Assembly (NCBI GenBank): GCA_038212405.1
Contig: JBBQUN010000002.1
Location: forward strand, 1 to 61,178
Direction: 5' to 3'
Length of the DNA: 61,178 nt
Source of the DNA: Acidimicrobiales bacterium
GTDB taxonomy: Bacteria; Actinomycetota; Acidimicrobiia; Acidimicrobiales; SZUA-35
The translations under genes were made by a program, and so were the position numbers. Below the pieces are notes generated by a model that worked only from the letters and a program-made list of their open reading frames with translations, made no database searches and had not been told where the DNA came from. This document shows, piece by piece, positions 1-61,178 of this stretch; position 1 is the stretch's first letter; each line of letters begins with the position of its first letter.

Positions 1-2
1 AG

Positions 3-239
3 CGTCGACAACCCGCCCGCTTCGCCAACATCTACTTCGACGCGCCCCGACCACCGGTCCAGGCCGTCCTCTGGCCCCCAGGCATCGAACACCACTGCAT
101 GCAACGACCTTCAGAAGCCGATCGGTGGATCGAGGCTAAGGTGGAACCATGCGTGGCCTGGAATCGAAGTCAGATGAAGTGTCGAAGCGAACCTACCAGT
201 CGCCGAAGCTGGAAGTCCTTGGCTCGGTCTCTGCGTTGA
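3..239 (+). CDS. Possible 3' end of an upstream gene entering from the left edge (function unknown)
   Basis: Frame 3 is open from the window edge, with clear G/C third-position bias over about nt 3-100 (..FANIYFDAPRPPVQAVLWPPGIEHH..). There is no stop until TGA 237-239, which would overlap the precursor gene. The bias fades after about nt 100, so the real end is unclear. Confidence 0.2.
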   Translation, partial: RRQPARFANIYFDAPRPPVQAVLWPPGIEHHCMQRPSEADRWIEAKVEPCVAWNRSQMKCRSEPTSRRSWKSLARSLR

Positions 240-319
240 CCGCGAGCGGTTCGGCCAACCAAATGGAGAATGACATGTCAAATCCGCCGCGGGTTGGGCC
301 TACCTTCAACATGGCCTAG
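149..319 (+). CDS. Lasso-peptide precursor A1 (56 aa)
   Basis: Not in the ORF track because it is under 60 aa. ATG 149 follows an AAGGTGGA Shine-Dalgarno; stop is TAG 317-319. Translation: MRGLESKSDEVSKRTYQSPKLEVLGSVSALTA / SGSANQMENDMSNPPRVGPTFNMA. The leader fits YxxPxLxxxGxxxxxTx exactly (Y16 to T31, Thr at -2). Core Ser1..Glu8 allows an 8-residue macrolactam. Third-position G/C bias supports this frame. Confidence 0.8.
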   Translation: MRGLESKSDEVSKRTYQSPKLEVLGSVSALTASGSANQMENDMSNPPRVGPTFNMA

Positions 320-373
320 CGGCAGGCCCGGTTCCGACCTTCCGGTGGTGGTCTTCCGAAATCCGGTGCGTGA

Positions 374-985
374 TTGGTTATCAACATGTTGGGCAACTTG
401 AGTGTGCACGGAGCTGCAGTTGTCGTTAGCCGAAGGGCTTTGGTCTTTCTCGCCCCTTCCGGATGGGGAAAGTCGACCATTGCGGCTGCATTTCATCGTC
501 GCGGGTTCGAGATTCTGACTGACGATCGGTTGCGGCTCGAGGTCACGGCCGAAGGTCAACTTGTGGCAACCCCGATCGATCGCTGCCTGAGGTTGTGGCC
601 CGAAACCGCTTCGCAACTCATGCCGGGCGGGGCCTTCGCTGCAGTCACGGGCGAGAAGCATCGGTTGGAACTGGACATTGCAGGCAACCGATCGGCTGGG
701 CAGTCGGTGGCCGCAATCTTCACGTTGGGGAGCCCATGCTCGACTGTTTCATGCGAGTTCCGGCCGCTCTCGGCGTCGGTAGCGGTGGCGACGCTTGTCG
801 CGAACTGTTTCCGGCCCGATCCATACGACGCTGACACCGTTCAGCAAATCTTCCAAGCTTGCGTCGAGGTTGTGAACGTCGTGCCCGTCATCGAGCTCGA
901 CTACAAACGTGATCTGGCGTCGCTCGATCATGTGCATGGACGCGTGCTCGAATACGTCGATGCGCTGCTGGGGGCAACTCCCTGA
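374..985 (+). CDS. HPr-kinase-like (HprK C-terminal domain family) putative peptide kinase, copy 1
   Basis: 203-aa ORF (TTG 374, or ATG 386). Motif pattern: SVHGAAVVV..ALVFLAPSGWGKSTIAAAF..G..ILTDD (P-loop GxxGxGKST followed by DD). It starts 55 nt downstream of precursor A1 on the same strand. Confidence 0.8.
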   Translation: MVINMLGNLSVHGAAVVVSRRALVFLAPSGWGKSTIAAAFHRRGFEILTDDRLRLEVTAEGQLVATPIDRCLRLWPETASQLMPGGAFAAVTGEKHRLELDIAGNRSAGQSVAAIFTLGSPCSTVSCEFRPLSASVAVATLVANCFRPDPYDADTVQQIFQACVEVVNVVPVIELDYKRDLASLDHVHGRVLEYVDALLGATP

Positions 986-989
986 AAGA

Positions 990-1277
990 TCAGGAATGAG
1001 AAGACCCGTCAATTTCGAGCAAGCCATGCCCCATTAAGCTGCCGGCCAGTTCCAGAACATCTGAGTGGATCTGGTCGAGGGGGGCATCGAACTCGGCCTC
1101 GACGGCGGCGACGGCGGCGTCGACGGTGCCACCCTCCTGCCACACGCCGAACGCACACGCGGCAACAGGGTTGAGGCCGATGTAGGACTCCGACGCCATG
1201 TCGAGCAGCACGGTCTCGTCGGCCACGCGTCGGGCCGTCACCGAGTCTGGAATCCGAAATCGGGTTGTGCCGTCCAC
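990..1277 (-). CDS. PqqD-family RRE protein, copy 1 (candidate lasso B1)
   Basis: This is the C-terminal 95 codons of the 222-aa ORF 990..1658. GTG 1277 is preceded by GAAGGTGGAAC. Sequence RFRIPDSVTARRVADETVLLDMASESYIGLNPVAACAFGVWQEGGTVDAAVAAVEAEFDAPLDQIHSDVLELAGSLMGHGLLEI matches the PqqD pattern. The upstream part of the long ORF overlaps the methyltransferase start region and is rejected. Confidence 0.7.
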   Translation of the reverse strand: MDGTTRFRIPDSVTARRVADETVLLDMASESYIGLNPVAACAFGVWQEGGTVDAAVAAVEAEFDAPLDQIHSDVLELAGSLMGHGLLEIDGSSHS

Positions 1278-1322
1278 GTTCCACCTTCGATCGACGAGTG
1301 CGCCGAGGGTAGTGTGCCACCG

Positions 1323-2498
1323 ATGAGCCAGAGCGAGTTGACCGAGCACGCCTCGTACGTGGCCGACGAAGTGAAGGTCGAGGCCTACCGCCGAGCTCTC
1401 ACCAACCTGGTGAAGCCGGGTGACGTCGTGATCGACCTCGGGTGCGGCAGCGGACTGCTCGGACTCCTTGCGCTCGAAGCTGGGGCCGGGTGCGTCATCG
1501 CCGTCGACTCCGGACCGATCCTCGAGGTGGCCCGAGACACCTTCGCCGCCAACGGCGTGATCGATCGAGTGCGCTTCCACCGAGGCGACTCGTCCACACT
1601 CGGGCTGAGCGAACCGGCCGACGTGGTGGTGTGTGATCAGATCGGTGGGTTCGCCCACGAAGTCGGCCTCACCAAGGTCGTCCGTGATCTGTTCGATCGT
1701 GGGGTCGCGAAGCCCGACGCCATCGTCGTGCCCGGCGGCTTCGAACTGTTCGTTGCCCCGGTGGCGCTGACAGCGGGCGATCCTCTCACGCCGTGGTCCG
1801 ACAACTCGACCGGTTTCGACTTCTCGCCCTTCGGTCGTTCCGCCGCGAACACACCGTTCCGGCTGACGGTCGATGCCTCGTCATTGCTCGGACCCGGGGT
1901 GATGGCCTGGGAACTCGACGCAACCGACACGTCGGCGATCTCGTTCGAGCTCGACCTCCCGATTGCCCGCGGCGGCAGATTCACGGGCCTCGTCGGCTAC
2001 ATGCGGGCCCACCTCGACCGGCACAACGGTGTCGTGCTGACCAACGACCCGAACGACCCCGGGCGATTCCGGAGATGGCACCTCTACCACCCCCTGGCGA
2101 CACCCATCGACGTCGCAGCGGGGGAGCGGGTGCACGCTTCGTTCGTCATCAACCAGCTCGGTCAGATCACCAAGTGGACCGTCGAAGTCGCCGATCACCG
2201 GCAGTCGATGTCCTCGTTCATCGGCGACTTCATCGATCCACTCGTCATGTTCGACCCACCGGCGGAGCGGCTGCTCACACTCAACCGGCCGGGTTTGGCC
2301 CGCCGCACCGCTCTCGATGCAATCGGCGATGGTGTGCTGTTCCCCGAGCTCGTCGAGCGGTTGGCCGTCGAGTTCCCCGATCAGTTCCCTACGCCCGACG
2401 AAGCCCGGAGGTTCGTTCGCGATCTGATCGGGCGCTACTGCGAACCCGGTCAGGACGCAGTGTCGAGCCCGGATGGTCGCAAGGGGAGCAGCGGGTGA
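1323..2498 (+). CDS. Class I SAM-dependent methyltransferase with PRMT-like core and a PqqD-like C-terminal extension
   Basis: ATG 1323 lies inside ORF 1065..2498. Motif I is VIDLGCGSGLLGLLALEAGAGCVIAVD. The motif II / acidic-loop region ADVVVCDQIGGFAHEVG resembles the PRMT double-E loop, and VVPGGFELFVAPV follows as in PRMTs. The last ~75 aa (LTLNRPGLARRTALDAIGDGVLFPELVERLAVEFPDQFPTPDEARRFVRDLIGRY) have the PqqD/RRE pattern. Confidence 0.7.
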   Translation: MSQSELTEHASYVADEVKVEAYRRALTNLVKPGDVVIDLGCGSGLLGLLALEAGAGCVIAVDSGPILEVARDTFAANGVIDRVRFHRGDSSTLGLSEPADVVVCDQIGGFAHEVGLTKVVRDLFDRGVAKPDAIVVPGGFELFVAPVALTAGDPLTPWSDNSTGFDFSPFGRSAANTPFRLTVDASSLLGPGVMAWELDATDTSAISFELDLPIARGGRFTGLVGYMRAHLDRHNGVVLTNDPNDPGRFRRWHLYHPLATPIDVAAGERVHASFVINQLGQITKWTVEVADHRQSMSSFIGDFIDPLVMFDPPAERLLTLNRPGLARRTALDAIGDGVLFPELVERLAVEFPDQFPTPDEARRFVRDLIGRYCEPGQDAVSSPDGRKGSSG

Positions 2499-2920
2499 TC
2501 GAAGGGTGGATGCACGGCGGCAACGTCGATCGGCTCACCGATCGGAACGCCATCCAGCTCGACCCAGGCATGGGCCCGCCCGCCCGAACCAAACCCCGAT
2601 CCGGCCCCGAGCCACAGTCGAGGTGATCGGCCCGACGAGGCCAGCATCAGCCACACGAATTGGGAACGGGCGAGGCACGACGAATCGTGCCGCCCGATCA
2701 GATGCCCTGCCCGCTTGGCCGCTCGAGCGACCGCCTCGGCATCCGGGCGCAGGCGGCCCCGAGTGAGATCGATCGCGGCGAGGGTCGACACCGCCGTCGT
2801 CGTCCGGCGCAGTGACCAGCGATTGGCGAGATGCAGAACCGGCACGATCACGACCGCCAGCGTCGTCAGCACGATGTCCGACACGAGACTCGAGCGTTCG
2901 AAGGTCGAAGGACGCCGCAT
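2450..2920 (-). CDS. Lasso-peptide B2 leader peptidase (transglutaminase-like cysteine protease), copy 1
   Basis: 156 aa. It carries the Cys...His signature of lasso B2 proteins: SSCLARSQFVWLML ... GRAHAWVELDGVPIGEP. Its 3' end overlaps the converging methyltransferase gene by 49 nt. Confidence 0.8.
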   Translation of the reverse strand: MRRPSTFERSSLVSDIVLTTLAVVIVPVLHLANRWSLRRTTTAVSTLAAIDLTRGRLRPDAEAVARAAKRAGHLIGRHDSSCLARSQFVWLMLASSGRSPRLWLGAGSGFGSGGRAHAWVELDGVPIGEPIDVAAVHPPFDHPLLPLRPSGLDTAS

Positions 2921-3027
2921 CGGTTCAGTGTGGTTCCCCGGCGATCGGTCTGCACCTTCGTCGAGAGCGCAGCGGTCGAATGACCCACGTCGTTGTGACT
3001 GGGCCGGCGGTGCACCATCATGACGGC

Positions 3028-4731
3028 ATGAGGCGTGTCCTGGTCACCGCATTCCAGGTCACGTTTGCTTCCGCTCGCCGGCTGGTCGTCGTCTCCTTTG
3101 CGCTCGAAGTCGTCTCGGCGCTGGCGCTCGCCGTCCAGCTGTACCTGTTGTCGGTGTTGCTGCGCCGGGTGCTCGACACGGCGACTCCGTTCGATCGACT
3201 CGGTCTCGTGGTCTGGCCACTCTTGGGGGTCGTCGCCACGTTCCTCCTGAGCCGGGTGGCATCGGCCATCGTGCGGGAACTGCGGTGGACGATTTCCGAA
3301 ACGGTCGCCGCCGACATCGAACGGGGTGTCATCGCCAGAGCGGCCGCCGCACCGCTGATCGAGTTCGACGACCCCGAGTTCCACAACCGCATCGAACGAT
3401 GCCGCAACGATGCCGCAGACCAGGTGTGGATGGTCGTCTCGGGCTTCGTTGGGCTCACCCGAGGGCTGCTGTCGTCGATTGCGGTCGCCGTCGTGATGGC
3501 GAGCATCGCCATCGAGCTCCTTTTCATCGGTGCGCTGGCGTTGGTTCCGACCGCGCTCACGCTGTCGCTGGTCTCTCGTCGACGCTACGCCCTCTACACC
3601 GATCTGACGGAGAACCAGCGGGAGCGCGGCTACCTGGTCGATCTCCTCACACAGCGTGCCGGCGCCAAGGAAGCCCGCATCTACCGGACGGCGTGGTCGC
3701 TTCGACCGCGATACGACGCGCTGGTCACGAGCCGCATCGCGCAGCTCCGAGCCGACACACGCCGCCGGGTCGTGCTCATCGCCGCAGGCGACGTGATGGC
3801 CGTCGTCATTCTCACGGTCGCCTTGCTGGTCGCCCTCGGCTTCGTAGCCGACGGTCGCATCAGCACCAGTGACGGTGGTGTCGCCGTGGCTGCGCTGTTC
3901 CAGCTCGTCGGATTGCTCACCGCAGCGGGTTCGGGCGCCGCGTCACTGAGGGGATCCTCCTTCCACGTCGCCGACTACCAGGCCTTCATCGACGGCGCCC
4001 CACCTGCCCCCGAGCTGGAAAGGGGCGGCACATTCGAGACGCTCGAGTTCCGAGACGTGTCGTTCACCTACCCCGGTCGTGATCGGTCGGTCTTCCCGCC
4101 GCTGTCCTTCACACTGCGCCGGGGTGACCTGCTCCTCGTCCGCGGGCCCAACGGGTCTGGCAAGAGCACCCTCGTTGCCATGCTGTGTGGGCTGCTCGAA
4201 CCGAGCGAGGGCATGATCGTGCTCGACGGTGAACCTGTCGACGACCCCACCGAACTCGCACGACGGTGTTCATTGCTGTTTCAGGACTTCATCCGTTTCG
4301 AACTCGAGCTCGGGCACGGCATCGGCATCGAAGACCAGCAACCGGACCCGGCGCGACTGGCGTCCGCGCTCGAACGATCAAGAAGCGAAACGATCGTCGA
4401 CGCCTTTCCCGACGGCGTCCATCAGCGCCTCGGTCGCACCTTCGCCAGCGGCCAGGAGCTCTCGGGTGGGCAGTGGCAGCGGCTCGCGCTGGCCCGAGCC
4501 CTCTACCATCCGACCACCCCGGTGCTCGTTCTCGACGAGCCGACATCCATGCAGGACCGTGACAACACCGAGGTCATCCACGGCCTGATTCGCCGATTGA
4601 GCGGGGAACGGACGGTCGTTCTCGTCTCGCATCGAGACGTTGGCGAACTCCAAGCCGATCTCACCATCGAACTCGGTGTCGACGGTACCCGGGCTCGAAT
4701 GATCGAGAACGATCGGGGCGGGACGGCATGA
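3028..4731 (+). CDS. ABC transporter, fused permease/ATPase (lasso-type exporter), copy 1
   Basis: The N-terminal TM region is followed by Walker A GPNGSGKST, ABC signature LSGGQWQRLALARAL and Walker B VLVLDEPTS. I prefer start ATG 3028 (or 2980). The ORF-track start at 2812 overlaps the divergent B2 gene. Confidence 0.85.
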   Translation: MRRVLVTAFQVTFASARRLVVVSFALEVVSALALAVQLYLLSVLLRRVLDTATPFDRLGLVVWPLLGVVATFLLSRVASAIVRELRWTISETVAADIERGVIARAAAAPLIEFDDPEFHNRIERCRNDAADQVWMVVSGFVGLTRGLLSSIAVAVVMASIAIELLFIGALALVPTALTLSLVSRRRYALYTDLTENQRERGYLVDLLTQRAGAKEARIYRTAWSLRPRYDALVTSRIAQLRADTRRRVVLIAAGDVMAVVILTVALLVALGFVADGRISTSDGGVAVAALFQLVGLLTAAGSGAASLRGSSFHVADYQAFIDGAPPAPELERGGTFETLEFRDVSFTYPGRDRSVFPPLSFTLRRGDLLLVRGPNGSGKSTLVAMLCGLLEPSEGMIVLDGEPVDDPTELARRCSLLFQDFIRFELELGHGIGIEDQQPDPARLASALERSRSETIVDAFPDGVHQRLGRTFASGQELSGGQWQRLALARALYHPTTPVLVLDEPTSMQDRDNTEVIHGLIRRLSGERTVVLVSHRDVGELQADLTIELGVDGTRARMIENDRGGTA

Positions 4732-4761
4732 GCCCGGTCACCGTTCCGACGCCATGAGCCG

Positions 4762-5505
4762 ATGATCGCTCAGCCGTTCCTGCTCATCGTCCTCGTTGTG
4801 ATCGGTATCGCGGCCGGATGGCTCGACACCCGTCGTGCGCCGACCCGAGGGTTCACGGGCCTGATCACCGCGGTTGCATTCGGGCTCGGATTCGTGCTCA
4901 CCCGAAAGGCATTCCGTCTGTCGTTGATCGGGTTCCCCGTCATCGGTCTCGGTGCGTCGATGGTGGGCGGTCGGTGGCGGTGGGGCGGAATCCTCACGGC
5001 CGTCGCAGGTGTCGGCGTGGTGACTTTCGTGTTGGGGAACGAAGTGTCGCCCGCGGTGACCGTCCCCGGCTTCGCCGTCCTCCTCATCGTGGGCTCGGGT
5101 AGTCGGGCGGAGACCGGCCGCGCCCTTGGCCCGCTCGTCGCTTTCTCCCTGATTTGCAGCCAGCTCGGTCTCTATGTCGCCGTTCCCGACACCGAGGCCG
5201 CGGTTGCCTCGGGTGGTGTGGCCATCGGCCTTGCCATTGCCGCAGTGCTCTTCAAGAGCGAGTCGCCCACCATCACTGCGGTCTCGGTGATCATGCTGAC
5301 GGCAATGCTCGGCTCGGCACGATCCACCGAGACGCTTCTCGGGACGTCGCCAGTATTGGGGGTCTTCGCGGTGCTTGCGATGCCTTCGATCGGCGTACGG
5401 CTCGAAGCACGCTTGGTGGCGGACCGACGCAAGCAGATGGTTGCGGCCATCGTCCATCTCGCCGCTTGCTCGCTGCCCCGGTGGCTCATCGTTGGTCACG
5501 TCTGA
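4762..5505 (+). CDS. Integral membrane protein, unknown function
   Basis: 247 aa, almost entirely hydrophobic Gly/Ala/Val/Leu-rich segments forming several predicted TM helices. It starts 30 nt after the ABC gene on the same strand. I recognise no family motif. Confidence 0.5.
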   Translation: MIAQPFLLIVLVVIGIAAGWLDTRRAPTRGFTGLITAVAFGLGFVLTRKAFRLSLIGFPVIGLGASMVGGRWRWGGILTAVAGVGVVTFVLGNEVSPAVTVPGFAVLLIVGSGSRAETGRALGPLVAFSLICSQLGLYVAVPDTEAAVASGGVAIGLAIAAVLFKSESPTITAVSVIMLTAMLGSARSTETLLGTSPVLGVFAVLAMPSIGVRLEARLVADRRKQMVAAIVHLAACSLPRWLIVGHV

Positions 5506-5509
5506 CGGC

Positions 5510-5794
5510 TCATTCGTTGGAGACCACCGCACCGAGATCGACGAGGTCGGCCATCACCTGTTCCATGTCGCTTCGGACAACATCGAGCGTGACATCAAAG
5601 ATCTCGACCAGTTCCTCCGCCAATTGCTCGACCGACACCGGTCGCTCGAGAGACGACCACACGATCGCCATCGGCGCTCCGAAGTGATTGACCTGGTCTT
5701 GCCCCGGTGGAATGAGAGCGACACCCTCGAGGACACGACGCCACAACACGTCGACCCGTCGTTGATACAACGGCGGTGCGTCTCGCTCAGTCAT
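5510..5794 (-). CDS. PqqD-family RRE protein, copy 2
   Basis: Start at MTERDAPPLYQRRVDVLWRRVLEGVALIPPG..VSVEQLAEELVEIFDVTLDVVRSDMEQVMADLVDLGAVV (PqqD pattern). Its ATG overlaps the stop of the upstream nucleotidyltransferase gene by 8 nt. Confidence 0.7.
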   Translation of the reverse strand: MTERDAPPLYQRRVDVLWRRVLEGVALIPPGQDQVNHFGAPMAIVWSSLERPVSVEQLAEELVEIFDVTLDVVRSDMEQVMADLVDLGAVVSNE

Positions 5795-6959
5795 CGAGCT
5801 GACCCCGTAGCTGCCTGACAGCTCGGCGAAGGTGACCTCGCTCGGTCCAACCTCGACTCTCGAGGTACTCCGGGCTGGGCCTGACGAGGGCATGAAGGTA
5901 CCGAGCCCGAGTCCGGACGCCGGGAATCACTGCCAGGGACGCGAACTGCGGCCAGTAGCCGCGTCCCTGGGTCGTGTAGCTACGAAGGAAGAGGACTTGG
6001 CGCCACGGCACCGACACGTCTGCGAGCCGTCGGATCGGATGATCGTCGGCCAGATCGAACGCCGCGATCGTTTCGACGGCGGCACGCCGGATCACGGCCT
6101 GGGCCTGCCAACGCCCACCCATCTCGATCAGGTCGTCCAGATGTTCGGGCCACCGTTCGACCAACAGCATCAAATCGCGCAACGAACCGAGCCGTGGCGG
6201 ATGGTTGCCGAGCGCCGCATCGAAGCATCCATGGATCAGCAGCCCCGTCGGGGTCAGCGTCGGGAGGGCTGTCCCGCCAATCGAGAAAATGTCAGATCCC
6301 AGGAAGAGTTCCTCGGGATCCATCGTCAGACCAAAGGGGCCCCGAGCGAACGTTCGGTGCACATCGACCTCGAGATCATCGACGCGGATCGTCACGTCTT
6401 TCGCGAACTCGAGATCGAAGCCAGTACGAACCTGGGCCTCTGGGCGAACACCGTCGAGATCGGACAGCAGGACCCGGATCGCTTCGTCGAGGTCATCGGA
6501 TCGGATGAGGATGTCGAGATCGACGAAGATCCGGTGTGATGGCTCCCCATACAGAAAATGGGCGAGTGCCACACCTTTCAGCATTCGGAAAGGAATGCTT
6601 GCCGAACCGAGCGCAGCAGCAACACGAAGGGTGGTCCGCTCCAGACGGAGCGAATGCGAGAGCCAGATGAGCAGCCGGTCGGACAAGCGGTCCATCAGGT
6701 CGTCGTCGAGTTCCCATTCCCCCCGCTCGATCGCGTCGCCGAGCGCGCCAAGGGTGCGGCTCCGTTCACACCGGTCGAGCAATTCGTCGAACTCGGCTGC
6801 GGTGAACTTCGCCGGTGGCTCGGGTACACCGCCTTGCAGTGGCATGGCGGCGATTGCGAGGAGCAGGCGATCGAGATCAGACCGCGCTGCGGGCGATCGT
6901 GTTCCTCGGATGGTCGAGGCGCCCATCCGGTCGATCATACTCGTGTCAATTGGGACCAC
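5787..6959 (-). CDS. Nucleotidyltransferase family protein (NTP_transf_5-like), copy 1
   Basis: 390 aa. Signature FRMLKGVALAHFLYGEPSHRIFVDLDILIRSDDLDEAIRVL (KG..a...Y....R...D.D.L), as in the uncharacterised nucleotidyltransferase family found in lasso clusters. Confidence 0.75.
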   Translation of the reverse strand: MVPIDTSMIDRMGASTIRGTRSPAARSDLDRLLLAIAAMPLQGGVPEPPAKFTAAEFDELLDRCERSRTLGALGDAIERGEWELDDDLMDRLSDRLLIWLSHSLRLERTTLRVAAALGSASIPFRMLKGVALAHFLYGEPSHRIFVDLDILIRSDDLDEAIRVLLSDLDGVRPEAQVRTGFDLEFAKDVTIRVDDLEVDVHRTFARGPFGLTMDPEELFLGSDIFSIGGTALPTLTPTGLLIHGCFDAALGNHPPRLGSLRDLMLLVERWPEHLDDLIEMGGRWQAQAVIRRAAVETIAAFDLADDHPIRRLADVSVPWRQVLFLRSYTTQGRGYWPQFASLAVIPGVRTRARYLHALVRPSPEYLESRGWTERGHLRRAVRQLRGQLDD

Positions 6960-7010
6960 TCCTCAGACTCGCCTCGGACCAGCGAGTCCTGCCACCGACA
7001 TCACAACGGC

Positions 7011-7928
7011 TCAGAAGAGTTCGAGCGATCCGAGGCTGAGCGCCAGGTTGTCCAAGCTGGGCGTGTTCGCATTGGCGAGTGTCCGCCATGTGAGTCTCGG
7101 GCCCAGTGGTGGTGCGGGCACGAATCCGTCTCGGAGGCCGAGACCGGCACCGATGGCCACGTCCGCTCGTGCCTCTCGGAGTAGCGAACCGATCGGCAGC
7201 GACGGAGCAAACACATCGCAGATCGAGAGTTCTCGCACCGAACCCCGAGTGCGCAACCGCACCACGGCTTCATCGGTGAACCGGTAGCCAAGAGGAGAGA
7301 AGCCGTAGCGCCAAGCCAGGTAGTCAGCCGAGATGGGCGTATGCCACCCGCTCGGAGGGTTCCACCTGTCGGCCAGGGCGGCAAGGTCAGGCGAGTCGGT
7401 TCCGATGCCCGACGGTTCGCCCCACTTGCCAGCGGCGACTCTGCTTCGAAGCAGTCGTGGCAGGGCGGTGGCGCTGCGAGGCCGTACGGCGATCGGTGCC
7501 CGCCCGACATCGGTCCAGCCCATCTTCAGATAGCCGGGCCGAGACTGATCGTTCGGCGTGTTGAAAACGCCATCGAAGCCCTCGGCCGTCAAGCTCTCCA
7601 CTGCTGCCCTCGTGAGCTTCGTGAATATGCCCTTGCCCTGATGCGAGGGCAGTGTTGCGGTGTCGACGGCACGAACCATCTGGAGCGTTTGAGCTCCACG
7701 TGCGAGCTGCCAACGCATCATCACCCGCACGCCGACGATGTCATCGTGATCGACAGCGACCCAGATCGGCGAGGGCCCGAAGTGATTGTCGCGATGCTTC
7801 CACCGAAAGAAGTCGACGTTGGGGTCGCCCGGCTTCCAGCCGAGAGCAGCGCCACAGCAAGCGACAACTGCCTCGAACTCGTGGTCTTCGGCTTGTCGGA
7901 TCTCAACGTCGTCGGTCACGACCACCAT
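7011..7928 (-). CDS. GNAT-family N-acetyltransferase
   Basis: 305 aa. The acetyl-CoA binding region reads MVRAVDTATLPSHQGKGIFTKLTRAAVESL (Q/RxxGxG/A motif). It lies on the same strand upstream of nucleotidyltransferase 1. Confidence 0.7.
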   Translation of the reverse strand: MVVVTDDVEIRQAEDHEFEAVVACCGAALGWKPGDPNVDFFRWKHRDNHFGPSPIWVAVDHDDIVGVRVMMRWQLARGAQTLQMVRAVDTATLPSHQGKGIFTKLTRAAVESLTAEGFDGVFNTPNDQSRPGYLKMGWTDVGRAPIAVRPRSATALPRLLRSRVAAGKWGEPSGIGTDSPDLAALADRWNPPSGWHTPISADYLAWRYGFSPLGYRFTDEAVVRLRTRGSVRELSICDVFAPSLPIGSLLREARADVAIGAGLGLRDGFVPAPPLGPRLTWRTLANANTPSLDNLALSLGSLELF

Positions 7929-8064
7929 TCTCGCAGCAGACGAGGCAACCCTGCTCGCGTTGAGGTTCTCGTTCCGGTGCGGTTACGAGCAGAGCAAGCC
8001 ATGCCCTCGGTGCCAGCTCACTCGCTACCGGCGAAGCGAACCTCGAGCTGCATGTAGGGGATTC

Positions 8065-8616
8065 CTAGATCGGGGTACAGACCGCTACGTCGTCGTCGTC
8101 GGTACAGATGACGGTGAATCGGAACTGCGAGCTGGCGTTGCCACTCGACTTCAGCACGGTCGGCACGCTGATCGACACCGTGCCACCGGCGGGGTTGATT
8201 ACGGTATTCGTGGCAATCACCGAGCCGGCGCCGTTCCCCCCGGCCCGCTGGTAAATGCGGAGAATACAGCTGGCGTTCACGAAGCCAGTGGTGACGGTGA
8301 TGGTCGAGACCCCGTCTGCGCAGATACCGGAGGTCGTGACACCGGTAAGCCCATTCAAGTTTGCCATCAGCTTGGTGATCGTTGTGGTTTCGCTTGCGCC
8401 GCTGCCACAACTTCCTCCCTGATTGCTGGGCTCCCATGTCGAGTCGAACGACTGCACGGTGCCACTGCACACAGCGGCGTAGGCCGGACTGGTTCCGAGG
8501 ATTCCGACCCCGGGACCTGCCCATGCTGCAACGCCGACACCGGTTGCAACACCGAGTTTGAGTATCGACCGGCGGTCGGTCTGCTTCGCGTTCGATGACT
8601 CTGTCATTTCGTCCAC
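8065..8616 (-). CDS. Tat-signal secreted protein with six Cys, unknown function
   Basis: The N-terminus has the twin-arginine motif TDRRSILKLGVATGVGVAAWA and a likely AYA cleavage site. The mature part of about 135 aa is Thr/Ser/Gly-rich and beta-like, with 6 Cys. I recognise no family motif. Confidence 0.6.
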   Translation of the reverse strand: MDEMTESSNAKQTDRRSILKLGVATGVGVAAWAGPGVGILGTSPAYAAVCSGTVQSFDSTWEPSNQGGSCGSGASETTTITKLMANLNGLTGVTTSGICADGVSTITVTTGFVNASCILRIYQRAGGNGAGSVIATNTVINPAGGTVSISVPTVLKSSGNASSQFRFTVICTDDDDVAVCTPI

Positions 8617-8706
8617 CCCAGATTCTCCCGCCAGGCACAGCCACCTAGAGTGGCAAAGCTACTGCAGGAACAGTGGGGATGCAACGATCGGCTAGCGTCA
8701 AGCACA

Positions 8707-8994
8707 ATGACTCATGAGTATCGGCGAGTTGCCTCGCCATTTCGAGCGATCGACTCGATGGTCCTCGTCTACAGCCCCTCGCAACAAGAGGTCGTGGTTC
8801 TCTCTGAACTCGCCGCAGCAGTGTGGCAGCTGCTCGAAGTACCGCGAAGCAGCGAGCAGCTTGTCGCAGCAATCGACGGCGGCGGCATCGCCGGCCCCAC
8901 TACGCAGAGCGTCGGGTTGGTGCTCAATACCATCAAGTCCCAAGTCGATGGCGCGTTGAGGAACCTTCGGAAGGTCGGACTTGTCCACCCGTGA
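8707..8994 (+). CDS. PqqD-family RRE protein, copy 3
   Basis: ATG 8707 lies inside ORF 8650..8994. Sequence: MTHEYRRVASPFRAIDSMVLVYSPSQQEVVVLSELAAAVWQLLEVPRSSEQLVAAID...ALRNLRKVGLV. Its 3' end overlaps the next gene by 14 nt. Confidence 0.65.
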   Translation: MTHEYRRVASPFRAIDSMVLVYSPSQQEVVVLSELAAAVWQLLEVPRSSEQLVAAIDGGGIAGPTTQSVGLVLNTIKSQVDGALRNLRKVGLVHP

Positions 8995-10060
8995 ACAGCT
9001 CTTCGCCCTGGCGGCTCGAGCGGCGGTAGGTCATGTTGACCTGCCGATCTCGATCGATGACGCTGCGATACCGGCAATCGTCGCGCTGGCAGGAAACGAG
9101 CGGTTGCTGCCGCTCGCCGCTCACGGGTTGCAGCACCTTCCCGACGAGTGGAAGCCCGACGGCTGGGACGAGCTCGTGTTTGCAACAGCTCGTGATGCGG
9201 TCCTCATCGAGGCGAGCATGCTCGAAGCGCACGGCCTCTTGAGCGCCGACGGCATTCGGGTCATGGCGATCAAAGGCATCGCCACTGCGCATCTCGACTA
9301 CGACGACCCTGGTCTGCGCCAGGTCGGCGACGGCGATATCCTCGTCCCGTACCAGCAGCATCTCGATGCCATCGACATCTTGAGCGGTGCCGGATGGATT
9401 GCGCCATCGGCAACGCTGCCGAGTCACCGCGACGCAGTGCACGCCGTTCCGATGCGAGGCCCACTCGGCCGAGACGTCGACGTTCACCAGCATCTCGCGC
9501 CACGAGCGCTCGGTGTGCTTCTGGATCAAGCCGATTTTTTCGCCCACGCAACGACCTTCGAGTTGGGCGACACCCGACTCGGGGCGCCATCGGTGGCCCA
9601 TCGCCTCCTCCACGCCGCCGTGCATTACGAGGCATCGCCGGGTCGTTACAAGCGACTCTCCGGGCTGGTCGATGTCCTCTTGATAGCCCACCGTCACGCG
9701 GTCAACTCAAGCGAACTATGTGCGACCGCCGACGAGTTGGGATTGAGGTTCCTCCTCGAGCGTGCTCTGCGGCGAGCGTCGGCACTCAGCGGGCTCGCCC
9801 TGCCCGCCGAATGGGTCGACGCATTTGCTCGTCCGTGCGCAAAGCCGGATCGGCTCCTCGTCGCCGCTTACAACGGCGAGACACGGCGACCGGTACTTGA
9901 AGAACTGGCGTACATACGACTCGCCGGCGGTCCGGTCGACAAGGTCCGTTACCTCTCGGGCTACTTTCGAACCGATGCCGCCTACCGGGAACGATTCCAG
10001 CGAGGCGGGCTGTGGTCACAAGCTCGCTACCTGGCTTCTCGTGTGCGATCACGGTCTTGA
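8981..10060 (+). CDS. Nucleotidyltransferase family protein (NTP_transf_5-like), copy 2
   Basis: 359 aa with a TTG start. Signature VMAIKGIATAHLDYDDPGLRQVGDGDILVPYQQHLDAIDIL. Confidence 0.75.
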   Translation: MSTREQLFALAARAAVGHVDLPISIDDAAIPAIVALAGNERLLPLAAHGLQHLPDEWKPDGWDELVFATARDAVLIEASMLEAHGLLSADGIRVMAIKGIATAHLDYDDPGLRQVGDGDILVPYQQHLDAIDILSGAGWIAPSATLPSHRDAVHAVPMRGPLGRDVDVHQHLAPRALGVLLDQADFFAHATTFELGDTRLGAPSVAHRLLHAAVHYEASPGRYKRLSGLVDVLLIAHRHAVNSSELCATADELGLRFLLERALRRASALSGLALPAEWVDAFARPCAKPDRLLVAAYNGETRRPVLEELAYIRLAGGPVDKVRYLSGYFRTDAAYRERFQRGGLWSQARYLASRVRSRS

Positions 10061-10717
10061 ACCCGAGTTCGGGCGGAGCGCACCGTAGAGGTCCGGACCG
10101 AACTCGACCAGCGGTTCGAGCAGTGTCGCTGCGTCGATGCGGTGCTGGTGATCGCCATTGCTGATGCGCCTGGCGATGAGCCATATCCGTTGAGCCAGCG
10201 ATGCCGGGGCAGACAAAGGCACACCGGTGAGCAGCACGATCCTCGTCAACTCCAGATCGAGTCGGTGGAGTCTCATGTTCGGGTCGATGTCGAGCACGGT
10301 CGTCGGAAGCAACGCTGCACCCAACGAGGCCAGTCGACGCTCCGACGCCACGAAGTCCGATCCCACGGGCTCGAACCCCACGGCTCGATCACGCCACCGA
10401 ACCGAGCGCATCGCCAGCCTCGCATCAGGAGGTTGCGGCGGATCGGCGAGAACGTGCTCGACCAGCGATGCGAGCGTCATCCCGGCAGCAACGGCGTCTC
10501 GTTCCCTGGCTACCACGCGCCCGCGCCAGTCGAGGATCAAGAGCATCGCTGAGCGGCCGGATCCCGATCGCTGTACCGCGAAGGCGGTGAAGGCATCGTC
10601 ATCGATTCGTGGCGTCGCCTGCCCCTCGAGCCATATGGGTGCAGCCGTGTCGAACACTGCCGGATCCTCCGACACGACCTTGAGCGAGCCATTGGCGAGC
10701 TCGATTCGTTGCTGCAT
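10049..10717 (-). CDS. Hypothetical protein (last gene of the HprK2-PqqD4 operon)
   Basis: 222-aa ORF with good third-position bias and no recognisable motif. It starts 27 nt downstream of PqqD copy 4. Its 3' end overlaps converging nucleotidyltransferase 2 by 12 nt. Confidence 0.45.
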   Translation of the reverse strand: MQQRIELANGSLKVVSEDPAVFDTAAPIWLEGQATPRIDDDAFTAFAVQRSGSGRSAMLLILDWRGRVVARERDAVAAGMTLASLVEHVLADPPQPPDARLAMRSVRWRDRAVGFEPVGSDFVASERRLASLGAALLPTTVLDIDPNMRLHRLDLELTRIVLLTGVPLSAPASLAQRIWLIARRISNGDHQHRIDAATLLEPLVEFGPDLYGALRPNSGSRP

Positions 10718-10744
10718 GGACCCGACCGGGCCCTTCGCCAGCAG

Positions 10745-11095
10745 TCAAGGACTCGGCGGGTCGAAGAACGTCGGGTTGTCGGGCCACGCCCCTTCGATCG
10801 TTTCAGCGTCGGCGAGCAGACCTTCGAGACGGAGGAGTTGCTCCACACGAAGAACCTCGCCGATCGCCACATCTCTCATCACTCCTACCTCGGCGACGAC
10901 ATCGTTGACGAGGTCGCCCATTTGTCCTTCGCCGTCGAAGCAACGGGCGAGGATGGATGCGACAGGATCGAGAAGGACGGGCGCCGGTCGATTCGACGCC
11001 CACGCGATCGACTCGGTGTCGAACGCGCGCACCAGCACGTCCGTTGCCAACGTTGGAACAGCTCGATCCTCGAAGTTCGGTTTTCGGCGGTTCAT
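10745..11095 (-). CDS. PqqD-family RRE protein, copy 4
   Basis: 116 aa. Sequence ..VLLDPVASILARCFDGEGQMGDLVNDVAEVGVMRDVAIGEVLRVEQLLRLEGLL.. fits the PqqD pattern. It has an ATGA start/stop overlap with the upstream kinase gene (11092-11095). Confidence 0.6.
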   Translation of the reverse strand: MNRRKPNFEDRAVPTLATDVLVRAFDTESIAWASNRPAPVLLDPVASILARCFDGEGQMGDLVNDVVAEVGVMRDVAIGEVLRVEQLLRLEGLLADAETIEGAWPDNPTFFDPPSP

Positions 11096-12261
11096 CCTGT
11101 GCGCAATCCCTTCTGCTCGAGTTCGACGAGGAGTCGCTCTGTCCGTTCATCGGCCCCGCCGTCGCAGAACCTGACCCAATCACGTGTATGTTCCGCGTCG
11201 AGCGCAACGAACTGCATCGACGAGTCGATGAGGAGACTCGCCCCATCGATCTCGAGCATCGAGACACCCGCAGTTCGGCCGGTGGTCGAGGCCGCTCGCC
11301 ATTGGAGGGCTCCCGGGCGTCTCGGGCCAGACAGGTGGATCTCGAGCGCTTTCTCCACCGATTCGAGTGCACCTGAGCGAAGACGGATTGCGGTAGCCGC
11401 AGCCAAGAGACGACCGAGTGACAGCACACCGCCGAGGCCGGCGCGCTCAGCGTCCATCACGTGGTCCCGCATCACCTCGACCAACGCATCGATTGGGTGC
11501 GCGATCGACAGCTCCAAAGAATCAACACTGCCGGGCCCCGGTTGGAGTAGCACGATCAGCCCAACCGGGTGGTCATCGGCGCTGACGCGTCCCAGTGCAG
11601 AAGCTCGAACGAGTCGGCCCGCCCCGTGCTGTCGGATGGGAAGACCGTGATCGGCAAGTGTCGGCAGCAGATCGAGGGTGCCGGAGCGAAGGGCGACGGG
11701 TTTCGGGTAGGTCGAGATCTGCGGACTGTCCGAATCGATCGCCACCATCTCGTCCGACAGATAGCACCAGCCGGACTGGAGAAGGTGAGCGGACAGCGTC
11801 GACTTTCCCGTGCGCCGCTTGCCGAGCACCAGAGCGGCGGCGCCGCCACGAGCAAGCGCGGCGGCGTGAAGATGCATTCGCCCCTCATCAGATGCCAAGG
11901 AAAGGCGATTCACCTCTCGCGCAACAGCCCAGAGCGCGTCGGCAATCGAATCGACTTGACGCCAACACCCGTCGAACAAATCGACCATGACGGCCGAGTC
12001 GGCGACGTCGATCGTGGCCGTCGCCAACGGTTGCCGACTCATTGTGTCGGGGTGGCTCACGAGGTCACCGAATACGGCGATCGCCACCTCGACCACCGCT
12101 TGGTCGTTCGACGCAATCTCGAAGACGAACGCGGTCGACGCAAATGCCGGTGTGCGGCTCGGCCGGCTGTCAGGGGGCCTCATGGACCCAGCAATCGCTC
12201 GCAATAGTGTGCGACCATCGATGTCCCTGGCCGGTAGGTCCGAGCCCGGTCGCACGCACAA
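11092..12261 (-). CDS. HPr-kinase-like putative peptide kinase, copy 2 (long form)
   Basis: 389 aa. Motif pattern: LHAAALARGGAAALVLGKRRTGKSTLSAHLLQSGWCYLSDEMVAID (P-loop plus acidic pair). Confidence 0.75.
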   Translation of the reverse strand: MCVRPGSDLPARDIDGRTLLRAIAGSMRPPDSRPSRTPAFASTAFVFEIASNDQAVVEVAIAVFGDLVSHPDTMSRQPLATATIDVADSAVMVDLFDGCWRQVDSIADALWAVAREVNRLSLASDEGRMHLHAAALARGGAAALVLGKRRTGKSTLSAHLLQSGWCYLSDEMVAIDSDSPQISTYPKPVALRSGTLDLLPTLADHGLPIRQHGAGRLVRASALGRVSADDHPVGLIVLLQPGPGSVDSLELSIAHPIDALVEVMRDHVMDAERAGLGGVLSLGRLLAAATAIRLRSGALESVEKALEIHLSGPRRPGALQWRAASTTGRTAGVSMLEIDGASLLIDSSMQFVALDAEHTRDWVRFCDGGADERTERLLVELEQKGLRTG

Positions 12262-12268
12262 TCACCCG

Positions 12269-12871
12269 TCACAGCCGTCGACGAGACGCCATGAGTCCAC
12301 CGTACGTCCCAACCTCGGGGTACTCCATACCCGTATCCATACCCGTATCCCCTCTGGCGTCGAAGCGAAGACCCTCACCGCAGGCGTCGACCTTGCTGCG
12401 CTCGGATCGCGAGGCCGGCCCGCCTTCGGTCAAATCGATCACGTCGGGGAGGTGAACCATGGTCGAGCGGGTTCCTGCGCGATGAGTCGGCACCGTTGAT
12501 ATCCAGCCACTGCGGCCGGCGGGTCGGAGGGAGACCGACCCGATAGCCAGATCGAACACCAACAATGGCAGGAGTCGACGGGGAAACTGGAGCGGCACAC
12601 CACGTGTCGGTGTTCGTCCGAGCCACCCGATTCGATGGTCGCCGAGGGCGGGTTGCGTGGCAGCAATGCGGTGATAGCGGCCGATAGCCCTCAGGATGAT
12701 CACGATCGGCACAAGTAGCCAACCGGCGACGATGAGGCCGGCGGCGGCCACGGCAGCGTCGAAGACCGTCCAGAACGGCTTCGGTCGAGAGGGTGGAGTC
12801 TCCGCATGGGCGCGCAGCGTTATGACGACGCGGTCAGATACCTTTTGGGCTTGGTCTGGGCTCGGTTGCAC
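12269..12871 (-). CDS. Hypothetical membrane-anchored protein
   Basis: 200 aa with one clear hydrophobic helix (AAVAAAGLIVAGWLLVPIVIIL). It lies 7 nt upstream of kinase copy 2. It contains an in-frame 12-bp perfect tandem duplication (12326-12349, encoding DTGMDTGM). Confidence 0.45.
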   Translation of the reverse strand: MQPSPDQAQKVSDRVVITLRAHAETPPSRPKPFWTVFDAAVAAAGLIVAGWLLVPIVIILRAIGRYHRIAATQPALGDHRIGWLGRTPTRGVPLQFPRRLLPLLVFDLAIGSVSLRPAGRSGWISTVPTHRAGTRSTMVHLPDVIDLTEGGPASRSERSKVDACGEGLRFDARGDTGMDTGMEYPEVGTYGGLMASRRRL

Positions 12872-13063
12872 AACGCCTCTCCTCCGTTCCGCAAGCTAGC
12901 AAAGCCTCCCAGATATCGTGCGGATCGCATCGTGGTGGCACGGGCCTGCACGAGTGTTTCATTCAGCGACAACGACCAGAGGGCTCACAAGACAAACGAG
13001 CCCGCTCACGATCTGTCAGCGTCGACGCAATGTCTGGGATTTGGAGAATGAAGCACTCAACGC

Positions 13064-13092
13064 TTGATTGCGACCACGGAGCGTAGTACGGT
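13064..13092 (+). promoter_or_regulatory. Candidate sigma-70-type promoter for precursor A2
   Basis: TTGATT (13064-13069), a 17-nt spacer, then TACGGT (13087-13092, fits TANNNT). It sits about 30 nt upstream of the GGAGGG RBS and ATG 13124, in a comparatively A/T-rich intergenic region. Confidence 0.3.
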
Positions 13093-13123
13093 GCGTCAAA
13101 CCCAGAGCGGGAAGTTGGAGGGT

Positions 13124-13279
13124 ATGTCTATGAACTACGAATCACCATCAATCCGTGAGCTCGGCCGAATCGCCGAACTCACGCTTGGCCAAAACGGAAC
13201 ATCACTCGACGGCAATCGGTCGTACACGCAAACGGGTGGCGGCAACAATGAGGACGATCCGACGGACGACACGCCCTGA
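13124..13279 (+). CDS. Lasso-peptide precursor A2 (51 aa)
   Basis: ATG 13124 sits 3 nt after GGAGGG; the track shows a longer TTG-started 71-aa version. Translation: MSMNYESPSIRELGRIAELTL / GQNGTSLDGNRSYTQTGGGNNEDDPTDDTP. The leader fits YxxPxIxxxGxxxxxTx with the same spacing as A1. Core Gly1..Asp8 allows an 8-residue macrolactam. Confidence 0.8.
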   Translation: MSMNYESPSIRELGRIAELTLGQNGTSLDGNRSYTQTGGGNNEDDPTDDTP

Positions 13280-13287
13280 TCGCCGTC

Positions 13288-14982
13288 TCATGTGGCTCTG
13301 AGCCAACGATCGATCGAGACTAGCGAAGATGCCGGGATCACTGATCCCGGCATCTTCGCTTTTGCCGCATCGACGAGTCGATCCACCGCCTCGCCATCGA
13401 CCTCAGCAAGCTCGCGTACCGGGCCGTGTCGCGCCAACTCCAGCGTCCCCCCGGGCAGAGAAGCCCACGCCGTCGCCGAAAACTCGGCCTTCGTGGTGCG
13501 ATTACGGACGTTCTCGGGCAGCCGAGGACCAAAGGCAACGCGTTGGAGTGAGCGATCGGCGCCACACCTCCTCGGCCAGCCGGGAGGGAGACCGTAGGTC
13601 GCTTCGATGAGATCGATATCGAAGAAGGGGTGCGTGAGTCTGATGTCGAGGGGATCGGTGACGACGGCGAGGTCCTCCAATAGCCGAGTGATCCACCCAT
13701 CTCGAAGCATCTCGGACCGCCGGTCGATCGCGGGGTCACTCGTGTCACGGACCGCCGGACCGATCACCCGGCGCTCGATGCCGAGGTCTCGGCGGTACGC
13801 CGGCTCGAGCAGCGACAAGCCGAACGACGCGCTTCGTCGGCGCCACGCCAGCTCGGCGACCACCGGTCGTACCAGCAGGGGCCAGGTGGCTCGAGGGTGA
13901 GCGGTGATCCACCGGCCAAGCCGAGCGAGTTCCGCACGGTCGCCGGTACGAAGGGCGGAGAGAACTCGAGGGCCGACGAGTTGTGCGCCGAACGCATCGT
14001 CACCCCCCAAACCCGTGACCACCGTGGTGGCGCCCTGTTCTCGAAAACCGGAATGCAGCGATCGAGCCATCAAGCCGTTCGGTGGTGGAGGCGGTACTCG
14101 CCACTCAGCTACGAAAACATCGAGCCACGCCGGGCCGGCGAGAAACGGCGGAGCGTCGAGCAGCGGAAGGCCAAGGTGTCGGGCGACGGCATCGGAGTAC
14201 TTCCGCTCGTCCGCACGTTCGTCGTCGAAGACGATCCGGCCCAGGATCATGGCATCGGTCATCGAACTCGCGGTTGCCGCGACACTCGACGAGTCGAGTC
14301 CGCCGCTCACCTCGAATGCGGTCGTCTCGCCGATCGCCAGCCGCATGCGCACGGCGTCGTCGAGCAGGGAGCGGACTTCCTCGATGGCCTTCTCCCAGGA
14401 GATCGATCGTCGCTGGATCCGGGGTCGACGGGTTGCGCGGACCGATGGGATCGCGCTGCTGGGGACGGTGAGGGCGGTGCCCGGCAAGAGCCGCGTCACA
14501 CCGAGGTGGACGGTTCGGTCCTCGTGGCCGAGCGGGCCGGCCAGCATCTCGGCGATCGTGTGATGATCGGGACGTCGATCCACCCACGAGTTGGCGAGGA
14601 TGTCTCGTTGGAGGGGACTGGCGACCATTCGACCGCTGCCGGCAGCGAAGAAGCAGGGGCGAGCGCCGATCGGGTCTCGGGCAATCGTGATCGTCTCGGC
14701 GCGCCGGTCGGCGACGATCAGAACGAAGTCGCCCTTGATCGACTCGAGCCACGCACGTCGCCCGCAGACGCTCGACACCCAGGTGGCGTCGTCCGACGCA
14801 GCACCCGTCCGATGGATCGAACCGTCGACCAGAACCCATCGCTCGTCGTCCGCCGCAACATGAATCCATTTCGATGTCGAACGCCACGCAATGGTGGCCC
14901 AGCCGAGATCGATCGTTTCGTCGAGCCCGTCGGGAATGCGGTGCGTCCGGTCAGGTCCGACCTGGACGTACCAATCGCTCAT
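13288..14982 (-). CDS. Lasso-peptide cyclase (asparagine synthetase B-like, lasso C)
   Basis: Start MSDWYVQVGPD at 14982, an ATGA overlap with the B2 stop. The PP-loop motif is FEVSGGLDSSSVAA. The N-terminal glutaminase-like domain lacks the N-terminal Cys, as in lasso cyclases. This is the only such gene in the window. Confidence 0.85.
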   Translation of the reverse strand: MSDWYVQVGPDRTHRIPDGLDETIDLGWATIAWRSTSKWIHVAADDERWVLVDGSIHRTGAASDDATWVSSVCGRRAWLESIKGDFVLIVADRRAETITIARDPIGARPCFFAAGSGRMVASPLQRDILANSWVDRRPDHHTIAEMLAGPLGHEDRTVHLGVTRLLPGTALTVPSSAIPSVRATRRPRIQRRSISWEKAIEEVRSLLDDAVRMRLAIGETTAFEVSGGLDSSSVAATASSMTDAMILGRIVFDDERADERKYSDAVARHLGLPLLDAPPFLAGPAWLDVFVAEWRVPPPPPNGLMARSLHSGFREQGATTVVTGLGGDDAFGAQLVGPRVLSALRTGDRAELARLGRWITAHPRATWPLLVRPVVAELAWRRRSASFGLSLLEPAYRRDLGIERRVIGPAVRDTSDPAIDRRSEMLRDGWITRLLEDLAVVTDPLDIRLTHPFFDIDLIEATYGLPPGWPRRCGADRSLQRVAFGPRLPENVRNRTTKAEFSATAWASLPGGTLELARHGPVRELAEVDGEAVDRLVDAAKAKMPGSVIPASSLVSIDRWLRAT

Positions 14983-15440
14983 CGCAGATCCGATGGCAAC
15001 GTACCCAGGTCGGCGCCCGTCGCAATCACCGTGTAGCTGCCAACTGCTTCCGGATCGTCGTTGACCACGGTCGTACCGATCTGGACCCATGCGTGGGCTT
15101 CGACGCTGCCGGAAGTGTTTCGAACTCCGATGACCAGCTCGGCAGCGCTGCCGTGGCGTTCCAATTCGCGCAGTAGCGTCACGGAACGTCGCAGACAGGT
15201 CGGGTGCAGCGGCAGCAACGCGAACGCGCCGTCAATCCGCTCGGCCAGCTCGACGCCCTTGGCGGTCGTGCCGGGCGGCAGGGTCTCGTCGAGCTTCTCG
15301 AGGATCGGGCGCAGGCCTCCGCGCCGTAGCTCGAGCGACGTGCGGCCGGCCCTCCACGCCAACCGGAGCGTCTGCCGGTCGACGAAGGCTGCTGCGATCA
15401 GCGCCCGGAGAGTGGCAGGCAGCCCTGCCTCAGCTCCCAA
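14979..15440 (-). CDS. Lasso-peptide B2 leader peptidase (transglutaminase-like), copy 2
   Basis: 153 aa. Signature PTCLRRSVTLLRELERHG...GSVEAHAWVQIGTTVVND (Cys/His). Confidence 0.85.
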   Translation of the reverse strand: MGAEAGLPATLRALIAAAFVDRQTLRLAWRAGRTSLELRRGGLRPILEKLDETLPPGTTAKGVELAERIDGAFALLPLHPTCLRRSVTLLRELERHGSAAELVIGVRNTSGSVEAHAWVQIGTTVVNDDPEAVGSYTVIATGADLGTLPSDLR

Positions 15441-15690
15441 TCGCGAGTCCTCTCGCCAGTAACTCGGCGACGAGTTTGTCGAAGTCGGCGGCGAGGCGTT
15501 CCGGGTCGACGTCGGGAAAGCGCCCGGTGATGGTCGCGAGCGCTGTTTGACGATCGACGTGGGTCGTTCCGACTTCCCACATGAAGGCCGCAGTCGAGTT
15601 CAGTTCGAGATACATCTCGTTGTTGGAATCGAGTACGACCATCTCGTTGTTCACTCGCCGGGCAAAAACGCCTCTCGGTGCCGAAATCAT
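15430..15690 (-). CDS. PqqD-family RRE protein, copy 5 (lasso B1 of the C/B2 operon)
   Basis: Sequence: MISAPRGVFARRVNNEMVVLDSNNEMYLELNSTAAFMWEVGTTHVDRQTALATITGRFPDVDPERLAADFDKLVAELLARGLAI. ATG 15690 lies 8 nt after GGAGGGA; the maximal ORF reaches 15729. It overlaps the B2 start by 11 nt. Confidence 0.75.
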   Translation of the reverse strand: MISAPRGVFARRVNNEMVVLDSNNEMYLELNSTAAFMWEVGTTHVDRQTALATITGRFPDVDPERLAADFDKLVAELLARGLAIGS

Positions 15691-15768
15691 CGTTGTTCCC
15701 TCCATGTCTCCACCCGTCGGCCGTTTCACCCATCCATCAAGGAGTCACATGCCAGTATTCTCCGCCCT

Positions 15769-17556
15769 GTGACCGAGCACCAGACGACCAGTGTGTTCGA
15801 TGCGCTTCGGATGGCCTTGGGTTTCGTCTGGCGGAGCGCTCGCTGGACGCTGGTCATGCTCGCGCTTGCCCAGGTGCTCGCGGCGCTGGCGCTCCTCATG
15901 TTGCTGCTGTCGGTTCGATCGCTGATCGCCGGGCTCGAGGCCGGTGACCAACTGAGTTCGGTCACCTCGTCGGTCGTCGTCTCGTCGCTTGCGTTCCTCG
16001 TGATCGGTGTGGTGGGTGTCGGCTCACAGTCGCTGCAGCTCCTCATGGCGGAGAAGACGAACCGCATCGTGCAGCATGACATCATGCAGATCGCCGTTGG
16101 CGTGCCCTACTCGAGCTACGAAGATCCGGGCTTCCACGATCTGCTCGAGCGGACGACGCAGCGGACGGGAAACAGCTCCCTCCGACTGGTCGGCGGTGTG
16201 CTGACCATCCTCGAGTCGGTCGCCGGGATGTGTGCCGTTGCCATCGCGCTGGCGCGTACCGTGCCGGCGCTGCTTCCGATTCTGCTCGTGGTTGCGCTGC
16301 CGCTGCTCGTCGCTTCCCGAGTCGGCGCACGCATCAACTACCAGATGGCGCTCGAAGTGACCACCGACGATCGGCTGCGTCGATCGATGTTGCTTGCGCT
16401 CACGAGCAAACAGACGGCGCGGGAGGCCCGGACGCTCGGGTTGGGGGCATCACTCGGCACGCGGTGGGATCGGCTCTGGGATCAGCGCATCGCCCTCGTG
16501 CGATCGTTCGCGCTGCGCCGCATGTTCGTCTTGGCCGCGGCCGCCACGCTGTCGGCCTTGATGACCGGCGGCGTGCTCTTCGTGCTGGTGCGAGCAACGG
16601 CGAACGGGACGATCGGTCTCGCCGACGCCTCGGTGGCGGTGTTGGCGTTCCAGCAACTGCTGCAGCGCACCCGCTCCACCGCTCAGGCGACAGGGAACTT
16701 GCGGGAGTCCGCCCTCTTCCTCAGCGACTTCGAATCCCTCGACCAGTACCGGCGGCCCGCTCTTGACGACGGTCTGGCGCTCCCGACGCCCGAGGTGGTG
16801 TCGTTCGAGGATGTCTCGTTTCGATATCCGGGTGGACGGGGCGATGTGTTGGTCGGGACGAGCTTCGAGCTGCGCAGAGGCGAGATGACGGCGCTGGTGG
16901 GTGCCAGTGGGGCTGGCAAGTCGACCCTCGTCCACCTCTTGGCCGGCCTGTATCAGCCGATGACGGGACGGATCCTGTGGGACGGCGCCGACCTTGCCGG
17001 TGTGGACGATCGTGATCGTTGGCGGTCCACCGCGGTGACGTTCCAGGATTTCGGTCGCTTCGACCTCACCGCCAAGGAGAACGTCGAATTGGGAGACGCC
17101 GCTCGCAACGATGCCGAGGCGCTCCGGCACTCGATGGCGGTCGCCGGGATCAGCGACGTGGTCGAGCGTCTCCCCAGCGGCTTGGACACGTTCCTGAGCC
17201 GACTCTTTCCCGGGGGAACCGAGCTCTCTGTGGGGCAGTGGCAACGGCTGGCCGTGGCGCGAGCGCTGTATCGGCGCGCCGCGCTGTTGATCCTCGACGA
17301 GCCCTCGGCGGCCCTGGATGCCGAGTCCGAGGTCGAGTTGATCGATGCGTTGCGGGCCGAGTGCGACGAGCGAGTCGTGCTCGTCGTCTCTCATCGATTC
17401 AGCACGGTGCGTCGAGCAGACCGCATTCTGGTGCTCGACGCTGGTCGCATCGTGGAAGACGGCAGCCACGATGACTTGATGGGCCTCGACGGTCGCTACG
17501 CCCGACTGTTCCGACTCCAGATGGCCGAACCGCCGGCTGCAGTCGACCCTGGCTGA
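15769..17556 (+). CDS. ABC transporter, fused permease/ATPase (lasso-type exporter), copy 2
   Basis: GTG 15769 is in frame with ORF 15547..17556. TM domain, then Walker A GASGAGKST, signature LSVGQWQRLAVARAL and Walker B LLILDEPSA. Confidence 0.85.
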   Translation: MTEHQTTSVFDALRMALGFVWRSARWTLVMLALAQVLAALALLMLLLSVRSLIAGLEAGDQLSSVTSSVVVSSLAFLVIGVVGVGSQSLQLLMAEKTNRIVQHDIMQIAVGVPYSSYEDPGFHDLLERTTQRTGNSSLRLVGGVLTILESVAGMCAVAIALARTVPALLPILLVVALPLLVASRVGARINYQMALEVTTDDRLRRSMLLALTSKQTAREARTLGLGASLGTRWDRLWDQRIALVRSFALRRMFVLAAAATLSALMTGGVLFVLVRATANGTIGLADASVAVLAFQQLLQRTRSTAQATGNLRESALFLSDFESLDQYRRPALDDGLALPTPEVVSFEDVSFRYPGGRGDVLVGTSFELRRGEMTALVGASGAGKSTLVHLLAGLYQPMTGRILWDGADLAGVDDRDRWRSTAVTFQDFGRFDLTAKENVELGDAARNDAEALRHSMAVAGISDVVERLPSGLDTFLSRLFPGGTELSVGQWQRLAVARALYRRAALLILDEPSAALDAESEVELIDALRAECDERVVLVVSHRFSTVRRADRILVLDAGRIVEDGSHDDLMGLDGRYARLFRLQMAEPPAAVDPG

Positions 17557-18416
17557 CGCCGGAACACCCGGTCGAGCCCTGCCCTGACATCGCTCGGCGG
17601 CAGGAAGGCCAGGACGGCCACGATCATGATCGGCGTGAAGATGCCGACTCGGAGAAAGATCGCAAAGACGAGATGGAGCGCCACCGAGGTGGCGACGCCT
17701 ACACGTGGTCGAGTCACGAGCAGGATCGGCAGCACCAACTCGGTGAGCAGCACCAGGTAGGTCAGGGCGGTGGTGCCGAGGACGGTCTCACTGAGCAACG
17801 AGGGCATCGGCACCGACGCGACGCTCGGGTTGTGCAGCGCGGCATACACCGCTTCGCCCTGTCGCCACGTCGATCCTTGGAGCTTCCAGATCACGCTCGT
17901 GCAATAGACCACGATGACCTGGAGCCGGACCGATGCGACGAACAGCCGTGGTCGCTCGCGACCGGGAGCGGAGAGATTCCCGGTCAGGGTGGAGTGTGAA
18001 CCCAGGAACAGGGCAACGACGGCCCACATCAGGATCAGGCGGAGGAGCTGGTCGCCGGCGTTGATCGCGGCGGGCTGGAGTCGTTGGATCGACGTCACAC
18101 CGATGAACGCGATGACCACGCCGATCCGCGATGCTCGCCCGAGGGTCAGCGAGACACCGACGGCGGCGATGCCGAGGAGCACCAGAGTCACCCACCAGGC
18201 TGGGGAGCCGGCGAAGAACAGGGTCCAACTGAATCGACGGCCGGCTTCGGTGGGGAAGATCGACGAGTCGGAAAGGAGGGAGCGGGCGTCGAGGAGCCAC
18301 GAGAGTGACCACCAGCAGATCAACGCACCGAGGAGCGTTCTGACGAGCACCTCGGTATCTGGCTGCTCGGCGGCGAAGAATCGGCGGTGGAGCTGGCCGA
18401 GGATCGTGGTCGTCAC
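17496..18416 (-). CDS. HTTM-domain (vitamin-K-dependent gamma-carboxylase-like / SdpB-like) membrane protein
   Basis: 306 aa, polytopic. Pattern: LVRTLLGALICWWSLSWLLDARSLLSDSSIFP ... RLQVIVVYCTSVIWKLQGSTWRQGEAVYAAL ... LTELVLPILLV...ALHLVFAIFLRVGIFTPIMI, as in HTTM/SdpB-family proteins. Confidence 0.65.
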   Translation of the reverse strand: MTTTILGQLHRRFFAAEQPDTEVLVRTLLGALICWWSLSWLLDARSLLSDSSIFPTEAGRRFSWTLFFAGSPAWWVTLVLLGIAAVGVSLTLGRASRIGVVIAFIGVTSIQRLQPAAINAGDQLLRLILMWAVVALFLGSHSTLTGNLSAPGRERPRLFVASVRLQVIVVYCTSVIWKLQGSTWRQGEAVYAALHNPSVASVPMPSLLSETVLGTTALTYLVLLTELVLPILLVTRPRVGVATSVALHLVFAIFLRVGIFTPIMIVAVLAFLPPSDVRAGLDRVFRRQPGSTAAGGSAIWSRNSRA

Positions 18417-18991
18417 CCGTCGAACCCTCCCGCCGCCGGTTCCGCCTGCGAGTCGGTGGCCAGGATGCCCTCGTCGAGAGAGAAGATCGGTGTCGTGATT
18501 TCTGTCGGCTCACCATCGTTGCCTCGGCCAGGATCGAGGTTGGTGACTCGCACCAGGACGACGTCGACGACGTCCATGCCACGGTCCTCGGCATCGCTTG
18601 CCAGGTTCTCGGCCAACGGTTGCCAGAGCTCGTAGTTCTCGTTCGACACCATCTCCTTCGAGACCTTCTCCCAACGTCGGTCTCTCAAGAGCTGCCACTG
18701 CGGCGGAACGAGCGGTTCGTAGATCTCGATGGTGCCGTCGCTCGCGTGGAGCTCGACACGGAGATGTGGTGCGGTGGTTCCGGGGTTGGGAGCGAACATC
18801 GCCCAGCCCTGCACGCCGGCGGTCAGGTCGTAGAGCGGAGCCAGTCGGGCTTGTGCGGGGCGACCTACCCGCGGGTGAGGAAACGCGGCGAGGAGAGCTC
18901 CGACGACGAACGCCGCGTACACCAGTACCCGAAGACGGTCAGTCCTGGGCAACGAGTTGCTCCAGCAGACGACGGGCCGACTCCAATCCAT
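18413..18991 (-). CDS. Membrane-anchored protein, possibly SdpA/DUF5819-like partner of the HTTM protein
   Basis: It has an ATGA overlap with the HTTM gene start, one N-terminal TM helix (VLVYAAFVVGALLAAF) and the motif VQGWAMFAPNP. Start ATG 18991 is uncertain; GTG 18922 would avoid overlapping the upstream kinase gene. The family assignment is from memory and position only. Confidence 0.4.
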   Translation of the reverse strand: MDWSRPVVCWSNSLPRTDRLRVLVYAAFVVGALLAAFPHPRVGRPAQARLAPLYDLTAGVQGWAMFAPNPGTTAPHLRVELHASDGTIEIYEPLVPPQWQLLRDRRWEKVSKEMVSNENYELWQPLAENLASDAEDRGMDVVDVVLVRVTNLDPGRGNDGEPTEITTPIFSLDEGILATDSQAEPAAGGFDG

Positions 18992-19802
18992 CACGGCCCC
19001 GCCCGACGCAGAGTCGAACAGGGATTGTTTGCTCGACAACGGCACCGAGATGATCGAAGACGGCCGGTAGGGAGCCGCCCGCGTCGAGATCGGCATGAAA
19101 GGTGGCTCCGAAGAGCAACGCGTGGGCCCGGCCCCGACCGAGTTCGATCAGGCGAGACACCGAGGTGTCGTTCGGCTCGACGAAGACCAGTGCACCCAGC
19201 TCGATCGGTGCGTCGAGGAGGTCGAAGGTTCCGAGCCTGAGCCGGGACTTTCCGGCAATCGGCGTCGTGTCGGCAGCGCCCAGCAGCGCGACGCTTTGGT
19301 CGGTCAGTCGAATCGATGGGTAGGTGGCGTCGGCAAGCGGTGGTTTGTCGGCACTGATGACGATGCCATCGTCACCGCCGACCTGCCAGCCGCAGTAGGC
19401 GAGATGCGACACCAGAGTGGACTTTCCCGAGCCGGAGGGTCCGATCAGGGCAAAACCCTTCCCCGCCTTGGCTGCCAAGGCTGCGTGCACCACGAGGTGG
19501 TTGGTCCAGGCAAGCCAGAGCGGGAGGATGTGGTCGAGGACGATGTGCTCGAGCGACTGCTCGTCGAGCGTTCGGTTGAAGCGGACCTGGTTCCCGATGA
19601 CTTCGGCGCAGCCTGCCTCCATGAAGTCGACCACGAGGCGATCGCCGTCGGTCCAGTGGCGGCGCCACAGCGTTCCATCGAGGCGGCGGGACTCCACACC
19701 AGGCGGGTCCGGCACGACGATCGGACCGGGTGCGAGTACCTCGAGCTGACGCTCGCTGCGCACCTGGGTCCAGATGTCGGTGAAATTGCTGGATGTCGGC
19801 AT
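18939..19802 (-). CDS. HPr-kinase-like putative peptide kinase, copy 3
   Basis: 287 aa. Motif pattern: VVHAALAAKAGKGFALIGPSGSGKSTLVSHLAYCGWQVGGDDGIVI. Confidence 0.75.
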   Translation of the reverse strand: MPTSSNFTDIWTQVRSERQLEVLAPGPIVVPDPPGVESRRLDGTLWRRHWTDGDRLVVDFMEAGCAEVIGNQVRFNRTLDEQSLEHIVLDHILPLWLAWTNHLVVHAALAAKAGKGFALIGPSGSGKSTLVSHLAYCGWQVGGDDGIVISADKPPLADATYPSIRLTDQSVALLGAADTTPIAGKSRLRLGTFDLLDAPIELGALVFVEPNDTSVSRLIELGRGRAHALLFGATFHADLDAGGSLPAVFDHLGAVVEQTIPVRLCVGRGRDGLESARRLLEQLVAQD

Positions 19803-19889
19803 GACCCCTCCCTCCGAGCGAGCTTAGGGTTCCACCGATGTTTGGTACATGGGCATCGATCCCACCTCGATGCCGGTACAGGAGTGTGG

Positions 19890-20891
19890 TCAGCTGACGA
19901 TGAGCCTGCGAGATTGGTAGGCGAGATAGCGGAGTCGGTTTCGGGTGCTCGTCTGATTGGCGAGAACCGCGATGGTCTCGCGGGCGACGCTCCGACTCGT
20001 CCGCAGGTAGGCGCGGTTGATGGCGGACTTGGAGATTCGTGGCGGCGGTGGAGGCTCGGGGTTTCCGATGGCCACCGCCAGCCACCGAGCCACCGAGACC
20101 AGGTCGATGATGCCGAACAGGCGCGCCAGATCGTCGACGCGATCTTCGTCGAGGTCTTGGCGTGTTTGGATGAGGGCGACGTCGACCAGCGACGAAAGCC
20201 GTCGGTGCTCGGGCGGTGACAAGAAGAGGTGCCCGGCTGCGTGGACGAGCCGGCCTGCAGGGTCGAGCGCATGGCCCAACTCGTTCGGTAGCGGCATCAA
20301 CTGACCGTACAGCTCCTTCGAGCCGTGAGGCCCGAAGCGGAACAGGCGATGGTGCACATCGAGTTCGATGCCGCTCGGCGTTCGAAAGGTCTGCTCGACG
20401 AGGAGGTCGGTCGGTTCACCCGCCTTCAAGGGTTCGTAGTGTTGGCCGAGTGTCTGGCACGCCCGAGCGAAATCGCCGTCAGGCACGAGGAGGTCGACAT
20501 CACCAGTGTGGCGAACCGCGCCGGCGGGGTAGTCGAGGTGTGACGTGGCGAGACCCTTGAGGATCACTGCGTCGACGCCGATTTCCGCGAGTTGGTTGAC
20601 GGTTCGGCGGGCAGCCGAGGTGAGGTGGAGAGCGAGGACGGTGACGTTGTGGGCTTCGTCGGCGGTGTCACCGAGAGCGGTCAACAGCGATCGGATCCTG
20701 TGCCGTTCGGCAAAGGCGAGCAGAGGCGGTGTGAGCTGGAGGTCGAGCGTGGTCGCACCCGCCAGGTGATCGATGCAGGCGCGCACCAACTCTGCGCCGC
20801 CAACCGGGGCGGCCTCGTCGACGAGTCGGATTGGGTCGGTACGTATCTGCGGCGAAAGATGCACACTGCCAGGTCTTGTCGAGGAGGTCAT
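19890..20891 (-). CDS. Nucleotidyltransferase family protein (NTP_transf_5-like), copy 3
   Basis: 333 aa. Signature AVILKGLATSHLDYPAGAVRHTGDVDLLVPDGDFARACQTL. Its ATG overlaps the stop codon of the upstream sugar phosphotransferase gene (ATGA at 20888-20891). Confidence 0.75.
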   Translation of the reverse strand: MTSSTRPGSVHLSPQIRTDPIRLVDEAAPVGGAELVRACIDHLAGATTLDLQLTPPLLAFAERHRIRSLLTALGDTADEAHNVTVLALHLTSAARRTVNQLAEIGVDAVILKGLATSHLDYPAGAVRHTGDVDLLVPDGDFARACQTLGQHYEPLKAGEPTDLLVEQTFRTPSGIELDVHHRLFRFGPHGSKELYGQLMPLPNELGHALDPAGRLVHAAGHLFLSPPEHRRLSSLVDVALIQTRQDLDEDRVDDLARLFGIIDLVSVARWLAVAIGNPEPPPPPRISKSAINRAYLRTSRSVARETIAVLANQTSTRNRLRYLAYQSRRLIVS

Positions 20892-21526
20892 CGCCTTGGC
20901 GATTCGGCGCCCATGAACTCCTCGGCGCCGATGGACATGCCTTCAGCCGCAACGCCTTCGCCCTTGAGCACGACCTTCACGGTCTTGATGATGATCTGAA
21001 GGTCGAGTCGCAGGCAATGGCGCTCGACGTACTCGACATCCAGCGCGAAGCGGTCGTCCCACGACAAGTGGTTGCGGCCGCTCGTCTGCGCCAAACCGGT
21101 GAGACCGGGGCGAACCTCGTGGCGCCTTGCTTGTTCGGGTGTGTAGCGGTCGAGGTAGCGCATCAGTAACGGCCGGGGTCCAACGAGGCTCATGTCGCCC
21201 CGAAGGACGTTCAACAGCTCCGGCAACTCGTCGAGGCTCGTGCGACGCAATCGTTCGCCGAAGGGATGGGTTCGTTCGGCGTCGGGAAGTAGCTCACCGT
21301 CGGGTGCGACGGCCGAGGTCATGGTGCGGAACTTGAGGAGTTCGAAGGGTTCACCGTGCAGCCCCGGGCGGGTCTGGCGGAACAGCACCGGCGAGCCGAG
21401 CCGAGTTCGCACGAGTAGCCCTACCACCATCAGCACTGGCGCAGCAATCACGAGCGCTGCGCCGCTGACGACGATGTCGATCGCTCGTTTGAAAGCACGT
21501 TGTGCTGTTCGACCGGGTGACGACAT
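20888..21526 (-). CDS. Small monotopic phosphoglycosyl transferase (bacterial sugar transferase, PglC/WbaP-C-terminal type)
   Basis: ATG 21526 (MSSPGRTAQRAFKRAIDIVVSGAALVIAAPVL..). Motifs present: PVLFRQTRPG, LLKFRTM, RRTSLDELPELLNVLRGDMSLVGPRP and RPGLTGLAQ. The 94 Arg-rich codons upstream in the 306-aa ORF overlap the next gene and are rejected. Confidence 0.85.
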   Translation of the reverse strand: MSSPGRTAQRAFKRAIDIVVSGAALVIAAPVLMVVGLLVRTRLGSPVLFRQTRPGLHGEPFELLKFRTMTSAVAPDGELLPDAERTHPFGERLRRTSLDELPELLNVLRGDMSLVGPRPLLMRYLDRYTPEQARRHEVRPGLTGLAQTSGRNHLSWDDRFALDVEYVERHCLRLDLQIIIKTVKVVLKGEGVAAEGMSIGAEEFMGAESPRR

Positions 21527-21531
21527 CGGGG

Positions 21532-23484
21532 TCAGAGTATCTCGACGTTGTTGCCGACGAGTTTGACGTTGACGAAGGACTTGTTGCGATTCAGTGTGTC
21601 GACCTTGGCTTTCGAGGTGTCGAATCCCAGGATGTCGAAACCGTCTTCGACAGCCCGAATGGCGGCGGGAAGACTGACGTAGCCCCGACCGACGCTGAGG
21701 ATGCCCTCGGTGTCGCGCGCCTGAAGCAGTGCGTGTACGTCGAGCGTGCCGGTAGGCAGTTCCGAGCGGGTATGGGTGATTCGTTTGTGCTCGCGGTGCT
21801 CGACGCACTCCGAGGCAGCGACGAGGATTTCATGCATTTTCTCACCGGGCCGAAGGCCGGTGAACACGATCTCCACGTCGGTTCCCGAGTGGTCGATGAG
21901 TTGTTGCGCCAGGTCGAGGATCTTCACTGGCGATCCCATGTCGAGAATGAGGACTTCGCCCGGACGGCCGATCGCACCGGCCTGCAAGACGAGACGGACC
22001 GCTTCGGGGATCGTCATGAAATAGCGGGTGACGCCGGGGTGGGTGACGGTGATCGGGCCACCGAGTTCGATCTGTTGGCGGAAGGTGGGGAGCACGGATC
22101 CTCGTGAGCCGAGGACGTTGCCGAAGCGAACAGAGACGTATTTTCTCCCGGTCTCGGCCGCAAATCGGGCGGTTTCACGTTCAGCCAGGAGTTTGGTGGC
22201 GCCCAGCACGCTGGTGGGGTCGGCGGCCTTGTCGCTCGACACGTTGACGAAGTGCGAACATCCAACGTCGGTGGCCGCCTCGAGGAGGTTGCGCGTACCG
22301 AGCGTATTGGTCTTGACAGCCTCGCCGGGGTGCAGTTCGAGCAAGGTCAGGTGCTTCAAAGCCGCGGCGTGGAAGACCACCTGCGGTTTCCATCGGGCGA
22401 ACACTTCGCGCATGCGCTCGGCGTCGCGGATATCGGCAACGACCAGGTGGGGATCATCGAGCAGTGCCTTTCCCTCGATGGAGAGCTGCACGCTGTGTAG
22501 TGCTGTCTCGTCCCGGTCAAGCATGATCAAGTCGCTCGGGCCGAGCTGGTGCAGCTGTCTCGCCAGTTCGGAGCCGATCGACCCTCCGGCTCCGGTGACC
22601 AACACTCGCTTGCCTGCGATGTAGTCGAGAATTGACGGGAGGTCGACGTCGACCTCGGCCCGGCCCAGTAGGTCGGCTTCGGTGAGTTCTCGAATGTCGC
22701 CAACGCTGAGCTGGCCCATCATTTCGGCGGTAGTTGGCACGACCCGAATGTCGAGGCCCGCATGACGACCCAACTCGTCGACCTCCATCACGAGGGCGGC
22801 GCTGGCGGTCCGAATGGCGATGAGCAAGATCGACGCGTCGAGTGATTCCGCCCTGGCCGCGATTGTGGAACGGTTCCCTACGACGGCAACGCCGCAAAGG
22901 CGACGCTTCGACTTGTAGGGATCGTCGTCGATGATGCCGACGGGAAGATAGGGCGAGAGCGGATCGGTGAGCATGGCTCGCACCATTTCTGCGCCGGTGT
23001 CGCCGGCACCGAAGACGAGCACTCGGGTTCGATCGTCGTTCGATTGCAGCAGGCGGTAGTGCTCCGACACCATCCACCAGATCTGGCGAACACCGATCAT
23101 CGCCAGGCCGGCCATTGGCGCTCCGAGCACCAAAGCGGCGCCGGCCGAGGGGCGAGTGACGAGCGCCAGTTCGAGGGTCAGGGTCGACAGCAGCCACGAA
23201 CTGAGCAGCAGCGTTTGCTCGTCTCGGCTGCCGATGCGATGTCGCCCCAGATAGAGATCACGTGAGACACCGAAGAGGAGCTGCATACCAGCAGCGCCAC
23301 CGGCGATCGCAGCCACGAACTGCATCGAAGCACCAGGAGAAAGCACCAACGCCGCTATGGCTACCCCCGCGATCCACGAGAGTCCATCGAGGGTTGCCAA
23401 CGTGGCTCGGCGCCACCGCACCACGAAGTTGGGCACGGGCACGTGGGTTTGCAAGAAGTGTTCCGGAACGGTGGCTGCCGCCAT
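21532..23484 (-). CDS. Membrane-bound nucleotide-sugar 4,6-dehydratase (CapD/PglF/WbpM-like polysaccharide biosynthesis protein), copy 1
   Basis: 650 aa. N-terminal TM helices, a CoA-binding-like domain (VLVFGAGDTGAEMV) and an SDR domain (VLVTGAGGSIGSELARQL, FHAAALKHL, STDKAADPTSVLGATK). Confidence 0.85.
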   Translation of the reverse strand: MAAATVPEHFLQTHVPVPNFVVRWRRATLATLDGLSWIAGVAIAALVLSPGASMQFVAAIAGGAAGMQLLFGVSRDLYLGRHRIGSRDEQTLLLSSWLLSTLTLELALVTRPSAGAALVLGAPMAGLAMIGVRQIWWMVSEHYRLLQSNDDRTRVLVFGAGDTGAEMVRAMLTDPLSPYLPVGIIDDDPYKSKRRLCGVAVVGNRSTIAARAESLDASILLIAIRTASAALVMEVDELGRHAGLDIRVVPTTAEMMGQLSVGDIRELTEADLLGRAEVDVDLPSILDYIAGKRVLVTGAGGSIGSELARQLHQLGPSDLIMLDRDETALHSVQLSIEGKALLDDPHLVVADIRDAERMREVFARWKPQVVFHAAALKHLTLLELHPGEAVKTNTLGTRNLLEAATDVGCSHFVNVSSDKAADPTSVLGATKLLAERETARFAAETGRKYVSVRFGNVLGSRGSVLPTFRQQIELGGPITVTHPGVTRYFMTIPEAVRLVLQAGAIGRPGEVLILDMGSPVKILDLAQQLIDHSGTDVEIVFTGLRPGEKMHEILVAASECVEHREHKRITHTRSELPTGTLDVHALLQARDTEGILSVGRGYVSLPAAIRAVEDGFDILGFDTSKAKVDTLNRNKSFVNVKLVGNNVEIL

Positions 23485-23808
23485 TTGGCTCTCCTGGTAT
23501 TCGGTTGCTCCTGAGCCGATCGGCCCACGACCGACGCACTTGAGTACTCCGCCAACTTCCTGTGATCATCGAAGTGCCGAGAGTGAGGTCGTGCCCGACG
23601 ACCGACGCTCGATCCCCGAAAAGGGAAGACTCTGCGTTTGGTTGGCTATCGTTCTGCTCGCGGGTTTGTAGTCGAACAGGACCTTGGTCAAGGAGGCGTT
23701 GCGCGGCGGCTCAATTCTGCGGTCGTGGTGTCGATAGGCAATAGGTCGACCGATTCATCCGCAGCAGCGGCGCTCCACCGCTTACTCTCACCCTCAGCTC
23801 AGGACGAC

Positions 23809-25029
23809 ATGACGAATCTGAACAACGATCGGTCAAGAGTTGCGAGCCGGTCGAACGGCGATGTCGTGGCCGGCTCGTCCGTGAGCCCGGACCAGAACCG
23901 GGTCCTACTCTCGGCTCCCGACGTCGGCCCGGCCGAACGCGAAGCCTTGCTACGGGCGTTCGACAGCGGATGGATTGCTCCGCTTGGCCCCGAGGTCGAT
24001 GCGTTCGAGGCTGAGCTTGCCGGCTACGTGGGTGCGGAATCGTGCGTTGCCCTGGCCAGCGGTACCGCAGCGCTCCAGCTTGCGCTGATCGCGGTCGGCG
24101 TCAAGCCGGGCGACGAGGTGGTCGTGCAGTCAGCCACCTTCGCCGCATCCGCCTTTGCCGCCGTGCACGCCGGTGCCGTTCCTGTCTTCTGTGACAGCGA
24201 TCGCGCCACCTGGAACATGGACCCCGACGCTCTCGAATCGCTGCTCGAACAGCGTGCAGCGAGTGGTCGACTTCCTGCTGCCGTGATGCCGGTCGACCTC
24301 TATGGGATGCTGGCCGACTACGAGCGAATCGAAGCCATCTGTGCCCGGTTCGACGTGCCTCTGGTGGAGGATGCGGCCGAAGCGCTGGGATCGATCGGAA
24401 ACGATGGTCGCTTTGGCGGAACGTACGGGAACTGCGGCGCGGTGTCGTTCAACGGCAACAAGATCATCACCACGAGTGGGGGAGGAGCGCTCTTCGGCCC
24501 GCCCGAGATCACCGAACGTGTCCGGTTCCTCGCCACCCAAGCGCGTCAACCCGAGCTGCACTACGAACACCTCGAGATCGGTCACAATGCTCGGCTCTCG
24601 AATCTGCTTGCTGGTATCGGCCGAGCGCAGCTCGTCAGCCTCGAGAGCAAGATCGAGCGCCGGACTGCTGTCTTCGACACATACCACGAGGCCTTTCCCC
24701 AGATCGAGTGGATGCCCGCGGGTGTGACGAGTCGCCCCAATCGTTGGTTGAGCGTCGGATTGTTGCCCGAGGGCATCAGCCCCGCGGCAGTTTGCAAGGC
24801 TTTGGAAGAGCACGATGTCGAGGCTCGACCGGCTTGGAAGCCAATGCACGCACAACCGATTTTTGCTTCCAACCAGGCCGAAGTGTTGGCGGTTGCCAAC
24901 GAGATCTTCGCCCGCGGCATCTGTCTTCCTTCTGGCTCGGCGATGACGGATACCGATATCGAGCGAGTCGTCGTTGCGCTCCGGCTTGCCCTCGAAGCTG
25001 CTCCACAACGCGTGTCTGCGGCGTCATGA
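23809..25029 (+). CDS. DegT/DnrJ/EryC1-family PLP-dependent sugar aminotransferase (PglE-like)
   Basis: ATG 23809 lies inside ORF 23638..25029. Pattern: LSAPDVGPAEREALLRAFDSGWIAPLGPEVDAFE..., SGTAALQLAL, GAVSFNGNKIITTSGGGAL (catalytic Lys region). Confidence 0.85.
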   Translation: MTNLNNDRSRVASRSNGDVVAGSSVSPDQNRVLLSAPDVGPAEREALLRAFDSGWIAPLGPEVDAFEAELAGYVGAESCVALASGTAALQLALIAVGVKPGDEVVVQSATFAASAFAAVHAGAVPVFCDSDRATWNMDPDALESLLEQRAASGRLPAAVMPVDLYGMLADYERIEAICARFDVPLVEDAAEALGSIGNDGRFGGTYGNCGAVSFNGNKIITTSGGGALFGPPEITERVRFLATQARQPELHYEHLEIGHNARLSNLLAGIGRAQLVSLESKIERRTAVFDTYHEAFPQIEWMPAGVTSRPNRWLSVGLLPEGISPAAVCKALEEHDVEARPAWKPMHAQPIFASNQAEVLAVANEIFARGICLPSGSAMTDTDIERVVVALRLALEAAPQRVSAAS

Positions 25030-25265
25030 CGCAGGATCACACCATCGGCTATCTCGACTTCCTCGGGCTTCAGGCTGAAGCACGCGTGGTGCTCCCCGAT
25101 TCGGGTGGCCTCCAGGAGGAAACGACCGCTCTCGGTGTGCCGTGTCTCTCCTTGTGGCCAAGCACCGAGCGGCCCATCACGATCACCGAGGGCACGAATC
25201 GTCTCGTCGTTGCTGCAGCACTCTTCAAGCTGGAGAGCCTGCACCCGACCGACCTCACGAACTGA
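25026..25265 (+). pseudogene. wecB: C-terminal fragment of UDP-N-acetylglucosamine 2-epimerase (about the last 80 aa only)
   Basis: Translation MTQDHTIGYLDFLGLQAEARVVLPDSGGLQEETTALGVPCLSLWPSTERPITITEGTNRLV matches the conserved WecB block YL.F..L...A..vLTDSGGiQEE...LG.P.L..R..TERPE....GT..LVG. The N-terminal ~260 aa of a normal epimerase are absent. ATGA overlap with the aminotransferase stop. Confidence 0.65.
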
Positions 25266-25268
25266 ACG

Positions 25269-25913
25269 ATGGACTCAAACCCCATGAGCTCGGTGACGAT
25301 TCTCGGTGGCGGCGGACATGGCAGCGATGTACTTGCGGTGATCGAAGCGCTGGCCGGTGGCAGCCGCTTCGATCACGTGCTCGTCGCCGACGATCAGTTC
25401 GCCAGACGTGAGCGATTCGAGGACCGATCGGTGGAGTTGGTCGACGGATTGGCCAATGCACTCGACCGCTGCCCTCGATTCGTCTCCGGCATCGGTGATC
25501 CGAGCCTGCGCCGTCTGACATGCGAGAAGGTCGGTGCTTCCGGCCTCGCAGTCGACGTCCTCGTGCATCGTTCGGCCGACATCGGTGCCGGGTTTCGTGC
25601 GGGCGCGGGCTCGGTGGTCTTCGGGCAGGTATGGGTTTCGCCACGAGTCCAGATGGGGATGCACGTTCACGTGTCTTACGGAACGACGATCGGGCATGAC
25701 TCGCTGATCGGCGACTTCACGGGCGTCATGCCGGGGTGCGGAATCGCCGGCGACGTCGACATCGGCACCGGTGTGATGGTGGGTGCGGGAGCGATGATCT
25801 TGCAAGGCCTGCGTCTTGGTGATGGTGCGGTGATCGGCGCAGGCGCCGTGGTGACCAAGAATGTTGCGCCGGGTGCCACCGTCGTTGGTGTGCCTGCTAG
25901 GCAAGTGGGATGA
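25269..25913 (+). CDS. Sugar N-acetyltransferase, NeuD/PglD family (left-handed beta-helix)
   Basis: 214 aa. N-terminal ILGGGGHGSDVLAVIE, then C-terminal hexapeptide repeats GVMPGCGIAGDVDIGTGVMVGAGAMILQGLRLGDGAVIGAGAVVTKNVAPGATVVGVPAR. Confidence 0.8.
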   Translation: MDSNPMSSVTILGGGGHGSDVLAVIEALAGGSRFDHVLVADDQFARRERFEDRSVELVDGLANALDRCPRFVSGIGDPSLRRLTCEKVGASGLAVDVLVHRSADIGAGFRAGAGSVVFGQVWVSPRVQMGMHVHVSYGTTIGHDSLIGDFTGVMPGCGIAGDVDIGTGVMVGAGAMILQGLRLGDGAVIGAGAVVTKNVAPGATVVGVPARQVG

Positions 25914-27094
25914 GTCGCCGTGTGCTCGTTCTCAACCAGTTCGCCCTGCCGCTCAGCGGCGGTGGTGGGACCCGTCATGTGGAAATCTTCGGTCGTTTGA
26001 GGGATTGGGACGTAGAGATCGTTGCGGCCGACAAGCACTACTTCGACCAGAGCCCCGTCCGGTCAGAGGGAATCCTGCACACCGTTCCCGTCACTCGGTT
26101 CAGCGGAAACGGACTGTCTCGCATCATCAACTGGGCCAGCTTCTCCGGGATGGCCTTGGTCTACGGGCTTTGGCGGCCCAAGCCCGACGTGGTCTACGGC
26201 TCATCGCCGCACCTCGGTGCGGCACTTGCCGGTCTCATCATCGCCAAGCTCCGTCGGGCTGGTGTCGTGCTCGAGGTTCGTGACCTGTGGCCACAGATCC
26301 TGGTTGACTCGGGGATGATGTCAGCCGAGTCGAAGGTCTTTCGGCTGCTCCGGTGGCTCGAGCGCTTTCTTTACTGCTCAGCCGATCGCATCGTGATTCT
26401 TGCCGAAGGGAGCCGGGGGCCGATCGTCTCTCTCGGTATCGCCGATGACAAGATCGTCTTCATCCCCAATGGTGCCGACCCCGACGATTTCATTCCGACT
26501 GCCGATCGGGTCGTTCTGCGTGAACGCTACGGATTCGATTCGTTCACTGCCGTCTATGCGGGAGCGCACGGCCCGGCCAATGGGCTTGACCTGGTCCTCG
26601 ATGCCGCTGCCGAGCTCAAAGTGATGGGTAGTGACATCACGATTTGCCTCGTCGGCGATGGTGTCGTCAAGGCCGACCTCGTCGATCGAGCAAGGCGCGA
26701 TGGGCTGAGCAACGTGAAGTTCATGGATCCGATACCGAAGACCGAAATGGCCGACCTACTCGGCGCGGCCGATGTTGGGCTTCACAGTCTCGCCGATATC
26801 GAACTCTTCAAAACGGGAGTGAGCCCGAACAAGTTGTACGACTACATGGCGGCCGGACTGCCGGCATTGACCAACACCGGCGGCGACGTTGCCGGGATGG
26901 TCCGAGAAGCCGGTTCTGGAATCGCCGTCGAACCAACGGGCATCGCTGAGGGTTTGATGGAGCTGTCGTCGATCGATGACGAAGCCCGAGCGGCCATGTG
27001 CTCGAACGGGCGAGCCTTCATGGAAGCCGAACGTTCGAGATCGGCGATGGCCCAAAGAGTTGAGACCGTTCTCGACGCCGTGTCGAAACGATGA
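25910..27094 (+). CDS. GT4-family glycosyltransferase (WbuB-like)
   Basis: 394 aa. N-terminus VLVLNQFALPLSGGGGTRHVEIF. The C-terminal GT-B domain has SPNKLYDYMAAGLPAL. ATGA-type overlap with the neighbouring genes. Confidence 0.75.
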   Translation: MSRRVLVLNQFALPLSGGGGTRHVEIFGRLRDWDVEIVAADKHYFDQSPVRSEGILHTVPVTRFSGNGLSRIINWASFSGMALVYGLWRPKPDVVYGSSPHLGAALAGLIIAKLRRAGVVLEVRDLWPQILVDSGMMSAESKVFRLLRWLERFLYCSADRIVILAEGSRGPIVSLGIADDKIVFIPNGADPDDFIPTADRVVLRERYGFDSFTAVYAGAHGPANGLDLVLDAAAELKVMGSDITICLVGDGVVKADLVDRARRDGLSNVKFMDPIPKTEMADLLGAADVGLHSLADIELFKTGVSPNKLYDYMAAGLPALTNTGGDVAGMVREAGSGIAVEPTGIAEGLMELSSIDDEARAAMCSNGRAFMEAERSRSAMAQRVETVLDAVSKR

Positions 27095-28956
27095 GCGCTT
27101 TGATTCGGCGAATCAAACTGCTGCCGTTATACGTGGACGTCGTACGCCGACTCGGTATCGGGTGGGTGCTCTTTCGCATTCGCTACGCACTCGAGCTTCG
27201 AACCGGTGTGCATGTTCGACGATCGCCGATGAAACCGTGGCCGGTGTCCATTCCTACGTCGGACCGTCCACCCAGCGTGATCTCGCCCGAAACACTCGCG
27301 CCATGGCTTCGCGAGCACTACACCGATGAGCAGAAGGCCGAACTGCAGCAGCACGTGGACGACCTCCGCGTACGGCGCTTCGACGTGTTCGGTACGAAGG
27401 TCGACCTCGCATCGTGGCACGACGACCCTTACTCCGGGGTCACGTACCCAAGGGGTCTGCACTGGTCAAGGGTTCCCGAATTCGAAGAGGCTGACATCAA
27501 GCGGGTATGGGAACCGAGCCGCTTCGGCTGGGTGTTCGACCTCGTTCGAGCCCACCACCTCCTACCCGAGAGTGGCGCCGGCGAGCTCTTCTGGGAGCTC
27601 TTCGGGGAGTGGTGTGAGCAGAATCCGCCGAATGAGGGAGTCAATTGGAAGTGTGGCCAGGAAGCCAGCATCCGCCTCATGGCCATCACTTGCGCGGTCC
27701 AGGGAATGCCGGAAACGCTCACTGATACTCGCGCCGGAATGATTCGCACATTTGCCGAGGTGACGGGAGCACGAGTCGAGTCCAACATCGCCTACGCCAG
27801 GAGCCAGAAGAACAACCACCATGCCAGCGAAGCGGTTGGGCTTTTGACGGCGGGCTACTGGACTGGTGAGCGGATCGGCCAACGGCGGATCAAACTAGGC
27901 CTTCACCACATGATCGACGTTTCAGAGACGTTAATCTTTTCCGATGGTGGATCATCGCAGTACTCGCTGAACTATCACCGGGTCTTTGTGCATAACTTGA
28001 TGTGGGCAGTTCTTCTCATCGAGACACTTCCGTCACTGGTCCCTACGGAAATCGCAGGTGCGCTAGAACGAGCGGCTGGATTCATGGCAGCGATGGTCGA
28101 ACCAATTTCGGGTGAGGCTCCGTTCTTTGGACCCGATGACGGCACCCGTCTCCTCCCTCTCGATCGAGTGACGCATCGACATTTGAATGAGGACGCTTTG
28201 GTTGCGCTCGCCGTCGGAGCACCGACAAAGATGCCTGCGGGTCTGAAAGCTATGCAGGTTGAAGGAACACATTGGTTCGACAAGCAGGGCCCATCCGAGA
28301 CTGATGACAAGATCCCAGAAGTCGTCGCCCGGTCTTTCCCTGATATGGGAATCCACCTCCTTGCTGTCGGGGCGAATCGGGCATACGTCCGTTGTGGATC
28401 TTATAGATTTAGGCCTCACGAAGAGGACCAACTTCATTGCGATATTTGGGTCCACGGATCCAATATCGCACCTGACGCGGGAACCGGCAGCTACAAGCCA
28501 CAAGATGGCCAGACTGCAAAGGGTGACACGGTCGCTGAACACAACTCTGTATCGTGCTCGGGAAAGGGTCAAATGCAACATCTGGGACGATTTCTCTGGG
28601 CGCGATGGCCAACAGGAATTGGTCGAGTCAGCGGCGAACCGTTGAGAGCCACAGGTCAGTTTACCGCCAGTAGGTTTGGGGTCTATTCACTCAACCGAAG
28701 AGTGTCGATCACCCCAGGTGAAATCCGGGTCACGGACTCAGAGGACTTTGGCCGACCGTTAGAAATTCGATGGAACCTTTCATCAGATTCTCTACCAGAG
28801 GTGAGTTCTCCGAACCCGACTTCAGTCATAGTAAGGCCCGCCAGCCTCCGCAGCCTCGGCTACGGAACGGGTCAATTGTCCGTGCAACTAGCTGCATCGG
28901 GCTTGGGACCGATCAGCGCCGTCTTTTGCCCGACTCTGCCCGGGCCACGAACGTGA
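27091..28956 (+). CDS. Heparinase II/III-like family protein
   Basis: 621 aa. Blocks WEPSRFGWVFDLVRAHHLL, NPPNEGVNWKCGQEASIRLMAI and KNNHHASEAVGLLTAG resemble the heparinase II/III-like proteins commonly found next to WbuB-type GTs in O-antigen and EPS loci. Assignment is from memory of the family. Confidence 0.55.
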   Translation: MSALIRRIKLLPLYVDVVRRLGIGWVLFRIRYALELRTGVHVRRSPMKPWPVSIPTSDRPPSVISPETLAPWLREHYTDEQKAELQQHVDDLRVRRFDVFGTKVDLASWHDDPYSGVTYPRGLHWSRVPEFEEADIKRVWEPSRFGWVFDLVRAHHLLPESGAGELFWELFGEWCEQNPPNEGVNWKCGQEASIRLMAITCAVQGMPETLTDTRAGMIRTFAEVTGARVESNIAYARSQKNNHHASEAVGLLTAGYWTGERIGQRRIKLGLHHMIDVSETLIFSDGGSSQYSLNYHRVFVHNLMWAVLLIETLPSLVPTEIAGALERAAGFMAAMVEPISGEAPFFGPDDGTRLLPLDRVTHRHLNEDALVALAVGAPTKMPAGLKAMQVEGTHWFDKQGPSETDDKIPEVVARSFPDMGIHLLAVGANRAYVRCGSYRFRPHEEDQLHCDIWVHGSNIAPDAGTGSYKPQDGQTAKGDTVAEHNSVSCSGKGQMQHLGRFLWARWPTGIGRVSGEPLRATGQFTASRFGVYSLNRRVSITPGEIRVTDSEDFGRPLEIRWNLSSDSLPEVSSPNPTSVIVRPASLRSLGYGTGQLSVQLAASGLGPISAVFCPTLPGPRT

Positions 28957-29177
28957 GCAGGTGCAGCCAGCCCGGTAAGACGTGCGGCATCGTTCCACTC
29001 CTGCCTTCCGCTGATGCGGGATTGAGTCCGTACGGTCGGGCTGGGGTTGCTTGGATGATCACTCGCCCCTGTTCCGGGACACATGTAGACCCAAGTAGTG
29101 CATAGCGCTCGAATTCCGAGCTATGAGTCGATCATTTGAGCACATGGTGTCGGAGGCCAAGCAATCGAACCGTCGAT

Positions 29178-30401
29178 TCAATCTGAGCGGTGCTGTCGAC
29201 GTAAACGCCAGGCAAGAACGAACGCTATTATCGACTCCGATACCACCGTCGTGAGAGCCGCTCCAGGCGCGCCCCAATTCGGGATTGCCACCAAGTTGAG
29301 AGGGACATTGACTAGAGCTCCGCTGAGGACGGCGGCAGAGCGGTAACCCGCTCCTCCGTCGGCCACCACTGCCCAGCCCAGGATCCTCCATTGAATCCCT
29401 ATCACGAGCGAGAGCGACAGGAGTAGCGAAGTCGAGACTACGGCCTCCGCCTCGCCCAGACCGGAGTAGTGACTAACCGCCGCCAGCCCGACACTCGCAA
29501 ACAGGCAACCAACAGCGGTCTGTTTTGTCACGCGACGTCGCAAATGTCTTCGATGGCGAGATCGGTTGTGCCAATTTAGATCCAGTTGCCCGGCGATATT
29601 TCTGTCTAGAGCAGCCCCTGGAATTAGTAAAACAAATGAGAAAACCCTGACAGCAATGGCGTAAAATCCGAGTTCATTGACTCGACCAAGCCGTTCAAAC
29701 ATTAGTTGGTCGGATGTGGAGTTGACCGACTCAGCGAACGTGCCCGCGGAGTACTTCCAGCCCACCTTACTACGATCTGCTATCGAGGCCAAAGAGGGTA
29801 GCATCCAGCCAACATGGATGCGGTGAATAGCAATCATCGCTATCGCCGACGCCAATGCACCCGTTCCGTAGAGGGCACTGGCAGAGAGGAAATCCGCCGG
29901 CTTGTCTATCACACCAATTAATAGCAAAGGAGACAATCCGAAGGCGCGAGAGACCTCGTACGAAGCAGCCCGGAGCTCATGGTCTGCCGCAAGTGCGCAA
30001 GAAGCCACCGCTGTGTGCACCGAATTCAGCAACAGTCCGGTAGTGAGGACCATTGCCAGACCAGCAAATTGTGCTCCGGGCAGAAGGTAATTGGCAAGGA
30101 GTAGTGCGGGCGTACCTAGGAATAGAGCAGTCACGAGCATCGTTCCCATGGCGAGCCCACTCGCCTCTCGGGCGGCGTTATCGGACTTCTCGGGTTGACC
30201 AAGAAGTTGAACGGTTAGCGGATAAGTTCCCATGTTGACCACGCCAGCAATCAAACCCGTCATTGCAACCATCGCTGAGAAACGTCCTATATCGCTTCCT
30301 GTGAGAATCCGAGCGAGATTTAGAAAAACCAGGCCTTGGAGACCTGCTCGAAAAAACGAAGCAAGGCTGAGCCAACGGGCGGGCTTAATTTCTGGCGACA
30401 C
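29178..30401 (-). CDS. Wzx-like flippase (MOP-superfamily polysaccharide biosynthesis protein), copy 1
   Basis: 407 aa, polytopic. N-terminus WLSLASFFRAGLQGLVFLNLARILTGSDIGRFSAMVAM is typical of Wzx-type proteins. It lies in the A/T-rich core. Confidence 0.6.
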   Translation of the reverse strand: MSPEIKPARWLSLASFFRAGLQGLVFLNLARILTGSDIGRFSAMVAMTGLIAGVVNMGTYPLTVQLLGQPEKSDNAAREASGLAMGTMLVTALFLGTPALLLANYLLPGAQFAGLAMVLTTGLLLNSVHTAVASCALAADHELRAASYEVSRAFGLSPLLLIGVIDKPADFLSASALYGTGALASAIAMIAIHRIHVGWMLPSLASIADRSKVGWKYSAGTFAESVNSTSDQLMFERLGRVNELGFYAIAVRVFSFVLLIPGAALDRNIAGQLDLNWHNRSRHRRHLRRRVTKQTAVGCLFASVGLAAVSHYSGLGEAEAVVSTSLLLSLSLVIGIQWRILGWAVVADGGAGYRSAAVLSGALVNVPLNLVAIPNWGAPGAALTTVVSESIIAFVLAWRLRRQHRSD

Positions 30402-31455
30402 GAAGATGGTGAAGAAGAAGATCGATCACGGGCTGGCCAAGACCAGATCCATCACTGACGAGGCCGCCAAGATTGATCGCTTCCGCGATCGACACAGCAT
30501 CGCGCCCTGCTAATTCAACTCCCAAAGGGCGTGGTGAAACGTCAGATGCAACTACCCGCAAGCCCGCAGTCAGTGCTTCTCGGACAAACATCGAGTCACC
30601 ATCAGTTGATGTGGCGCGGATCAACAAATCGTAGGCGCTTAGTCTCGTGATTGAATCTGCGGGAGCCCACTGGCTGACGAACTGGACCCAACCCTCGGCG
30701 AACGCATCAGAGTGCCCTGATGGGTACTGTGCGGAGGGCCGAACCGGGAGGTCAGCCAATGAGGATATTGAGCCCACTTCTCCAGGCCAGCCATATGCAA
30801 CTATGTCGAGCGAGGCCTCCCCGCCCTTCGAGCGAACATGTCTTACAGCTTGAATTGCATAGTCCAGTCCGTAAACTTCAACTGCGTTCTTATTGCCAAG
30901 ATACGCAGAAGTTATGCATCTAATATTGGCACCATAGTTCGGCTCCCTAGCTACTGATGCCCTCCGGGGCGTGGCGCTCGATACAGGCGTGAAACAAGAT
31001 GCCTCTATCGACTCTATCCGAATGTCGTCGAGCGCCTGGCGAACTTTGCTGCCGTTGGAGTACACGATCGGGAAAACATGTTGAGATATGTGATGGAGAA
31101 GCGGGAAGGGTGACCGCAGTCCAGCTCGTCCAAGTGACTCGCCCGTCGTATGCACAAAGAGGCACGACTCTCCGCGACAAATGGCAGCCAAGACAGTATG
31201 TGCCTTGGCTGATCTAATCGAGCTCGCCCAGAACACATTGTAAGGCGCAGATGTGCGATCGGTAACCGATTTCAAGACCGCTAGTGGCGAGCTCAGGTTC
31301 ACGAGCGCAACTTCGTCGACTGCGTCAGAAGCGAGGAGACCGTGGGCTAGCGAGCGAGCAGATGAGCTCACGCCCCCATCGCTTCCGAGCTTGCTCCAGA
31401 TGCGAATACTTGGTCGTGAACTCGGCGATTCTCTTCCTGAATGTTTTGCTCTCAC
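30385..31455 (-). CDS. GT-B fold glycosyltransferase (GT4-like)
   Basis: 356 aa. IRIWSKLGSDGGVSSSARSLAHGL at the N-terminus, and ATSTDGDSMFVREALTAGLRVVASDVSPRP in the C-terminal domain. Confidence 0.6.
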   Translation of the reverse strand: MRAKHSGRESPSSRPSIRIWSKLGSDGGVSSSARSLAHGLLASDAVDEVALVNLSSPLAVLKSVTDRTSAPYNVFWASSIRSAKAHTVLAAICRGESCLFVHTTGESLGRAGLRSPFPLLHHISQHVFPIVYSNGSKVRQALDDIRIESIEASCFTPVSSATPRRASVAREPNYGANIRCITSAYLGNKNAVEVYGLDYAIQAVRHVRSKGGEASLDIVAYGWPGEVGSISSLADLPVRPSAQYPSGHSDAFAEGWVQFVSQWAPADSITRLSAYDLLIRATSTDGDSMFVREALTAGLRVVASDVSPRPLGVELAGRDAVSIAEAINLGGLVSDGSGLGQPVIDLLLHHLRVARN

Positions 31456-32072
31456 AGCGAGTCGTCATGCGGATCGCGAGCGTTCGGAGCGCCGCCGAAC
31501 GCTGTTGCGAGCTGATCCGGATTCAGCCGGAAAATGTCGCCTTTTAGAATGGTTCGTCGAACATCTTCGCTCAATGTTCTTTGTCCGACGGTGCGTGCTG
31601 GGACGCCAGCTACTATCTGGAAGGCCTCCACAGGTCGAGTCACAATGGCTCCAGCTCCTATCACCGCTCCTGATCCAATACTTGCGCCCTGCAGAACCAC
31701 CGAATTTGCTCCGATCCAGACGTCGTCGCCAATCAGTGGCGGGTTGGGGAACTGCTCGTATGAAAGCGGATAGAAGCTTGAAGTGCCCACGCGACTGGAC
31801 AAGATCGGATGATTGTGAGGGTGCGTGGGCGGACCTATTATCGAGTTGTAGCCAATCGAGCAGTACCGGCCAAGTGTTCCTGAAAATACGCGAGCTCCAC
31901 CGTTGATGTAGCTATAGTCTCCGATGGCTGCGGACTGGCCAATATAAGTCCCATCCATGATCCAAACATGCATGCCAATAGTGGCACCCGGTGCGATGCC
32001 GCTACTACGAATCGTGAGATCTCGACGGATTAATCGTAGTCGTACGCTGTTGGCGAAAGTCCGGGCTCCCAT
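31452..32072 (-). CDS. Hexapeptide-repeat O-acetyltransferase (LbH)
   Basis: 206 aa. Repeats GDDVWIGANSVVLQGASIGSGAVIGAGAIVTRPVEAFQIVAGVPARTV. ATGA overlap with the downstream GT. Confidence 0.75.
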   Translation of the reverse strand: MGARTFANSVRLRLIRRDLTIRSSGIAPGATIGMHVWIMDGTYIGQSAAIGDYSYINGGARVFSGTLGRYCSIGYNSIIGPPTHPHNHPILSSRVGTSSFYPLSYEQFPNPPLIGDDVWIGANSVVLQGASIGSGAVIGAGAIVTRPVEAFQIVAGVPARTVGQRTLSEDVRRTILKGDIFRLNPDQLATAFGGAPNARDPHDDSL

Positions 32073-33457
32073 GGTGCAACTCCCTTCTCGTCAGATTTAG
32101 TGAATGCTTCGCCGGCGATTGCACCAGCGTTTTTTGGTCGACTGGCAGCGATCATGATTGTGGCCAAGGCAAATGTGTATGACGCTTCCCTGAGGCTGAA
32201 ATTGATCCTATTTAAATCGAGACTCATGAATACGAGAACTGCGCCCTGCGCTCTGAAATGCTTTCCAACACGCATGGCATCTACGGCGCAGAAGGTGAGT
32301 CCTACCAGAGCGCCACCGACAAATGCGTAGTAGATCGAAAAGTTGTAGGCAGCTTCGGCAGCAGGGTGGAAACCATAGCCGGAACCACTGGAGTTGCCGT
32401 TAACCGCGTCTGCGAAATCCCGTCCTAGCGTTGTGGGCGGGAAAGACGGAATTGCAGAGAGCAATCCCCGGATGTATGTCGTGCCGACTAGTGGAAATTG
32501 GCTGGAAAGATCACTGTTTGTGGAGCTTTTGATGGAAAAGAGAGACATTGCAGGTCCAGCGAACTCGTGGCTGCTGGGGTAATAGAGCGGTCTATCTTGC
32601 CCGGCTTCCTGAGTGGTCTGCACTGCCTGATCGATGGTGATTGAGCCATTCAAGAGTTCAGGTATCGCCCACCGATACCTAGCGAAAAGGAGTAAGACTA
32701 GGACTAGACTGCCAAGTGCCATCAGGCTTCGGACTCGCCCCAGTCGTTTTTGAAGAGATCCCCCGAAACTCCAGTCGAATGGTGTCTCTGCGATACCGAT
32801 GAGCAGGGCGAGCCCCACGAACCTTCTGTCACCATTCACTGCCGATGCTGCTGCGAGTACACCGGCGATCAGTATGACGTAGCGTTTTAGGCGCCTGCGC
32901 GCTCTCGCATCACTCGTGCCACCGAGCTCTGTTAGAGCGATTGCGAGTGCAGTCATCATCGCGCCATAGAGAAGGAAGATGCTCGACCCGTAGCCCGACC
33001 GGTCACCGCGTCTGCTTGCTAGGACAGTGGAGATACCTACCGTTGACGCCAAGTAGACAATGGCTCCGGCAGCTATCAATGATGTTATAAAGAGTAGGCG
33101 TCCAGGGCTAATGGTCGGCTGTGTCGTGCGCTTAGAGAGTTCGATTTCATTGTTGAGTTTTCTTCGGTAGGGAGCCCCGACAGTCTGAACAGTTGCTACC
33201 ACCCCGACATAGAACGACGTGGCCGCTATAGCGGCCGATGTTCTGCCAATTTGAAACCCTCCCCGATCGAGGATTTCGACAAATCGGACATTGCTGAGAT
33301 CTGTTCGCAACCCCATTTCGAGGAGGATGGGGCCTGTGTAGACAGCGTAAACTATCAAGAAAAGGTCAGCGGCCGATTTCCGACCAGAGTGTTGTTGGCG
33401 CTTGATTAAAACCAACAGTGTCATGGTGATTGTGAATCCACAGATGGCCGCAGTCAC
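32030..33457 (-). CDS. Wzy-like O-antigen/EPS repeat-unit polymerase, copy 1
   Basis: 475 aa with more than 10 hydrophobic segments and low sequence complexity. A/T-rich codon usage, and positioned next to wzx, as is typical for wzy. The call rests on architecture and context only. Confidence 0.5.
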   Translation of the reverse strand: MTAAICGFTITMTLLVLIKRQQHSGRKSAADLFLIVYAVYTGPILLEMGLRTDLSNVRFVEILDRGGFQIGRTSAAIAATSFYVGVVATVQTVGAPYRRKLNNEIELSKRTTQPTISPGRLLFITSLIAAGAIVYLASTVGISTVLASRRGDRSGYGSSIFLLYGAMMTALAIALTELGGTSDARARRRLKRYVILIAGVLAAASAVNGDRRFVGLALLIGIAETPFDWSFGGSLQKRLGRVRSLMALGSLVLVLLLFARYRWAIPELLNGSITIDQAVQTTQEAGQDRPLYYPSSHEFAGPAMSLFSIKSSTNSDLSSQFPLVGTTYIRGLLSAIPSFPPTTLGRDFADAVNGNSSGSGYGFHPAAEAAYNFSIYYAFVGGALVGLTFCAVDAMRVGKHFRAQGAVLVFMSLDLNRINFSLREASYTFALATIMIAASRPKNAGAIAGEAFTKSDEKGVAPWEPGLSPTAYDYD

Positions 33458-33532
33458 TGGGCATCAGCCTTTCGGATCGGCTGTCGTCGCGAGAGTCTGG
33501 ATGTAGTCGTGACTCGTGTGAGAATCATTGTC

Positions 33533-35608
33533 TTAGCCGAGGGCGCTAAGAGCAGCGTGAGTTGTGACACTGGCATCGTGCTGGGTTCGCAACAAACGAA
33601 GTTGGCGCATGCCTTGTTGATGCCCTTTTCCCTGATCGACCTTCTGCTTTTCACCGTTGATCGTGAGCTGGCGAAAGTTGTCGAGCACGATGGTTTGGCC
33701 TCGGCCGTTTGCTTCGATCAGTTCCTTGGGCGTCGCGGGGTTCGAGTCGGCGCAGTAGAGAATTGATGCGGTCGATCCATCCTCGTAGCCAATGAGGAGA
33801 TGGTGAGTGTCGTGATGATCGACCCCCGGAGTGAGTGAATGGACCGCGGTTACTTCTTGATCGCCGGCGAGGTAGTGGCAGGTGTCGATGAAGTGGCAGA
33901 CCTCGCCGAGGAGGCGCCCTCCCTCTCGTCGGTCGCTGTACCAGTGACTGGTTGCAAGCGGCCCCGCATTGACCCGGTAGGTCACGTGGATCGGTCCGGA
34001 CCCGGATTCGAGCGACGTGCGGGCAGCAACGGCCATGGGGGAGTATCGACGGTTGAAGCCGACGTACAGCCTGCCGTCGTTGCGTTCGATCGCTGCTTCC
34101 ACCGCCTCGAGCTGCTCCCAGGAAATGGCGAGAGGTTTCTCGCAGTACACGTGCTTGCCAGCATCGAGTCCTGCGATGACGTACTCGGCATGCGACGAGT
34201 GCGGGGTGGCGACGACGAGCACATCGACGTCGGGGTCATTGATCACGGCGTAAGCGTCACTCGAAGCCTTCGGAATCGACTCGCGTTCGGCGACACGCGT
34301 GGCGGAAACGCCGGAAGCCGAGGCGATGTGTACGACCGAGCCGTAGCCGGCTTCCTTGAGTGAAGGAATGATGACGCCACGTACGAAGTTGCCGGCGCCG
34401 AGGATGCCGACTCGGGGAGCGTTCGGCATCGGCTTCGTCGACCGCAAGGGTGCTGACGTGCGGACTGTGCGCTCGAGTTTGGCGGTGCGCGAATACGTGA
34501 GGACCACGCCGATCGGGTGCGCGTCCTTCGCGTCGAGAACGTCATAGGCCTTCTCGGCTTGGGCAATGTCGAAGCGATGCGTTACAAGATCGTCGACTGC
34601 GAGCCGAGCTGATGACATCAGGTCGATGACTGCCTCGAGGTTGCGGCCTTCGGTCCATCGGACGTGCCCGATGGGATAGTCGACGCCCCAATCCTCGTAG
34701 CTGCGGTCGTAACGCCCAGGTCCGTAGCTGCGTGCGAGTTTGAGATCGAGTTCCTTCATGTAGAAATCATTGCGATTGAGATCGAGCCCGATGTCGCCCA
34801 CAGCCACCACGGTTGCTCGGTCCCGGCAACGATCGGGAACAGCCTTGATGATGCCCGAGTTGCCGGTGGCGCCTGCCGTGATGATCACGGTGTCGGCGCC
34901 GCGCCCTCGGCTCCAGTCGATGACTGCTGCGGTGGTGTCAGACCCTCGCTCGATGCTGCCGTTCACGCCGTGCATTGCGGCCATGTCGATGAGTCGCTGA
35001 TCAAAATCGATACCGAACACGTCGCATCCGGAGGCGACCGCCATGCGGGCCGTGAGCTGACCGATGAGGCCCAATCCGACCACCAGGACCTTCGAACCCA
35101 GACGAGTGTCGGCTTGGCGAAGGCCGTGCAGCCCGACGGAGGCGACCGTGGCGAACGATGCCTGTTCGAAGCTGACGTTGTCGGGGAGCTTCGCTGCAAG
35201 AACCCAGGGGACCGTCTGGAACTCGGCGTGTGAGGCGAAACCGCCGCCGCCGGTGGCCACTCGGTCGCCGATCTGTAGGCCTCGCACTGCGGAACCGGCT
35301 TCGATGATCGTGCCGGAACCGGAATAGCCCAGTGCCAAATCGTCGGCCAGGCGGCTGCGCACGGCTGCGATGGTCGGCTTCAGGCCGTCGGTCTTCACCT
35401 TTGAAATGACCTGCTTGACCAGGTCGGGGCGAGCCTTCGCCTTCTCCAGGAGGCTTGACTGAGCCAGCTTGGTGACGGCCCGTTCGGTTCCTGCCGAGAT
35501 CAAGGTGGCCTCGGTCTGCACCAAAACCGACACGCTGTTCATGAGCGGGGCCGGAGCCTCCACCACCGCAACAGGGCCGCCGCCGGCCGATTGCACTACC
35601 TGTTTCAC
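33533..35608 (-). CDS. Bi-domain oxidoreductase (MDR zinc-ADH-like N-domain + Gfo/Idh/MocA C-domain)
   Basis: GTG 35608 (VKQVVQSAGGGPVAVVEAPAP..) is preceded by AAGGGAG. The MDR part has SAGTERA, GYSGSGTIIEAGS, VLVVGLGLIGQL. The Gfo/Idh/MocA part has RVGILGAGNFVRG..VLVVATPHSSHAEY..AGKHVYCEKPLA. The 169 codons upstream in the 860-aa ORF are rejected. Confidence 0.8.
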   Translation of the reverse strand: MKQVVQSAGGGPVAVVEAPAPLMNSVSVLVQTEATLISAGTERAVTKLAQSSLLEKAKARPDLVKQVISKVKTDGLKPTIAAVRSRLADDLALGYSGSGTIIEAGSAVRGLQIGDRVATGGGGFASHAEFQTVPWVLAAKLPDNVSFEQASFATVASVGLHGLRQADTRLGSKVLVVGLGLIGQLTARMAVASGCDVFGIDFDQRLIDMAAMHGVNGSIERGSDTTAAVIDWSRGRGADTVIITAGATGNSGIIKAVPDRCRDRATVVAVGDIGLDLNRNDFYMKELDLKLARSYGPGRYDRSYEDWGVDYPIGHVRWTEGRNLEAVIDLMSSARLAVDDLVTHRFDIAQAEKAYDVLDAKDAHPIGVVLTYSRTAKLERTVRTSAPLRSTKPMPNAPRVGILGAGNFVRGVIIPSLKEAGYGSVVHIASASGVSATRVAERESIPKASSDAYAVINDPDVDVLVVATPHSSHAEYVIAGLDAGKHVYCEKPLAISWEQLEAVEAAIERNDGRLYVGFNRRYSPMAVAARTSLESGSGPIHVTYRVNAGPLATSHWYSDRREGGRLLGEVCHFIDTCHYLAGDQEVTAVHSLTPGVDHHDTHHLLIGYEDGSTASILYCADSNPATPKELIEANGRGQTIVLDNFRQLTINGEKQKVDQGKGHQQGMRQLRLLRTQHDASVTTHAALSALG

Positions 35609-36019
35609 GAATGAGACTCCCTTGAGTTGTCGCCCCTGCGGTGAAGGCGGGACAACGCTGCTCGTATCCCAGTCGGACCGGGCAGCCCGATCGATAGTAG
35701 TTCTGACTACGCTGCTTCGGGCGATTCGACGAGGTCTGTGGCAGTTTGCCCAGGAATCCAGCACATCTGCCTGTTCTGGACGGGACGAACACCTGCGAGG
35801 ATCGGCGACCAGCCGACAACAGTGTTGGCAACGGCGACGAGATAGGGCAATGGTGGGCGACGACGAGACGATGGCGACGTACGCTCGATGCTCGCGTCCT
35901 GAGAGTTCGCGACCATTGGCGCCTCTCAAACGTCTGGGTGGCGTGGCTGTGGTCGGCGAGCTGGGTCTTGCGGACCGAACCGGTGTCACGTGAGAGCATC
36001 GAAGGAACCTGCGCAGACT

Positions 36020-37200
36020 ATGAGAATCGGCTTTTTGACATCGGTGCCGCTCACGGTCGAGGCATTTTTTCTCGATTGGCTGGCGGAGTGGCAGGAGCGC
36101 GGCTGGGACGTTCACGTTGCTGCCGGTGGTCTTCGACCGGCCGATCTGACCTGCACTCGTACACCCACTTGAAGCGGATGTCTCAGAACCCCTCGCTCGA
36201 CTCGGTTGCGGCTGTTTACGAGCTGAGCAAGTGGCGAGCTGGCAAGAATCTCGACCTGGTGATCGTCAACACCGCAACCGTCTCGGCCGCCTACCGTTTA
36301 CTGCCCAAGGACGATGATGTGGCCTCGGTGTACTTCTGTCACGGCCTGCACTTCGATGGCCACACCGACAGCATCGGCGACAAACTGCTCGCCCGAGCCG
36401 AAGAGCTGTTGACCCATCGAACTGACGCTGCGGTCTGCATGAATGGTTTCGATCATGGGTTCTTCCTGGATCGCATGCCCGGGCATCGTGTGCTCCGACT
36501 GCCTGCGGGCGTCGGCCTGAACGCTGATTCGTGGATCCCGTTCATCAGGCCGTCGCTCACGAGTAGTCGGCCGGATCGCCCACTCCGGATTGTCTGGATG
36601 GGCTACTTCGTAGGGCGCAAGCGTCCGCTCGATGCCATCCGTGTGCTTGCCCGCCTGAGGGCCACCCCAGGGGTTGGCTACTCGGTTCTCCACGCTCAGC
36701 TGGAAATGTTGGGCGAGGGGCCGTTGATGGACGAGGCCAGGGCGCTGGCCGAACAACTCGACCTCCACAACGCCGTCTCGTTCCGGGGCCACGTCGACCC
36801 TCGTTCCTCTATGCAGCACGCTGATGTACTGCTGCACACGGCGAACTGGGAGGGCTACTGCCGCACCCTCATGGAAGCGGCCTACATCAAGCTTCCTGCC
36901 GTGTCCTACGCGGTCAAAGGCTGCGTCGATGTGGATGGCACGGTGGCGGTTGGTCAACCTGGCGACATCACGGCCCTGACCAATGCGCTCGTCGCCATTG
37001 CTGACGGGGAGTGCTTCGAGCCTCGGCGAGTCGACGCGTCGTGGGAAGCAGCATTCGAAACGGTGACTGCCTTCCTGCTTCGAGAATTCGGTGACCAGAC
37101 GACGATCGACCTACGCGACATCATCGAACTCGATCGACGAATCGTTGATCTGGATCTTGTGGAATCGCAAGAACCGGAAGGCTCGAGCGGGCGCGGCTAG
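36020..37200 (+). pseudogene. GT4 glycosyltransferase interrupted by a frameshift near nt 36110-36175
   Basis: The N-terminus MRIGFLTSVPLTVEAFFLDWLAEWQERGWDVHVAAGG is read from ATG 36020 and stops at TGA 36170-36172. The rest of a typical GT4 continues in another frame to 37200: LDLVIVNTATVSA, RIVWMGYFVGRKRPLDAI, LLHTANWEGYCRTLMEAAYIKLPAV. Confidence 0.65.
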
Positions 37201-37396
37201 CACACCGGTCTGGGTTTTGTTGCGAGCACGTTGCGGTCTGGTGGTTGCGTAGCCGTCGGCGGATCTGAACCGAGCGGAGGAGATCGTGGTGTCGCAAGGC
37301 GGGGACGCCATGTTCTCTTCCAAACCTGGGTGAGGTAGACCGTTGGTTGCTGGGTGCTTCTGCTCCAGATGACGAGACATCGAGTCTCTACTATCA

Positions 37397-39361
37397 ATGT
37401 TTGATCAGCTCACCGAGAAGTCGGTGTCCATCCACCCCATGTCCATCGTTGTCGACGAAGGTGTTGGCACATGGGCGATCACCACTGCAGTGAATGAACA
37501 GCAAGAAATGATTGGCGGTCCCATGAACGAATTCCCAGCTTGGATCAAGAAGAGTCGGCCCCTCGGGCTCGGACTTCTCGGGGCCGCCGCATGGCTGGCC
37601 GCCCTCGGCATGGCAACAGCCACCCGGCTCTCCATCGCGGACACTGGCGTCATGTGGCGGCCGCTGATCGGTCTGGCCCTCATTGCGGCGCTCACCCAGG
37701 CCGCGTGTGACACCTGGCAGCGTGGCCTGCTCGGAGCCTTCCGGATCGGGTCGGTCGATGAGGCCATGTCGGTCATCAAGACCTGGTCGATCACCTCAGT
37801 GGTGGTTGCTTTCTCCAACTACTTCCTCCTCGGTCGCCCAGTTCCAACGATCGCACTGGCGCTGTCGCTGCCGCTGGCGCTCACCACCATGCTCGGTGCT
37901 CGCTTTGCCTGGAGCCTCTTCCAGCGCTCGCTGCGGCGCCCGTCGATCGATTCACGGTCGAAGAAGGTCATCGTGTTCGGCGCCGGCGAAGGCGGCGACC
38001 AGATCATTCGGGCCATGCTCAATGATCGCTCCAGCCGCTACGTGCCGGTCGCCCTCATCGACGACGACCCGGCGAAAGCCCGTCGCCAAATCATGGGCGT
38101 GCACGTGAAGGGCACCAGCAAGGACCTGGTCGCGGTCAAGAGCGTGACCGGTGCCGAGGTGTTGCTGATCGCCATTCCCTCGGCCAAGGCGTCGCTGATC
38201 TCCCAGGTCGATGAGCTCGGGCAGAAGGCCGGGCTCGACGTCCGAGTGCTGCCTTCGACAACCGAACTGGTGGGTTTGCTCTCGGCTGGTGACATCCGCG
38301 AACTCACCGAGGCCGATCTGCTCGGCCGAGACGAGGTCGACGTCGACATGGTCTCGATCCGCTCCTACCTTTCGGGCAAGCGGGTGCTGGTGACCGGCGC
38401 CGGTGGTTCGATCGGTAGCGAACTGGCCCGTCAGCTGGCCCAGCTCGACTGTGAATCGCTCATCATGCTCGATCGAGACGAGTCTGGCCTTCATGGCACA
38501 CAGCTCGCCATCGAAGGCAAGGCGCTGCTCGACACTCGCTGCCTGGTGGTAGCCGACATTCGTGACCGTGAGCGAGTGTTCGAAGTGTTCGCGGAGCACC
38601 AGCCGCATGTGGTGTTCCACACCGCCGCTCTCAAGCACCTCACGCTGCTCGAGCAGTACCCGGAAGAAGGTCGCAAGACCAACGTCGAGGGCTCACGCAA
38701 CCTGCTCGACGCCGCCGAGGCGGTCGGCGTCGAATGCTACGTGAACGTCAGCACCGACAAAGCCGCTGACCCGACCAGCGTGCTCGGTCGAACCAAGCTC
38801 GAAGCCGAGAAGCTCACCGCAGCGAAAGCGTCGACTGCCGACGGCAAGTTCGTTTCGGTCCGCTTCGGCAATGTGCTCGGTTCCCGTGGTTCGGTGCTCC
38901 CCATCTTCCGCCACCAGATCCAAAAGGGCGGACCGATCACCGTCACCCACCCTGACGTCACCCGCTACTTCATGACGATCCCCGAAGCGGTTCGACTGGT
39001 GCTCCAGGCTGGCGCCATCGGCAGACCGGCCGAGGTCATGATCCTCGACATGGGCGAGCCGGTGAAGATCGTCGATCTGGCCAACCAACTGATCCGGCAT
39101 TTCGGTGCCGACGTCGACATCGTGTTCACCGGTCTGCGCCCCGGTGAGAAGATGGACGAGATCCTCATCTCACAGACCGAGATCGCGGTCACCCGCGAAC
39201 ACCCCCGGATCATGCACGCCATGCCCCATGACGGGCGGACGGCCTCTTCTGTTGAGGCAAGCACTTCTGGCCAGGGCGCAACCGACGATGACATCGTTCA
39301 GGCCGGAACGACGGCCGGCAAGCCGCCTCCCGCTTGCACCGGGTTGACCACAGTGGTGTAG
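37397..39361 (+). CDS. Membrane-bound nucleotide-sugar 4,6-dehydratase (CapD/PglF/WbpM-like), copy 2
   Basis: Up to 654 aa; the start is uncertain and may be MNEFPAWIKK. It has the same domain order and long identical peptide blocks as copy 1: VLVTGAGGSIGSELARQL, IMLDRDE, AALKHLTLLE, VSVRFGNVLGSRGSVLP, ITVTHP.VTRYFMTIPEAVRLVLQAGAIGRP. Confidence 0.85.
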   Translation: MFDQLTEKSVSIHPMSIVVDEGVGTWAITTAVNEQQEMIGGPMNEFPAWIKKSRPLGLGLLGAAAWLAALGMATATRLSIADTGVMWRPLIGLALIAALTQAACDTWQRGLLGAFRIGSVDEAMSVIKTWSITSVVVAFSNYFLLGRPVPTIALALSLPLALTTMLGARFAWSLFQRSLRRPSIDSRSKKVIVFGAGEGGDQIIRAMLNDRSSRYVPVALIDDDPAKARRQIMGVHVKGTSKDLVAVKSVTGAEVLLIAIPSAKASLISQVDELGQKAGLDVRVLPSTTELVGLLSAGDIRELTEADLLGRDEVDVDMVSIRSYLSGKRVLVTGAGGSIGSELARQLAQLDCESLIMLDRDESGLHGTQLAIEGKALLDTRCLVVADIRDRERVFEVFAEHQPHVVFHTAALKHLTLLEQYPEEGRKTNVEGSRNLLDAAEAVGVECYVNVSTDKAADPTSVLGRTKLEAEKLTAAKASTADGKFVSVRFGNVLGSRGSVLPIFRHQIQKGGPITVTHPDVTRYFMTIPEAVRLVLQAGAIGRPAEVMILDMGEPVKIVDLANQLIRHFGADVDIVFTGLRPGEKMDEILISQTEIAVTREHPRIMHAMPHDGRTASSVEASTSGQGATDDDIVQAGTTAGKPPPACTGLTTVV

Positions 39362-39391
39362 TGGATCGGTGTCGCGGTGCGGTGTCGCGAT

Positions 39392-39414
39392 CCAAGTGGC
39401 CGCCGCACACTTGG
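39392..39414. terminator. Candidate hairpin between the convergent capD-like and regulator genes
   Basis: CCAAGTG (39392-39398), a 9-nt loop, then CACTTGG (39408-39414). It lies in the 102-bp gap between two converging stops. There is no U-tract. Confidence 0.25.
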
Positions 39415-39463
39415 ACCGCTCCCAAAAGTTAGAGACTCCAAGCAACAGCGTTGCAACGACGCC

Positions 39464-42400
39464 TCAGCGAAGGCTGATGATGCGCTTTTGCCACAACACC
39501 GAGCCTGAGCGTTGTGCCAGCTCGGCGGCGGCGTCGAGCAGGACTGAGCGTTCAGCCGAGCCCTCTGGCAGTAATCTGGCCAACGAGACGTCGGCTGGCC
39601 CACGGTCGATGACCCCGGTACCGAGAATGACGATGGTGCCCGACAGCGGCTGAAGGACGCGGGAGATTTCGTTGGCGATCGAGCGATCACCACGATCCCT
39701 GGCAGCGACAGCGATGTCGACCAACGAGGCCGCCATCGTCGGGCCGAGCGAATGCCGCCACGACTCCATCGTTGCCACCGGCGGTCGTGTGCGCTCGATG
39801 GCCTCGTCGACGCGACCAGCGCCCATCAGAGCGCTGGCGATGGCCGACTGGACTGGCCCGTGCGCCAACGCGCCGGGTACCTGGAGGAGCTTGGGGAGGA
39901 GAGACCCATGGGTCCCGTCGATCCAGTGGGCGAAGAACAACTGAGCGAGCCGGGCTTCGTCGGCGCCGACAAGGGCGAAACGCCGGCCAAGAGCGTGCGC
40001 CTCGCTCGAGCGACGTTCGGCTTCCACGCGGTCGTCGTTGGCCATGGACAGCATCGAACGAACGAGCCCGGCATGCCACTGCGCCCTCACCGATTCGAGC
40101 TTGACGCCAAGATGTTCGAAGACCTCGAGCGCTTCGACTGCCCGTTCTGTTTGCCCCAGCACATAGAGCTCGGCCATCTCGAGTTGACTGGCAACCAACT
40201 GTTGATCATCGGTCAGGGACGACGCCGAGGAGGTGAGGGCGGCTCGAATTCGGTCGAGTCGGTCGGTGGGGTGGGCGAACACATTGACGAAGTGCTCGGC
40301 CCGGGCCAATTCGTGCCGGTCGAGCGGATCGGTCGACTCGTGCGCCTCGGCCAGGTAGCGCTCGGAACAGGGCCGATCGCCGATATCGGCGGCCAGGATC
40401 GACAGGGCAATCGCTCGTTGGCCACGCGACCGTGGGCCGAGTCGATCGCTCGGAATGCGCTCGAGTAAGCCGAGCCGTTCGGGTTGGCCGTATCGGGCAG
40501 TGTCATCATGCTGACCCGCGAGCACCAGATCGAGCGCCAACTCCCAATCGTCGACCTCAGCAGCCAGCGCGAAGGCGGCGGCACGCGCCGTGTCGGCCTC
40601 GTCATGCTGGCCAACGCGACTGAGGCACACCGCCATCTGACCCCGGGCAACAGCCCCGAGCGATCCGTCAGCCAGCTTGTCGGCGGTGCGTAGATCGCTG
40701 AGCGCGTTGCTGACCGACCCGTGGCGAAGGTGATCCTGGGCCGATGCTTCCAACGCAGCCAGCACCACGGCCTCGTCGAACGCTGGCGCAGCCGCCAGGA
40801 GATGGTGGGCCCGGGCATGTGACGACGTTGCCGATGCGACGGCAGAAGCGTGCATGGTCCGAAGCTGGGAACGAGTGACGGCATTCTTGAACGCCAGCGC
40901 AGCAGGGGAGTGCTGCACTCGATAGGCATCGAACCGAGGGCCGTCGATCAACAAGCCCCGGTCGGTCAGACGGTCGAGCGATTCGAGTGTTTCGTCGATC
41001 GTGTGGCCAGAAACCGTGGCGATCGCAGACAACCGGGCAGACTCGCTGACGCCCTGTCCGAGCACCGACACCGCCGAGCCGACGAGTACATCTTGGTCGT
41101 GGAGTCCGTTCAGCAGCGAGGTCACCACGTCGTCGGGCGAACCGAGGGAGGACGGAGGTTCGAACGTCACCGGATCGGTGGCATCGAAGACCGCATGCAG
41201 GAGACTGGGGAGACCGCCCGAGAGATGCAAGGCGGCCTCGGCCAGTGGAGCGACGGCGGCTGCTGAAGCAGTCGGAAAGGCCAGCTTGACGGACTGGGTG
41301 ACGGCTTCCAGGTCGAGCGGTTCGAGCACGATGGTCGAGCGATTGTGCCCATCAGTACCGGCGAGCACCGCCGGCGTTTGGCCTCGAAGGGATGCAGTCA
41401 ACAACGTCAGATTGCGTACCGAACTTCCGCGGACGAGGAACCCGAGGAGTTGGGCACTTGGCGTGTCGAGGTGCTCGGCGTCATCCACGACCAACACCAA
41501 CGGTCGATCTGACACCGACCGTTCGACCAGGTCAGCGGCACGGCTCCATAAAACGGTCTGATGGATGGCGTACGTCGTGGAGTGGTCGTCGACACCGGTG
41601 TGTGTGGGTCCATGGTGCTCAGCCAGCCGTTCGGCCAAGGTTTCCAGGGCAGGTCGAAGTTCGGGGAGAGCGGCGAGCGCGTCTTCATAGGCAAGCGAGG
41701 AGGGGCTGGCGTTGACGAAGCGGACGGCTGCTCCTCCGTCGAACAACACTCTGGCAACCCGGGCCAGGAAGCGGCTCTTGCCTGCCGCCCAGTCGCCCTC
41801 GATCGCCAAATGTCGAGTTGAGGTGGCTGCCCTCAACCATTCGACGGCGTTGCCAAGCTGGGCGTCACGTCGCACAGCAGCTTCGGAGGCAGCGACCGTC
41901 AGCTGCTCAGGGAACCGCCGGGCGAGGTCGGCGGGTTGGGCAGAGCGACTCGTGGTCGGGAGACGACGCGCAGCAAGGGAGTCGGCGAACTCGTCGAGTG
42001 AGCGGCACGCCGCGTTACCCAGCTCGTGGCGAAGGATCGCGCTGTTGGTTTCGACCGTGGCCATGGCGCGGGCTCGCTCGCCGGCATTGGCGTCGGCGGT
42101 TGCGGACAACGTGGTGAGGTGCTCGTCGAACGGATCGGCGAGGGCGGAGGACCGCATGACGTCTCTGATCGCGACCGACACTGGACCGTGCTGCTCGGTC
42201 ACGAAGGCGTCGAGCACTCGCCTGCGTGCGGCGAGGATCTGATTGGTCGACTGGGCCAGTCGATCGCTCGGATCGACCCCTTCGTAGGGAACGGTCGGCT
42301 CCAGAAGCCAAACGAGGTCGTCGGTCCATTCGGTTGCGGTGCGTGGGGCCAGGAGCAGCCAGGCGTCGACATCGGCCGGGGCGAGATCGAGGCGGCACAC

Positions 42401-42682
42401 CCCGCCCCTGGTTGGGACCTCGGCCGGAGCCAGCATGATCCGGAGCCGGGAAAGGTGGTTGCGTAGCGAGGCCGACCACGACGTAGGCAGCGTGTCGCCC
42501 CATAACTCGTTGGCGACCGAGTCGATGGGAAGACCACTGGGGCCGGCGGCCACGAGCACAGCCAACAGATGACGGTGTACCCGAGACAGCGAATGATGGG
42601 TGCCATCTGGCCCATCAACCGCAATTGGCCCCAATACTCGTAACACCCTGCTTACTCCCTCGTCGTGATGGCGGTTGCTCAA
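39464..42682 (-). CDS. Large SARP/AfsR-like regulator (winged-helix DNA-binding + BTAD + P-loop NTPase + helical repeats)
   Basis: 1072 aa. The N-terminus LRVLGPIAVDGPDGTHHSLSRVHRHLLAVLV...SVANELWGD...SLRNHLSRLR has the OmpR/SARP pattern, followed by a BTAD-like helix region. Walker A is EGDWAAGKSRF and Walker B LVLVVDDAEHLD. The C-terminal half is long and Ala/Leu-rich, TPR-like. Confidence 0.75.
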   Translation of the reverse strand: MSNRHHDEGVSRVLRVLGPIAVDGPDGTHHSLSRVHRHLLAVLVAAGPSGLPIDSVANELWGDTLPTSWSASLRNHLSRLRIMLAPAEVPTRGGVCRLDLAPADVDAWLLLAPRTATEWTDDLVWLLEPTVPYEGVDPSDRLAQSTNQILAARRRVLDAFVTEQHGPVSVAIRDVMRSSALADPFDEHLTTLSATADANAGERARAMATVETNSAILRHELGNAACRSLDEFADSLAARRLPTTSRSAQPADLARRFPEQLTVAASEAAVRRDAQLGNAVEWLRAATSTRHLAIEGDWAAGKSRFLARVARVLFDGGAAVRFVNASPSSLAYEDALAALPELRPALETLAERLAEHHGPTHTGVDDHSTTYAIHQTVLWSRAADLVERSVSDRPLVLVVDDAEHLDTPSAQLLGFLVRGSSVRNLTLLTASLRGQTPAVLAGTDGHNRSTIVLEPLDLEAVTQSVKLAFPTASAAAVAPLAEAALHLSGGLPSLLHAVFDATDPVTFEPPSSLGSPDDVVTSLLNGLHDQDVLVGSAVSVLGQGVSESARLSAIATVSGHTIDETLESLDRLTDRGLLIDGPRFDAYRVQHSPAALAFKNAVTRSQLRTMHASAVASATSSHARAHHLLAAAPAFDEAVVLAALEASAQDHLRHGSVSNALSDLRTADKLADGSLGAVARGQMAVCLSRVGQHDEADTARAAAFALAAEVDDWELALDLVLAGQHDDTARYGQPERLGLLERIPSDRLGPRSRGQRAIALSILAADIGDRPCSERYLAEAHESTDPLDRHELARAEHFVNVFAHPTDRLDRIRAALTSSASSLTDDQQLVASQLEMAELYVLGQTERAVEALEVFEHLGVKLESVRAQWHAGLVRSMLSMANDDRVEAERRSSEAHALGRRFALVGADEARLAQLFFAHWIDGTHGSLLPKLLQVPGALAHGPVQSAIASALMGAGRVDEAIERTRPPVATMESWRHSLGPTMAASLVDIAVAARDRGDRSIANEISRVLQPLSGTIVILGTGVIDRGPADVSLARLLPEGSAERSVLLDAAAELAQRSGSVLWQKRIISLR

Positions 42683-43229
42683 ACTCCTTGCGACGCTGCC
42701 AGGCCATCAAGGCAGAGGAAGGCGGCCGCAACGCTAGCACCTGACATCGGTTGTGCGAGTTGTCTGAACGAGCAGGTCGCGACGTCCTCGAGAACCACCG
42801 TTGCCACAACGAAGTTGAGCAGTCCGCCGCCAAACGAAGACTCGATTCGACCAGATGAACGACTCGACCGTGTCCACGGAGTTGCCGAGTGGAGGAATAT
42901 CGACGATTTCTCGTTTCTCGACAGGCGTCGTATTAACGTTCGGGTATCGGACGTTTTCATTTCTTGCCTAAAAAAGAGCTGCGCTACTTGCCAGACCGGC
43001 GTGTTCCGTCTTGGGTGGCGGCCACACCTCCTGCGATCGCCGCGCCAATCGGTGCACCCCGACCTATCGAGCGAGCCGAGGCCGACTCGCTGCGAGAACT
43101 GTTGTTCGTTCCGTTCATCGACCTGCGCGATCAACGTCACACCCCAATCGCTGGTGATGCGTCGGTCAGTCCCTTCGACAGCTTCGAGTCGAGCCACGAT
43201 GCTGATCGCGCATCGACGGCCGGTCGCTC

Positions 43230-45029
43230 CTAGCTGCTCCGCAGCTTGTCCTTCGAGGCGCTCTTACCTTCGACGGCGGCGTTGCCATTGGAAGGCGCGG
43301 TCGGGCGGAGGTCGATGTCCAGCGGCTGGATGGCAACCAAACCGGGGGTCGCCTTGCTGTCACGGCTCGAGCCCAACAGTCGCCCCTTGCGCTTCTTCGT
43401 GTTCTTGCCGGCACCCTTGCCGCTGTAGTTGGAGTAGCCGGCCTCGGGCTTGGTGCCAACAAGTACGATTCCCAACACGTTGCCGCCTGCTTGGCGCAGG
43501 CTGTTGATCGCTCGGGTGAGTTCGTCGACCGTCGTGCCGCCGGCGAGCGCGGTCACGATGGTGGCGTCGCTGCGGCGGCTGAGCGCCATGGCATCCGACA
43601 CCGGCAACACCGGCGGAGCATCGAGAATGAGAAGATCGCTGGCTTCGTTCGCCATGACGAGCGCCGTGCTGAACCCATCGGAGACCACGAAGTCGGCTGG
43701 GCTCGGCGGCAAGGGTCCTGCCGGGATCACCCGGATCGTGGCCACCGGACTGGCAACGTCACATGCCAGTTCCCGCACTGGCGTGCTATCGAGCGCAGCG
43801 TTGGTGATGCCGCACTCAGTGCTGAGCCCAAAGACTTCGGCCAGGCGTGGTCGGTGGAAGTCGACGTCGACGAGGAGCACGTCTCGACCGAGCGCTGCCA
43901 TGGCCCAGGCCAGGTTCGATGCGGTGGTGGTCTTGCCCTCGGCCGGGTTGGCGCTGGTGATCACGATGGACGACACCGCCTCGCCGGCAAAGATGAACTG
44001 CAACGAGGATCGGAGCCGGTGGTAACCGTCGGCGATCTCGCTGGTCTCGGGATTGGCAGCGGCCAGGGCCGGGTCGACCGAGTCCGAGGTTGCGAGCCCA
44101 CGGGGAATGCTGGCCAGTACCGGAACGTCGAAGCTTCGCTCGATGTCTTCACGGGTCTTGATGGTCTGATCGAGGCTCTCTGCCGCCAGCGCCAGCGCCA
44201 CACCGAGAACGGAGCCGGCAACGAGTCCGAGCAGCACGGTGCGCCACAGTGGGGCGTTGCTCGACGACGCGGGAGGGGAGGCCTGCGAAATGACTCGGGC
44301 GGTACCCTCCGAAGCGAGCTGGCCGTCGAGTTGGAGTTTGGTGATGCTGGAGGAGATGGAGGTGATCTCGGCATCGATCAGGGTGAGTTCGGGAGCGATC
44401 GCCGTTTCGGTTCGCCGATACTCACGGTCGAGCTGGGTCTGGCGGGGGCTGCCTTCTTCGGCTGCGGCCAAACGGTCTTCGATGGCGATCAATGGCTCGA
44501 CAACGGCCTCTCGCTCGACTCGCAGCTCGACCAAGCGATTACGGAACTGTTCGATGGCGCTCGTGATCGAGTCTGATGCTCGTTCTTGCTTGATCTCGAC
44601 GTAGGTGGCTGCTGCTGCATTCGCATTGAGCGCAGCACGGTCGGCCTCGCTCGCTGTGCCGGTGAAGCGAAGCACATCGCTGTCGGGGGCGGCAACGACA
44701 CTGAAGCTGACACCGAAGTCGGCCCGCTCGGCGAGTCGGGTGTTGAACTCGTCGGAGGAGGTGAGGGAGATCTCGTTCTCGATGTCTCGGTTCCGCACCT
44801 GAATGTTCTGCGACGCCTGATCGACTGCCTCCTGGGCAGCTGAGTCAGCCAGAAGGACCTCGGCCGTCGCCTGGAACGATGGTGCAGCGCGCAAGGACAT
44901 CGCCGATGCGATGCCACCGAAGACGAGAATCGAAACGAGAACCCAACCCCAGCGTCGTTTCAAGATCGCCAGGTAGTCGCCGAGATCGAGTTCTTCAGGT
45001 GTGATTCTCGCCTTCGTCATGGCTGACAA
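43230..45029 (-). CDS. Polysaccharide co-polymerase / BY-type tyrosine kinase (Wzz domain + CpsD-like ATPase), copy 1
   Basis: 599 aa. Wzz N-terminus LDLGDYLAILKRRWGWVLVSILVFG, a coiled-coil periplasmic region and a second TM. Walker A ITSANPAEGKTTTASNLA and Walker A' LLVDVDFHRP. The C-terminal tail carries GYSNYS. Confidence 0.8.
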   Translation of the reverse strand: MSAMTKARITPEELDLGDYLAILKRRWGWVLVSILVFGGIASAMSLRAAPSFQATAEVLLADSAAQEAVDQASQNIQVRNRDIENEISLTSSDEFNTRLAERADFGVSFSVVAAPDSDVLRFTGTASEADRAALNANAAAATYVEIKQERASDSITSAIEQFRNRLVELRVEREAVVEPLIAIEDRLAAAEEGSPRQTQLDREYRRTETAIAPELTLIDAEITSISSSITKLQLDGQLASEGTARVISQASPPASSSNAPLWRTVLLGLVAGSVLGVALALAAESLDQTIKTREDIERSFDVPVLASIPRGLATSDSVDPALAAANPETSEIADGYHRLRSSLQFIFAGEAVSSIVITSANPAEGKTTTASNLAWAMAALGRDVLLVDVDFHRPRLAEVFGLSTECGITNAALDSTPVRELACDVASPVATIRVIPAGPLPPSPADFVVSDGFSTALVMANEASDLLILDAPPVLPVSDAMALSRRSDATIVTALAGGTTVDELTRAINSLRQAGGNVLGIVLVGTKPEAGYSNYSGKGAGKNTKKRKGRLLGSSRDSKATPGLVAIQPLDIDLRPTAPSNGNAAVEGKSASKDKLRSS

Positions 45030-45093
45030 CGGTAACCTCCCAAGCGGCTGCGCATAGTGGTCAATACACCCAACGGAATGCCCGTATGCGCCT

Positions 45094-45528
45094 ATGGTCG
45101 AGAGTTCTTCTACTCAAGAGATCGACGTGAGCGGACAGTACCGTGGTCGTCACCCGGAGCGACGGATGAAGGCGGAGATGATGAGCAGCAAGCAGCGGCC
45201 CAAGCAGAACGAAGTCATAGACCTCAAAGAAGTCCGAGACCAGGGTCGAGACGTCGATCGGACAAACAAATCAGGGCTGAGCCGCAAGAGCCCTCGCCAC
45301 TCACCGCCGCGACGCTCTGGACAGCACCTGACCATTCTCGTGGGTGAGGAGGCCGTGGAGTTACAGGACCAGGGAGCCGAGCCAATGGAGCTGCGACGCT
45401 CGATGTTCGAATCGGAACAACGGGTCATCAGCGTGAAGACCGTCGACTTCCACTCGGGGCCAGCTGATAGGTCGCTCGGGAAACCCAACGGCACGATTTG
45501 GCAGCGACTGCTGAAGCGTCGCTCGTAG
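45094..45528 (+). CDS. Hypothetical charged protein
   Basis: 144-aa ORF with moderate third-position bias, divergent from BY-kinase 1. No motif recognised. It may be spurious. Confidence 0.25.
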   Translation: MVESSSTQEIDVSGQYRGRHPERRMKAEMMSSKQRPKQNEVIDLKEVRDQGRDVDRTNKSGLSRKSPRHSPPRRSGQHLTILVGEEAVELQDQGAEPMELRRSMFESEQRVISVKTVDFHSGPADRSLGKPNGTIWQRLLKRRS

Positions 45529-45759
45529 CAATCGCATCGTGATGCACGAACGCACGCCCCCTTCCGGCGAGGATCTTGCTAGCACAAGAGCGGCCGAGCC
45601 CGTGACCGCCGACGACGTGCGCAGCGCCCTGTTCACCCAGCGACGACCGCTGATCAAGCCGCTGTTCGAGCCAAACCGGCCCGCCGGCGTTGCCTTCGAG
45701 CACCCACCAAAAGCCCCTGACTCATTCCTCGGACGGCTCATCGCGTTTTTCTCGCGCTG

Positions 45760-46181
45760 AGAGACCACATCGTGCAGATGCACCTCGGCGAATGGGCAGC
45801 CGGCAAGTCCGGACTTGGGGATCGCGGGGCCGATCTCGACGCCGGGCCGGTCCGACTCGATCAGGAACGCGGTTTGGGCCCAGACCCGATGGCCGAGCCG
45901 TTGACCAGCGACGGCATCCACCGCTCGAGTTGCTGCGCCGAACCCGCACTCTCGAGTGCACGCTGCATGGCGAACACCTGCGAAGCAATGGCGAACACGG
46001 TGCCATGCGAATCAGTGCCCAATCCCAACCCCTCGAAGGCCAGGAGCGCCTCGACGATGGATCGGCCCTGGCCGCCGTGGGCCGGATCGACCAACAGCCC
46101 GAGGATGCCGTGCGATGCCGCAAGCGCCCAGGCATCGGCATCGAACGTGACCGTGTCGGCGGGAAGCGCGAAGCAGAGCAT
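45760..46181 (-). pseudogene. Acyl-CoA dehydrogenase remnant (frameshifted and internally deleted)
   Basis: One frame reads DADAWALAASHGILGLLVDPAHGGQGRSIVEALLAFEGLGLG...GSAQQLERWMPSLVNGSAIG, the ACAD N-domain pattern. It then stops, and another frame continues HRVWAQTAFLIESDRPGVEIGPAIPKSGLAGCPFAEVHLHDV, the ACAD middle-domain pattern. The TEPxAGSD block and the C-terminal domain are missing. Confidence 0.5.
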
Positions 46182-46483
46182 CTCCCCGCGCAGCGGGCCT
46201 TGCGTGAGTTGGGCCACGTACACCCGGTCACGATCAGCGCGAGCGGGCGCGACATCGGGTTGATTGCCCGAAGTAACCCGCTCCAAGCGAAGTTCCCGGC
46301 CGCGCTGGATGCCGACACCCGAGGCTGGGACACTGCCCGAGTCGCCAGAACCCCTCAACTGGCAAAACACCGAAACGTAAGGGAAATACATTCCCGCTGC
46401 GCCCCCATTACCAGTCGTTACGCGACACCCCCCAACAAGACTCGGGGTCGAGCCTTGATTCGGGAACTCGCCCGAGCCGAGGC

Positions 46484-49189
46484 TCAGGCCCAGGGCCGCT
46501 GCTCGGTGCCGACCTCTGTCGGTTCTTCGACTGCGGCTGGCGCACGTACGCCCGGGTCGCGACGTAGTGCCACGCAGTACGACTCGAAGATCCGTTGCTC
46601 CACCTGGCCCCAAGAGAAGTGGCGAAGCACACGGTCTCGGGCTCGCGAAGCCTCTACGGCGAGCAGTGCCGGGTCCGACTGACGTTGCATCACGGCACGA
46701 AGCAGCGCCGGGATGTCGGGCACCACGGCGCCCGCCGACTGGTCGCCGATGCCGATGGAATCGATCATGCCGGCCACATCGGTGGCCACGACCGGCGTGC
46801 CGCTGGCGAGCGCCTCCAACGTGACGAGCGACAATCCCTCCCATGCCGAGGGCTGGATGACCAGGTCGGCCGCACGAAGCCAGCGTTCCGGCTCGTCGGT
46901 GGACCCCCGGTACAACACACCCTTTGGTTCCAGTGCTGCAAGTCGATGACGCGACTCGTGGGTCGCGGGACCGACGATCACCAGCTTCCAGGTGGATTCC
47001 GACAGCGGCGAGGCCGCCCATGCGTCGGCCAGCTCGAGCTGTTGTTTCTGCTGCGAGACTCTGCCGAGGCAGAGGACAAACGGCGACGGGACGCCGAGGT
47101 CGTGGAGGTCGTCGTGAGCCCGATCAACATCGGGCCGGAACCGCTCGGTATCGACGGCCGATCCCACCATGTGGAACTCGCCCCTCAGGCCGGCCGCAAT
47201 TGCCTCGCGGCGCTCGCCCTTGGAGAGTACGAGCACGTGTTGATGGCGTCGGATCGCCCAGCGTTCCGACGCCAATGCCAGTATCGACGCCGGCCCGCTG
47301 CGGTTGAACGACCACGCGTGCGGCTGATAGACGGTCTTGGCACTATGGCGCTTGTCGAAGGCAACGGCGAGACCGGCAAAGTACGAATGAGCGTGCACCA
47401 CATCTGGGCCCACCGAATCGATCACCTGCGAAAGATGCCTCGCATAGCGGCGAAGCGACACCGGCGTTCTGCGGTCGAGTGAAGCCGCAATGGTGCTGGC
47501 ACCGGTGGCGAAGTCCAGCGGGCCAGCCACATGCACGTCGAGCCCGGCGCGCATCTGCTCGACAGCGAGATCGGCCACATAGTGTGGAACGCCGCCGTTG
47601 TCCGGCTCGTAAATGTGAAGGACCGTGAGCCGTCCCGGATTGGTTCGCAGATCGATGGTCACGTTCGATGATTCGGTTATGCGACCTCCGCGGCCGTTCG
47701 ACTTGCCAAGTTGTTCCTTCACGAGGTCGTGCGATTCGGTGGCATGTCGCTGACGGACGAGGGCCCACGCTGTTTTCAGCATGATTTGGAGGTCTCCGGA
47801 CAAGGTCCACTGATCGATGTACAAGTTGTCGTACTTGACGCGTTCCTCGATCGAGGTGTCACCGCGTAGTCCAACGACCTGAGCGAGCCCGGTCAGCCCA
47901 ACCGGCATGCGATGACGATCGGCGTAGCCGGGAAGCTCCTGTGCGAATTTCTTCGCGAACTCGAGCCGTTCGGGTCGAGGACCAACCAGCGACATGTCGC
48001 CGACGAGCACATTGAACAACTGCGGCAGTTCGTCGATCGCCGTTGCCCGCATCAGTCGACCGATCGGTGTGACCCGAGACGGGTCTGTCCAGCCCTGATG
48101 TTCGATGTCCGACACCGTCATGGAACGGAACTTGTTGATGACGATCGTTTGTCCGTTCCTGCCCAAGCGCTCCTGGCGGAAGAGGATCGGGCCCCGAGTC
48201 GTGAGCTTCACTGCAAGTGCGGTCCCCACCAGCGCCGGCAGCAGAAGCACAATGGCGATGAATGACGCCACCACGTCGATCACTCGCTTGAGGACCAAGG
48301 TGATCTTGGGGTGCGCCGACGGCTGAAGTCGCACCAGGGGAAAGCCGCGAATCCGATCGGGCGACATCGAATCGAGACCCAGGCCGAGTTCGTAGAACCG
48401 CGGCACGACAAAAACGGGCAGACCGACACCATTGGCCCAGCGCAGAGCATCGACCAGTTCGGGTATCGGACGTTCGAACGGCGTTACCACCAATCGATCG
48501 GCGCCCGAGGACGCCACGGCTGCGGCGAGGTCGTCGAGGCCCTCGAAGATCGGCCACGCCGCGGAATCTCTAGAGAAGTCACCGGATGACGCGCCGGACC
48601 CTGGCGAAGTGGACGAGACAAAGCCGACGATGTCGACGCCGTAATTCGGTCGGACGGCCAACTCCAACGCGAATTCTTCGGCCAACCGGCCGGTTCCGAG
48701 CACGAGGGCCTTCGACCGGAGCCTACCCCTCAACCAGATCGAGCGGAGCACGGCTCCACTCACCATGAGCGCCAACACTGCAGCCCCGCACTGGACGAAT
48801 GCCAGGGCCACGATCGAACCCAATTCCGGCGTCTGCGCATTCACCACGGTGGCCGCTATGACGCCTCCGGCGATACCGAAGGCGGTGGCCACCGCAATCG
48901 ATGTCAGATGCGACGTGACATCGGGCACCATCCGAGTCCGCAGGACCCCTCTGGCACCCATCGACAACAGTGAGAAAAGGCCACAAGTGACTCCGAAAGC
49001 GGGACGATTCGTCCAGATGCCCCAACCGATCGAGGCGATCAGGAGACAGAGCAGCATCGCCGTCGCGTGAATGAAGCTCCCGGCCCATGCCTTACTGGAA
49101 GTCCGGAAAGACGATACCGCAACTCGGAAAATGGATTCACCGCTCAATTCGTCTCGCGCCAATGACGAGGGGCTCGTCTTCTTTGTCAC
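46484..49189 (-). CDS. Fusion protein: WbaP-type polyprenyl-phosphate glycosylphosphotransferase (N) + GT4 glycosyltransferase (C)
   Basis: One uninterrupted frame; the maximal ORF reaches 49381, and I prefer GTG 49189, 5 nt after GGAGGAA. The N-terminal part has TM helices and LVLGTGRLAEEF, then the PGT motifs KRVIDVVASFIAIVLLLP, PILFRQERLG, INKFRSM, IDELPQLFNVLVGDMSLVGPRP and PVGLTGLAQV. After a linker of about 40 aa comes a full GT4 with VLHIYEPDNGGVPHYVADLA, VVHAHSYFAG, VIQPSAWEGLSLVTLEALASGTPVVATDV. Confidence 0.8.
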   Translation of the reverse strand: MTKKTSPSSLARDELSGESIFRVAVSSFRTSSKAWAGSFIHATAMLLCLLIASIGWGIWTNRPAFGVTCGLFSLLSMGARGVLRTRMVPDVTSHLTSIAVATAFGIAGGVIAATVVNAQTPELGSIVALAFVQCGAAVLALMVSGAVLRSIWLRGRLRSKALVLGTGRLAEEFALELAVRPNYGVDIVGFVSSTSPGSGASSGDFSRDSAAWPIFEGLDDLAAAVASSGADRLVVTPFERPIPELVDALRWANGVGLPVFVVPRFYELGLGLDSMSPDRIRGFPLVRLQPSAHPKITLVLKRVIDVVASFIAIVLLLPALVGTALAVKLTTRGPILFRQERLGRNGQTIVINKFRSMTVSDIEHQGWTDPSRVTPIGRLMRATAIDELPQLFNVLVGDMSLVGPRPERLEFAKKFAQELPGYADRHRMPVGLTGLAQVVGLRGDTSIEERVKYDNLYIDQWTLSGDLQIMLKTAWALVRQRHATESHDLVKEQLGKSNGRGGRITESSNVTIDLRTNPGRLTVLHIYEPDNGGVPHYVADLAVEQMRAGLDVHVAGPLDFATGASTIAASLDRRTPVSLRRYARHLSQVIDSVGPDVVHAHSYFAGLAVAFDKRHSAKTVYQPHAWSFNRSGPASILALASERWAIRRHQHVLVLSKGERREAIAAGLRGEFHMVGSAVDTERFRPDVDRAHDDLHDLGVPSPFVLCLGRVSQQKQQLELADAWAASPLSESTWKLVIVGPATHESRHRLAALEPKGVLYRGSTDEPERWLRAADLVIQPSAWEGLSLVTLEALASGTPVVATDVAGMIDSIGIGDQSAGAVVPDIPALLRAVMQRQSDPALLAVEASRARDRVLRHFSWGQVEQRIFESYCVALRRDPGVRAPAAVEEPTEVGTEQRPWA

Positions 49190-49612
49190 AGTTTCCTCCA
49201 CTGCTGGATGCTTACCCACGCCTAGTCCCAGCCTGGACGAGTACACCACAGTTGGGCGACTTCGTCGATGAGCGCATGTGCCCTCGAGCGCGTCTGCCGC
49301 ACCGTGGCGAGATCTGGTCGCGTTCAAAGGGTGGTCGCTCCACCATTTCCAGTTGATCCAAACCAACGTCTCGAGATTCATCCCACCGTTGACTACGCGG
49401 TAGTCGGGAACTCATTTCTCAATTCAAATCGACATGTTCGTTGGGTGAAGCGGCCCTGGTGCTCCCACGATCGTGAGCTATCCTTGGCTGCTTATGTCAT
49501 CATCGTGCAAGCCTGTCGCCCTGAGGCCTCATGGGATTAGTGGAGCGGCGGGAAGCGTCGGCCGAGACGGCCGATCCATTCCCTGGCGCTTCCATGCGAA
49601 GGGTTCGGCGTC

Positions 49613-51025
49613 GTGATCGGGCCACTGGTGGCGGTTTGCCTCGTCGCCATCATGGTTTTCGGGGCGTTCAAACTGCCCCTTTCGCGGACCAATCCCATCA
49701 CCGTTCTCTTCCTGTCTTTCGGTGCCTTCTACGGCATGCGCCTGATGCTCATCGGCTTCTCGCTCGACGACCCCTTTCCCGAGAGCCAGTTTGCCGATCG
49801 CGACGTCGACGACATGCTGGCCCGCACCGGGATAGTTTTGGTGATTTTCATCGCGGCTATCTTCGTGGGTCTCGCGGTTTCACCAAGGAACTCCGGCGAG
49901 CAGCGCGACAAGAAAGGCTGGGTTTTCCTCGATCGCGAGCCGAATCCCAAGTTTCACCTCCTAGTGCTCTTGGCGATCACCGCCGTGGCATCGCTCGTGT
50001 CGTTTGCTCTCCTCGTGCGCTTCGGTGGGCCCTCGGCCATGATCCAGTCGGCGAAAGTCGACAAGCAACTGGCCGGGCTGTTCCCGCTGCGCGTCCCGGC
50101 AACGCTGGGTACGGCACTCGCCAGTGCCCTTGTGATCGATGCCGTAAGGCGGAAGAACTGGTTTCTCCTCTCTATGGCGGTTACGTCTACCGTCCTGAAC
50201 GGGTTGTCCGTCATGCTGTGGGGCGCGCGTTCCGCCATAGTCACCGGTCTGGCCATCGTTGTCATCGGCCTGATGTTCCCGCCCGGTTCACAGCAGAAGA
50301 AGACCAACAGCCGTGTGCTCCTCAAGTTCGCCGCCGTGGGCCTGCTCGTGGTCAGCGCGGCGTTTGGCCTTCGAGCTGTGAGAGAACTCTCCTTGAACGG
50401 CCAACTGCTGTTTCAGGAAGAAAGCCTCTACCGCCGGGTCTCACTGGCCACCAACTCGATCTATCTCGATGCGAGCCTGCTCGTCGTCGACGATTTCGAC
50501 GAGGTCTACGAGTTCCGCGATGGAGAGGACTTCTTGAACGGCGTCTTCGGCATGGTGCCCAGAGCCGTCTGGTCGGGCAAACCCACCTCGATCGTACCGG
50601 GCGTCTGGATCCGGCAGAACTATGAACCCGATGCGCGCAACGGCTGGCCGGTGGGCGCTCCGATCATGTGGTACGTCAACTTCGGCCTGGCTGGGGTGGC
50701 GATTGGGGGCGTGATCACCGGCATGGTGTTCCGCTGGATCGGGCTCCAGTACGAACGCGCCGCGCCCTCCGGTCTGAACATCTCGCTTTCGGTGACACTG
50801 GCCATCGGGGTCTTTCATCTCGGCGTCGAAGCAGAGACACCCTCGCGGATCGTGGTCATCGCACTGCCGTTGTTGCTCACGAGCAAGGTCATCGAACGAC
50901 TGTCTTATCCCTCCGTGCGCGACGCTGACGACGACAAGGCGCCGGTACCTCCGATCGAGCGCTCCGAAGCGGACGTAGGACGAACGGCCCTCGAGTCGTT
51001 GAGCGCGGGTCCGCACGTCATCTAG
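49613..51025 (+). CDS. Wzy-like repeat-unit polymerase, copy 2
   Basis: 470 aa with a GTG start, polytopic membrane protein. It has a large loop containing FRDGEDFLNGVFGMVPRAVWSGKP, reminiscent of oligosaccharide repeat-unit polymerases. Confidence 0.55.
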   Translation: MIGPLVAVCLVAIMVFGAFKLPLSRTNPITVLFLSFGAFYGMRLMLIGFSLDDPFPESQFADRDVDDMLARTGIVLVIFIAAIFVGLAVSPRNSGEQRDKKGWVFLDREPNPKFHLLVLLAITAVASLVSFALLVRFGGPSAMIQSAKVDKQLAGLFPLRVPATLGTALASALVIDAVRRKNWFLLSMAVTSTVLNGLSVMLWGARSAIVTGLAIVVIGLMFPPGSQQKKTNSRVLLKFAAVGLLVVSAAFGLRAVRELSLNGQLLFQEESLYRRVSLATNSIYLDASLLVVDDFDEVYEFRDGEDFLNGVFGMVPRAVWSGKPTSIVPGVWIRQNYEPDARNGWPVGAPIMWYVNFGLAGVAIGGVITGMVFRWIGLQYERAAPSGLNISLSVTLAIGVFHLGVEAETPSRIVVIALPLLLTSKVIERLSYPSVRDADDDKAPVPPIERSEADVGRTALESLSAGPHVI

Positions 51026-51049
51026 TTCGCGGGTCCGCACGTCATCTAG
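51004..51049 (+). repeat. Perfect 22-bp direct repeat (period 24 bp) duplicating the wzy copy 2 stop region
   Basis: cgcgggtccgcacgtcatctag occurs at 51004-51025 and again at 51028-51049. Both copies end in the same in-frame TAG (..AGPHVI* then FAGPHVI*). Confidence 0.9.
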
Positions 51050-51181
51050 GTGCGGATCCGTCGGTCTTCCAGGATCCGGTCGACGGGCCGAAACCGAATA
51101 CCCCTTGCACCAGATTGGACTGGGTGGCGATACCCGTGAGTCCGATCGCCCATAAGATGTGCCCGAGATGCCTATCAGCCC

Positions 51182-53002
51182 GTGACTATCCTTCTAAGGG
51201 TGAACCACGAACCAGACTTGAGCCTTAAACAGTTCCTGGCAGTCCTTCGACGTCGAATGGTGTGGGTCCTGGTGCCCGTTCTCCTCCTGAACTTGCTGGT
51301 GCTCGTTTACGGAGTGACCAAGACCTCGAATTACCGTGCCACCGCCCGAGTCCTGATCGGTAATTCCGCTGCACAGCAAGTTGTGCTCGGCTCCGACCAG
51401 AACGCCTCGCTGGCGGCTCGGCAGATTGCGAACGAAATCACCTACGCCCAGTCTGATGTGGTCGTCGCCGCCGCCAAAGACAGAATTGGCGAGTTGTGGC
51501 CCGTCAGGGTGGTTGCCGGTGCTTCCGGTGACCAGCTTGAGTTCGTTGCCACTGCCGGCAGCCCTGCGGCCGCAGCCGACGTGGCCAATGCCTGGGCCGG
51601 TGCATACGTCGAGGCCAAGCGGGTCGACGCGGCGGTGAGTATCGACGCGGCAGTCGCTGAGCTCACCGGACAACTTCGCGATCTTCGAGTCGAGCGTCAG
51701 GAATTGCGAGCGCCGCTCGACGAGATGCGCGCCGCTGCGGCGACCGAGGTCGATCCCGATAGGCGGTTCCTCGCCGACCAGCAGATCGCTTTGCTGACCG
51801 AGGACCTGGCCGCCGAGTTGAACCTGCTCGACGTTCAGCAAGAGTCCATCGGTGGTGCGGTGGCCGAACTGCAATTGCGAGGGCAATTGGCGACCACCGG
51901 TTCGGCACGCGTCGTCAACGAGGCACTCCCGCCTCTGACCCCCGCCAACGACACGCTAGCACGCGACATCATCCTGGGAATCGTGGCCGGGACGATCCTG
52001 GGCTTGACCCTGGCCTTCACCCGGGACACACTCGATTCCTCGGTGAGCGATCTCGACGAGCTTGCCCGACTGACCGGCGTGCCTGTGCTCGGCACCATTC
52101 CCGTGGTGCCGAAAGCCATGCGTGTGCCTGGCAACGAGTTGGTCACCAAGGACCGTCCGAACACCCCGTATGCCGACGCCTACACCCGTGTCCGGGCCTC
52201 GGTCGACTTCTTCAAGCTGAGTCAGAACCTTCATTCGCTCTTGATCACGAGCCCCAACCAGGGCGATGGCAAAACTGTTGTGGCGACGAACCTCGGCTGG
52301 GCGATGACGGCCCGCAACGACAACGTGATTATCGCTGACTGTGATCTGCGGCGTCCGCGAGTCGGCCGGATATTCGGACTCGAGCATGCCGACGGGATCA
52401 CCGACCACCTGCTCGACAACGTTACCGTCGACGATCTCATCAACCCGGTGTCTATCGACGAACGAACACTCGGGATCATAACGGCCGGTGACATTCCACC
52501 GAATCCTGCTGACCTCATCTTGGCCGACGCCTTCGTCGCCCTCATCGAGAAGCTGCGCACGACGGCCGATCCACTCATCCTCGACGGACCGCCCGTCTTG
52601 GCGGTTAGCGATGCGCTGCAGCTCGGCCGTATGGTCGACGGCGTCATCGTCGTTCTTCGGTGGGGATCGACCTCGCGCCAGGATCTTGTCGCCGCGATGG
52701 ACGAGCTCGCGACGGTTGGGGCCAATGTCATCGGCACCGTCGTCGTCGGGGCACGCGCCCGCGGCGCCAACGACTACTACGAGGCCGATCCGCAGAAGAC
52801 GCGTCGTCGTTCGATTCGTCGATACTCATGGATGGCGAGCGCCCGTCCGTCGGTGACTGCCAAACCATTGGCCGCACCAACGACGACGTTCACACCGTCG
52901 AAGGTTGTGGAGCCGCAGACGACGGCATCTATGGCTGTACCGTCGAAGGTCAAGTCGCCGAAGGGCGAGCCATCGCGCGATCACGACCGTGGCCGAGGCT
53001 AG
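51182..53002 (+). CDS. Polysaccharide co-polymerase / BY-type tyrosine kinase, copy 2
   Basis: 606 aa with a GTG start. Wzz N-terminus LSLKQFLAVLRRRMVWVLVPVLLLN. Walker A ITSPNQGDGKTVVATNLG and Walker A' IIADCDLRRP. The tail carries DYYEAD. Confidence 0.8.
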   Translation: MTILLRVNHEPDLSLKQFLAVLRRRMVWVLVPVLLLNLLVLVYGVTKTSNYRATARVLIGNSAAQQVVLGSDQNASLAARQIANEITYAQSDVVVAAAKDRIGELWPVRVVAGASGDQLEFVATAGSPAAAADVANAWAGAYVEAKRVDAAVSIDAAVAELTGQLRDLRVERQELRAPLDEMRAAAATEVDPDRRFLADQQIALLTEDLAAELNLLDVQQESIGGAVAELQLRGQLATTGSARVVNEALPPLTPANDTLARDIILGIVAGTILGLTLAFTRDTLDSSVSDLDELARLTGVPVLGTIPVVPKAMRVPGNELVTKDRPNTPYADAYTRVRASVDFFKLSQNLHSLLITSPNQGDGKTVVATNLGWAMTARNDNVIIADCDLRRPRVGRIFGLEHADGITDHLLDNVTVDDLINPVSIDERTLGIITAGDIPPNPADLILADAFVALIEKLRTTADPLILDGPPVLAVSDALQLGRMVDGVIVVLRWGSTSRQDLVAAMDELATVGANVIGTVVVGARARGANDYYEADPQKTRRRSIRRYSWMASARPSVTAKPLAAPTTTFTPSKVVEPQTTASMAVPSKVKSPKGEPSRDHDRGRG

Positions 53003-53257
53003 CGTAGCCAGCATCGACCTTTTTTGACCCCTATCCATGAATCGGTGAGCCTCGATCGATGGTCGAACAGAACGATTCGATTACCTCGCCGATCTATCAT
53101 CGCTGCCGCACCCATACCGGCAGCAAACACCGGCGAGGGTTGCAGCCCAGGCGCTCGAACTCCAGCAAACAGTCAAGCACGGTCCGATCCGTCTGGAACC
53201 GCTCGCCGATGTCATATAGGGCCTCGCTATCCAGAGATCCCCGACGGCGAGAAGGGC

Positions 53258-53440
53258 ATGAGATGGTGGCCACAGACAAACGGCGAGGCCGAGCGGTTCA
53301 TCCGGACTCTGCACGAGGAGTGCGCCTGCGCGAAGGCGTTTCTGTCAGACGATGAACGCTTTGCAGCGCGAGACGAGTTACTTCGTCTCTGCGATCATCG
53401 TCGGCATTCCACCTTTATCCGCAGCCGCCAGCGAGCAGAG
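53258..53440 (+). mobile_element. Remnant of a DDE transposase (rve integrase core C-terminus, IS481/IS3-like)
   Basis: MRWWPQTNGEAERFIRTLHEECACAKAFLSDDERFAARDELLRLCDHRRHSTF matches the conserved P.TNGK.ERF..TL..E......S..ER...L..W...YN..RPH block. No upstream catalytic region or terminal repeats are visible. Confidence 0.55.
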
Positions 53441-53529
53441 TGGATCAACCCTGTGCCAATTCATCGAGAGCGGGTCGTACTCGAGGAGTTGAGCCGCGTC
53501 ACCGCCAAACCCTGGTGACGACCCCACCA

Positions 53530-54717
53530 CTACGGCGGGTTCGTGATCGCTGACTCGTAGATCTCGATATGGCGATCGACGACTCGTTCGTGGCGGAACG
53601 AGCCGTCATAAGCGGCTCGTGCTGCCCGGCGACGTACCGCCGAATCGGTCGGCAACTCTTGCGCCAAGGCCTCGGCCAGACGGCGGAGATCGACGGCATC
53701 ACCGCTGCGAAAGACCTCACCGCCCCCGGTGCGGGCCCACTCGGCGAAGTCGCCGGCATCGCTCGCCAACACGGGCGTACCCGAAGCCAATGCCTCGATC
53801 CAGGTGAGCCCGAGTCCCTCGGGCCACTCGGACGGAAATACGAGGAACGCTGAGTCGGCAACGACTTGGAGAGCTTCATGGTGGGGTAGGCGCCCGAGGT
53901 GCTCGATGTTCGTATGCGCTCGTGTGGCACGCTGGACCTCGCCGGTGAGCGAGCCGTCGCCCACGATTACCAGTCTGACATCGGGTAGCCGGCCAAAGGC
54001 CTCGAGCATCGTGGCGATGCCCTTCTCCTTCTCGAGTCGGCCGACGAAACAGAACTGGTGCCGTCGGCTCGGTGCGGGATCACCCGGATCATCGACCGAG
54101 TGGGGGACGACGACGATGCGGTCGGGATCGATCCCCTCGGATTCGAGAATCGATTTGTGCATGTCGGTGAGGGCGATATGCGTGGTGATCCGCCGCGAGA
54201 ATGCCCCGCTCGCCCAGCCGACCGCCTGTCCCAGCGAAACTGCAGTGCTCCGGACGACCGACCCGTGATAGCAGCGATGGCGGATCCCGGGCGTACGCAG
54301 GGTGGACCCGACGCACATGTGGCAAGGTGCGTCGTCTCTCGTAAGCGTCCCGGCGATGCAGGACATACGGAACGCATGATGGGTCATCACCAAAGGGATT
54401 CCTTTGCGTTGCACCGCAATGATCACCGATGAGCTCAATAGGGGGAAGGGCGTGTGCAGGTGCACCACGTCGGGCTGGAACGCTGTGAGTTCGGCCTCGA
54501 GTGAACGGGCCGCGCTCCGGTTCCACACGGGTTGAGTCATCGCAGCGAGTCGTCCCCCCGGTTGCTGCGCGTCGAGCATGTCGACGGTGGACGGAGCCCA
54601 CAGGCCAACCTTCCACCCGGCGCCGGTCAGGAGTTTCGTCAATCGCTCGATCACCACGTCGGCCCCGCCGATCGCCGATTGGCGGTTGTGGACCATTAGA
54701 ACACGCAGGCCGGTCAT
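53530..54717 (-). CDS. GT4-family glycosyltransferase
   Basis: 395 aa. LRVLMVHNRQSAIGGADVVIERL, VVHLHTPFPLLS, FLVFPSEWPEGLGLTWIEALASGTPVLASD. Confidence 0.8.
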   Translation of the reverse strand: MTGLRVLMVHNRQSAIGGADVVIERLTKLLTGAGWKVGLWAPSTVDMLDAQQPGGRLAAMTQPVWNRSAARSLEAELTAFQPDVVHLHTPFPLLSSSVIIAVQRKGIPLVMTHHAFRMSCIAGTLTRDDAPCHMCVGSTLRTPGIRHRCYHGSVVRSTAVSLGQAVGWASGAFSRRITTHIALTDMHKSILESEGIDPDRIVVVPHSVDDPGDPAPSRRHQFCFVGRLEKEKGIATMLEAFGRLPDVRLVIVGDGSLTGEVQRATRAHTNIEHLGRLPHHEALQVVADSAFLVFPSEWPEGLGLTWIEALASGTPVLASDAGDFAEWARTGGGEVFRSGDAVDLRRLAEALAQELPTDSAVRRRAARAAYDGSFRHERVVDRHIEIYESAITNPP

Positions 54718-56009
54718 CGTCGTAGGGGTCCCAATCGGAAGATGTCGGCACGAACGCCGAGCTTGGTCTTGACAGTGAGGGCCAGGGCGAGACTGGAAGT
54801 GGCGGCGACGATCGTGTTTGCTGCCGCGACCCCGATGCCGCCGAACTCGTTCCCAAGAATGAAGCCCAGCGGGATGAAGCTGATGAATGCGCCGATGTTC
54901 ACCGTGACAGCGGCTCGGGCTGAACCATCGGAGTTCAGGACGAATCCGGCGATACCCGTTGTGGAATTGCTCGCGAACCCGAGGGCAAGGACGACCAGGA
55001 TGGCGAACCCGTCACGAAACGCCGGGCTGCCGAACACGGTTTCGAGCAGCCAGCCACCGAGTGCGGCGTTCAGCGACACGAGCACCACAGCGGGAGCGGC
55101 CGAAACGAAAGCAGCACGCCACAGGAGGTTGTCGAGCGCCTGGCGGTCGTGGGCTTTGAGCAGTGCCGACGCCTCTCGGGCGTGGGCCAATGAGCTCACC
55201 TGAAGGAAGAACGTGCTTTGCATGGCGAGGAGCCGAGCCGCGCTGTAAGCGGCGAATTCACTGGGGTCGAGAAGCCAGCCGGCCACGGCGATGTCGACGA
55301 ATTGCATCAGCTGCGAGACCAGTTGACTGGCCCACAACCATCGGCTCCGAAGGAACAACACGAGGAAGGACTGAGACGCGGGGCGGATCACGAAATCGCG
55401 GCGGCGTCGCATCGTCGCCGCCATGCCGATGCTCGCGATCACGACGAATGAGGTCAGCACGGCGCCGAGGCTGCGCTGCAGGTTCCAGTCGACCGGTGCG
55501 AACAACATCATGCTCGCAAGCAGCAGAGCCGCTGGCCCGCCCATGCGCCCGGTGAGAGCCTCGGCCGTCACGACGTGACCGTCGGCGCGGGCTGCGTCGC
55601 CGAGAAAAGTGATGACGGCCCCCGCCACGCCGGACAGGCCGAGTACGGCGGCGGCCGTGCCATTTTTGGTCTGCAGGGCGAAGTAGCCACCGGCAGCGAG
55701 GGCGATGATCGTCGCGAATCCCGTGACCAACCCAAGACGGGACCGGTAGTCACCGACCGCAGCCTCGAAGCTTGCATCCGCGAGCGCCAGCCGTCCCTGT
55801 CCCGCAGAACCCACCACCGCCGCCAGGCCAATGATGGCCAGCGCCAAGTTGAACTCGCCGAATTCCTCGATCGACATCCGCCGGCCAGCGAGGGCACTCA
55901 GCCCGATGACGAGCAGGCTTTGCGCCACGCGGCCGGAGGCGGCGACCAGCAAGGAGCGATGGGATCGGACGAGTGAACGCCCTCGCCCGTCCGTCGACAT
56001 CACCTTCAT
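54714..56009 (-). CDS. Wzx-like flippase (MOP superfamily), copy 2
   Basis: 431 aa, polytopic. N-terminus LLVAASGRVAQSLLVIGLSALAGRRMSIEEFGEFNLALAI. ATGA-type overlaps with both neighbouring genes. Confidence 0.6.
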   Translation of the reverse strand: MKVMSTDGRGRSLVRSHRSLLVAASGRVAQSLLVIGLSALAGRRMSIEEFGEFNLALAIIGLAAVVGSAGQGRLALADASFEAAVGDYRSRLGLVTGFATIIALAAGGYFALQTKNGTAAAVLGLSGVAGAVITFLGDAARADGHVVTAEALTGRMGGPAALLLASMMLFAPVDWNLQRSLGAVLTSFVVIASIGMAATMRRRRDFVIRPASQSFLVLFLRSRWLWASQLVSQLMQFVDIAVAGWLLDPSEFAAYSAARLLAMQSTFFLQVSSLAHAREASALLKAHDRQALDNLLWRAAFVSAAPAVVLVSLNAALGGWLLETVFGSPAFRDGFAILVVLALGFASNSTTGIAGFVLNSDGSARAAVTVNIGAFISFIPLGFILGNEFGGIGVAAANTIVAATSSLALALTVKTKLGVRADIFRLGPLRR

Positions 56010-56947
56010 ACGAGGTCGCCCGATGGCATCACTCCGGCGGCATCGATCTTTCCCATGAGGTCGAGCTCGCGCTCGAACGACGACCGCAAGTGGTTGCGTG
56101 TTTCTGCAGAAGCCGAGGCATCGGCCAGGTTCATACCGCGAATGCGGTCACGGACGTGCAGGGGGAGCGCCTGCTTCACCAGCTTCTGCACTGGTGCTAG
56201 TTGCGCGGCCCCGGCGATCGCCCGTTGCACGATGGCCGACCGGGGCGCACCCGACGCATTCAGTTTCCGGTTCGTAGTGAAGGTCGCCGCCGGTAGGTGC
56301 ATCCACTCGCAGATCTGGTTCATCACGAATTCGGGTTCAGCGGTGAGCCGCCGAAACGACACGCAGAGCAGGCGGTCGCCGAGGTGGCCGACCCCGAATG
56401 CTTGGTGAAAGGCGTCGAGCTGTGTTCCGTACCGGCTCATGGCCTCGTAGTGCCACAGGTGCTGCCATCCGTCGGTGATGCGCTGCGGCTCCTCAGCCAG
56501 TGCCAGCTCGAACGTGCTGGCCGTCTCGAATCCCCGGTTGGACAAGTAGGTGTAGGCGCTGTGGGCCCGATCCACGGGATCGCGTAGTACGGCGACGAGG
56601 CGCACATCATCGGTGCAGTACTGCCGGATGCGCCGGATCGACCGCTCGTGGAAGTACATCGTCGACACCGACGACTCGAGGACGAACAGCTCGGGTCCCT
56701 CACCCAGCGACGCCCACCACTCCGCAGGCGTCCGGCGCATTTCGCGGCCGATCGTCGAGGCATCACCCGGACCCGTCGGTGCGAAGTCGTGCTCGCCGAG
56801 CCCAAGAAAATGCGTCTCCTTCGGAACCGACAACCGCACCTGTGGGTGCTGGCCCAGCAGATCGGCGAGGTAGGTGGAACCGGCGCGAGCGGCGCCGATG
56901 ATCAGTACGTTTGGTTGCGTCACGCGTATCCGTTCAGGATCGTCCAT
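56006..56947 (-). CDS. PAPS-dependent sulfotransferase
   Basis: 313 aa. The 5'-PSB-like loop is VLIIGAARAGSTYLADLL and the 3'-PB-like motif is VAVLRDPVDRAHSAYTY. Confidence 0.75.
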   Translation of the reverse strand: MDDPERIRVTQPNVLIIGAARAGSTYLADLLGQHPQVRLSVPKETHFLGLGEHDFAPTGPGDASTIGREMRRTPAEWWASLGEGPELFVLESSVSTMYFHERSIRRIRQYCTDDVRLVAVLRDPVDRAHSAYTYLSNRGFETASTFELALAEEPQRITDGWQHLWHYEAMSRYGTQLDAFHQAFGVGHLGDRLLCVSFRRLTAEPEFVMNQICEWMHLPAATFTTNRKLNASGAPRSAIVQRAIAGAAQLAPVQKLVKQALPLHVRDRIRGMNLADASASAETRNHLRSSFERELDLMGKIDAAGVMPSGDLV

Positions 56948-56953
56948 CGGATG

Positions 56954-58378
56954 TCAAGCGCCTCGCTCAGAAGCCTGAGGGCGATGTCGATCTGCCAAGT
57001 CGACGAGGTCGTCGAGGAGCGAGCTCGTGACGACGCGGGCATCGAACACGTCGAGGAAGCGCTGCCTTGCAGCGCGACCCATGGCGATTCGGCGGGCGTC
57101 GTCGGTCAGCAGGCCCCGGCAGTGCTCGACGAAGTCGTCCATCGAATCGGCGACGTAGCCCGTGACCCCGTCGTCGATCACCTCGTTGGCGCCGCCGGGG
57201 CATCTCGTCATGACGGTCGGAATGGCCACCGCAGACGCCTCGATGCCGACGATGGACGAGTGATCGAACCGCGTGGGGTGGACCAGGAGGTCCATCTGCG
57301 GCAGCAGTTCCTCGACGAGTTGGCGATTGTCGACCGCTCCGTGGACGTAGACCGACTCGTGTGCGATGGCCGGGGCGTTTGCCGACACGATGTGGAGGTC
57401 ACATATGTCTCGGAGCTCGGCGAGGTAGTGCTCGAGTAACCGGTCTCCGCCCTTGCGATGCCAGTCGGTGCCAATGAAAATGATCTGGCGTCGATTACGG
57501 GAGTTGCGCAGGACCGACGTACGTTCCACTGTCTCCTCGTTGGGTCCATAGACGTTGAAGGGACGTATGGAGATGGAGCTCGGCCGGAGGTCGTACTCTT
57601 GGAGAGCGGCGTTGCGGGCCCATTCACTGGTTGCCCCCAGCAGCGATGCCGATTCGAAAATGGAACGCTCGGCGCGAAGTTTGCGCTGTCGTTCGGAGTC
57701 CATTCCGTGGATATCGATGGCTTGAGAGGCGGTCCCATCGAACATGATGGACAACGGGAGATGCCCGAGGTACCGCATCGCACCCATTGCGACCAGGTGT
57801 CCAGCAGCATGGACCACTTCGACGCCGCCGTCGTTCTGGAGCGCTCGACCAACTCGGCGGCTCTCCCGCGCCAAATTGATGCGCCGGAGCGGCACCCTCA
57901 AACGGGGACTGGATACCGTGCGCATGACCCCGCCCCCCTGGGTGACGTGAAGCCGTGCTAGGACATCTGGGCGTTCGGCGAGCGCGCGAACGACGGTCGA
58001 AACGTTCGTCGACCAGCCGAGCTGGCCGCGTAAAAGGAACGCGACCCTGGCTGTGCGATCAGAAATTGTCCGGTCCAAGATCTCGTAACCCCGCAATTGA
58101 CTCGTCTGACGACTGTAGGTGCCCACCACCAGCCATCGCGATGGGTAGATCGACCAGCGTTGGGCCGAATGGGTGATGAGTGCTTGTCGAAGCACGCACA
58201 ACGCCGGGCGGCGACCAGTCGGGTCGGCCGGGACGAGCAGGGTGGGGATCCGGTAGTTACGGAACGAGTCGGACCCGAACGCGACACGCTTGACCCTCTT
58301 GTTCAGATGATCGCGCCCCGGGTCGGGCAATTCGAAATGTGCGCCGGATGCCATGCCGCCGAGGGTCTCGTTCTGCAC
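56954..58378 (-). CDS. Glycosyltransferase (GT-B, GT4-like C-terminal domain) with a non-canonical N-terminal region
   Basis: Up to 474 aa. The C-terminal domain reads IIFIGTDWHRKGGDRLL..LLVHPTRFDHSSIVGIEASAVAIPTVMTRCPGGANEVIDDGVTGY. The start is uncertain. Confidence 0.65.
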   Translation of the reverse strand: MQNETLGGMASGAHFELPDPGRDHLNKRVKRVAFGSDSFRNYRIPTLLVPADPTGRRPALCVLRQALITHSAQRWSIYPSRWLVVGTYSRQTSQLRGYEILDRTISDRTARVAFLLRGQLGWSTNVSTVVRALAERPDVLARLHVTQGGGVMRTVSSPRLRVPLRRINLARESRRVGRALQNDGGVEVVHAAGHLVAMGAMRYLGHLPLSIMFDGTASQAIDIHGMDSERQRKLRAERSIFESASLLGATSEWARNAALQEYDLRPSSISIRPFNVYGPNEETVERTSVLRNSRNRRQIIFIGTDWHRKGGDRLLEHYLAELRDICDLHIVSANAPAIAHESVYVHGAVDNRQLVEELLPQMDLLVHPTRFDHSSIVGIEASAVAIPTVMTRCPGGANEVIDDGVTGYVADSMDDFVEHCRGLLTDDARRIAMGRAARQRFLDVFDARVVTSSLLDDLVDLADRHRPQASERGA

Positions 58379-58572
58379 TCGGGCGACGGACTTCGTCGAG
58401 TCGCTGGTTGGCGAGCTTCAACAGATGAAACGCTCGGCGGTGTGAGCGACTCGACATGGCTACCGAGGTCCATGCTCAATCAGGTCCACGCTCAATTGGT
58501 GGTACGACACCGTTGACTCGTCCCTGGACTGAACCTAACGTGCGCTCCGTGCGGTCGGAACGAGGCGGAAAA

Positions 58573-61178
58573 ATGAGAACAGGGCTGTTTTCGATGTGGG
58601 CAAAGGACGACGTTCGAGAGTCCTTCGGAGCCCGAGGAACACTTTGGCCCGAAGCTCCAAGTGGTGGGGTGGCAATTCGACCTTGGGTTGCCTTCGTGGC
58701 AACGCTCGTCGCCGCGGCCATGCTCGTCGCAATCCCGGTCCGGCCGGCGGCGGCGGCCGAATCGGTGTCGTTCGGGTCGAGCGGGTTGACGGGAACCTCG
58801 CTGTTCCGGCCAACATCGCTCCAGTGGGGACCGGATGACCGTCTCTACGTGGCTCAGCAGGACGGCACCATCCAGATCTACTCCGTCCAGCGAAACGGCG
58901 CCAACGACTACTCGGTAACCAACTCCGAGGTCATCACTTCCGTCAAGCAGATGGCCAACTACAACGACGACGGCTCGCTGGTAAACCTCGGCAAGCGGCA
59001 GGTGACGGGCATCTACGTCACCGGCACCGCAACCCAGCCCGAGATCTACGTGGCCTCGAGCGATCCCCGCATCGGTGGAGGCGCTGCCGCCAACGACACC
59101 AACCTCGACACCAACTCGGGGATATTGTCGGTGCTCACCAAGACTGCCGGCGGCTGGACCAAGACCGACCTCATCCGGGGCCTACCCCGCAACGAGGAGA
59201 ACCACGCCAGCAATGGAATCGTCATCGACGGCACCACTCTTTACCTCGCACAGGGTGGCCACACCAACATGGGTGGCACTTCGAACAATTTCGCGTTCCA
59301 GCAGGAGTACGCCCTCTCCGCCGCGATCTTGGCCATCGACCTCTCGTCCATCACCTCACCGCCCTACGACCTGCCTACGCTCGACGACCCAGGTCGTGCC
59401 GGCGTCGCCGACGCCAACGATCCCTTCGGTGGTAACAACGGGTTGAACCAGGCGATCCTCGACCCCAACGGCCCCGTGCAGATCTACTCGCCAGGCTATC
59501 GCAACGCCTACGACGTGATCATCACCGAGTCGGGCCGGATGTACACGTTCGACAACGGCTCCAATGCCGGCTGGGGTGACATCCCGATCGGGAACGGGCC
59601 TGACGGCCTGTGCACCGCCGAGATCAGCGAGCCGGGGGTGACCCACCCCGACAGCCTGCACCTGGTGACCGGACCCGGCTACTACGCCGGGCACCCGAAC
59701 CCGACCCGCGGCAACCAGGCGAACACGTTCAACGGTGTCTCTCCTGTTCCCGCAGCGAACCCCGTGGAGTGCGACTACCGGACACCCGGTGTCGACAACG
59801 GCGCACTCATGACGATCAACTCATCGACCAACGGGCTTGCTGAGTACACCGCCTCGAATTTCGGTGGTGCCATGAAAGGCGACATCCTCGCCGCGGCATG
59901 GAGCGGCTGGGTGCACCGCATCAAGCTGAATGCTTCCGGCGACGCCGTCATCTTCGACGAGAAACTCTTCTCGAACTTCGGCATCAAGCCCCTCGACGTG
60001 GTGGCCCAAGGCGACAACGATCCCTTCCCGGGAACGGTCTGGGCAGCCGTCTACGGCGCACAGACGTTCGAACCCGCCATCCAGATCTTCGAACCGAGTG
60101 ACTTCGGCGGCGCCACCGGCCCCACCTGCACCGGAGCCGATGATGCCAGCCTCGACGAGGACGGCGACTTCTACGACAACGCCGACGAAATCCTCAACGG
60201 TACGAATCCGTGCTCGGCCGCCGACCAACCGCCCGACAACGATGGCGACTTCGAGTCCGATCTCGTCGATGCCGACGACGACAACGACGGCCTCGCCGAC
60301 ACTGTCGATCGCTTTGCCGTCGACCCTGCCAACGGCACCACGACCCGCCTCCCCGTCTCCTACACCTGGGACAATGACGCCGCCAACCCCGGCGGTCTGC
60401 TCGAACTCGGATTCACCGGGCTCATGACCAATGGTGTCGACGACTACCTGAACCTCTTCGATCCCGGCAACATGACCGGTGGTGGCGCTGCGGGTGTCAC
60501 CACCGTCGACATCGTGCCGACCGGTGATGCGATCGGGGCACAGAACGACCAGCAGTACGGGTTCCAGTTCGGCGTCGACCCCGGCAACAACGACATCTTC
60601 ACTGCTCATACGGTCATCCAGGCGCCGTTCGCCGGGGTGCCGTCGCTGGCCGGTCAGTCGATGGGTCTTTTCATCGGTACCGGTGACCAGGACGACTACG
60701 TGAAGATCGTGACGTCCGCCGCCAACGGTGGAGCCATCGTGGCGCAGATCGAAACAGGCGGCATCGCCGCCACCCCGATCTCGGCTCCGGTGGCACTGCC
60801 CGGTCCATCGAGGGTCGACCTGTATCTCACCGTCGATCGGACTGCTTCGACCGTGGTGGCGAATTACTCCATCGACGGCGGCCAGTTGATTCCGGTGGGA
60901 ACCCCCCAATCGGTGCCCGCCTCTTGGTTCGACGGTCCCGAGGCCGTTGCCGTCGGCGTCATCTCCACCGCAGGTCCCGACGGAGCGTCGTTCCCGGCGA
61001 CCTGGGGACTCATCGAGGCGCAACCGGGGTTCCCGACCCCGCCCGTGCCGGGTGAGGTGTTGTATCGGGTGAATGCTGGTGGTGCGGCGCTGGGTTCGTT
61101 GGATGCTGATATGGGCTGGTCGGCGGATCTGAAGGGTTCGCCGTCGCCGTATGTGAACGCGGCTGCGACGGGTGACAA
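58573..61178 (+). CDS. Large secreted protein, 5' partial: signal peptide, GSDH-like beta-propeller, TSP3-like Asp-rich calcium repeats, start of a malectin-like domain
   Basis: Not in the track because it runs off the right edge. ATG 58573. Signal peptide VAFVATLVAAAMLVAIPVRPAAAAES. The propeller-like region has PTSLQWGPDDRLYVAQQDGTIQIY, NHASNGIVIDG, GYRNAYDVIITESGRMYTFDNG. The Asp repeats read DEDGDFYDNAD and DNDGDFESDLVDADDDNDGLADTVD. The final segment VLYRVNAGGAALGS..W.AD resembles a malectin domain start. Confidence 0.7.
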   Translation, partial: MRTGLFSMWAKDDVRESFGARGTLWPEAPSGGVAIRPWVAFVATLVAAAMLVAIPVRPAAAAESVSFGSSGLTGTSLFRPTSLQWGPDDRLYVAQQDGTIQIYSVQRNGANDYSVTNSEVITSVKQMANYNDDGSLVNLGKRQVTGIYVTGTATQPEIYVASSDPRIGGGAAANDTNLDTNSGILSVLTKTAGGWTKTDLIRGLPRNEENHASNGIVIDGTTLYLAQGGHTNMGGTSNNFAFQQEYALSAAILAIDLSSITSPPYDLPTLDDPGRAGVADANDPFGGNNGLNQAILDPNGPVQIYSPGYRNAYDVIITESGRMYTFDNGSNAGWGDIPIGNGPDGLCTAEISEPGVTHPDSLHLVTGPGYYAGHPNPTRGNQANTFNGVSPVPAANPVECDYRTPGVDNGALMTINSSTNGLAEYTASNFGGAMKGDILAAAWSGWVHRIKLNASGDAVIFDEKLFSNFGIKPLDVVAQGDNDPFPGTVWAAVYGAQTFEPAIQIFEPSDFGGATGPTCTGADDASLDEDGDFYDNADEILNGTNPCSAADQPPDNDGDFESDLVDADDDNDGLADTVDRFAVDPANGTTTRLPVSYTWDNDAANPGGLLELGFTGLMTNGVDDYLNLFDPGNMTGGGAAGVTTVDIVPTGDAIGAQNDQQYGFQFGVDPGNNDIFTAHTVIQAPFAGVPSLAGQSMGLFIGTGDQDDYVKIVTSAANGGAIVAQIETGGIAATPISAPVALPGPSRVDLYLTVDRTASTVVANYSIDGGQLIPVGTPQSVPASWFDGPEAVAVGVISTAGPDGASFPATWGLIEAQPGFPTPPVPGEVLYRVNAGGAALGSLDADMGWSADLKGSPSPYVNAAATGD

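Follow-up and report, generated by a model that had tools for sequence, protein, structure and literature searches.

The closest described counterparts of the locus analyzed here are the linear polyphosphorylated peptide (LPP) and paeninodin systems of Bacillota, in which one RRE serves each pathway (Popov et al. 2026, PMC13381572). The LPP BGCs encode an HprK-like kinase, a discrete PqqD-type RRE, a PF14907-type NTP transferase, an MsbA-like exporter and a precursor with a YxxPx[V/L] leader (PMC13381572), all of which have equivalents in the window, namely the whole 61,178-nucleotide stretch of Acidimicrobiales DNA under study. Both are also set in polysaccharide loci with a co-located lasso BGC and several RREs per locus, and in both a kinase gene is followed by an RRE gene. 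However, the window comes from Actinomycetota, whereas LPPs and paeninodins are described as restricted to Bacillota (PMC13381572), and the gene scan of the window turned up no SipW-type signal peptidase like that of the LPP BGCs. The window further differs in having up to three paralogues of the kinase and the nucleotidyltransferase (NTase), and a separate second type of RRE attached to the NTase, in contrast to the single RRE of the LPP system, in which LppN was inactive and the need for a partner was suggested (PMC13381572). The relatives of the window depart further from the LPP pattern, in that they are devoid of any lasso genes and their candidate substrate is a Tat-signal protein of ~170-225 aa.

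The paeninodin and pseudomycoidin systems (Zhu et al. 2016, Zyubko et al. 2019; review PMC8498205) likewise combine lasso A/B1/B2/C/D genes with an HprK-like kinase and a nucleotidyltransferase, and NTase-B2 fusions occur both in systems of this type and in our analysis (P0107). Their kinases are described without an RRE of their own, whereas the extra enzymes of the window bring their own RREs; furthermore, these kinases act on a C-terminal Ser (PMC8498205), whereas the window precursor A1 ends in Pro and A2 in Ala. By their model names, the "HPr-rel-A system" (TIGR04352 HprK-related kinase A and TIGR04353 PqqD family peptide chaperone) and the SynChlorMet cassette (ScmC and ScmD) share the pairing of an HprK-like P-loop protein with a PqqD-like protein, and the homologues of HprK2 carry PF27840 "ScmC". 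Nevertheless, the window proteins lie far under the equivalog cut-offs of these models (HprK2 54 versus 200 bits, PqqD3 14.8 versus 35 bits), the names imply no NTase-RRE pairing, and no characterization of either system was found in the literature.

Organization of the locus

The window carries a composite locus bordering a polysaccharide (bacillosamine-type) gene cluster, and this locus has four components (Table 1). The first is a canonical lasso set comprising A1, C, B2, B1 and an ABC exporter, and the second a YxxPxL-leader peptide, A2, adjoining HprK1, the B1-like RRE PqqD1, a methyltransferase and an ABC exporter. The third is a conserved cassette present in two paralogous copies and built of two-gene modules, one pairing an HprK-like kinase with a K-type RRE (in some cases followed by the protein X) and the other an N-type RRE with a PF14907 NTase. 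The fourth is a kinase/NTase pair lacking an RRE, HprK3 and NTase3. A window-wide HMM scan recovered three HprK-like proteins, three NTases and five PqqD-like proteins.

Table 1. Genes and precursor-like ORFs of the composite locus, in window coordinates
Feature	Coordinates	Strand	Evidence and remarks
A2, second precursor-like ORF	149..319	+	MRGLESKSDEVSKRTYQSPKLEVLGSVSALTASGSANQMENDMSNPPRVGPTFNMA; YxxPxLxxLG leader motif, then Thr; found by tblastn with A1
HprK1, short HprK-like P-loop protein, 203 aa	374..985	+	PF07475 21.1 bits (below cut-off); TIGR04352 34.5 bits
PqqD1, lasso-B1-like RRE, convergent with HprK1	990..1277	-	PF05402 45.7 bits
SAM methyltransferase (PrmA/PRMT-like)	1320..2498	+	PF06325 41.4 bits; PF13649
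MsbA-like ABC exporter 1	2980..4731	+	PF00005; TIGR02203 175 bits
PqqD2, N-type (Na) RRE downstream of NTase1	5510..5794	-	PF05402 29.7 bits
NTase1 (PF14907)	5787..6959	-	88 bits
GNAT acetyltransferase, conserved cassette neighbor	7011..7928	-	PF13527 51 bits
sec, Tat-signal Cys-rich protein, divergent from PqqD3; candidate substrate	8065..8616	-	homologues beside cassette in relatives
PqqD3, N-type (Nb) RRE	8707..8994	+	PF05402 24.5 bits
NTase2 (PF14907)	8981..10060	+	107.9 bits
X, conserved third gene of kinase module	10049..10717	-	proteins of similar size at similar position in relatives
PqqD4, K-type (Ka) RRE	10745..11095	-	PF05402 17.0 bits, fails cut-off
HprK2, HprK-like/ScmC-family P-loop kinase	11092..12261	-	TIGR04352 54 bits (cut-off 200)
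Lasso precursor A1	13124..13279	+	MSMNYESPSIRELGRIAELTLGQNGTSLDGNRSYTQTGGGNNEDDPTDDTP; read directly from sequence
Lasso cyclase C (Asn-synthase-like)	13288..15090	-	PF00733 86.5 bits; NF033535 91 bits, below 525-bit cut-off
Lasso leader peptidase B2	14979..15440	-	PF13471 77 bits; NF033537 68.9 bits, above 33-bit cut-off
Lasso B1 (RRE)	15430..15729	-	PF05402 45.0 bits
MsbA-like ABC exporter 2	15769..17556	+	PF00005; TIGR02203 248 bits
HprK3, third HprK-like kinase	18939..19802	-	TIGR04352 34.8 bits
NTase3, third PF14907 NTase	19890..20891	-	PF14907 74.4 bits; 4-nt overlap with Bac_transf

The A1 precursor has a YxxPxI leader, a Thr at -2 and a possible G1...D8 ring. A2, which lies directly upstream of HprK1, is preceded by an AAGGTGG ribosome-binding site, and its leader pattern is rare, with 8 matches in 576,048 six-frame codons. 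HprK1 lacks the N-terminal region found in HprK2, and the likely start of PqqD1 is GTG 1277, preceded by GAAGGTGG. The X protein yielded no match in Pfam or NCBIfam.

The PqqD-like proteins and the RRE fold

All five PqqD-like proteins are genuine RRE-fold proteins. Their assignment to PF05402 in the original prediction stood at the cut-off of 23.4 bits for B1, PqqD1, PqqD2 and PqqD3, but not for PqqD4. The latter is counted as an RRE despite this failure because both its family profile and its model match lasso B1 structures: the K-type profile matches TbiB1 at 7e-8 and LppB (9x8z) at 1e-7, and the AF2 model (pLDDT 77) aligns with TbiB1 at a TM of 0.84-0.86 in Foldseek. The solved RREs matched by the profiles are TbiB1, LppB, TfuB1 and PqqD, with the N-type profiles doing so weakly (E = 0.007 for Nb and 0.07 for Na). 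The AF2 model of PqqD3 (pLDDT 85) has TbiB1, PqqD and TfuB1 as its top Foldseek matches; PqqD3 and PqqD4 are thus predicted to fold as RREs by models built on alignments of the five window paralogues only, so that the homology assumed at the outset enters into them.

PqqD1 has B1 as its closest paralogue, and the leader-contact positions are canonical in both (all of them in PqqD1). In LppB, the leader Tyr is anchored by D70 (residue roles: PMC13381572). This Asp is also present in B1, PqqD1 and PqqD2, whereas PqqD4 has E and PqqD3 has Q at the position. The N-type RREs lack several other canonical contact residues, with N33 replaced by G or S, F74 by V or A and, in PqqD3, Y60 by V.

Conservation of the enzyme-RRE pairs

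Roughly 15 related loci, from MAGs of Acidimicrobiia and other Actinomycetota, likewise contain kinase-RRE and RRE-NTase pairs. A PqqD gene lies directly upstream of the NTase gene, overlapping or abutting it, in L001, L002, L004, L006, L008, L010 and L020, and the same arrangement was seen for all four NTases picked arbitrarily from the subfamily. HprK is followed by PqqD, mostly with a 4-nt overlap, in L001, L004, L006, L008, L010, L028 and L029, and the minimal cassette of L006 consists of HprK, PqqD, PqqD and NTase. The adjacency is retained despite a change of order, NTase1 preceding PqqD2 in the window and PqqD preceding NTase in the closest relatives.

The PqqD-like proteins cluster in the same way as their enzymes, in that the PqqD clusters Ka, Kb, Na and Nb correspond to clusters of the partner enzymes for both kinase and NTase pairs. 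PqqD4 and HprK2 both group with the L001 and L004 proteins (HprK2 being 31-32% identical to these kinases), PqqD3 and NTase2 with those of L001, L002 and L004, and PqqD2 and NTase1 with those of L006, L008 and L010, whose PqqDs sit beside NTases and whose NTases are the nearest to NTase1. In NTase2, which is 36-41% identical to P0002 and P0003, the KG...DxD...DxH motifs are invariant in the alignment. Fusions join the same partners: PqqD is fused to NTP_transf_5 in three proteins (P0090, P0125 and P0167), P0167 having the PglF-like/BY-kinase-like context of the split genes, and to an ScmC/HprK-like domain in one (P0017). Ka loci also carry Nb and Kb loci carry Na, so that inheritance of the whole cassette, and not co-evolution of each pair, could partly explain the congruence.

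The proposal that an RRE is dedicated to each modifying enzyme is supported for two kinase-RRE and two RRE-NTase pairs of the window, but not for HprK3, NTase3, the methyltransferase or GNAT; the window-wide scan found no PqqD near HprK3 or NTase3. Likewise, in the NTase clade Nc (L011) HprK runs straight into the NTase with no immediately adjacent PqqD. The conserved adjacency, the matching clusters, the fusions and the predicted folds support the view that the kinase and NTase subfamilies of the window have their own cognate RRE subfamilies.

A predicted role for the modules

The explanation we favor, and consider reasonably probable, is that in each module of this composite locus the PqqD-like protein acts as a substrate-recruiting subunit of the neighboring enzyme, analogous to B1 serving B2. 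The RRE would bind a [Y/W/F]xxPx[L/I/V]-type segment at the N-terminus of a peptide or small protein, which may be A1, A2 or the Tat-signal protein depending on the module, and hand it over to the enzyme. If the modules work like those of paeninodin, pseudomycoidin and LPP, a Ser would be phosphorylated by the kinase, and the NTase would then attach to this phosphate a nucleotide-activated group that is probably a sugar. Lasso and LPP precursors are established targets of phosphorylation by HprK-like kinases, and in pseudomycoidin the NTase adds a hexose to the phosphate (PMC8498205; PMC13381572).

Alternatively, each RRE might belong to a pathway instead of an enzyme, with co-located RiPP pathways each using their RRE to discriminate the cognate leader, and the adjacent enzyme being incidental. 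The two RREs of adjacent LPP and lasso BGCs do each bind their own leader only (Popov et al. 2026, PMC13381572), in the order lppA-K-B (PMC13381572) the RRE of the pathway comes directly behind the kinase, just as PqqD4 follows HprK2, and no fewer than two types of leader (A1 and A2) occur in the window besides the Tat-signal protein, with the B1-like PqqD1 adjoining A2. We regard this as unlikely, given that minimal cassettes such as L006 combine a K-type RRE with an N-type one, that RREs are found fused to the enzymes themselves, and that the K- and N-type RREs form distinct families tracking the enzyme subfamilies.

Polysaccharide context and candidate substrates

In the relatives, the cassette is embedded in polysaccharide operons, co-directional with genes for PglF-like, UDP-Glc dehydrogenase, DegT, BY-kinase-like and GT proteins, and no homologue of lasso C or B2 was found within ~10 kb in any of the nine loci recovered through NTase2. 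The earlier view of these enzymes as tailoring enzymes of the lasso cluster is therefore not supported: the modules are not simply lasso-peptide accessories, because they recur in actinobacterial polysaccharide loci without lasso genes. Homologues of the Tat-signal protein adjoin the cassette in L001, L004, L005, L010, L020, L025, L028 and L029, and are conserved only in the N-terminal ~45 aa (RR...AWxxPx[IV]...A).

This setting, together with the fusion of members of the NTase family to GT4 and PAP2 domains and the failure to find any YxxP-type small ORF in the relatives, could also mean that the PqqD-like proteins are subunits, with a structural or regulatory role, of kinases and NTases that act on polysaccharide intermediates or assembly proteins (e.g. 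BY-kinase/Wzz), the lasso cluster being a mere neighbor. To our knowledge, however, the RRE fold has so far been linked to peptide binding, and the K-type profile matches along the entire length of LppB and TbiB1, both of them RREs that bind leaders. Given also the YxxPxL peptide directly upstream of HprK1, the NTase-B2 fusion and the peptide substrates demonstrated for HprK-like and PF14907 enzymes (PMC8498205; PMC13381572), such a non-RiPP role appears distinctly improbable.

Gene overlaps and translational coupling

The predicted overlaps are all present: 8 nt between NTase1 and PqqD2 (5787-5794, GATGACTGA), 14 nt between PqqD3 and NTase2 (TTG at 8981, TGA at 8992-8994), ATGA at 11092-11095 between HprK2 and PqqD4, and 11 nt between B1 and B2 (15430-15440). 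The start codons involved are credible, with support from homologue N-termini. TTG 8981 follows a Shine-Dalgarno GGAAGG (8968-8973) and is the sole start in the ORF upstream of the aligned conserved NTase N-terminus, and PqqD2 (MTERD..YQRR..VLWRR) aligns from residue 1 with its L008 homologue (MTELD..YRRR..VLWRE). The modules thereby resemble split lasso B1/B2, in which a discrete RRE gene overlaps that of the enzyme served and the B1 fold is the one matched by the PqqD3 and PqqD4 models, although the partner there is a leader peptidase and here a kinase or nucleotidyltransferase. The stops of HprK1 and PqqD1 do converge 4 nt apart (gap 986-989), but the two cannot be translationally coupled because they are convergent on opposite strands.

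The notion that translational coupling is peculiar to the RRE-enzyme pairs is not supported, overlaps being common elsewhere in the window and in related operons as well. By our own gene calls, 11 of the 31 same-strand neighbor pairs of the window overlap, including NTase3/Bac_transf and HTTM/u227 (3/3 PqqD-enzyme pairs versus 8/28 others; one-sided hypergeometric p ~0.04), and in the related operons the genes overlap by 4 nt at almost every junction, NTase/GNAT and DegT/HprK among them. The overlaps probably reflect tight operon packing and may also aid equimolar synthesis of an enzyme and its RRE; that plain compaction of a high-GC genome, with co-transcription only, accounts for the overlaps and the adjacency is very improbable, as it leaves the cross-genome conservation of the pairs, the congruent subfamilies and the fusions unexplained.

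The intergenic region at 8617-8706 does separate divergent genes, as proposed, but PqqD3 faces the Tat-signal gene there and not NTase1/PqqD2 directly, the minus-strand order being sec, GNAT, NTase1, PqqD2. X-like proteins of weak mutual similarity come after the K-type PqqD in L001, L004, L008, L010, L028 and L029. The GNAT of the window is 51% identical to that of L001, and GNAT comes after the NTase in L008.

Conserved association of RRE subfamilies with kinases and nucleotidyltransferases

The original prediction held that a discrete leader-binding protein is dedicated to each modifying enzyme, and its core is borne out by conserved gene pairs, congruent subfamilies and gene fusions: enzyme-specific RRE partners exist. 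In its strict form, with one such partner for every enzyme, it is contradicted by an HMM scan across the window, which recovered five PqqD/RRE proteins (PqqD1-PqqD4 and B1 of the lasso set), three HprK-like kinases (HprK1-3) and three PF14907 nucleotidyltransferases (NTase1-3), with HprK3 and NTase3 both lacking a PqqD neighbour.

Close relatives of NTase2 are few (10 matches, the best with 41% identity), and scanning a single genome from each species with a narrower NTase alignment yielded nine loci, all from MAGs of Acidimicrobiia or other Actinomycetota. A narrower alignment served for loci of the Tat-signal protein as well. The related loci are hosted by MAGs of Acidimicrobiia, Ilumatobacteraceae, Nocardioidaceae and other Actinomycetota. 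NTase, HprK-like and PqqD-like ORFs are present in all nine loci. Their gene maps resolve into two modules, both embedded in co-directional polysaccharide operons. In the first, an HprK gene is followed by a PqqD gene, which it overlaps by 4 nt in most cases; a third gene, X, encoding 220-275 aa, often comes next. In the second, a PqqD gene precedes an NTase gene with overlaps of 4-17 nt. Locus L008 reads PglF-like, BY-kinase-like, UDP-Glc dehydrogenase, PqqD, NTase, GNAT, 455-aa protein, DegT, HprK, PqqD, X, and the order of the window (HprK, PqqD, X, convergent NTase) is repeated in L028 and L029. In all four arbitrarily picked members of the NTase subfamily, too, a PqqD gene runs into the start of the NTase gene. 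Gene order may flip, with NTase1 preceding PqqD2 in the window vs PqqD preceding NTase in the relatives, and the adjacency is retained.

Best-hit comparisons divide the PqqD-like proteins into four groups, two beside kinases (Ka, comprising PqqD4 and those of L001 and L004; Kb, those of L006, L008, L010 and others) and two beside NTases (Na, PqqD2 and those of L006, L008 and L010; Nb, PqqD3 and those of L001, L002 and L004), and the partner enzymes group as their PqqDs do. PqqD1 has B1 as its closest paralogue. Furthermore, the two components occur as single polypeptides: PqqD is fused to NTP_transf_5 in three proteins (P0090, P0125 and P0167), of which P0167 shares the polysaccharide context of the split genes, and to a ScmC/HprK-like domain in P0017. 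All of these are annotated as "hypothetical protein" in their source records. The NTase family is very large, with 48,893 representatives at E <= 1e-3. In our literature searches, neither an RRE dedicated to an NTase nor a PqqD-NTase fusion turned up, and searches on HprK-related kinases, on HPr kinases with RREs and on PF14907 brought nothing relevant. Other PF14907 fusions, found among P0059, P0107, P0119 and P0041, involve a P-loop (possibly HprK-like) domain, Transglut_core3 (lasso B2), GT4 and a PAP2 phosphatase. In most cassettes the K-type PqqD is succeeded by the X protein, which is conserved but very divergent, with weak pairwise similarity.

Coordinates of features in the window and in related loci
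Feature	Location	Coordinates	Strand	Remark
A2, precursor-like ORF	window	149-319	+	
HprK1	window	374-985	+	
Membrane protein	window	4762-5505		no Pfam or NCBIfam match
NTase1	window	5787-6959	-	
Tat-signal Cys-rich protein	window	8065-8616	-	no Pfam or NCBIfam match
X	window	10049-10717	-	no Pfam or NCBIfam match
HprK2-A1 gap	window	12262-13123		862 nt
Sole long ORF in that gap	window	12269-12871	-	200 aa; middling codon statistics; no Pfam match
A1, lasso-type precursor ORF	window	13124-13279	+	
HTTM/SdpB-like membrane protein and 227-aa protein	window	17496-19096	-	4-nt overlap
Protein	window	18413-19096		no Pfam or NCBIfam match
HprK3	window	18939-19802	-	
Polysaccharide locus	window	19,890-30,401		bacillosamine type
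NTase3	window	19890-20891	-	
Bac_transf, initiating sugar transferase	window	20888-21808		4-nt overlap with NTase3
Tat-signal homologue	L001	3794-4411		
Tat-signal homologue	L004	8836-9510		
Tat-signal homologue	L005	11111-11692		
Tat-signal homologue	L010	4776-5306		
Tat-signal homologue	L020	8001-8477		
Tat-signal homologue	L025	1925-2500		Pfam DUF7467
Tat-signal homologue	L028	8272-8778		
X copy	L001	4436-5188		
X copy	L004	8078-8827		
X copy	L008	15860-16651		
X copy	L009	8912-9739		
X copy	L010	6983-7678		
X copy	L028	10320-11024		
Convergent HprK/PqqD	window	985-990		
Convergent HprK/PqqD	L007	18422-19220		
Convergent HprK/PqqD	L028	12154-12467		
Kinase C-terminus, weak PqqD-HMM match	L020	10331-10597		
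Kinase C-terminus, weak PqqD-HMM match	L028	12473-12733		
Kinase C-terminus, weak PqqD-HMM match	L029	7909-8166		

Gene junctions

Every junction was checked by direct reading of the sequence, in a window with a GC content of ~64%. All the predicted overlaps are real: the 3' end of NTase1 (GAT GAC TGA) contains the ATG of PqqD2, an 8-nt overlap at 5787-5794; the PqqD3 stop (TGA, 8992-8994) lies 3' of the NTase2 start (TTG at 8981, preceded by GGAAGG), giving an overlap of 14 nt; HprK2 and PqqD4 have an ATGA in common (11092-11095); and B1 overlaps B2 at 15430-15440. Homologues back the start codons: the conserved N-terminal part of the NTases sets in at the TTG of NTase2 in the alignment, and the alignment of PqqD2 with its L008 homologue runs from Met1. 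Eleven of the 31 same-strand neighbour pairs in the window's gene calls overlap, and a 4-nt overlap is found at almost all junctions of the related operons; hence the PqqD-enzyme overlaps are robust, yet not specific to such pairs. They show tight co-transcription and allow for coupling, and the partnership between enzyme and RRE is argued for by conservation, congruent clustering and fusions instead. A scan for sigma-70 promoters and terminators at 8400-9000 found none.

The stops of HprK1 and PqqD1, which converge, are indeed 4 nt apart, a layout in which translational coupling cannot operate. HprK and PqqD genes also converge, with stops a few to a few hundred nucleotides apart, in L028 and L007, and the HprK1/PqqD1 layout is therefore a conserved configuration as well.

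RRE fold and the enzyme families

The PF05402 gathering threshold (23.4 bits) is exceeded by PqqD1 (45.7 bits), B1 (45.0), PqqD2 (29.7) and PqqD3 (24.5), whereas the score of PqqD4 (17.0) lies below it. A K-type profile built from PqqD4 and its relatives recovers, over the full length, the structures of TbiB1 (7e-8) and LppB (PDB: 9x8z; 1e-7), as well as PqqD and TfuB1; for the two NTase-associated types, RRE structures are the top profile matches, with weak scores. AF2 models of PqqD4 (pLDDT 77) and PqqD3 (pLDDT 85), computed from alignments of the five window paralogues only, predict a winged helix of three β-strands and three helices, as in the solved RREs. In Foldseek, both models match lasso B1 proteins best, with TM values up to 0.86 (TbiB1: 0.84-0.86 with an rmsd of 1.7-1.8 Å for PqqD4, and 0.75-0.80 for PqqD3), and RRE domains of other RiPP enzymes come next; the matches include the RRE domains of TfuB1, PqqD, ThcOx, TigE and CteB. 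The leader-contact positions are those defined by the LppB-leader crystal structure (PMC13381572). B1 and PqqD1 have canonical residues at all of them, PqqD4 (D70 to E) and PqqD2 (D retained, N33 to G) at part of them, and PqqD3 (D70 to Q) at the fewest, a comparison that bears only indirectly on leader binding.

The NTases score 88 (NTase1), 107.9 (NTase2) and 74.4 bits (NTase3) against PF14907 (cut-off 31.2), and the Pol-β-type catalytic motifs of NTase1 and NTase2 are intact, with K98-G99, D117xD119 and D167xH169 invariant in the alignment. The kinases are distant HprK-like/ScmC-family P-loop proteins. The window proteins differ from the HPr-rel-A system in falling far below its equivalog cut-offs: HprK2 (54.0 bits), HprK1 (34.5) and HprK3 (34.8) against 200 for TIGR04352, and PqqD3 (14.8) against 35 for TIGR04353, named "HPr-rel-A system PqqD family peptide chaperone" in NCBIfam, to which the remaining PqqDs have no match. 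An impression by eye that the HprK2 C-terminus is a partial PqqD was rejected because the PqqD HMM gives it only ~1 bit. Weak matches to this HMM (18-22 bits) occur in the C-terminal ~90 residues of the kinases of L020, L028 and L029 only, which hints at an RRE-like domain built into these kinases.

The lasso set and the leader-bearing ORFs

A canonical lasso set, comprising the precursor A1, C, B2, B1 and an ABC exporter, occupies 13.1-17.6 kb. The transglutaminase-like leader peptidase B2 scores 68.9 bits against NF033537 (cut-off 33) and 77 bits against PF13471; C, a putative Asn-synthase-like macrolactam cyclase, exceeds the threshold of PF00733 (86.5 bits) and falls below those of the lasso-specific models NF033535 (91 vs 525) and NF033561 (70 vs 300). 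By direct reading, A1 (...YESPSIRELGRIAELT-L/GQNGTSLD) and A2 (...YQSPKLEVLGSVSALT-A/SGSANQME), with the slash marking the putative cleavage site, fit the lasso precursor pattern of a YxxPxL leader, Thr at -2, Gly, Ser or Ala at core position 1 and Asp or Glu at 7-9. Their leaders take the form YxxPx[L/I]xxLG...T, which is typical for precursors of lasso peptides and LPPs. A2, whose leader reads YQSPKLEVLG...T, lies immediately 5' of HprK1. The Tyr-to-Thr spacing is 16 residues in both, equal for A2 to that of the LppA leader (Y-16...T-1; PMC13381572), and the A2 product may be either a lasso peptide or a linear one of LPP type.

The framing of the kinases and NTases as lasso-tailoring enzymes does not hold. 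The cassette belongs to actinobacterial polysaccharide loci, and a homologue of lasso C or B2 within ~10 kb was found in none of the nine related loci. A regex search of the related loci for small YxxPxL-type ORFs found none beyond A1 and A2, so that lasso-type precursors travelling with the cassette could not be demonstrated. We conclude that the kinase, NTase and RRE genes make up a conserved modular cassette which actinobacteria carry in polysaccharide loci; in the window it is duplicated and juxtaposed to a lasso cluster and to a further leader peptide.

Relationship to known phosphopeptide systems

Paeninodin and pseudomycoidin are established cases of lasso peptides tailored by kinases and NTases (PMC8498205). 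Precursors of the paeninodin type end in a phosphorylated Ser; those of the window differ, ending in ...DDTP (A1) and ...FNMA (A2). The LPP clusters described from Bacillota by Popov et al. 2026 (PMC13381572) have a precursor together with an HprK kinase and a single discrete RRE, and are completed by a SipW-like peptidase, an MsbA-like exporter and an NTP transferase. Situated in capsule loci, they often adjoin lasso clusters, and the two RREs discriminate their own leaders (PMC13381572). The window likewise has an HprK-like kinase, a discrete RRE, an NTP transferase, an MsbA-like exporter and a polysaccharide locus, and its cassette is a variant of the LPP/phospho-lasso theme. It differs in its hosts, the window and related loci being actinomycetotal whereas the families of the LPP study were considered confined to Bacillota (PMC13381572), and in that an archaeal-type (SipW-like) signal peptidase I as leader peptidase was not found in the window, with no peptidase S24/S26 match among the ~30 proteins scanned at 0-30 kb. 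By analogy with these systems, the substrate would be recruited through an RRE, phosphorylated on Ser and then extended by an NTase-dependent addition onto the phosphate.

The usual view assigns one RRE adaptor to a RiPP pathway, where it serves the primary enzyme. Here, secondary enzymes, namely a kinase and a nucleotidyltransferase, have RRE subfamilies of their own, split or fused. The LPP nucleotidyltransferase LppN was inactive, and a need for an unidentified partner was suggested (PMC13381572); the N-type RREs provide a concrete candidate for it. The HprK/NTase/RRE theme of peptide modification thereby extends from Bacillota to Actinomycetota, and PF05402 adjoining or fused to PF14907 or PF27840 offers a handle for genome mining.

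A Tat-signal protein as candidate substrate

A Tat-signal Cys-rich protein is encoded divergently from PqqD3, as the first gene of a string that continues with GNAT, NTase1 and PqqD2. Proteins of this family, ~170-225 aa long, always lie next to the cassette, in eight or more loci besides that of the window. Conservation in this family is limited to the N-terminal ~45 residues, RR...A[W/F]xx[P/A/G]x[I/V]xxLG...AYA, in which RR, AW, P and A are invariant in the alignment; several members read [W/F]xxPx[I/V]xxLG there, and the segment appears to resemble lasso and LPP leaders. This leader-like pattern matched only eight times in 576,048 six-frame codons, five of these matches being A1, A2 and three Tat-signal proteins. 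Reading WxxP as a strict RRE motif is weakened by metagenomic homologues with Ala or Gly in place of Pro, and the likeness to an RRE-binding motif is therefore suggestive only.

The Tat-signal family may be a substrate of the cassette. The fuller proposal, that the HprK-RRE-X and RRE-NTase modules form a phospho-glycosylation system which is self-contained, guided by RREs and proper to the polysaccharide loci of actinobacteria, and whose native substrate is the co-located Tat-signal protein and not a classical RiPP precursor, strikes us as rather unlikely. On that proposal, two different RREs would present the same leader-bearing protein to two enzymes in turn, ahead of its export, and the lasso cluster of the window would either have recruited the cassette or simply have come to lie beside it. 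The polysaccharide loci and the conserved Tat-signal protein suggest a peptide or protein modification linked to cell-envelope biogenesis.

Neighbouring genes

The polysaccharide locus of the window encodes Bac_transf, a PglF-like dehydratase, a DegT aminotransferase, a PglD-like acetyltransferase, a GT4, a heparinase II/III-like protein and a Wzx-like flippase; GC falls to 0.55 at 28-34 kb. The overlapping pair of an HTTM/SdpB-like membrane protein (PF05090, TIGR04033) and a 227-aa protein without a match to any family is flanked by ABC exporter 2 and HprK3. In Bacillus, SdpB-type proteins are associated with the maturation of the peptide toxin SdpC.

Follow-up and report, generated by a model that had tools for sequence, protein, structure and literature searches.

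The bsf cluster of Bradymonas sediminis (BsfA/B1/B2/C/D/K/N) combines a lasso precursor with a Gly1-Asp8 core with a nucleotidyltransferase gene, N. As described in PMC10368454, its HPr-kinase-like enzyme BsfK phosphorylates the ring Ser3 of the linear precursor in a B1-dependent manner, and the BsfK residues H148, G163, K169, S170, D186 and D187 matter for catalysis. Paeninodin-type kinases phosphorylate, and require, the C-terminal Ser of the linear precursor, and in pseudomycoidin a nucleotidyltransferase adds a hexose to the phosphate (PMC8498205).

We analyzed a stretch of 61,178 nucleotides from an Acidimicrobiales bacterium (GCA_038212405.1 JBBQUN010000002.1:1-61178), hereafter the window, in which a small gene, A2, very probably encodes the cognate precursor of the adjacent split-B lasso system. 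The features of the locus are listed in Table 1. The databases searched hold no characterized representative of the A2 family and no specific name for it, and literature searches on ScmC, on HTTM proteins with lasso peptides, on lasso peptides of Acidimicrobiia and on opposite-strand precursors returned nothing specific.

Table 1. Features of the A2 locus, in coordinates of the window.
Feature	Position	Strand	Evidence or remark
Candidate A2 promoter, TTGATT (13064-13069), 17-nt spacer, TACGGT (13087-13092)	13064..13092	+	predicted
Ribosome-binding site GGAGG	13117..13121	+	8 nt ahead of ATG 13130
A2 leader MNYESPSIRELGRIAELTL	13130..13186	+	Tyr-17, Pro-14, Ile-12, Gly-8, Thr-2; NF033521
A2 core GQNGTSLDGNRSYTQTGGGNNEDDPTDDTP and TGA stop	13187..13279	+	predicted Gly1-Asp8 isopeptide ring, 22-residue tail
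Lasso cyclase C, 564 aa	13288..14982	-	Pfam Asn_synthase 3.6e-24; SGGLDS at residue 262 of 600-aa ORF
Terminator-like hairpin, arms 13323-13339/13343-13359, loop ACT, then TTTT	13323..13363	+	17 bp, in the 3' coding end of C
Leader peptidase B2, transglutaminase-like (start codon uncertain)	14979..15440	-	Transglut_core3 1.2e-21; NF033537 68.9 bits against a cut-off of 33
B1, PqqD-type RRE, 86 aa from ATG 15690	15430..15690	-	Pfam PqqD 1.4e-11; GGAGGG upstream
ABC exporter (D), divergent from B1	15811..17556	+	ABC_tran 7.3e-28; L001 orthologue 61%, same position
HTTM/SdpB-like membrane protein	17496..18416	-	HTTM 6.1e-8; TIGR04033 below cut-off; 59% in L001
Membrane-anchored protein, 192 aa from ATG 18991	18413..18991	-	66% identical in L001
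HPr-kinase-like (ScmC-like) putative lasso kinase K	18939..19802	-	partial matches to TIGR04352, TIGR04355 and TIGR04249
NTP_transf_5 nucleotidyltransferase-like N	19890..20891	-	PF14907 1.4e-20; orthologue in L001

The A2 frame is open from 13064 and contains two in-frame ATG codons, at 13124 and 13130, ahead of the TGA at 13277-13279. The ORF and the peptide are found in the sequence as a preliminary description of this DNA had quoted them. The start codon given there, ATG 13124, is replaced here by ATG 13130 because GGAGG lies only 2 nt before the former, and because the public gene call for the contig (P0001) and all orthologues begin with M-x-Y. The A2 gene thus most likely comprises 13130-13279 and encodes 49 residues, divided into a 19-residue leader and a 30-residue core; the alternative start would add Met-Ser to the leader. 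The distance of 8 nt between the A2 stop and the stop of the minus-strand cyclase ORF, which ends at 13288, proved exact (13280-13287).

The leader, the core and the gene neighborhood all place A2 among lasso precursors. First, the leader carries the Tyr-17/Pro-14/Leu-12 signature of the class, with Ile in place of Leu, and scores 23.9 bits with the NCBIfam model NF033521 (lasso_leader_L3), above its cut-off of 19. The Thr at -2 that is usual for lasso leaders is present in A2 and in all 120 relatives analyzed, whereas the Ile or Val seen at this position in Bsf-type leaders is not. Second, the core starts with Gly and has Asp at position 8, as in lasso cores that start with Gly, Ala, Ser or Cys and have Asp or Glu at positions 7-9. 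Third, A2 is accompanied by genes for an Asn-synthase-like cyclase, a transglutaminase-like peptidase and a PqqD-type RRE, a pairing also seen in eight related loci. Across 200 first-order Markov simulations of the window, the leader motif followed by G/S/A/C at position 1 and D/E at 7-9 had an expectation of 0.005 per window; it was observed twice, in A2 and in a second precursor-like ORF, A1, at the start of the contig. When the A2 family profile was searched against PDB sequences, the precursor of the siamycin-type peptide MS-271 was the best match (E 0.02), and TbiA leaders came next.

A peptide search identified one close relative, P0002, which is 82% identical to A2 and lies on the metagenomic contig L001. 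The two cores share 26 of 30 residues (87% identity); between the same two loci, the identities are 42% for the cyclase, 48% for B2, 58% for B1 and 61% for the ABC exporter. The A2 genes differ at 41 nucleotides, 28 of them at third codon positions, and dN/dS amounts to 0.065 for the gene as a whole and 0.061 for its core, at a saturated dS of about 2.4. Core dN (0.093) is lower than leader dN (0.262), making the core the more constrained part. A six-frame check over four orthologues (window, L001, L012 and L016) revealed that the sense frame is the only one open in all four and that its protein identity, 0.74, exceeds that of every other frame (0.62 at most). Purifying selection acts on A2 at the protein level.

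These data also bear on the idea that A2 is untranslated, its frame being a product of chance and its conservation that of an antisense RNA, of the cyclase operon's 3' UTR or of some other regulatory element. The scanner found no minus-strand terminator past the C stop within 12500-14000, so that transcripts running past the end of the cyclase operon would be antisense to A2, and one antisense frame that shares the wobble positions of A2 retains 62% identity. This frame, however, is interrupted by internal stops in three of the four orthologues, whereas the sense frame has none; the dN/dS ratio, the match of the leader to a curated model and the 148 homologous peptides called as genes likewise argue for translation. 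We consider an untranslated A2 extremely improbable, and both the chance-ORF and the RNA-only readings were set aside on the grounds of selection, frame openness and the NF033521 match. The antisense ORF at 13135-13272 was rejected as a conserved element owing to its stops in the orthologues.

The translated A2 gene belongs to a recurrent genomic arrangement. The nearest relatives of the cyclase are 35-42% identical and were traced to their contigs; a single-sequence scan of genome contigs with the cyclase alone found no relatives, and DNA scans with the precursor alignment added MAGs labelled Acidimicrobiia and Frankiales. An A2-type precursor converges on the 3' end of C in L001, L002/3, L004, L006, L007, L008, L009 and L012, with 0-37 nt between the two stops. 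Absence of the ORF from related loci, named in the preliminary description as a finding that would count against A2, was thus checked in the eight loci with enough context, and all eight carry the ORF in the same convergent position. The earlier proposal of a separate A2 transcription unit running toward the cyclase is supported. The gene order in L001 is precursor, convergent C-B2-B1, divergent ABC exporter, HTTM gene, unknown gene, kinase-like gene and NTP_transf_5 gene; the genes from HTTM through NTP_transf_5 lie beside A2 there at 33-66% identity, and the remaining neighborhood differs.

Several further observations concern the surroundings of these loci. L002 contains a second, unrelated lasso cluster, in which a candidate precursor (1918-2115, plus strand; core VIVVGTADDGVIKSSDVGVIKQ) converges on its own C (2295-4229, minus strand). 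In L012, three small ORFs of 108, 49 and 82 residues are found on the minus strand at 1409-2607, between B2 and the kinase. They contain one to three leader-like units of the form Y.AP.I....(D/E)L.G.L, most of them followed by SD(A).IKH.V.PV, and a neighboring ORF gives a borderline match to Peptidase_S74 (endosialidase chaperone; 21.9 bits against a cut-off of 22). Surface-glycan genes lie beside the lasso loci of the window (20888-36115), L001 (1-9615), L002 (14345-15202) and L004 (16174-20361), four loci with cyclases no more than 42% identical. These genes encode PglC/PglF/PglE/PglD-like proteins, GT4 glycosyltransferases, a heparinase II/III-like protein, a flippase and an ADH+GFO fusion.

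At the A2 locus, a perfect 17-bp hairpin begins forty-four nt past the A2 stop, within the final ~25 cyclase codons. The MFE z-score of the hairpin region is -5.8 relative to shuffled sequences, and the hairpin is more stable than all of the control windows taken from the C gene (149/149); the same holds in six of eight related loci. The inner stem encodes the conserved residues PGSVIP and the outer stem encodes variable residues. Comparison of the window, L001 and L012 revealed that 7 of the 17 pairs change on both sides and that pairing is maintained in 94% of cells, compared with 29-45% in slid registers. The outer stem still pairs across orthologues where the encoded amino acids differ. 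An Rfam search with the hairpin returned no family, only sub-threshold noise. We read the hairpin as a putative terminator and 3' stabilizer of a short A2 mRNA.

At the other end of this putative transcript, the promoter put forward in the preliminary description, TTGATT-17-TACGGT, is present in the sequence. The L001 and L012 orthologues have TTGTAT-18-TAAGCT and GTGACA-17-TACTGT, respectively, at the same distance from the start codon, and an upstream alignment of four orthologues lends the A2 promoter weak support. A consensus promoter/terminator scanner run over 12500-14000, with thresholds that exclude both TTGATT/TACGGT and a run of four T, makes no call, and for this reason the promoter stays a candidate. 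A precursor terminator embedded in the coding sequence of the cyclase would be a neat regulatory layout.

A profile search extended the A2 family to 148 peptides, nearly all of them unnamed; one record is annotated as 'lasso RiPP family leader peptide-containing protein'. The core statistics given here refer to 120 parsed cores out of these 148 relatives. All 120 cores share G1, G4, S/T5 and D8, 119 of them also have G9, and none has Asp or Glu at position 7 or 9. The original description of A2 as a lasso precursor with a Gly1-Asp8 ring and a long acidic tail is supported. The family consensus is G-x-(N/G)-G-S-C-P-D-G-G-G-R-N-N-T-Q-L-G-G-(G/M)...C-G. Exactly two Cys occur in 113 of the 120 cores, Cys6 occurs in 111, and the consensus points to a ring-to-tail disulfide in the main family.

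A2 falls into a subclade of five members (P0001, P0002, P0019, P0034 and P0071), all of which are Cys-free. It has neither the ring Cys nor the tail Cys that define class III and, having no Cys at all, would be assigned to class II. Members of the subclade carry Ser or Thr at position 6 and an aromatic residue, Tyr or Phe, at position 13; the main family shows Asn or some other non-aromatic residue at the latter site. Only this Cys-free acidic subclade and the related P0112 have an aromatic residue next to the conserved TQ motif, at position 13 of A2. The subclade tail follows the pattern N(N/D)(E/T)DDPTD(D/I)(T/N)P and carries a net side-chain charge of -4 to -6. The simplest reading is that the lasso lock of the subclade changed during evolution from a disulfide to a steric one (class II), and that a polyanionic tail was gained. 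Two relatives, P0112 and P0123, have intermediate cores, one with both Cys in the tail and Trp13, the other with Cys7/Cys28 and Arg13; these cores suggest that disulfide patterns may have shifted stepwise within the family. The family, with at least 148 members from uncultured Actinomycetota, is so far undescribed, and its Cys-containing majority set against the Cys-free subclade with its aromatic residue and acidic tail offers a natural experiment on how the lasso fold is locked.

Core length varies from 21 to 59 residues across the family, and what follows the GG(G/M) block differs widely in both length and composition. Such variability could mean that the acidic C terminus is removed as a follower or pro-region serving solubility, export or self-protection, with the product ending near GGG19. 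Very long tails are also unusual among characterized lasso peptides. Within the A2 subclade, however, DDPTD is identical in five of five members and the tail is as conserved as the ring, which argues that the tail functions in the mature peptide or is a recognition site, and neither the window nor L001 shows an obvious dedicated protease. Removal of the tail therefore seems distinctly unlikely. With the full core retained, the predicted A2 product has 30 residues and a mass of 3064.25 Da when cyclized (core minus H2O), or 3144.22 Da if monophosphorylated.

The enzymes that would act on A2 are encoded on the opposite strand. B1, B2 and C are translationally coupled, and C starts at 14982 with an ATGA overlap at the B2 stop. 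The B1 ORF is open to 15729, and its orthologue in L001 has 86 residues. C matches the NCBIfam lasso/macrolactam cyclase models below their curated cut-offs. Among the accessory genes compared between the window and L001, the one at 18413-18991 encodes the most conserved product; Pfam and NCBIfam gave no match for this protein or for the products of 12269-12871 and 10049-10717.

In the proposed pathway, a short monocistronic A2 mRNA would extend from its own promoter to the hairpin inside the convergent cyclase 3' end, which would act as terminator. B1 would bind the 19-residue leader through Tyr-17, Pro-14 and Ile-12, following the precedents of TbiB1 and BsfB1, and B2 would cleave after Thr-2/Leu-1. 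The cyclase would adenylate Asp8 and join it to the amine of Gly1, forming an 8-residue ring threaded by a 22-residue tail, and the ABC protein would export the product. Because A2 is devoid of Cys while most of its relatives have two, the thread is probably held by bulky residues, for which Arg11 and Tyr13 are the candidates. The core is 30 residues long, Gly-rich and poor in bulky residues, and threading might be lost.

The kinase-like gene raises the possibility of a further modification. The kinases of all family loci preserve the motif H-x14-G-x2-G-x-GK(S/T)-x15-DD, which reads H-x14-G-x2-G-x-GKS-x15-DD in the window, and the kinase gene lies directly upstream of B2 in L002 and L004-L007. 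The locus thus has an HPr-kinase homologue with an intact motif, as paeninodin-type clusters do, but not the corresponding substrate residue. The last residue of A2 is Pro, and a C-terminal Ser occurs in just 4 of 120 family cores, so the paeninodin mechanism does not apply, and phosphorylation of a C-terminal Ser of A2 was rejected. The H/G/G/G/K/S/D/D residues of Bsf-type kinases are present together with a conserved ring Ser/Thr, which occupies position 5, not 3. Over the 120 cores, Ser/Thr5 is the only invariant hydroxyl residue.

Phosphorylation of Thr5 in the A2 ring is therefore our best guess, plausible but weak. The HPr-kinase-like enzyme would probably act on a hydroxyl of the linear precursor, with Ser/Thr5 as the best candidate, and the NTP_transf_5 protein may extend the phosphate; taken together, these two steps are put forward tentatively. 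A Ser at D-minus-3 is also found in MS-271/siamycin cores, and we know of no kinase in the MS-271/siamycin clusters. The invariance of S/T5 may thus be structural and not the mark of a phosphorylation site. The pairing of enzyme and substrate is also ambiguous, because HPr-kinase-like genes also occur at 374-985 and 11092-12261 of the window, along with two additional NTP_transf_5 genes.

A simpler product is conceivable to a similar extent: A2 may be a plain class II lasso peptide that is only cyclized and exported, with the kinase-like, NTP_transf_5 and HTTM genes serving A1, a glycan pathway or immunity. Consistent with this, A2 does not have the C-terminal Ser used by paeninodin-type kinases, and the accessory genes sit in a separate operon that runs into Pgl-like glycan genes. 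On the minus strand from 23484 to 17496, this string encodes a PglF-like dehydratase, Bac_transf, NTP_transf_5, the kinase-like protein, the 192-residue protein and HTTM. Yet every locus of the precursor family also encodes a kinase whose motif is intact, in several cases next to B2, and the HTTM, unknown, kinase and NTP_transf_5 genes stay with A2 in L001 though the other neighbors differ. As a separate observation, the NTP_transf_5 gene at 19890-20891 overlaps the upstream Bac_transf gene by 4 nt, hinting that the two may be in one operon. An active-looking HPr-kinase homologue that is always present in a family without the C-terminal Ser would, if it modifies the ring, extend the ring-phosphorylation theme to another phylum.

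The window contains the second precursor-like gene, A1, at 149-319 on the plus strand (core SGSANQMENDMSNPPRVGPTFNMA), which passes the lasso-leader model with 20.4 bits against a cut-off of 19. The region 3' of A1, at 374-12261, encodes a kinase-like protein, a PqqD protein, a PRMT-like methyltransferase, an ABC exporter, two NTP_transf_5 proteins, a GNAT protein and a third kinase-like protein; no cyclase or B2 is present in the A1 gene set within the window. A PRMT-like methyltransferase is a conserved neighbor of the A2-family cyclase in L004-L007.

The preliminary description had noted the same leader spacing in A1 and A2 and had suggested one recognition system for two products. Tyr-17, Pro-14, Leu/Ile-12, Gly-8 and Thr-2 are indeed common to both leaders, and both pass NF033521, but the likeness does not go beyond the class-wide motif. 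YxxPxLxxxGxxxxxTx is common to most split-B lasso leaders, and the same profile matches the TbiA and MS-271 leaders. That a single B1/B2/C set (13288-15690) matures both A1 and A2 into unrelated products would agree with the one cyclase and one B2 gene visible in the window. Against it, A1 has its own RRE, HPr-kinase-like gene and ABC exporter, with NTP_transf_5 nearby, and the two PqqD/RRE genes of the window, at 15430-15690 by A2 and about 990-1280 by A1, are 34% identical. L001 has the full A2 set and no A1-like ORF within 18.5 kb, and the adjacent second lasso cluster in L002 has its own C and B2. Only 148 nt separate A1 from the end of the contig, and a C and B2 belonging to A1 may be out of view. 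A shared system is accordingly not supported and appears unlikely, although A1 may yet draw on the C and B2 visible in the window, and we retain A2 as the cognate precursor of the adjacent genes.

A more elaborate scheme can be drawn up around this assignment. The ring Ser/Thr5 would be phosphorylated by the HPr-kinase-like enzyme and the phosphate extended by NTP_transf_5 with a sugar supplied by the Pgl-like (bacillosamine-type) genes that repeatedly flank these loci; an ancestral ring-to-tail disulfide would have been replaced in the A2 subclade by an Arg11/Tyr13 steric lock and the polyanionic tail; and the nested terminator would couple precursor and cyclase expression via convergent, partly antisense transcription. 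As a single package, this scheme is speculative, and we assign it a low probability. Identification of A2 as the precursor would fix the true substrate of this lasso cluster and give an exact prediction of its product. The findings do not overturn the current understanding of lasso biosynthesis.

Among the systems compared, the bsf cluster shares with the A2 locus the Gly1-Asp8 core, the YxxPxL leader, the split B1/B2, a K with the H...GxxGxGKS...DD motif, the nucleotidyltransferase N and a precursor without a C-terminal Ser (PMC10368454). The two systems differ in the residue at -2 (Ile in Bsf leaders, Thr in A2) and in the modified or candidate site, which is Ser3 in Bsf and position 5, the only invariant hydroxyl, in the A2 family. 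They also differ in taxonomy, with bsf in Deltaproteobacteria and the A2 family in Actinomycetota MAGs, and their cores show no sequence relationship. Neither an HTTM gene nor a precursor converging on the cyclase, both seen at the A2 locus, figures among the features of the bsf genes named in the excerpted text of PMC10368454. As at A2, an HPr-kinase homologue occurs in the lasso clusters of paeninodin and pseudomycoidin, the latter also with a nucleotidyltransferase (PMC8498205); the kinases of these clusters need a C-terminal Ser, whereas A2 ends in ...DDTP. TbiA leaders, known from the TbiA/TbiB1 structures (PDB 5V1V and 5V1U), align with the A2 family leader over YxxPxLxxxG, and the B1 protein here is a PqqD-type RRE; the TbiA cores are unrelated to the A2 core. 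The class I peptides MS-271/siamycin have G-S-C-x-D before the acceptor Asp and a Cys pair linking ring and tail, similar to the GxxGSCPDG...C of the main A2 family. The class III peptide BI-32169 bears the same likeness in its ring motif and ring-tail Cys. Both MS-271/siamycin and BI-32169 have 9-residue rings and hydrophobic cores, in contrast to the predicted 8-residue ring and long acidic tail of A2, and neither is known to be accompanied by a kinase. Pandonodin is proteobacterial, unrelated to A2 in sequence and without a polyanionic tail, but its exceptionally long tail indicates that ~18 residues or more are compatible with lasso maturation.

What the first reader, a model, noticed from the sequence alone, without database searches (positions are those of the whole stretch)
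17496..18991. HTTM/SdpB-like membrane protein and SdpA-like partner embedded in the lasso tailoring operon
A 306-aa polytopic protein with the HTTM pattern is translationally coupled (ATGA at 18413-18416) to a single-pass protein carrying a W.MFAPNP motif. The HTTM pattern is that of the vitamin-K-dependent carboxylase-like domain, and SdpB is a member of that family.

In Bacillus, SdpA and SdpB are needed to mature the SdpC peptide toxin. An SdpAB-like pair sitting between a lasso ABC exporter and a kinase/NTase pair is not a described lasso accessory. It could be a membrane-associated maturation, modification or immunity step.
Basis: partly seen in the sequence, partly recalled or inferred. 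Interest (0 to 1): 0.65.

Follow-up and report, generated by a model that had tools for sequence, protein, structure and literature searches.

The report
Carboxylase-like membrane pair in lasso cluster
Two overlapping genes inside a soil bacterium's lasso-peptide gene cluster encode the two halves of a membrane enzyme related to the vitamin-K-dependent carboxylase; I found no paper reporting such an accessory for lasso peptides, and what it does to the peptide is still unknown.

Summary
17496-18416(-) encodes a 306-aa polytopic HTTM protein (Pfam PF05090, 33.0 bits against a cutoff of 27.7). It overlaps by 4 nt the stop of an upstream single-pass protein carrying GWAMFAPNPG. The overlap reads GTGA, not ATGA.

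The partner is not SdpA by any curated model. It is a divergent DUF5819 homologue (hhalign 98.7%, E 2e-16, against Pfam-annotated members).

HTTM and DUF5819-like domains are translationally coupled in every split locus I read, and fused into one ORF in four distant MAGs. The HTTM keeps the residues aligning with human GGCX N158, K218 (the catalytic base), H287 and F299. The pair is therefore best read as a split GGCX-like enzyme whose active site faces outward.

The close clade (60-70% identity: window, L001, L002, P0003 contigs) always shows kinase, then partner, then HTTM, converging on an ABC exporter. Lasso B1/B2/C genes lie on the same contig wherever it is long enough. Distant relatives (23-36% identity) have no RiPP genes within 10 kb and often sit beside sortase or DCC1-like genes.

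So a generic envelope module appears to have been recruited into one rare lasso lineage. Its chemistry and its substrate are inferred, not shown. No paper in the searched library links HTTM or SdpB with lasso peptides.

The parts
17496..18416 (-). HTTM-domain polytopic membrane protein (306 aa, GTG start), read as the catalytic subunit of a split GGCX-like enzyme
   Evidence: PF05090 33.0 bits against a cutoff of 27.7. A subfamily profile hits human GGCX residues 113-321 at E 2e-5. GGAGGG lies 8 nt upstream of the GTG. Homologues are 48-63% identical.
17883..17885 (-). Codon of Lys178 (in WKLQG), aligned with the catalytic base Lys218 of human GGCX
   Evidence: HMMER alignment and MAFFT alignment of 13 bacterial HTTMs plus a GGCX fragment. 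K178 is invariant. N119, H248 and F260 align with GGCX N158, H287 and F299.
18413..18991 (-). Single-pass partner protein, a divergent DUF5819-family homologue; 192 aa from ATG 18991, more likely 179 aa from TTG 18952
   Evidence: hhalign of the clade profile against Pfam-annotated DUF5819 members: 98.7%, E 1.9e-16, 139 columns. 28 of 68 relatives hit PF19136. The window protein alone scores 13.3 bits against a cutoff of 27.1. One TM helix at residues 17-40. AF2 model pLDDT 80.7.
18779..18808 (-). Hallmark motif G62-W-A-M-F-A-P-N-P-G71 of the partner
   Evidence: W63, F66, P68 and P70 are invariant and Q61 nearly invariant across 71 family members. The same motif (QNWGVFAPNPR) is the core of the DUF5819 members.
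18413..18416 (-). GTGA start/stop overlap between the partner and the HTTM gene (translational coupling)
   Evidence: Sequence read directly. The same 4-nt overlap occurs in L001, L002, the P0003 contigs, L009, L011, L012, L013 and the P0029 contig.
18939..19802 (-). HPrK/ScmC-like P-loop kinase whose stop overlaps the partner start
   Evidence: Weak hits to TIGR04352 HprK_rel_A (E 9e-9) and TIGR04355. Homologues carry a precomputed weak PF27840 ScmC hit. The gene is conserved and overlaps the partner in L001, L002 and the P0003 contigs.
19890..20891 (-). NTP_transf_5 nucleotidyltransferase
   Evidence: PF14907 74.4 bits. This is on the same strand here but on the opposite strand in L001, so it is less tightly linked than the kinase.
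15547..17556 (+). ABC exporter (maximal ORF; the true start is probably near 15800), convergent with the HTTM gene, 3' ends overlapping by 61 nt
   Evidence: ABC_tran 98.3 bits and MsbA-like full-length match. A convergent overlap of 10-22 nt is kept in L001, L002 and the P0003 contigs.
15430..15729 (-). Lasso B1 (PqqD-like RRE)
   Evidence: 58% identical to the L001 gene annotated PF05402 PqqD.
14979..15440 (-). Lasso B2 leader peptidase (transglutaminase-core)
   Evidence: 48% identical to the L001 gene annotated PF13471 Transglut_core3.
13288..15090 (-). Lasso cyclase (asparagine-synthase-like)
   Evidence: PF00733 86.5 bits. NF033535 lasso cyclase 91 bits and NF033561 70 bits, both below their curated cutoffs.
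13130..13279 (+). Candidate lasso precursor MNYESPSIRELGRIAELTL|GQNGTSLDGNRSYTQTGGGNNEDDPTDDTP
   Evidence: ORF list. It is 82% identical to a 49-aa gene in the same position in L001. The leader fits YxxPxLxxxGxxxxxTx, with Gly1 and Asp8 in the core (motif taken from my own knowledge of lasso leaders).

Best explanation

The HTTM protein is the catalytic subunit. It keeps the lysine that in GGCX deprotonates the vitamin K hydroquinone, and that site lies at the outer face of the membrane. The single-pass DUF5819-like partner supplies an extracytoplasmic, substrate-facing domain.

In this lineage a generic copy of the module has been inserted into a lasso-peptide operon. It is translated in a chain from an HPrK-like kinase gene and lies back-to-back with the ABC exporter.

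The most likely role is a late tailoring step. After the kinase and nucleotidyltransferase act in the cytoplasm and the exporter delivers the threaded peptide, the pair would use menaquinol and O2 to modify it at the outer membrane face. The conserved acidic DDPTDD tail is the most attractive target.

Shown here: family membership, the split/fused relationship, the conserved catalytic residues, and the conserved operon in the clade. Inferred: complex formation, topology, quinol use, and that the lasso peptide is the substrate.
For: Identity of the pair:
- HTTM passes the Pfam cutoff and hits GGCX in the PDB.
- K178, N119, H248 and F260 align with GGCX K218, N158, H287 and F299. They are invariant in 13 bacterial HTTMs.
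- The partner is homologous to DUF5819.

Evidence for one functional unit:
- A 4-nt start/stop overlap is present in every split locus read.
- HTTM (N-terminal) and a DUF5819-like domain (C-terminal) are fused in a single ORF in four MAGs from other phyla.
- An independent AF3 study predicts a confident DUF5819-HTTM complex that resembles whole GGCX and the fused bacterial carboxylase MloH (bioRxiv 10.64898/2026.08.19.745780).

Topology: 15 K+R on the proposed inner loops against 6 on the outer loops, over equal total loop length. This places K178 and N119/D122 outside, as in GGCX.

Link to the lasso pathway:
- The block kinase, partner, HTTM, convergent ABC is conserved in the window, L001, L002 and the P0003 contigs. 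This holds despite changes around it: the NTase is flipped in L001 and replaced by another lasso cluster in L002.
- The partner (66%) and HTTM (60%) are better conserved between the window and L001 than B2 (48%), the cyclase (42%) or the ABC exporter (33%).

Precedents:
- SdpAB are needed to process secreted SdpC (PMC6818787).
- HTTM proteins occur in linaridin clusters (PMC9927463).
- MloH carboxylates an aspartyl residue (PMC12186529).
Against: - No experiment or expression data exists. Only DNA runs from soil and salt-lake metagenomes hold the sequence.
- The lasso-linked clade is tiny, about six protein clusters that share ancestry. Conserved synteny is therefore weak evidence for function.
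- All five distant pair loci examined lack RiPP genes within 10 kb. They sit in unrelated contexts, often with sortase or DCC1-like genes.
- The position aligned with GGCX His160 is Gly, and no lumenal Glu/propeptide-binding domain is present.
- Foldseek of the partner model against the PDB gave no match to GGCX or anything else.
- The only Glu in the core peptide is not conserved, so classical gamma-Glu carboxylation is unlikely.
- The window and L001 both border polysaccharide loci, so an envelope role is possible.
Confidence: 0.35

Rival explanations
1. The pair is a general cell-envelope or secreted-protein module, the same job it does next to sortase and DCC1-like genes elsewhere. It sits in the lasso cluster only by descent within one narrow lineage and does not act on the peptide.
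For: - Five independent distant loci keep the pair without any RiPP gene within 10 kb.
- Three of them have a sortase within 3 kb and two have an adjacent DCC1-like gene.
- The window from 20.9 to 61 kb, and the flank of L001, are polysaccharide loci.
- The Bac_transf stop overlaps the NTase start.
- The lasso-linked clade is small and related by descent.
Against: - In the clade the partner start overlaps the stop of an HPrK/ScmC-like kinase. That family is known from RiPP cassettes rather than envelope biogenesis.
- The HTTM 3' end overlaps the convergent ABC exporter in all four loci.
- No sortase or DCC1-like gene was found among the ORFs scanned in the window.
- The block survives rearrangement of its neighbours.
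Confidence: 0.3
2. The pair is an SdpAB-like maturation factor without quinone chemistry. It would help cleave or release the exported peptide, for example by trimming the long acidic C-terminal tail, as SdpA and SdpB are required to turn secreted SdpC into the 42-aa SDP toxin.
For: - The best NCBIfam hit of the HTTM is the SdpB family, although below its cutoff.
- SdpAB act after secretion (PMC6818787).
- The core peptide is unusually long at 30 aa, with a conserved 14-residue Gly/Asp-rich tail.
- The predicted active face lies outside the membrane.
Against: - Neither protein reaches the SdpA or SdpB model cutoffs.
- No protease motif or family was detected in either protein.
- The GGCX catalytic Lys and the residues aligning with GGCX N158, H287 and F299 are strictly conserved, which argues for retained redox chemistry.
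- No SdpC-like or SdpI/SdpR-like genes lie nearby.
Confidence: 0.2
3. The pair is a self-protection device. It would alter or sequester the producer's own peptide, or a membrane target, at the outer face of the membrane.
For: - The pair sits beside the exporter.
- Both proteins are in the membrane and predicted to face outward.
- SDP-type loci pair toxin maturation with membrane immunity proteins (PMC6818787).
Against: - In lasso clusters the ABC exporter usually provides immunity (my own knowledge of the McjD precedent).
- No family member has been linked to immunity.
- The conserved catalytic residues suggest an enzyme.
Confidence: 0.1

Closest known systems
DUF5819 + HTTM two-gene module (AF3-predicted complex from Melghirimyces thermohalophilus, bioRxiv 10.64898/2026.08.19.745780)
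   Same: - An adjacent single-pass DUF5819 protein and an HTTM membrane protein.
- A conserved Lys, with Trp six residues downstream (K178/W184 here, K189/W195 there), and a conserved Phe.
- Predicted to form a unit resembling whole GGCX.
   Different: - The window partner falls below the Pfam DUF5819 cutoff.
- The HTTM here has no fused DCC1-like domain.
- The pair is embedded in a lasso-peptide operon and coupled to a kinase, a context the preprint passages I read do not mention.
[quoted passage not shown] PDB 9L54, 9BUM)
   Same: - A homologous HTTM membrane core, E 2e-5 over GGCX residues 113-321.
- The residues aligning with N158, K218, H287 and F299 are conserved.
- The active face is predicted on the non-cytoplasmic side.
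   Different: - 306 aa against 758 aa, with no fused lumenal domain.
- The His160 position is Gly.
- No Gla-type substrate, and the sole Glu in the core peptide is not conserved.
- Foldseek did not link the partner to GGCX.
MloH, the VKDC-like carboxylase of malonomycin biosynthesis (Law et al. 2018, as cited in PMC12186529 and the 2026 preprint)
   Same: A bacterial HTTM-type enzyme in an antibiotic gene cluster that acts on an aspartyl residue. The lasso core here has a conserved Asp-rich tail.
   Different: - MloH is one fused protein acting on a PKS-NRPS intermediate.
- The proteins here are split and sit in a RiPP cluster.
- No MloH sequence was compared directly.
SdpA/SdpB (and YitP/YitO) of Bacillus subtilis
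   Same: A small partner protein and an HTTM membrane protein encoded together in a peptide-toxin operon, and required for maturation after export. The best NCBIfam hit of the HTTM is the SdpB family.
   Different: - Both curated models fail: SdpB 42.7 bits against a cutoff of 178.4, and SdpA no hit.
- There is no SdpC-like Sec-dependent precursor and no SdpI/SdpR genes.
- The substrate here would be a lasso peptide exported by an ABC transporter.
HTTM-domain proteins of linaridin clusters (e.g. CrdG of corynaridin, PMC9927463)
   Same: An HTTM membrane protein conserved inside a RiPP gene cluster, with its mechanism unresolved.
   Different: A different RiPP class. No DUF5819 partner is mentioned in the passage I read, and no sequence comparison was done here.
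Kinase/nucleotidyltransferase tailoring of lasso peptides (paeninodin, pseudomycoidin; PMC8498205)
   Same: An HPrK-like kinase and a nucleotidyltransferase next to the lasso B1/B2/C/D genes.
   Different: - The known kinases phosphorylate a C-terminal Ser, whereas this precursor ends in Thr-Pro.
- None of the lasso tailoring systems covered in the passages I read includes an HTTM or DUF5819 protein.

Membership tests
HTTM domain (Pfam PF05090) | Score above the Pfam gathering threshold over most of the model | tested here: met
   33.0 bits against 27.7; protein residues 22-274 on profile positions 9-257 of 259.
HTTM domain (Pfam PF05090) | Polytopic membrane protein keeping the Lys equivalent to GGCX K218 | tested here: met
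   About 8 hydrophobic segments. K178 aligns with K218 and is invariant in 13 bacterial HTTMs.
[quoted passage not shown] | Fused C-terminal lumenal substrate/propeptide-binding domain and His160 | tested here: not met
   The protein ends about 30 residues after the HTTM domain. Gly121 stands at the His160 position.
[quoted passage not shown] | Quinol- and O2-dependent carboxylation activity | not testable with these tools
   Needs biochemistry.
SdpB family (NCBIfam TIGR04033) | Score above the curated cutoff | tested here: not met
   42.7 bits against 178.4, and only the C-terminal third aligns.
SdpA family (NCBIfam TIGR04034) | Match to the family model | tested here: not met
   No hit for the window protein at E<=0.01. 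Only 1 of 68 relatives hits, at E 5e-4. No Pfam SdpA hit in any of the 68.
Sdp-type toxin locus | Adjacent Sec-dependent SdpC-like precursor and SdpI/SdpR immunity genes | tested here: not met
   Neighbours are lasso, kinase, NTase and polysaccharide genes; nothing SdpC/I/R-like appeared in the Pfam or NCBIfam scans. No dedicated SdpC model search was run.
DUF5819 (Pfam PF19136) | Score above the Pfam gathering threshold | tested here: not met
   13.3 bits against 27.1, E 0.12, motif region only.
DUF5819 (Pfam PF19136) | Profile-level homology to annotated members, N-terminal TM helix, and the Q-x-W-x-x-F-A-P-x-P motif | tested here: met
   hhalign 98.7%, E 1.9e-16, 139 columns against 14 proteins carrying a precomputed PF19136 hit. 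28 of 68 relatives hit PF19136. TM helix at residues 17-40.
DUF5819-HTTM two-subunit unit | Adjacent, co-oriented, translationally coupled genes, or a fusion | tested here: met
   A 4-nt overlap in every split locus read. Fused ORFs in L005-L008.
DUF5819-HTTM two-subunit unit | Physical complex with the partner domain in the GGCX clamp position | tested here: inconclusive
   No multimer prediction was available. Foldseek of the partner model (pLDDT 80.7) against the PDB gave no hit with E<=0.001. The claim rests on the preprint.
Lasso peptide biosynthetic gene cluster | Precursor with a Thr at -2 in the leader and a Gly1...Asp8 core, plus B1 (PqqD), B2 (transglutaminase-like), C (Asn-synthase-like) and an ABC exporter | tested here: met
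   The cyclase hits NF033535 and NF033561 below their curated cutoffs. B1 and B2 are assigned through 58% and 48% identity to Pfam-annotated L001 genes.
Lasso C-terminal Ser kinase system (paeninodin type) | Precursor ends in Ser | tested here: not met
   The precursors end ...DDTP (window) and ...DDNP (L001). The requirement is described in PMC8498205.

The most novel reading that the evidence does not exclude
A lasso peptide is modified after export by a menaquinol-dependent, split GGCX-like enzyme. One possibility is carboxylation of Asp residues in the conserved DDPTDD tail, giving aminomalonate or carboxy-Asp metal-binding sites. As far as I know this would be the first vitamin-K-type post-translational modification in a RiPP, and the first assigned substrate for the widespread bacterial HTTM/DUF5819 module.
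Probability: 0.12. Interest if true: 0.85.

Novelty: new variant of a known kind. Interest (0 to 1): 0.55.

Why it matters
Bacterial HTTM/DUF5819 pairs are widespread and have no known substrate. The only functional footholds I know of are SdpAB genetics, MloH, and an AF3 model published in 2026.

A copy wired into a small, defined RiPP operon offers a tractable candidate substrate, a 30-residue lasso core. It also gives a simple readout: the peptide mass with and without the pair, and with K178A. That could show what chemistry the bacterial relatives of the vitamin K carboxylase perform.

For lasso-peptide work, it would add a membrane-bound and probably extracytoplasmic tailoring step to a pathway in which, as far as I know, tailoring has been placed in the cytoplasm. 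If instead the pair is only a neighbour, the result is a caution against reading tailoring roles from synteny within narrow clades.

Tried and rejected
- **First AF2 model of the partner.** With the 6-sequence alignment it was too poor to use (pLDDT 58). A 71-sequence alignment gave pLDDT 80.7, but Foldseek against the PDB returned nothing meaningful (best E 0.15). A fold-level link to the GGCX clamp domain could therefore not be confirmed.
- **PDB sequence search with the partner profile.** It hit only designed helical repeat proteins, which I treat as spurious.
- **Scans of public collections.** The genome-contig scan with the partner profile found no locus. With the HTTM profile it found only four distant fused forms. 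The metagenome-contig scan only re-found the L002 contig. No wider survey of lasso-linked copies was possible.
- **tblastn of the HTTM against plasmids.** It gave only distant Ralstonia and haloarchaeal HTTMs, which were not informative.
- **The 46-aa fragment upstream of the L004 pair.** I suspected it was PqqD-like, but Pfam and BLASTP gave no support, so I dropped the idea.
- **The second kinase + single-pass + polytopic triplet in L002.** I tested it for homology to the pair. It is not significant.
- **Classical gamma-carboxylation of Glu.** Rejected as the conserved reaction, because the only Glu of the core is Thr in L001.
- **Promoter and terminator scan of 15-22 kb.** It gave nothing above shuffle expectation.
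- **Expression data.** No RNA runs hold the locus.

Full report
**1. What is in the sequence**

The window has about 63% G+C. On the minus strand there is a chain of genes with short or negative spacers:
- NTP_transf_5 nucleotidyltransferase, 19890-20891 (PF14907, 74 bits);
- an HPrK/ScmC-like P-loop kinase, 18939-19802;
- a single-pass protein, 18413-18991;
- a 306-aa polytopic protein, 17496-18416.

The last gene passes the Pfam HTTM gathering threshold: 33.0 bits against 27.7, covering almost the whole model.

The overlap between the last two genes is real, but it reads GTGA (a GTG start over a TGA stop), not ATGA. GGAGGG lies 8 nt upstream of the GTG.

The partner probably starts at TTG 18952, not ATG 18991. 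That start has a GGAG 9 nt upstream. It also matches the database gene call (179 aa) and the 178-182 aa homologues. With that start the partner overlaps the kinase stop by 14 nt.

The partner has one TM helix at residues 17-40 and the motif GWAMFAPNPG.

**2. The surroundings are a lasso cluster**

The HTTM gene converges on an ABC exporter (ending at 17556), and the two 3' ends overlap by 61 nt.

Beyond the exporter, on the minus strand, lie three genes:
- B1 (15430-15729) and B2 (14979-15440), which are 58% and 48% identical to L001 genes annotated PqqD and Transglut_core3;
- an asparagine-synthase-like cyclase, 13288-15090.

A 49-aa ORF on the opposite strand (13130-13279) reads MNYESPSIRELGRIAELTL|GQNGTSLDGNRSYTQTGGGNNEDDPTDDTP. 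Its leader fits the YxxPxLxxxGxxxxxTx recognition motif (from my own knowledge), and the core offers a Gly1-Asp8 ring. L001 has an 82%-identical gene in the same place.

The core does not end in Ser, which the characterised lasso kinases require (PMC8498205). Its only Glu is Thr in L001.

**3. What the two proteins are**

*HTTM protein.*
- The NCBIfam SdpB model is the best hit but lies far below its cutoff, 42.7 bits against 178.4.
- A profile of the subfamily hits human GGCX chains in the PDB at E 2e-5, over GGCX residues 113-321.
- In that alignment, and in a MAFFT alignment of 13 bacterial HTTMs plus the GGCX fragment, four positions are invariant: K178 aligns with GGCX K218 (the catalytic base, from my own knowledge), N119 with N158, H248 with H287, and F260 with F299.
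- The His160 position is Gly.

*Partner.*
- Alone it matches no curated model. DUF5819 scores 13.3 bits against a cutoff of 27.1, and SdpA gives nothing.
- A profile of the six clade members, searched against 1.84 billion representatives, finds 130 clusters. These are similar-sized proteins aligned over most of their length.
- 28 of 68 of these hit Pfam DUF5819, and one hits TIGR04034 SdpA at E 5e-4.
- hhalign of the clade profile against 14 Pfam-annotated DUF5819 proteins gives 98.7% probability and E 1.9e-16 over 139 columns.
- The partner is therefore a divergent DUF5819 homologue and at most a remote relative of SdpA.

**4. The two proteins are one unit**
- In every split locus I read, the partner stop and the HTTM start overlap by 4 nt.
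- In four MAGs from other phyla (L005-L008), an HTTM domain at residues ~1-300 and a partner-like domain at ~310-470 or later lie in a single ORF. That is the domain order of GGCX.
- A 2026 preprint independently predicts, with AF3, a confident DUF5819-HTTM complex. It resembles whole GGCX and the fused carboxylase MloH, and the DUF5819 domain sits where the GGCX clamp domains sit.
- I could not reproduce that at the fold level. The partner model (pLDDT 80.7) has no Foldseek match in the PDB.
- The positive-inside rule places both termini of the HTTM inside. K178 and N119/D122 then fall on the outer face: 15 against 6 K+R over equal loop length. This agrees with the lumenal active site of GGCX (from my own knowledge).

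**5. Is the pair tied to lasso peptides?**

*The close clade* is rare: six protein clusters, from metagenomes only.
- Wherever a contig is long enough (window, L001, L002, several P0003 contigs), the block kinase, partner, HTTM, convergent ABC is present. Lasso B1/B2/C genes lie on the same contig where it reaches them.
- The flanks differ. In L001 the NTase is on the other strand. In L002 a second, different lasso cluster precedes the kinase.
- Between the window and L001, the partner (66%) and HTTM (60%) are more conserved than B2, the cyclase, the ABC exporter or the NTase.

*Outside the clade* the picture changes. I read five independent loci whose partners are 23-36% identical to the window partner: L009, L011, L012, L013/L014 and the P0029 contig.
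- All keep the coupled pair, and none has a RiPP gene within 10 kb.
- L013/L014 show partner, HTTM, DCC1-like and sortase in one operon.
- L012 has a sortase two genes downstream, and the P0029 contig has one 2 kb upstream.
- L011 has a DCC1-like gene immediately upstream.

So the module is generic and envelope-associated, and one lineage carries it inside a lasso cluster. The window itself borders a 40-kb polysaccharide locus, as does L001.

**6. Mechanism**

The best-supported reading is a split GGCX-like enzyme that works at the outer face of the membrane. It would act as a late tailoring or maturation step on the exported lasso peptide.
- The conserved Lys, and the residues aligning with GGCX N158, H287 and F299, argue for retained quinol chemistry.
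- The absence of His160 and of a conserved Glu argues against classical Gla formation.
- The Asp-directed precedent of MloH makes the conserved DDPTDD tail the most attractive target.

This part is inference.

The rivals are:
- an envelope function unrelated to the peptide;
- an SdpAB-like processing role, since SdpAB are required after secretion;
- immunity.

**7. Comparison and novelty**

HTTM proteins are already known in two RiPP-type settings, SDP and the linaridins, and in one antibiotic pathway, MloH. The DUF5819-HTTM pairing has been described computationally.

What is new here:
- the context, a lasso-peptide operon with translational coupling to an HPrK-like kinase;
- the observation that this copy is a diverged offshoot of a sortase/DCC1-associated module.

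Full-text searches for 'lasso peptide' with HTTM or SdpB, and for PF05090, found no paper linking HTTM to lasso peptides. The library omits most subscription journals, so this is weak negative evidence.

**8. Verdict**

It is a new variant of a known kind, of moderate interest, and directly testable by a knockout plus mass spectrometry.

Noticed in passing
L002 6726-8842: A second triplet follows the lasso B2-C-ABC genes directly, with overlapping boundaries: an HPrK-like kinase, a single-pass protein (7506-8012) and a polytopic membrane protein (8009-8842). The architecture matches kinase-partner-HTTM, but homology is not significant (hhalign E 0.38 and 0.61). The best local matches nevertheless fall on the two hallmark motifs: LAKLASADFRSGQ against WKLQGSTWRQGE, and GFGMFS..SPG against GWAMFAPNPG.
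   Followed up: partly
window 1065-12261: A second set of RiPP-type accessory genes with no second cyclase: methyltransferase (1065-2498), ABC exporter (2812-4731), two more NTP_transf_5 genes (5787-6959-, 8981-10060+), a GNAT (7011-7928-), a possible Tat-signal secreted protein (8065-8616-; below threshold), and a weak PqqD-like hit (10745-11095-; E 0.0075, below the Pfam cutoff) overlapping a second HPrK-like kinase (11092-12261-).
   Followed up: partly
window 13130-13279 (+): The precursor lies on the strand opposite to B1-B2-C and converges on the cyclase. The same arrangement is seen in L001. The 30-aa core has a conserved acidic tail (DDPTDD) and no C-terminal Ser, so the target of the two HPrK-like kinases is unclear.
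   Followed up: partly
window 17496-17556: The HTTM gene and the convergent ABC exporter overlap at their 3' ends by 61 nt. A 10-22 nt convergent overlap is kept in L001, L002 and the P0003 contigs.
   Followed up: partly
window 20888-20891 and 20888-61023: The stop of a Bac_transf sugar transferase overlaps the NTase start (ATGA). The rest of the window is a large polysaccharide locus: two CapD-like genes, DegT, a hexapeptide acetyltransferase, several GT4 genes, two Wzz/ParA-type tyrosine-kinase-like genes, flippases, a heparinase-like gene and a sulfotransferase. G+C dips to 55% at 28-34 kb.
   Followed up: partly
L013 10001-12787; L012 10001-12818; L011 9382-11550: Distant partner-HTTM pairs lie in operons with DCC1-like thiol-disulfide oxidoreductase and sortase genes. 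This hints at a general role in processing secreted or surface proteins, and possibly a redox partner analogous to VKOR.
   Followed up: partly
L005 990-2882; L006 9818-11170; L007 1279-2817; L008 2955-4493: Single ORFs of 450-630 aa fuse an N-terminal HTTM domain to a C-terminal DUF5819-like domain. They come from Dehalococcoidia, Bacteroidetes, Proteobacteria and Halobacteriovoraceae MAGs.
   Followed up: yes
L004 1-138 (-) and 1710-1844 (+): The most divergent clade member (HTTM 48% identical) has no kinase directly upstream of the partner. A short divergent ORF there looked PqqD-like by eye, but Pfam and BLASTP gave no support. The contig is too short to judge the context.
   Followed up: yes
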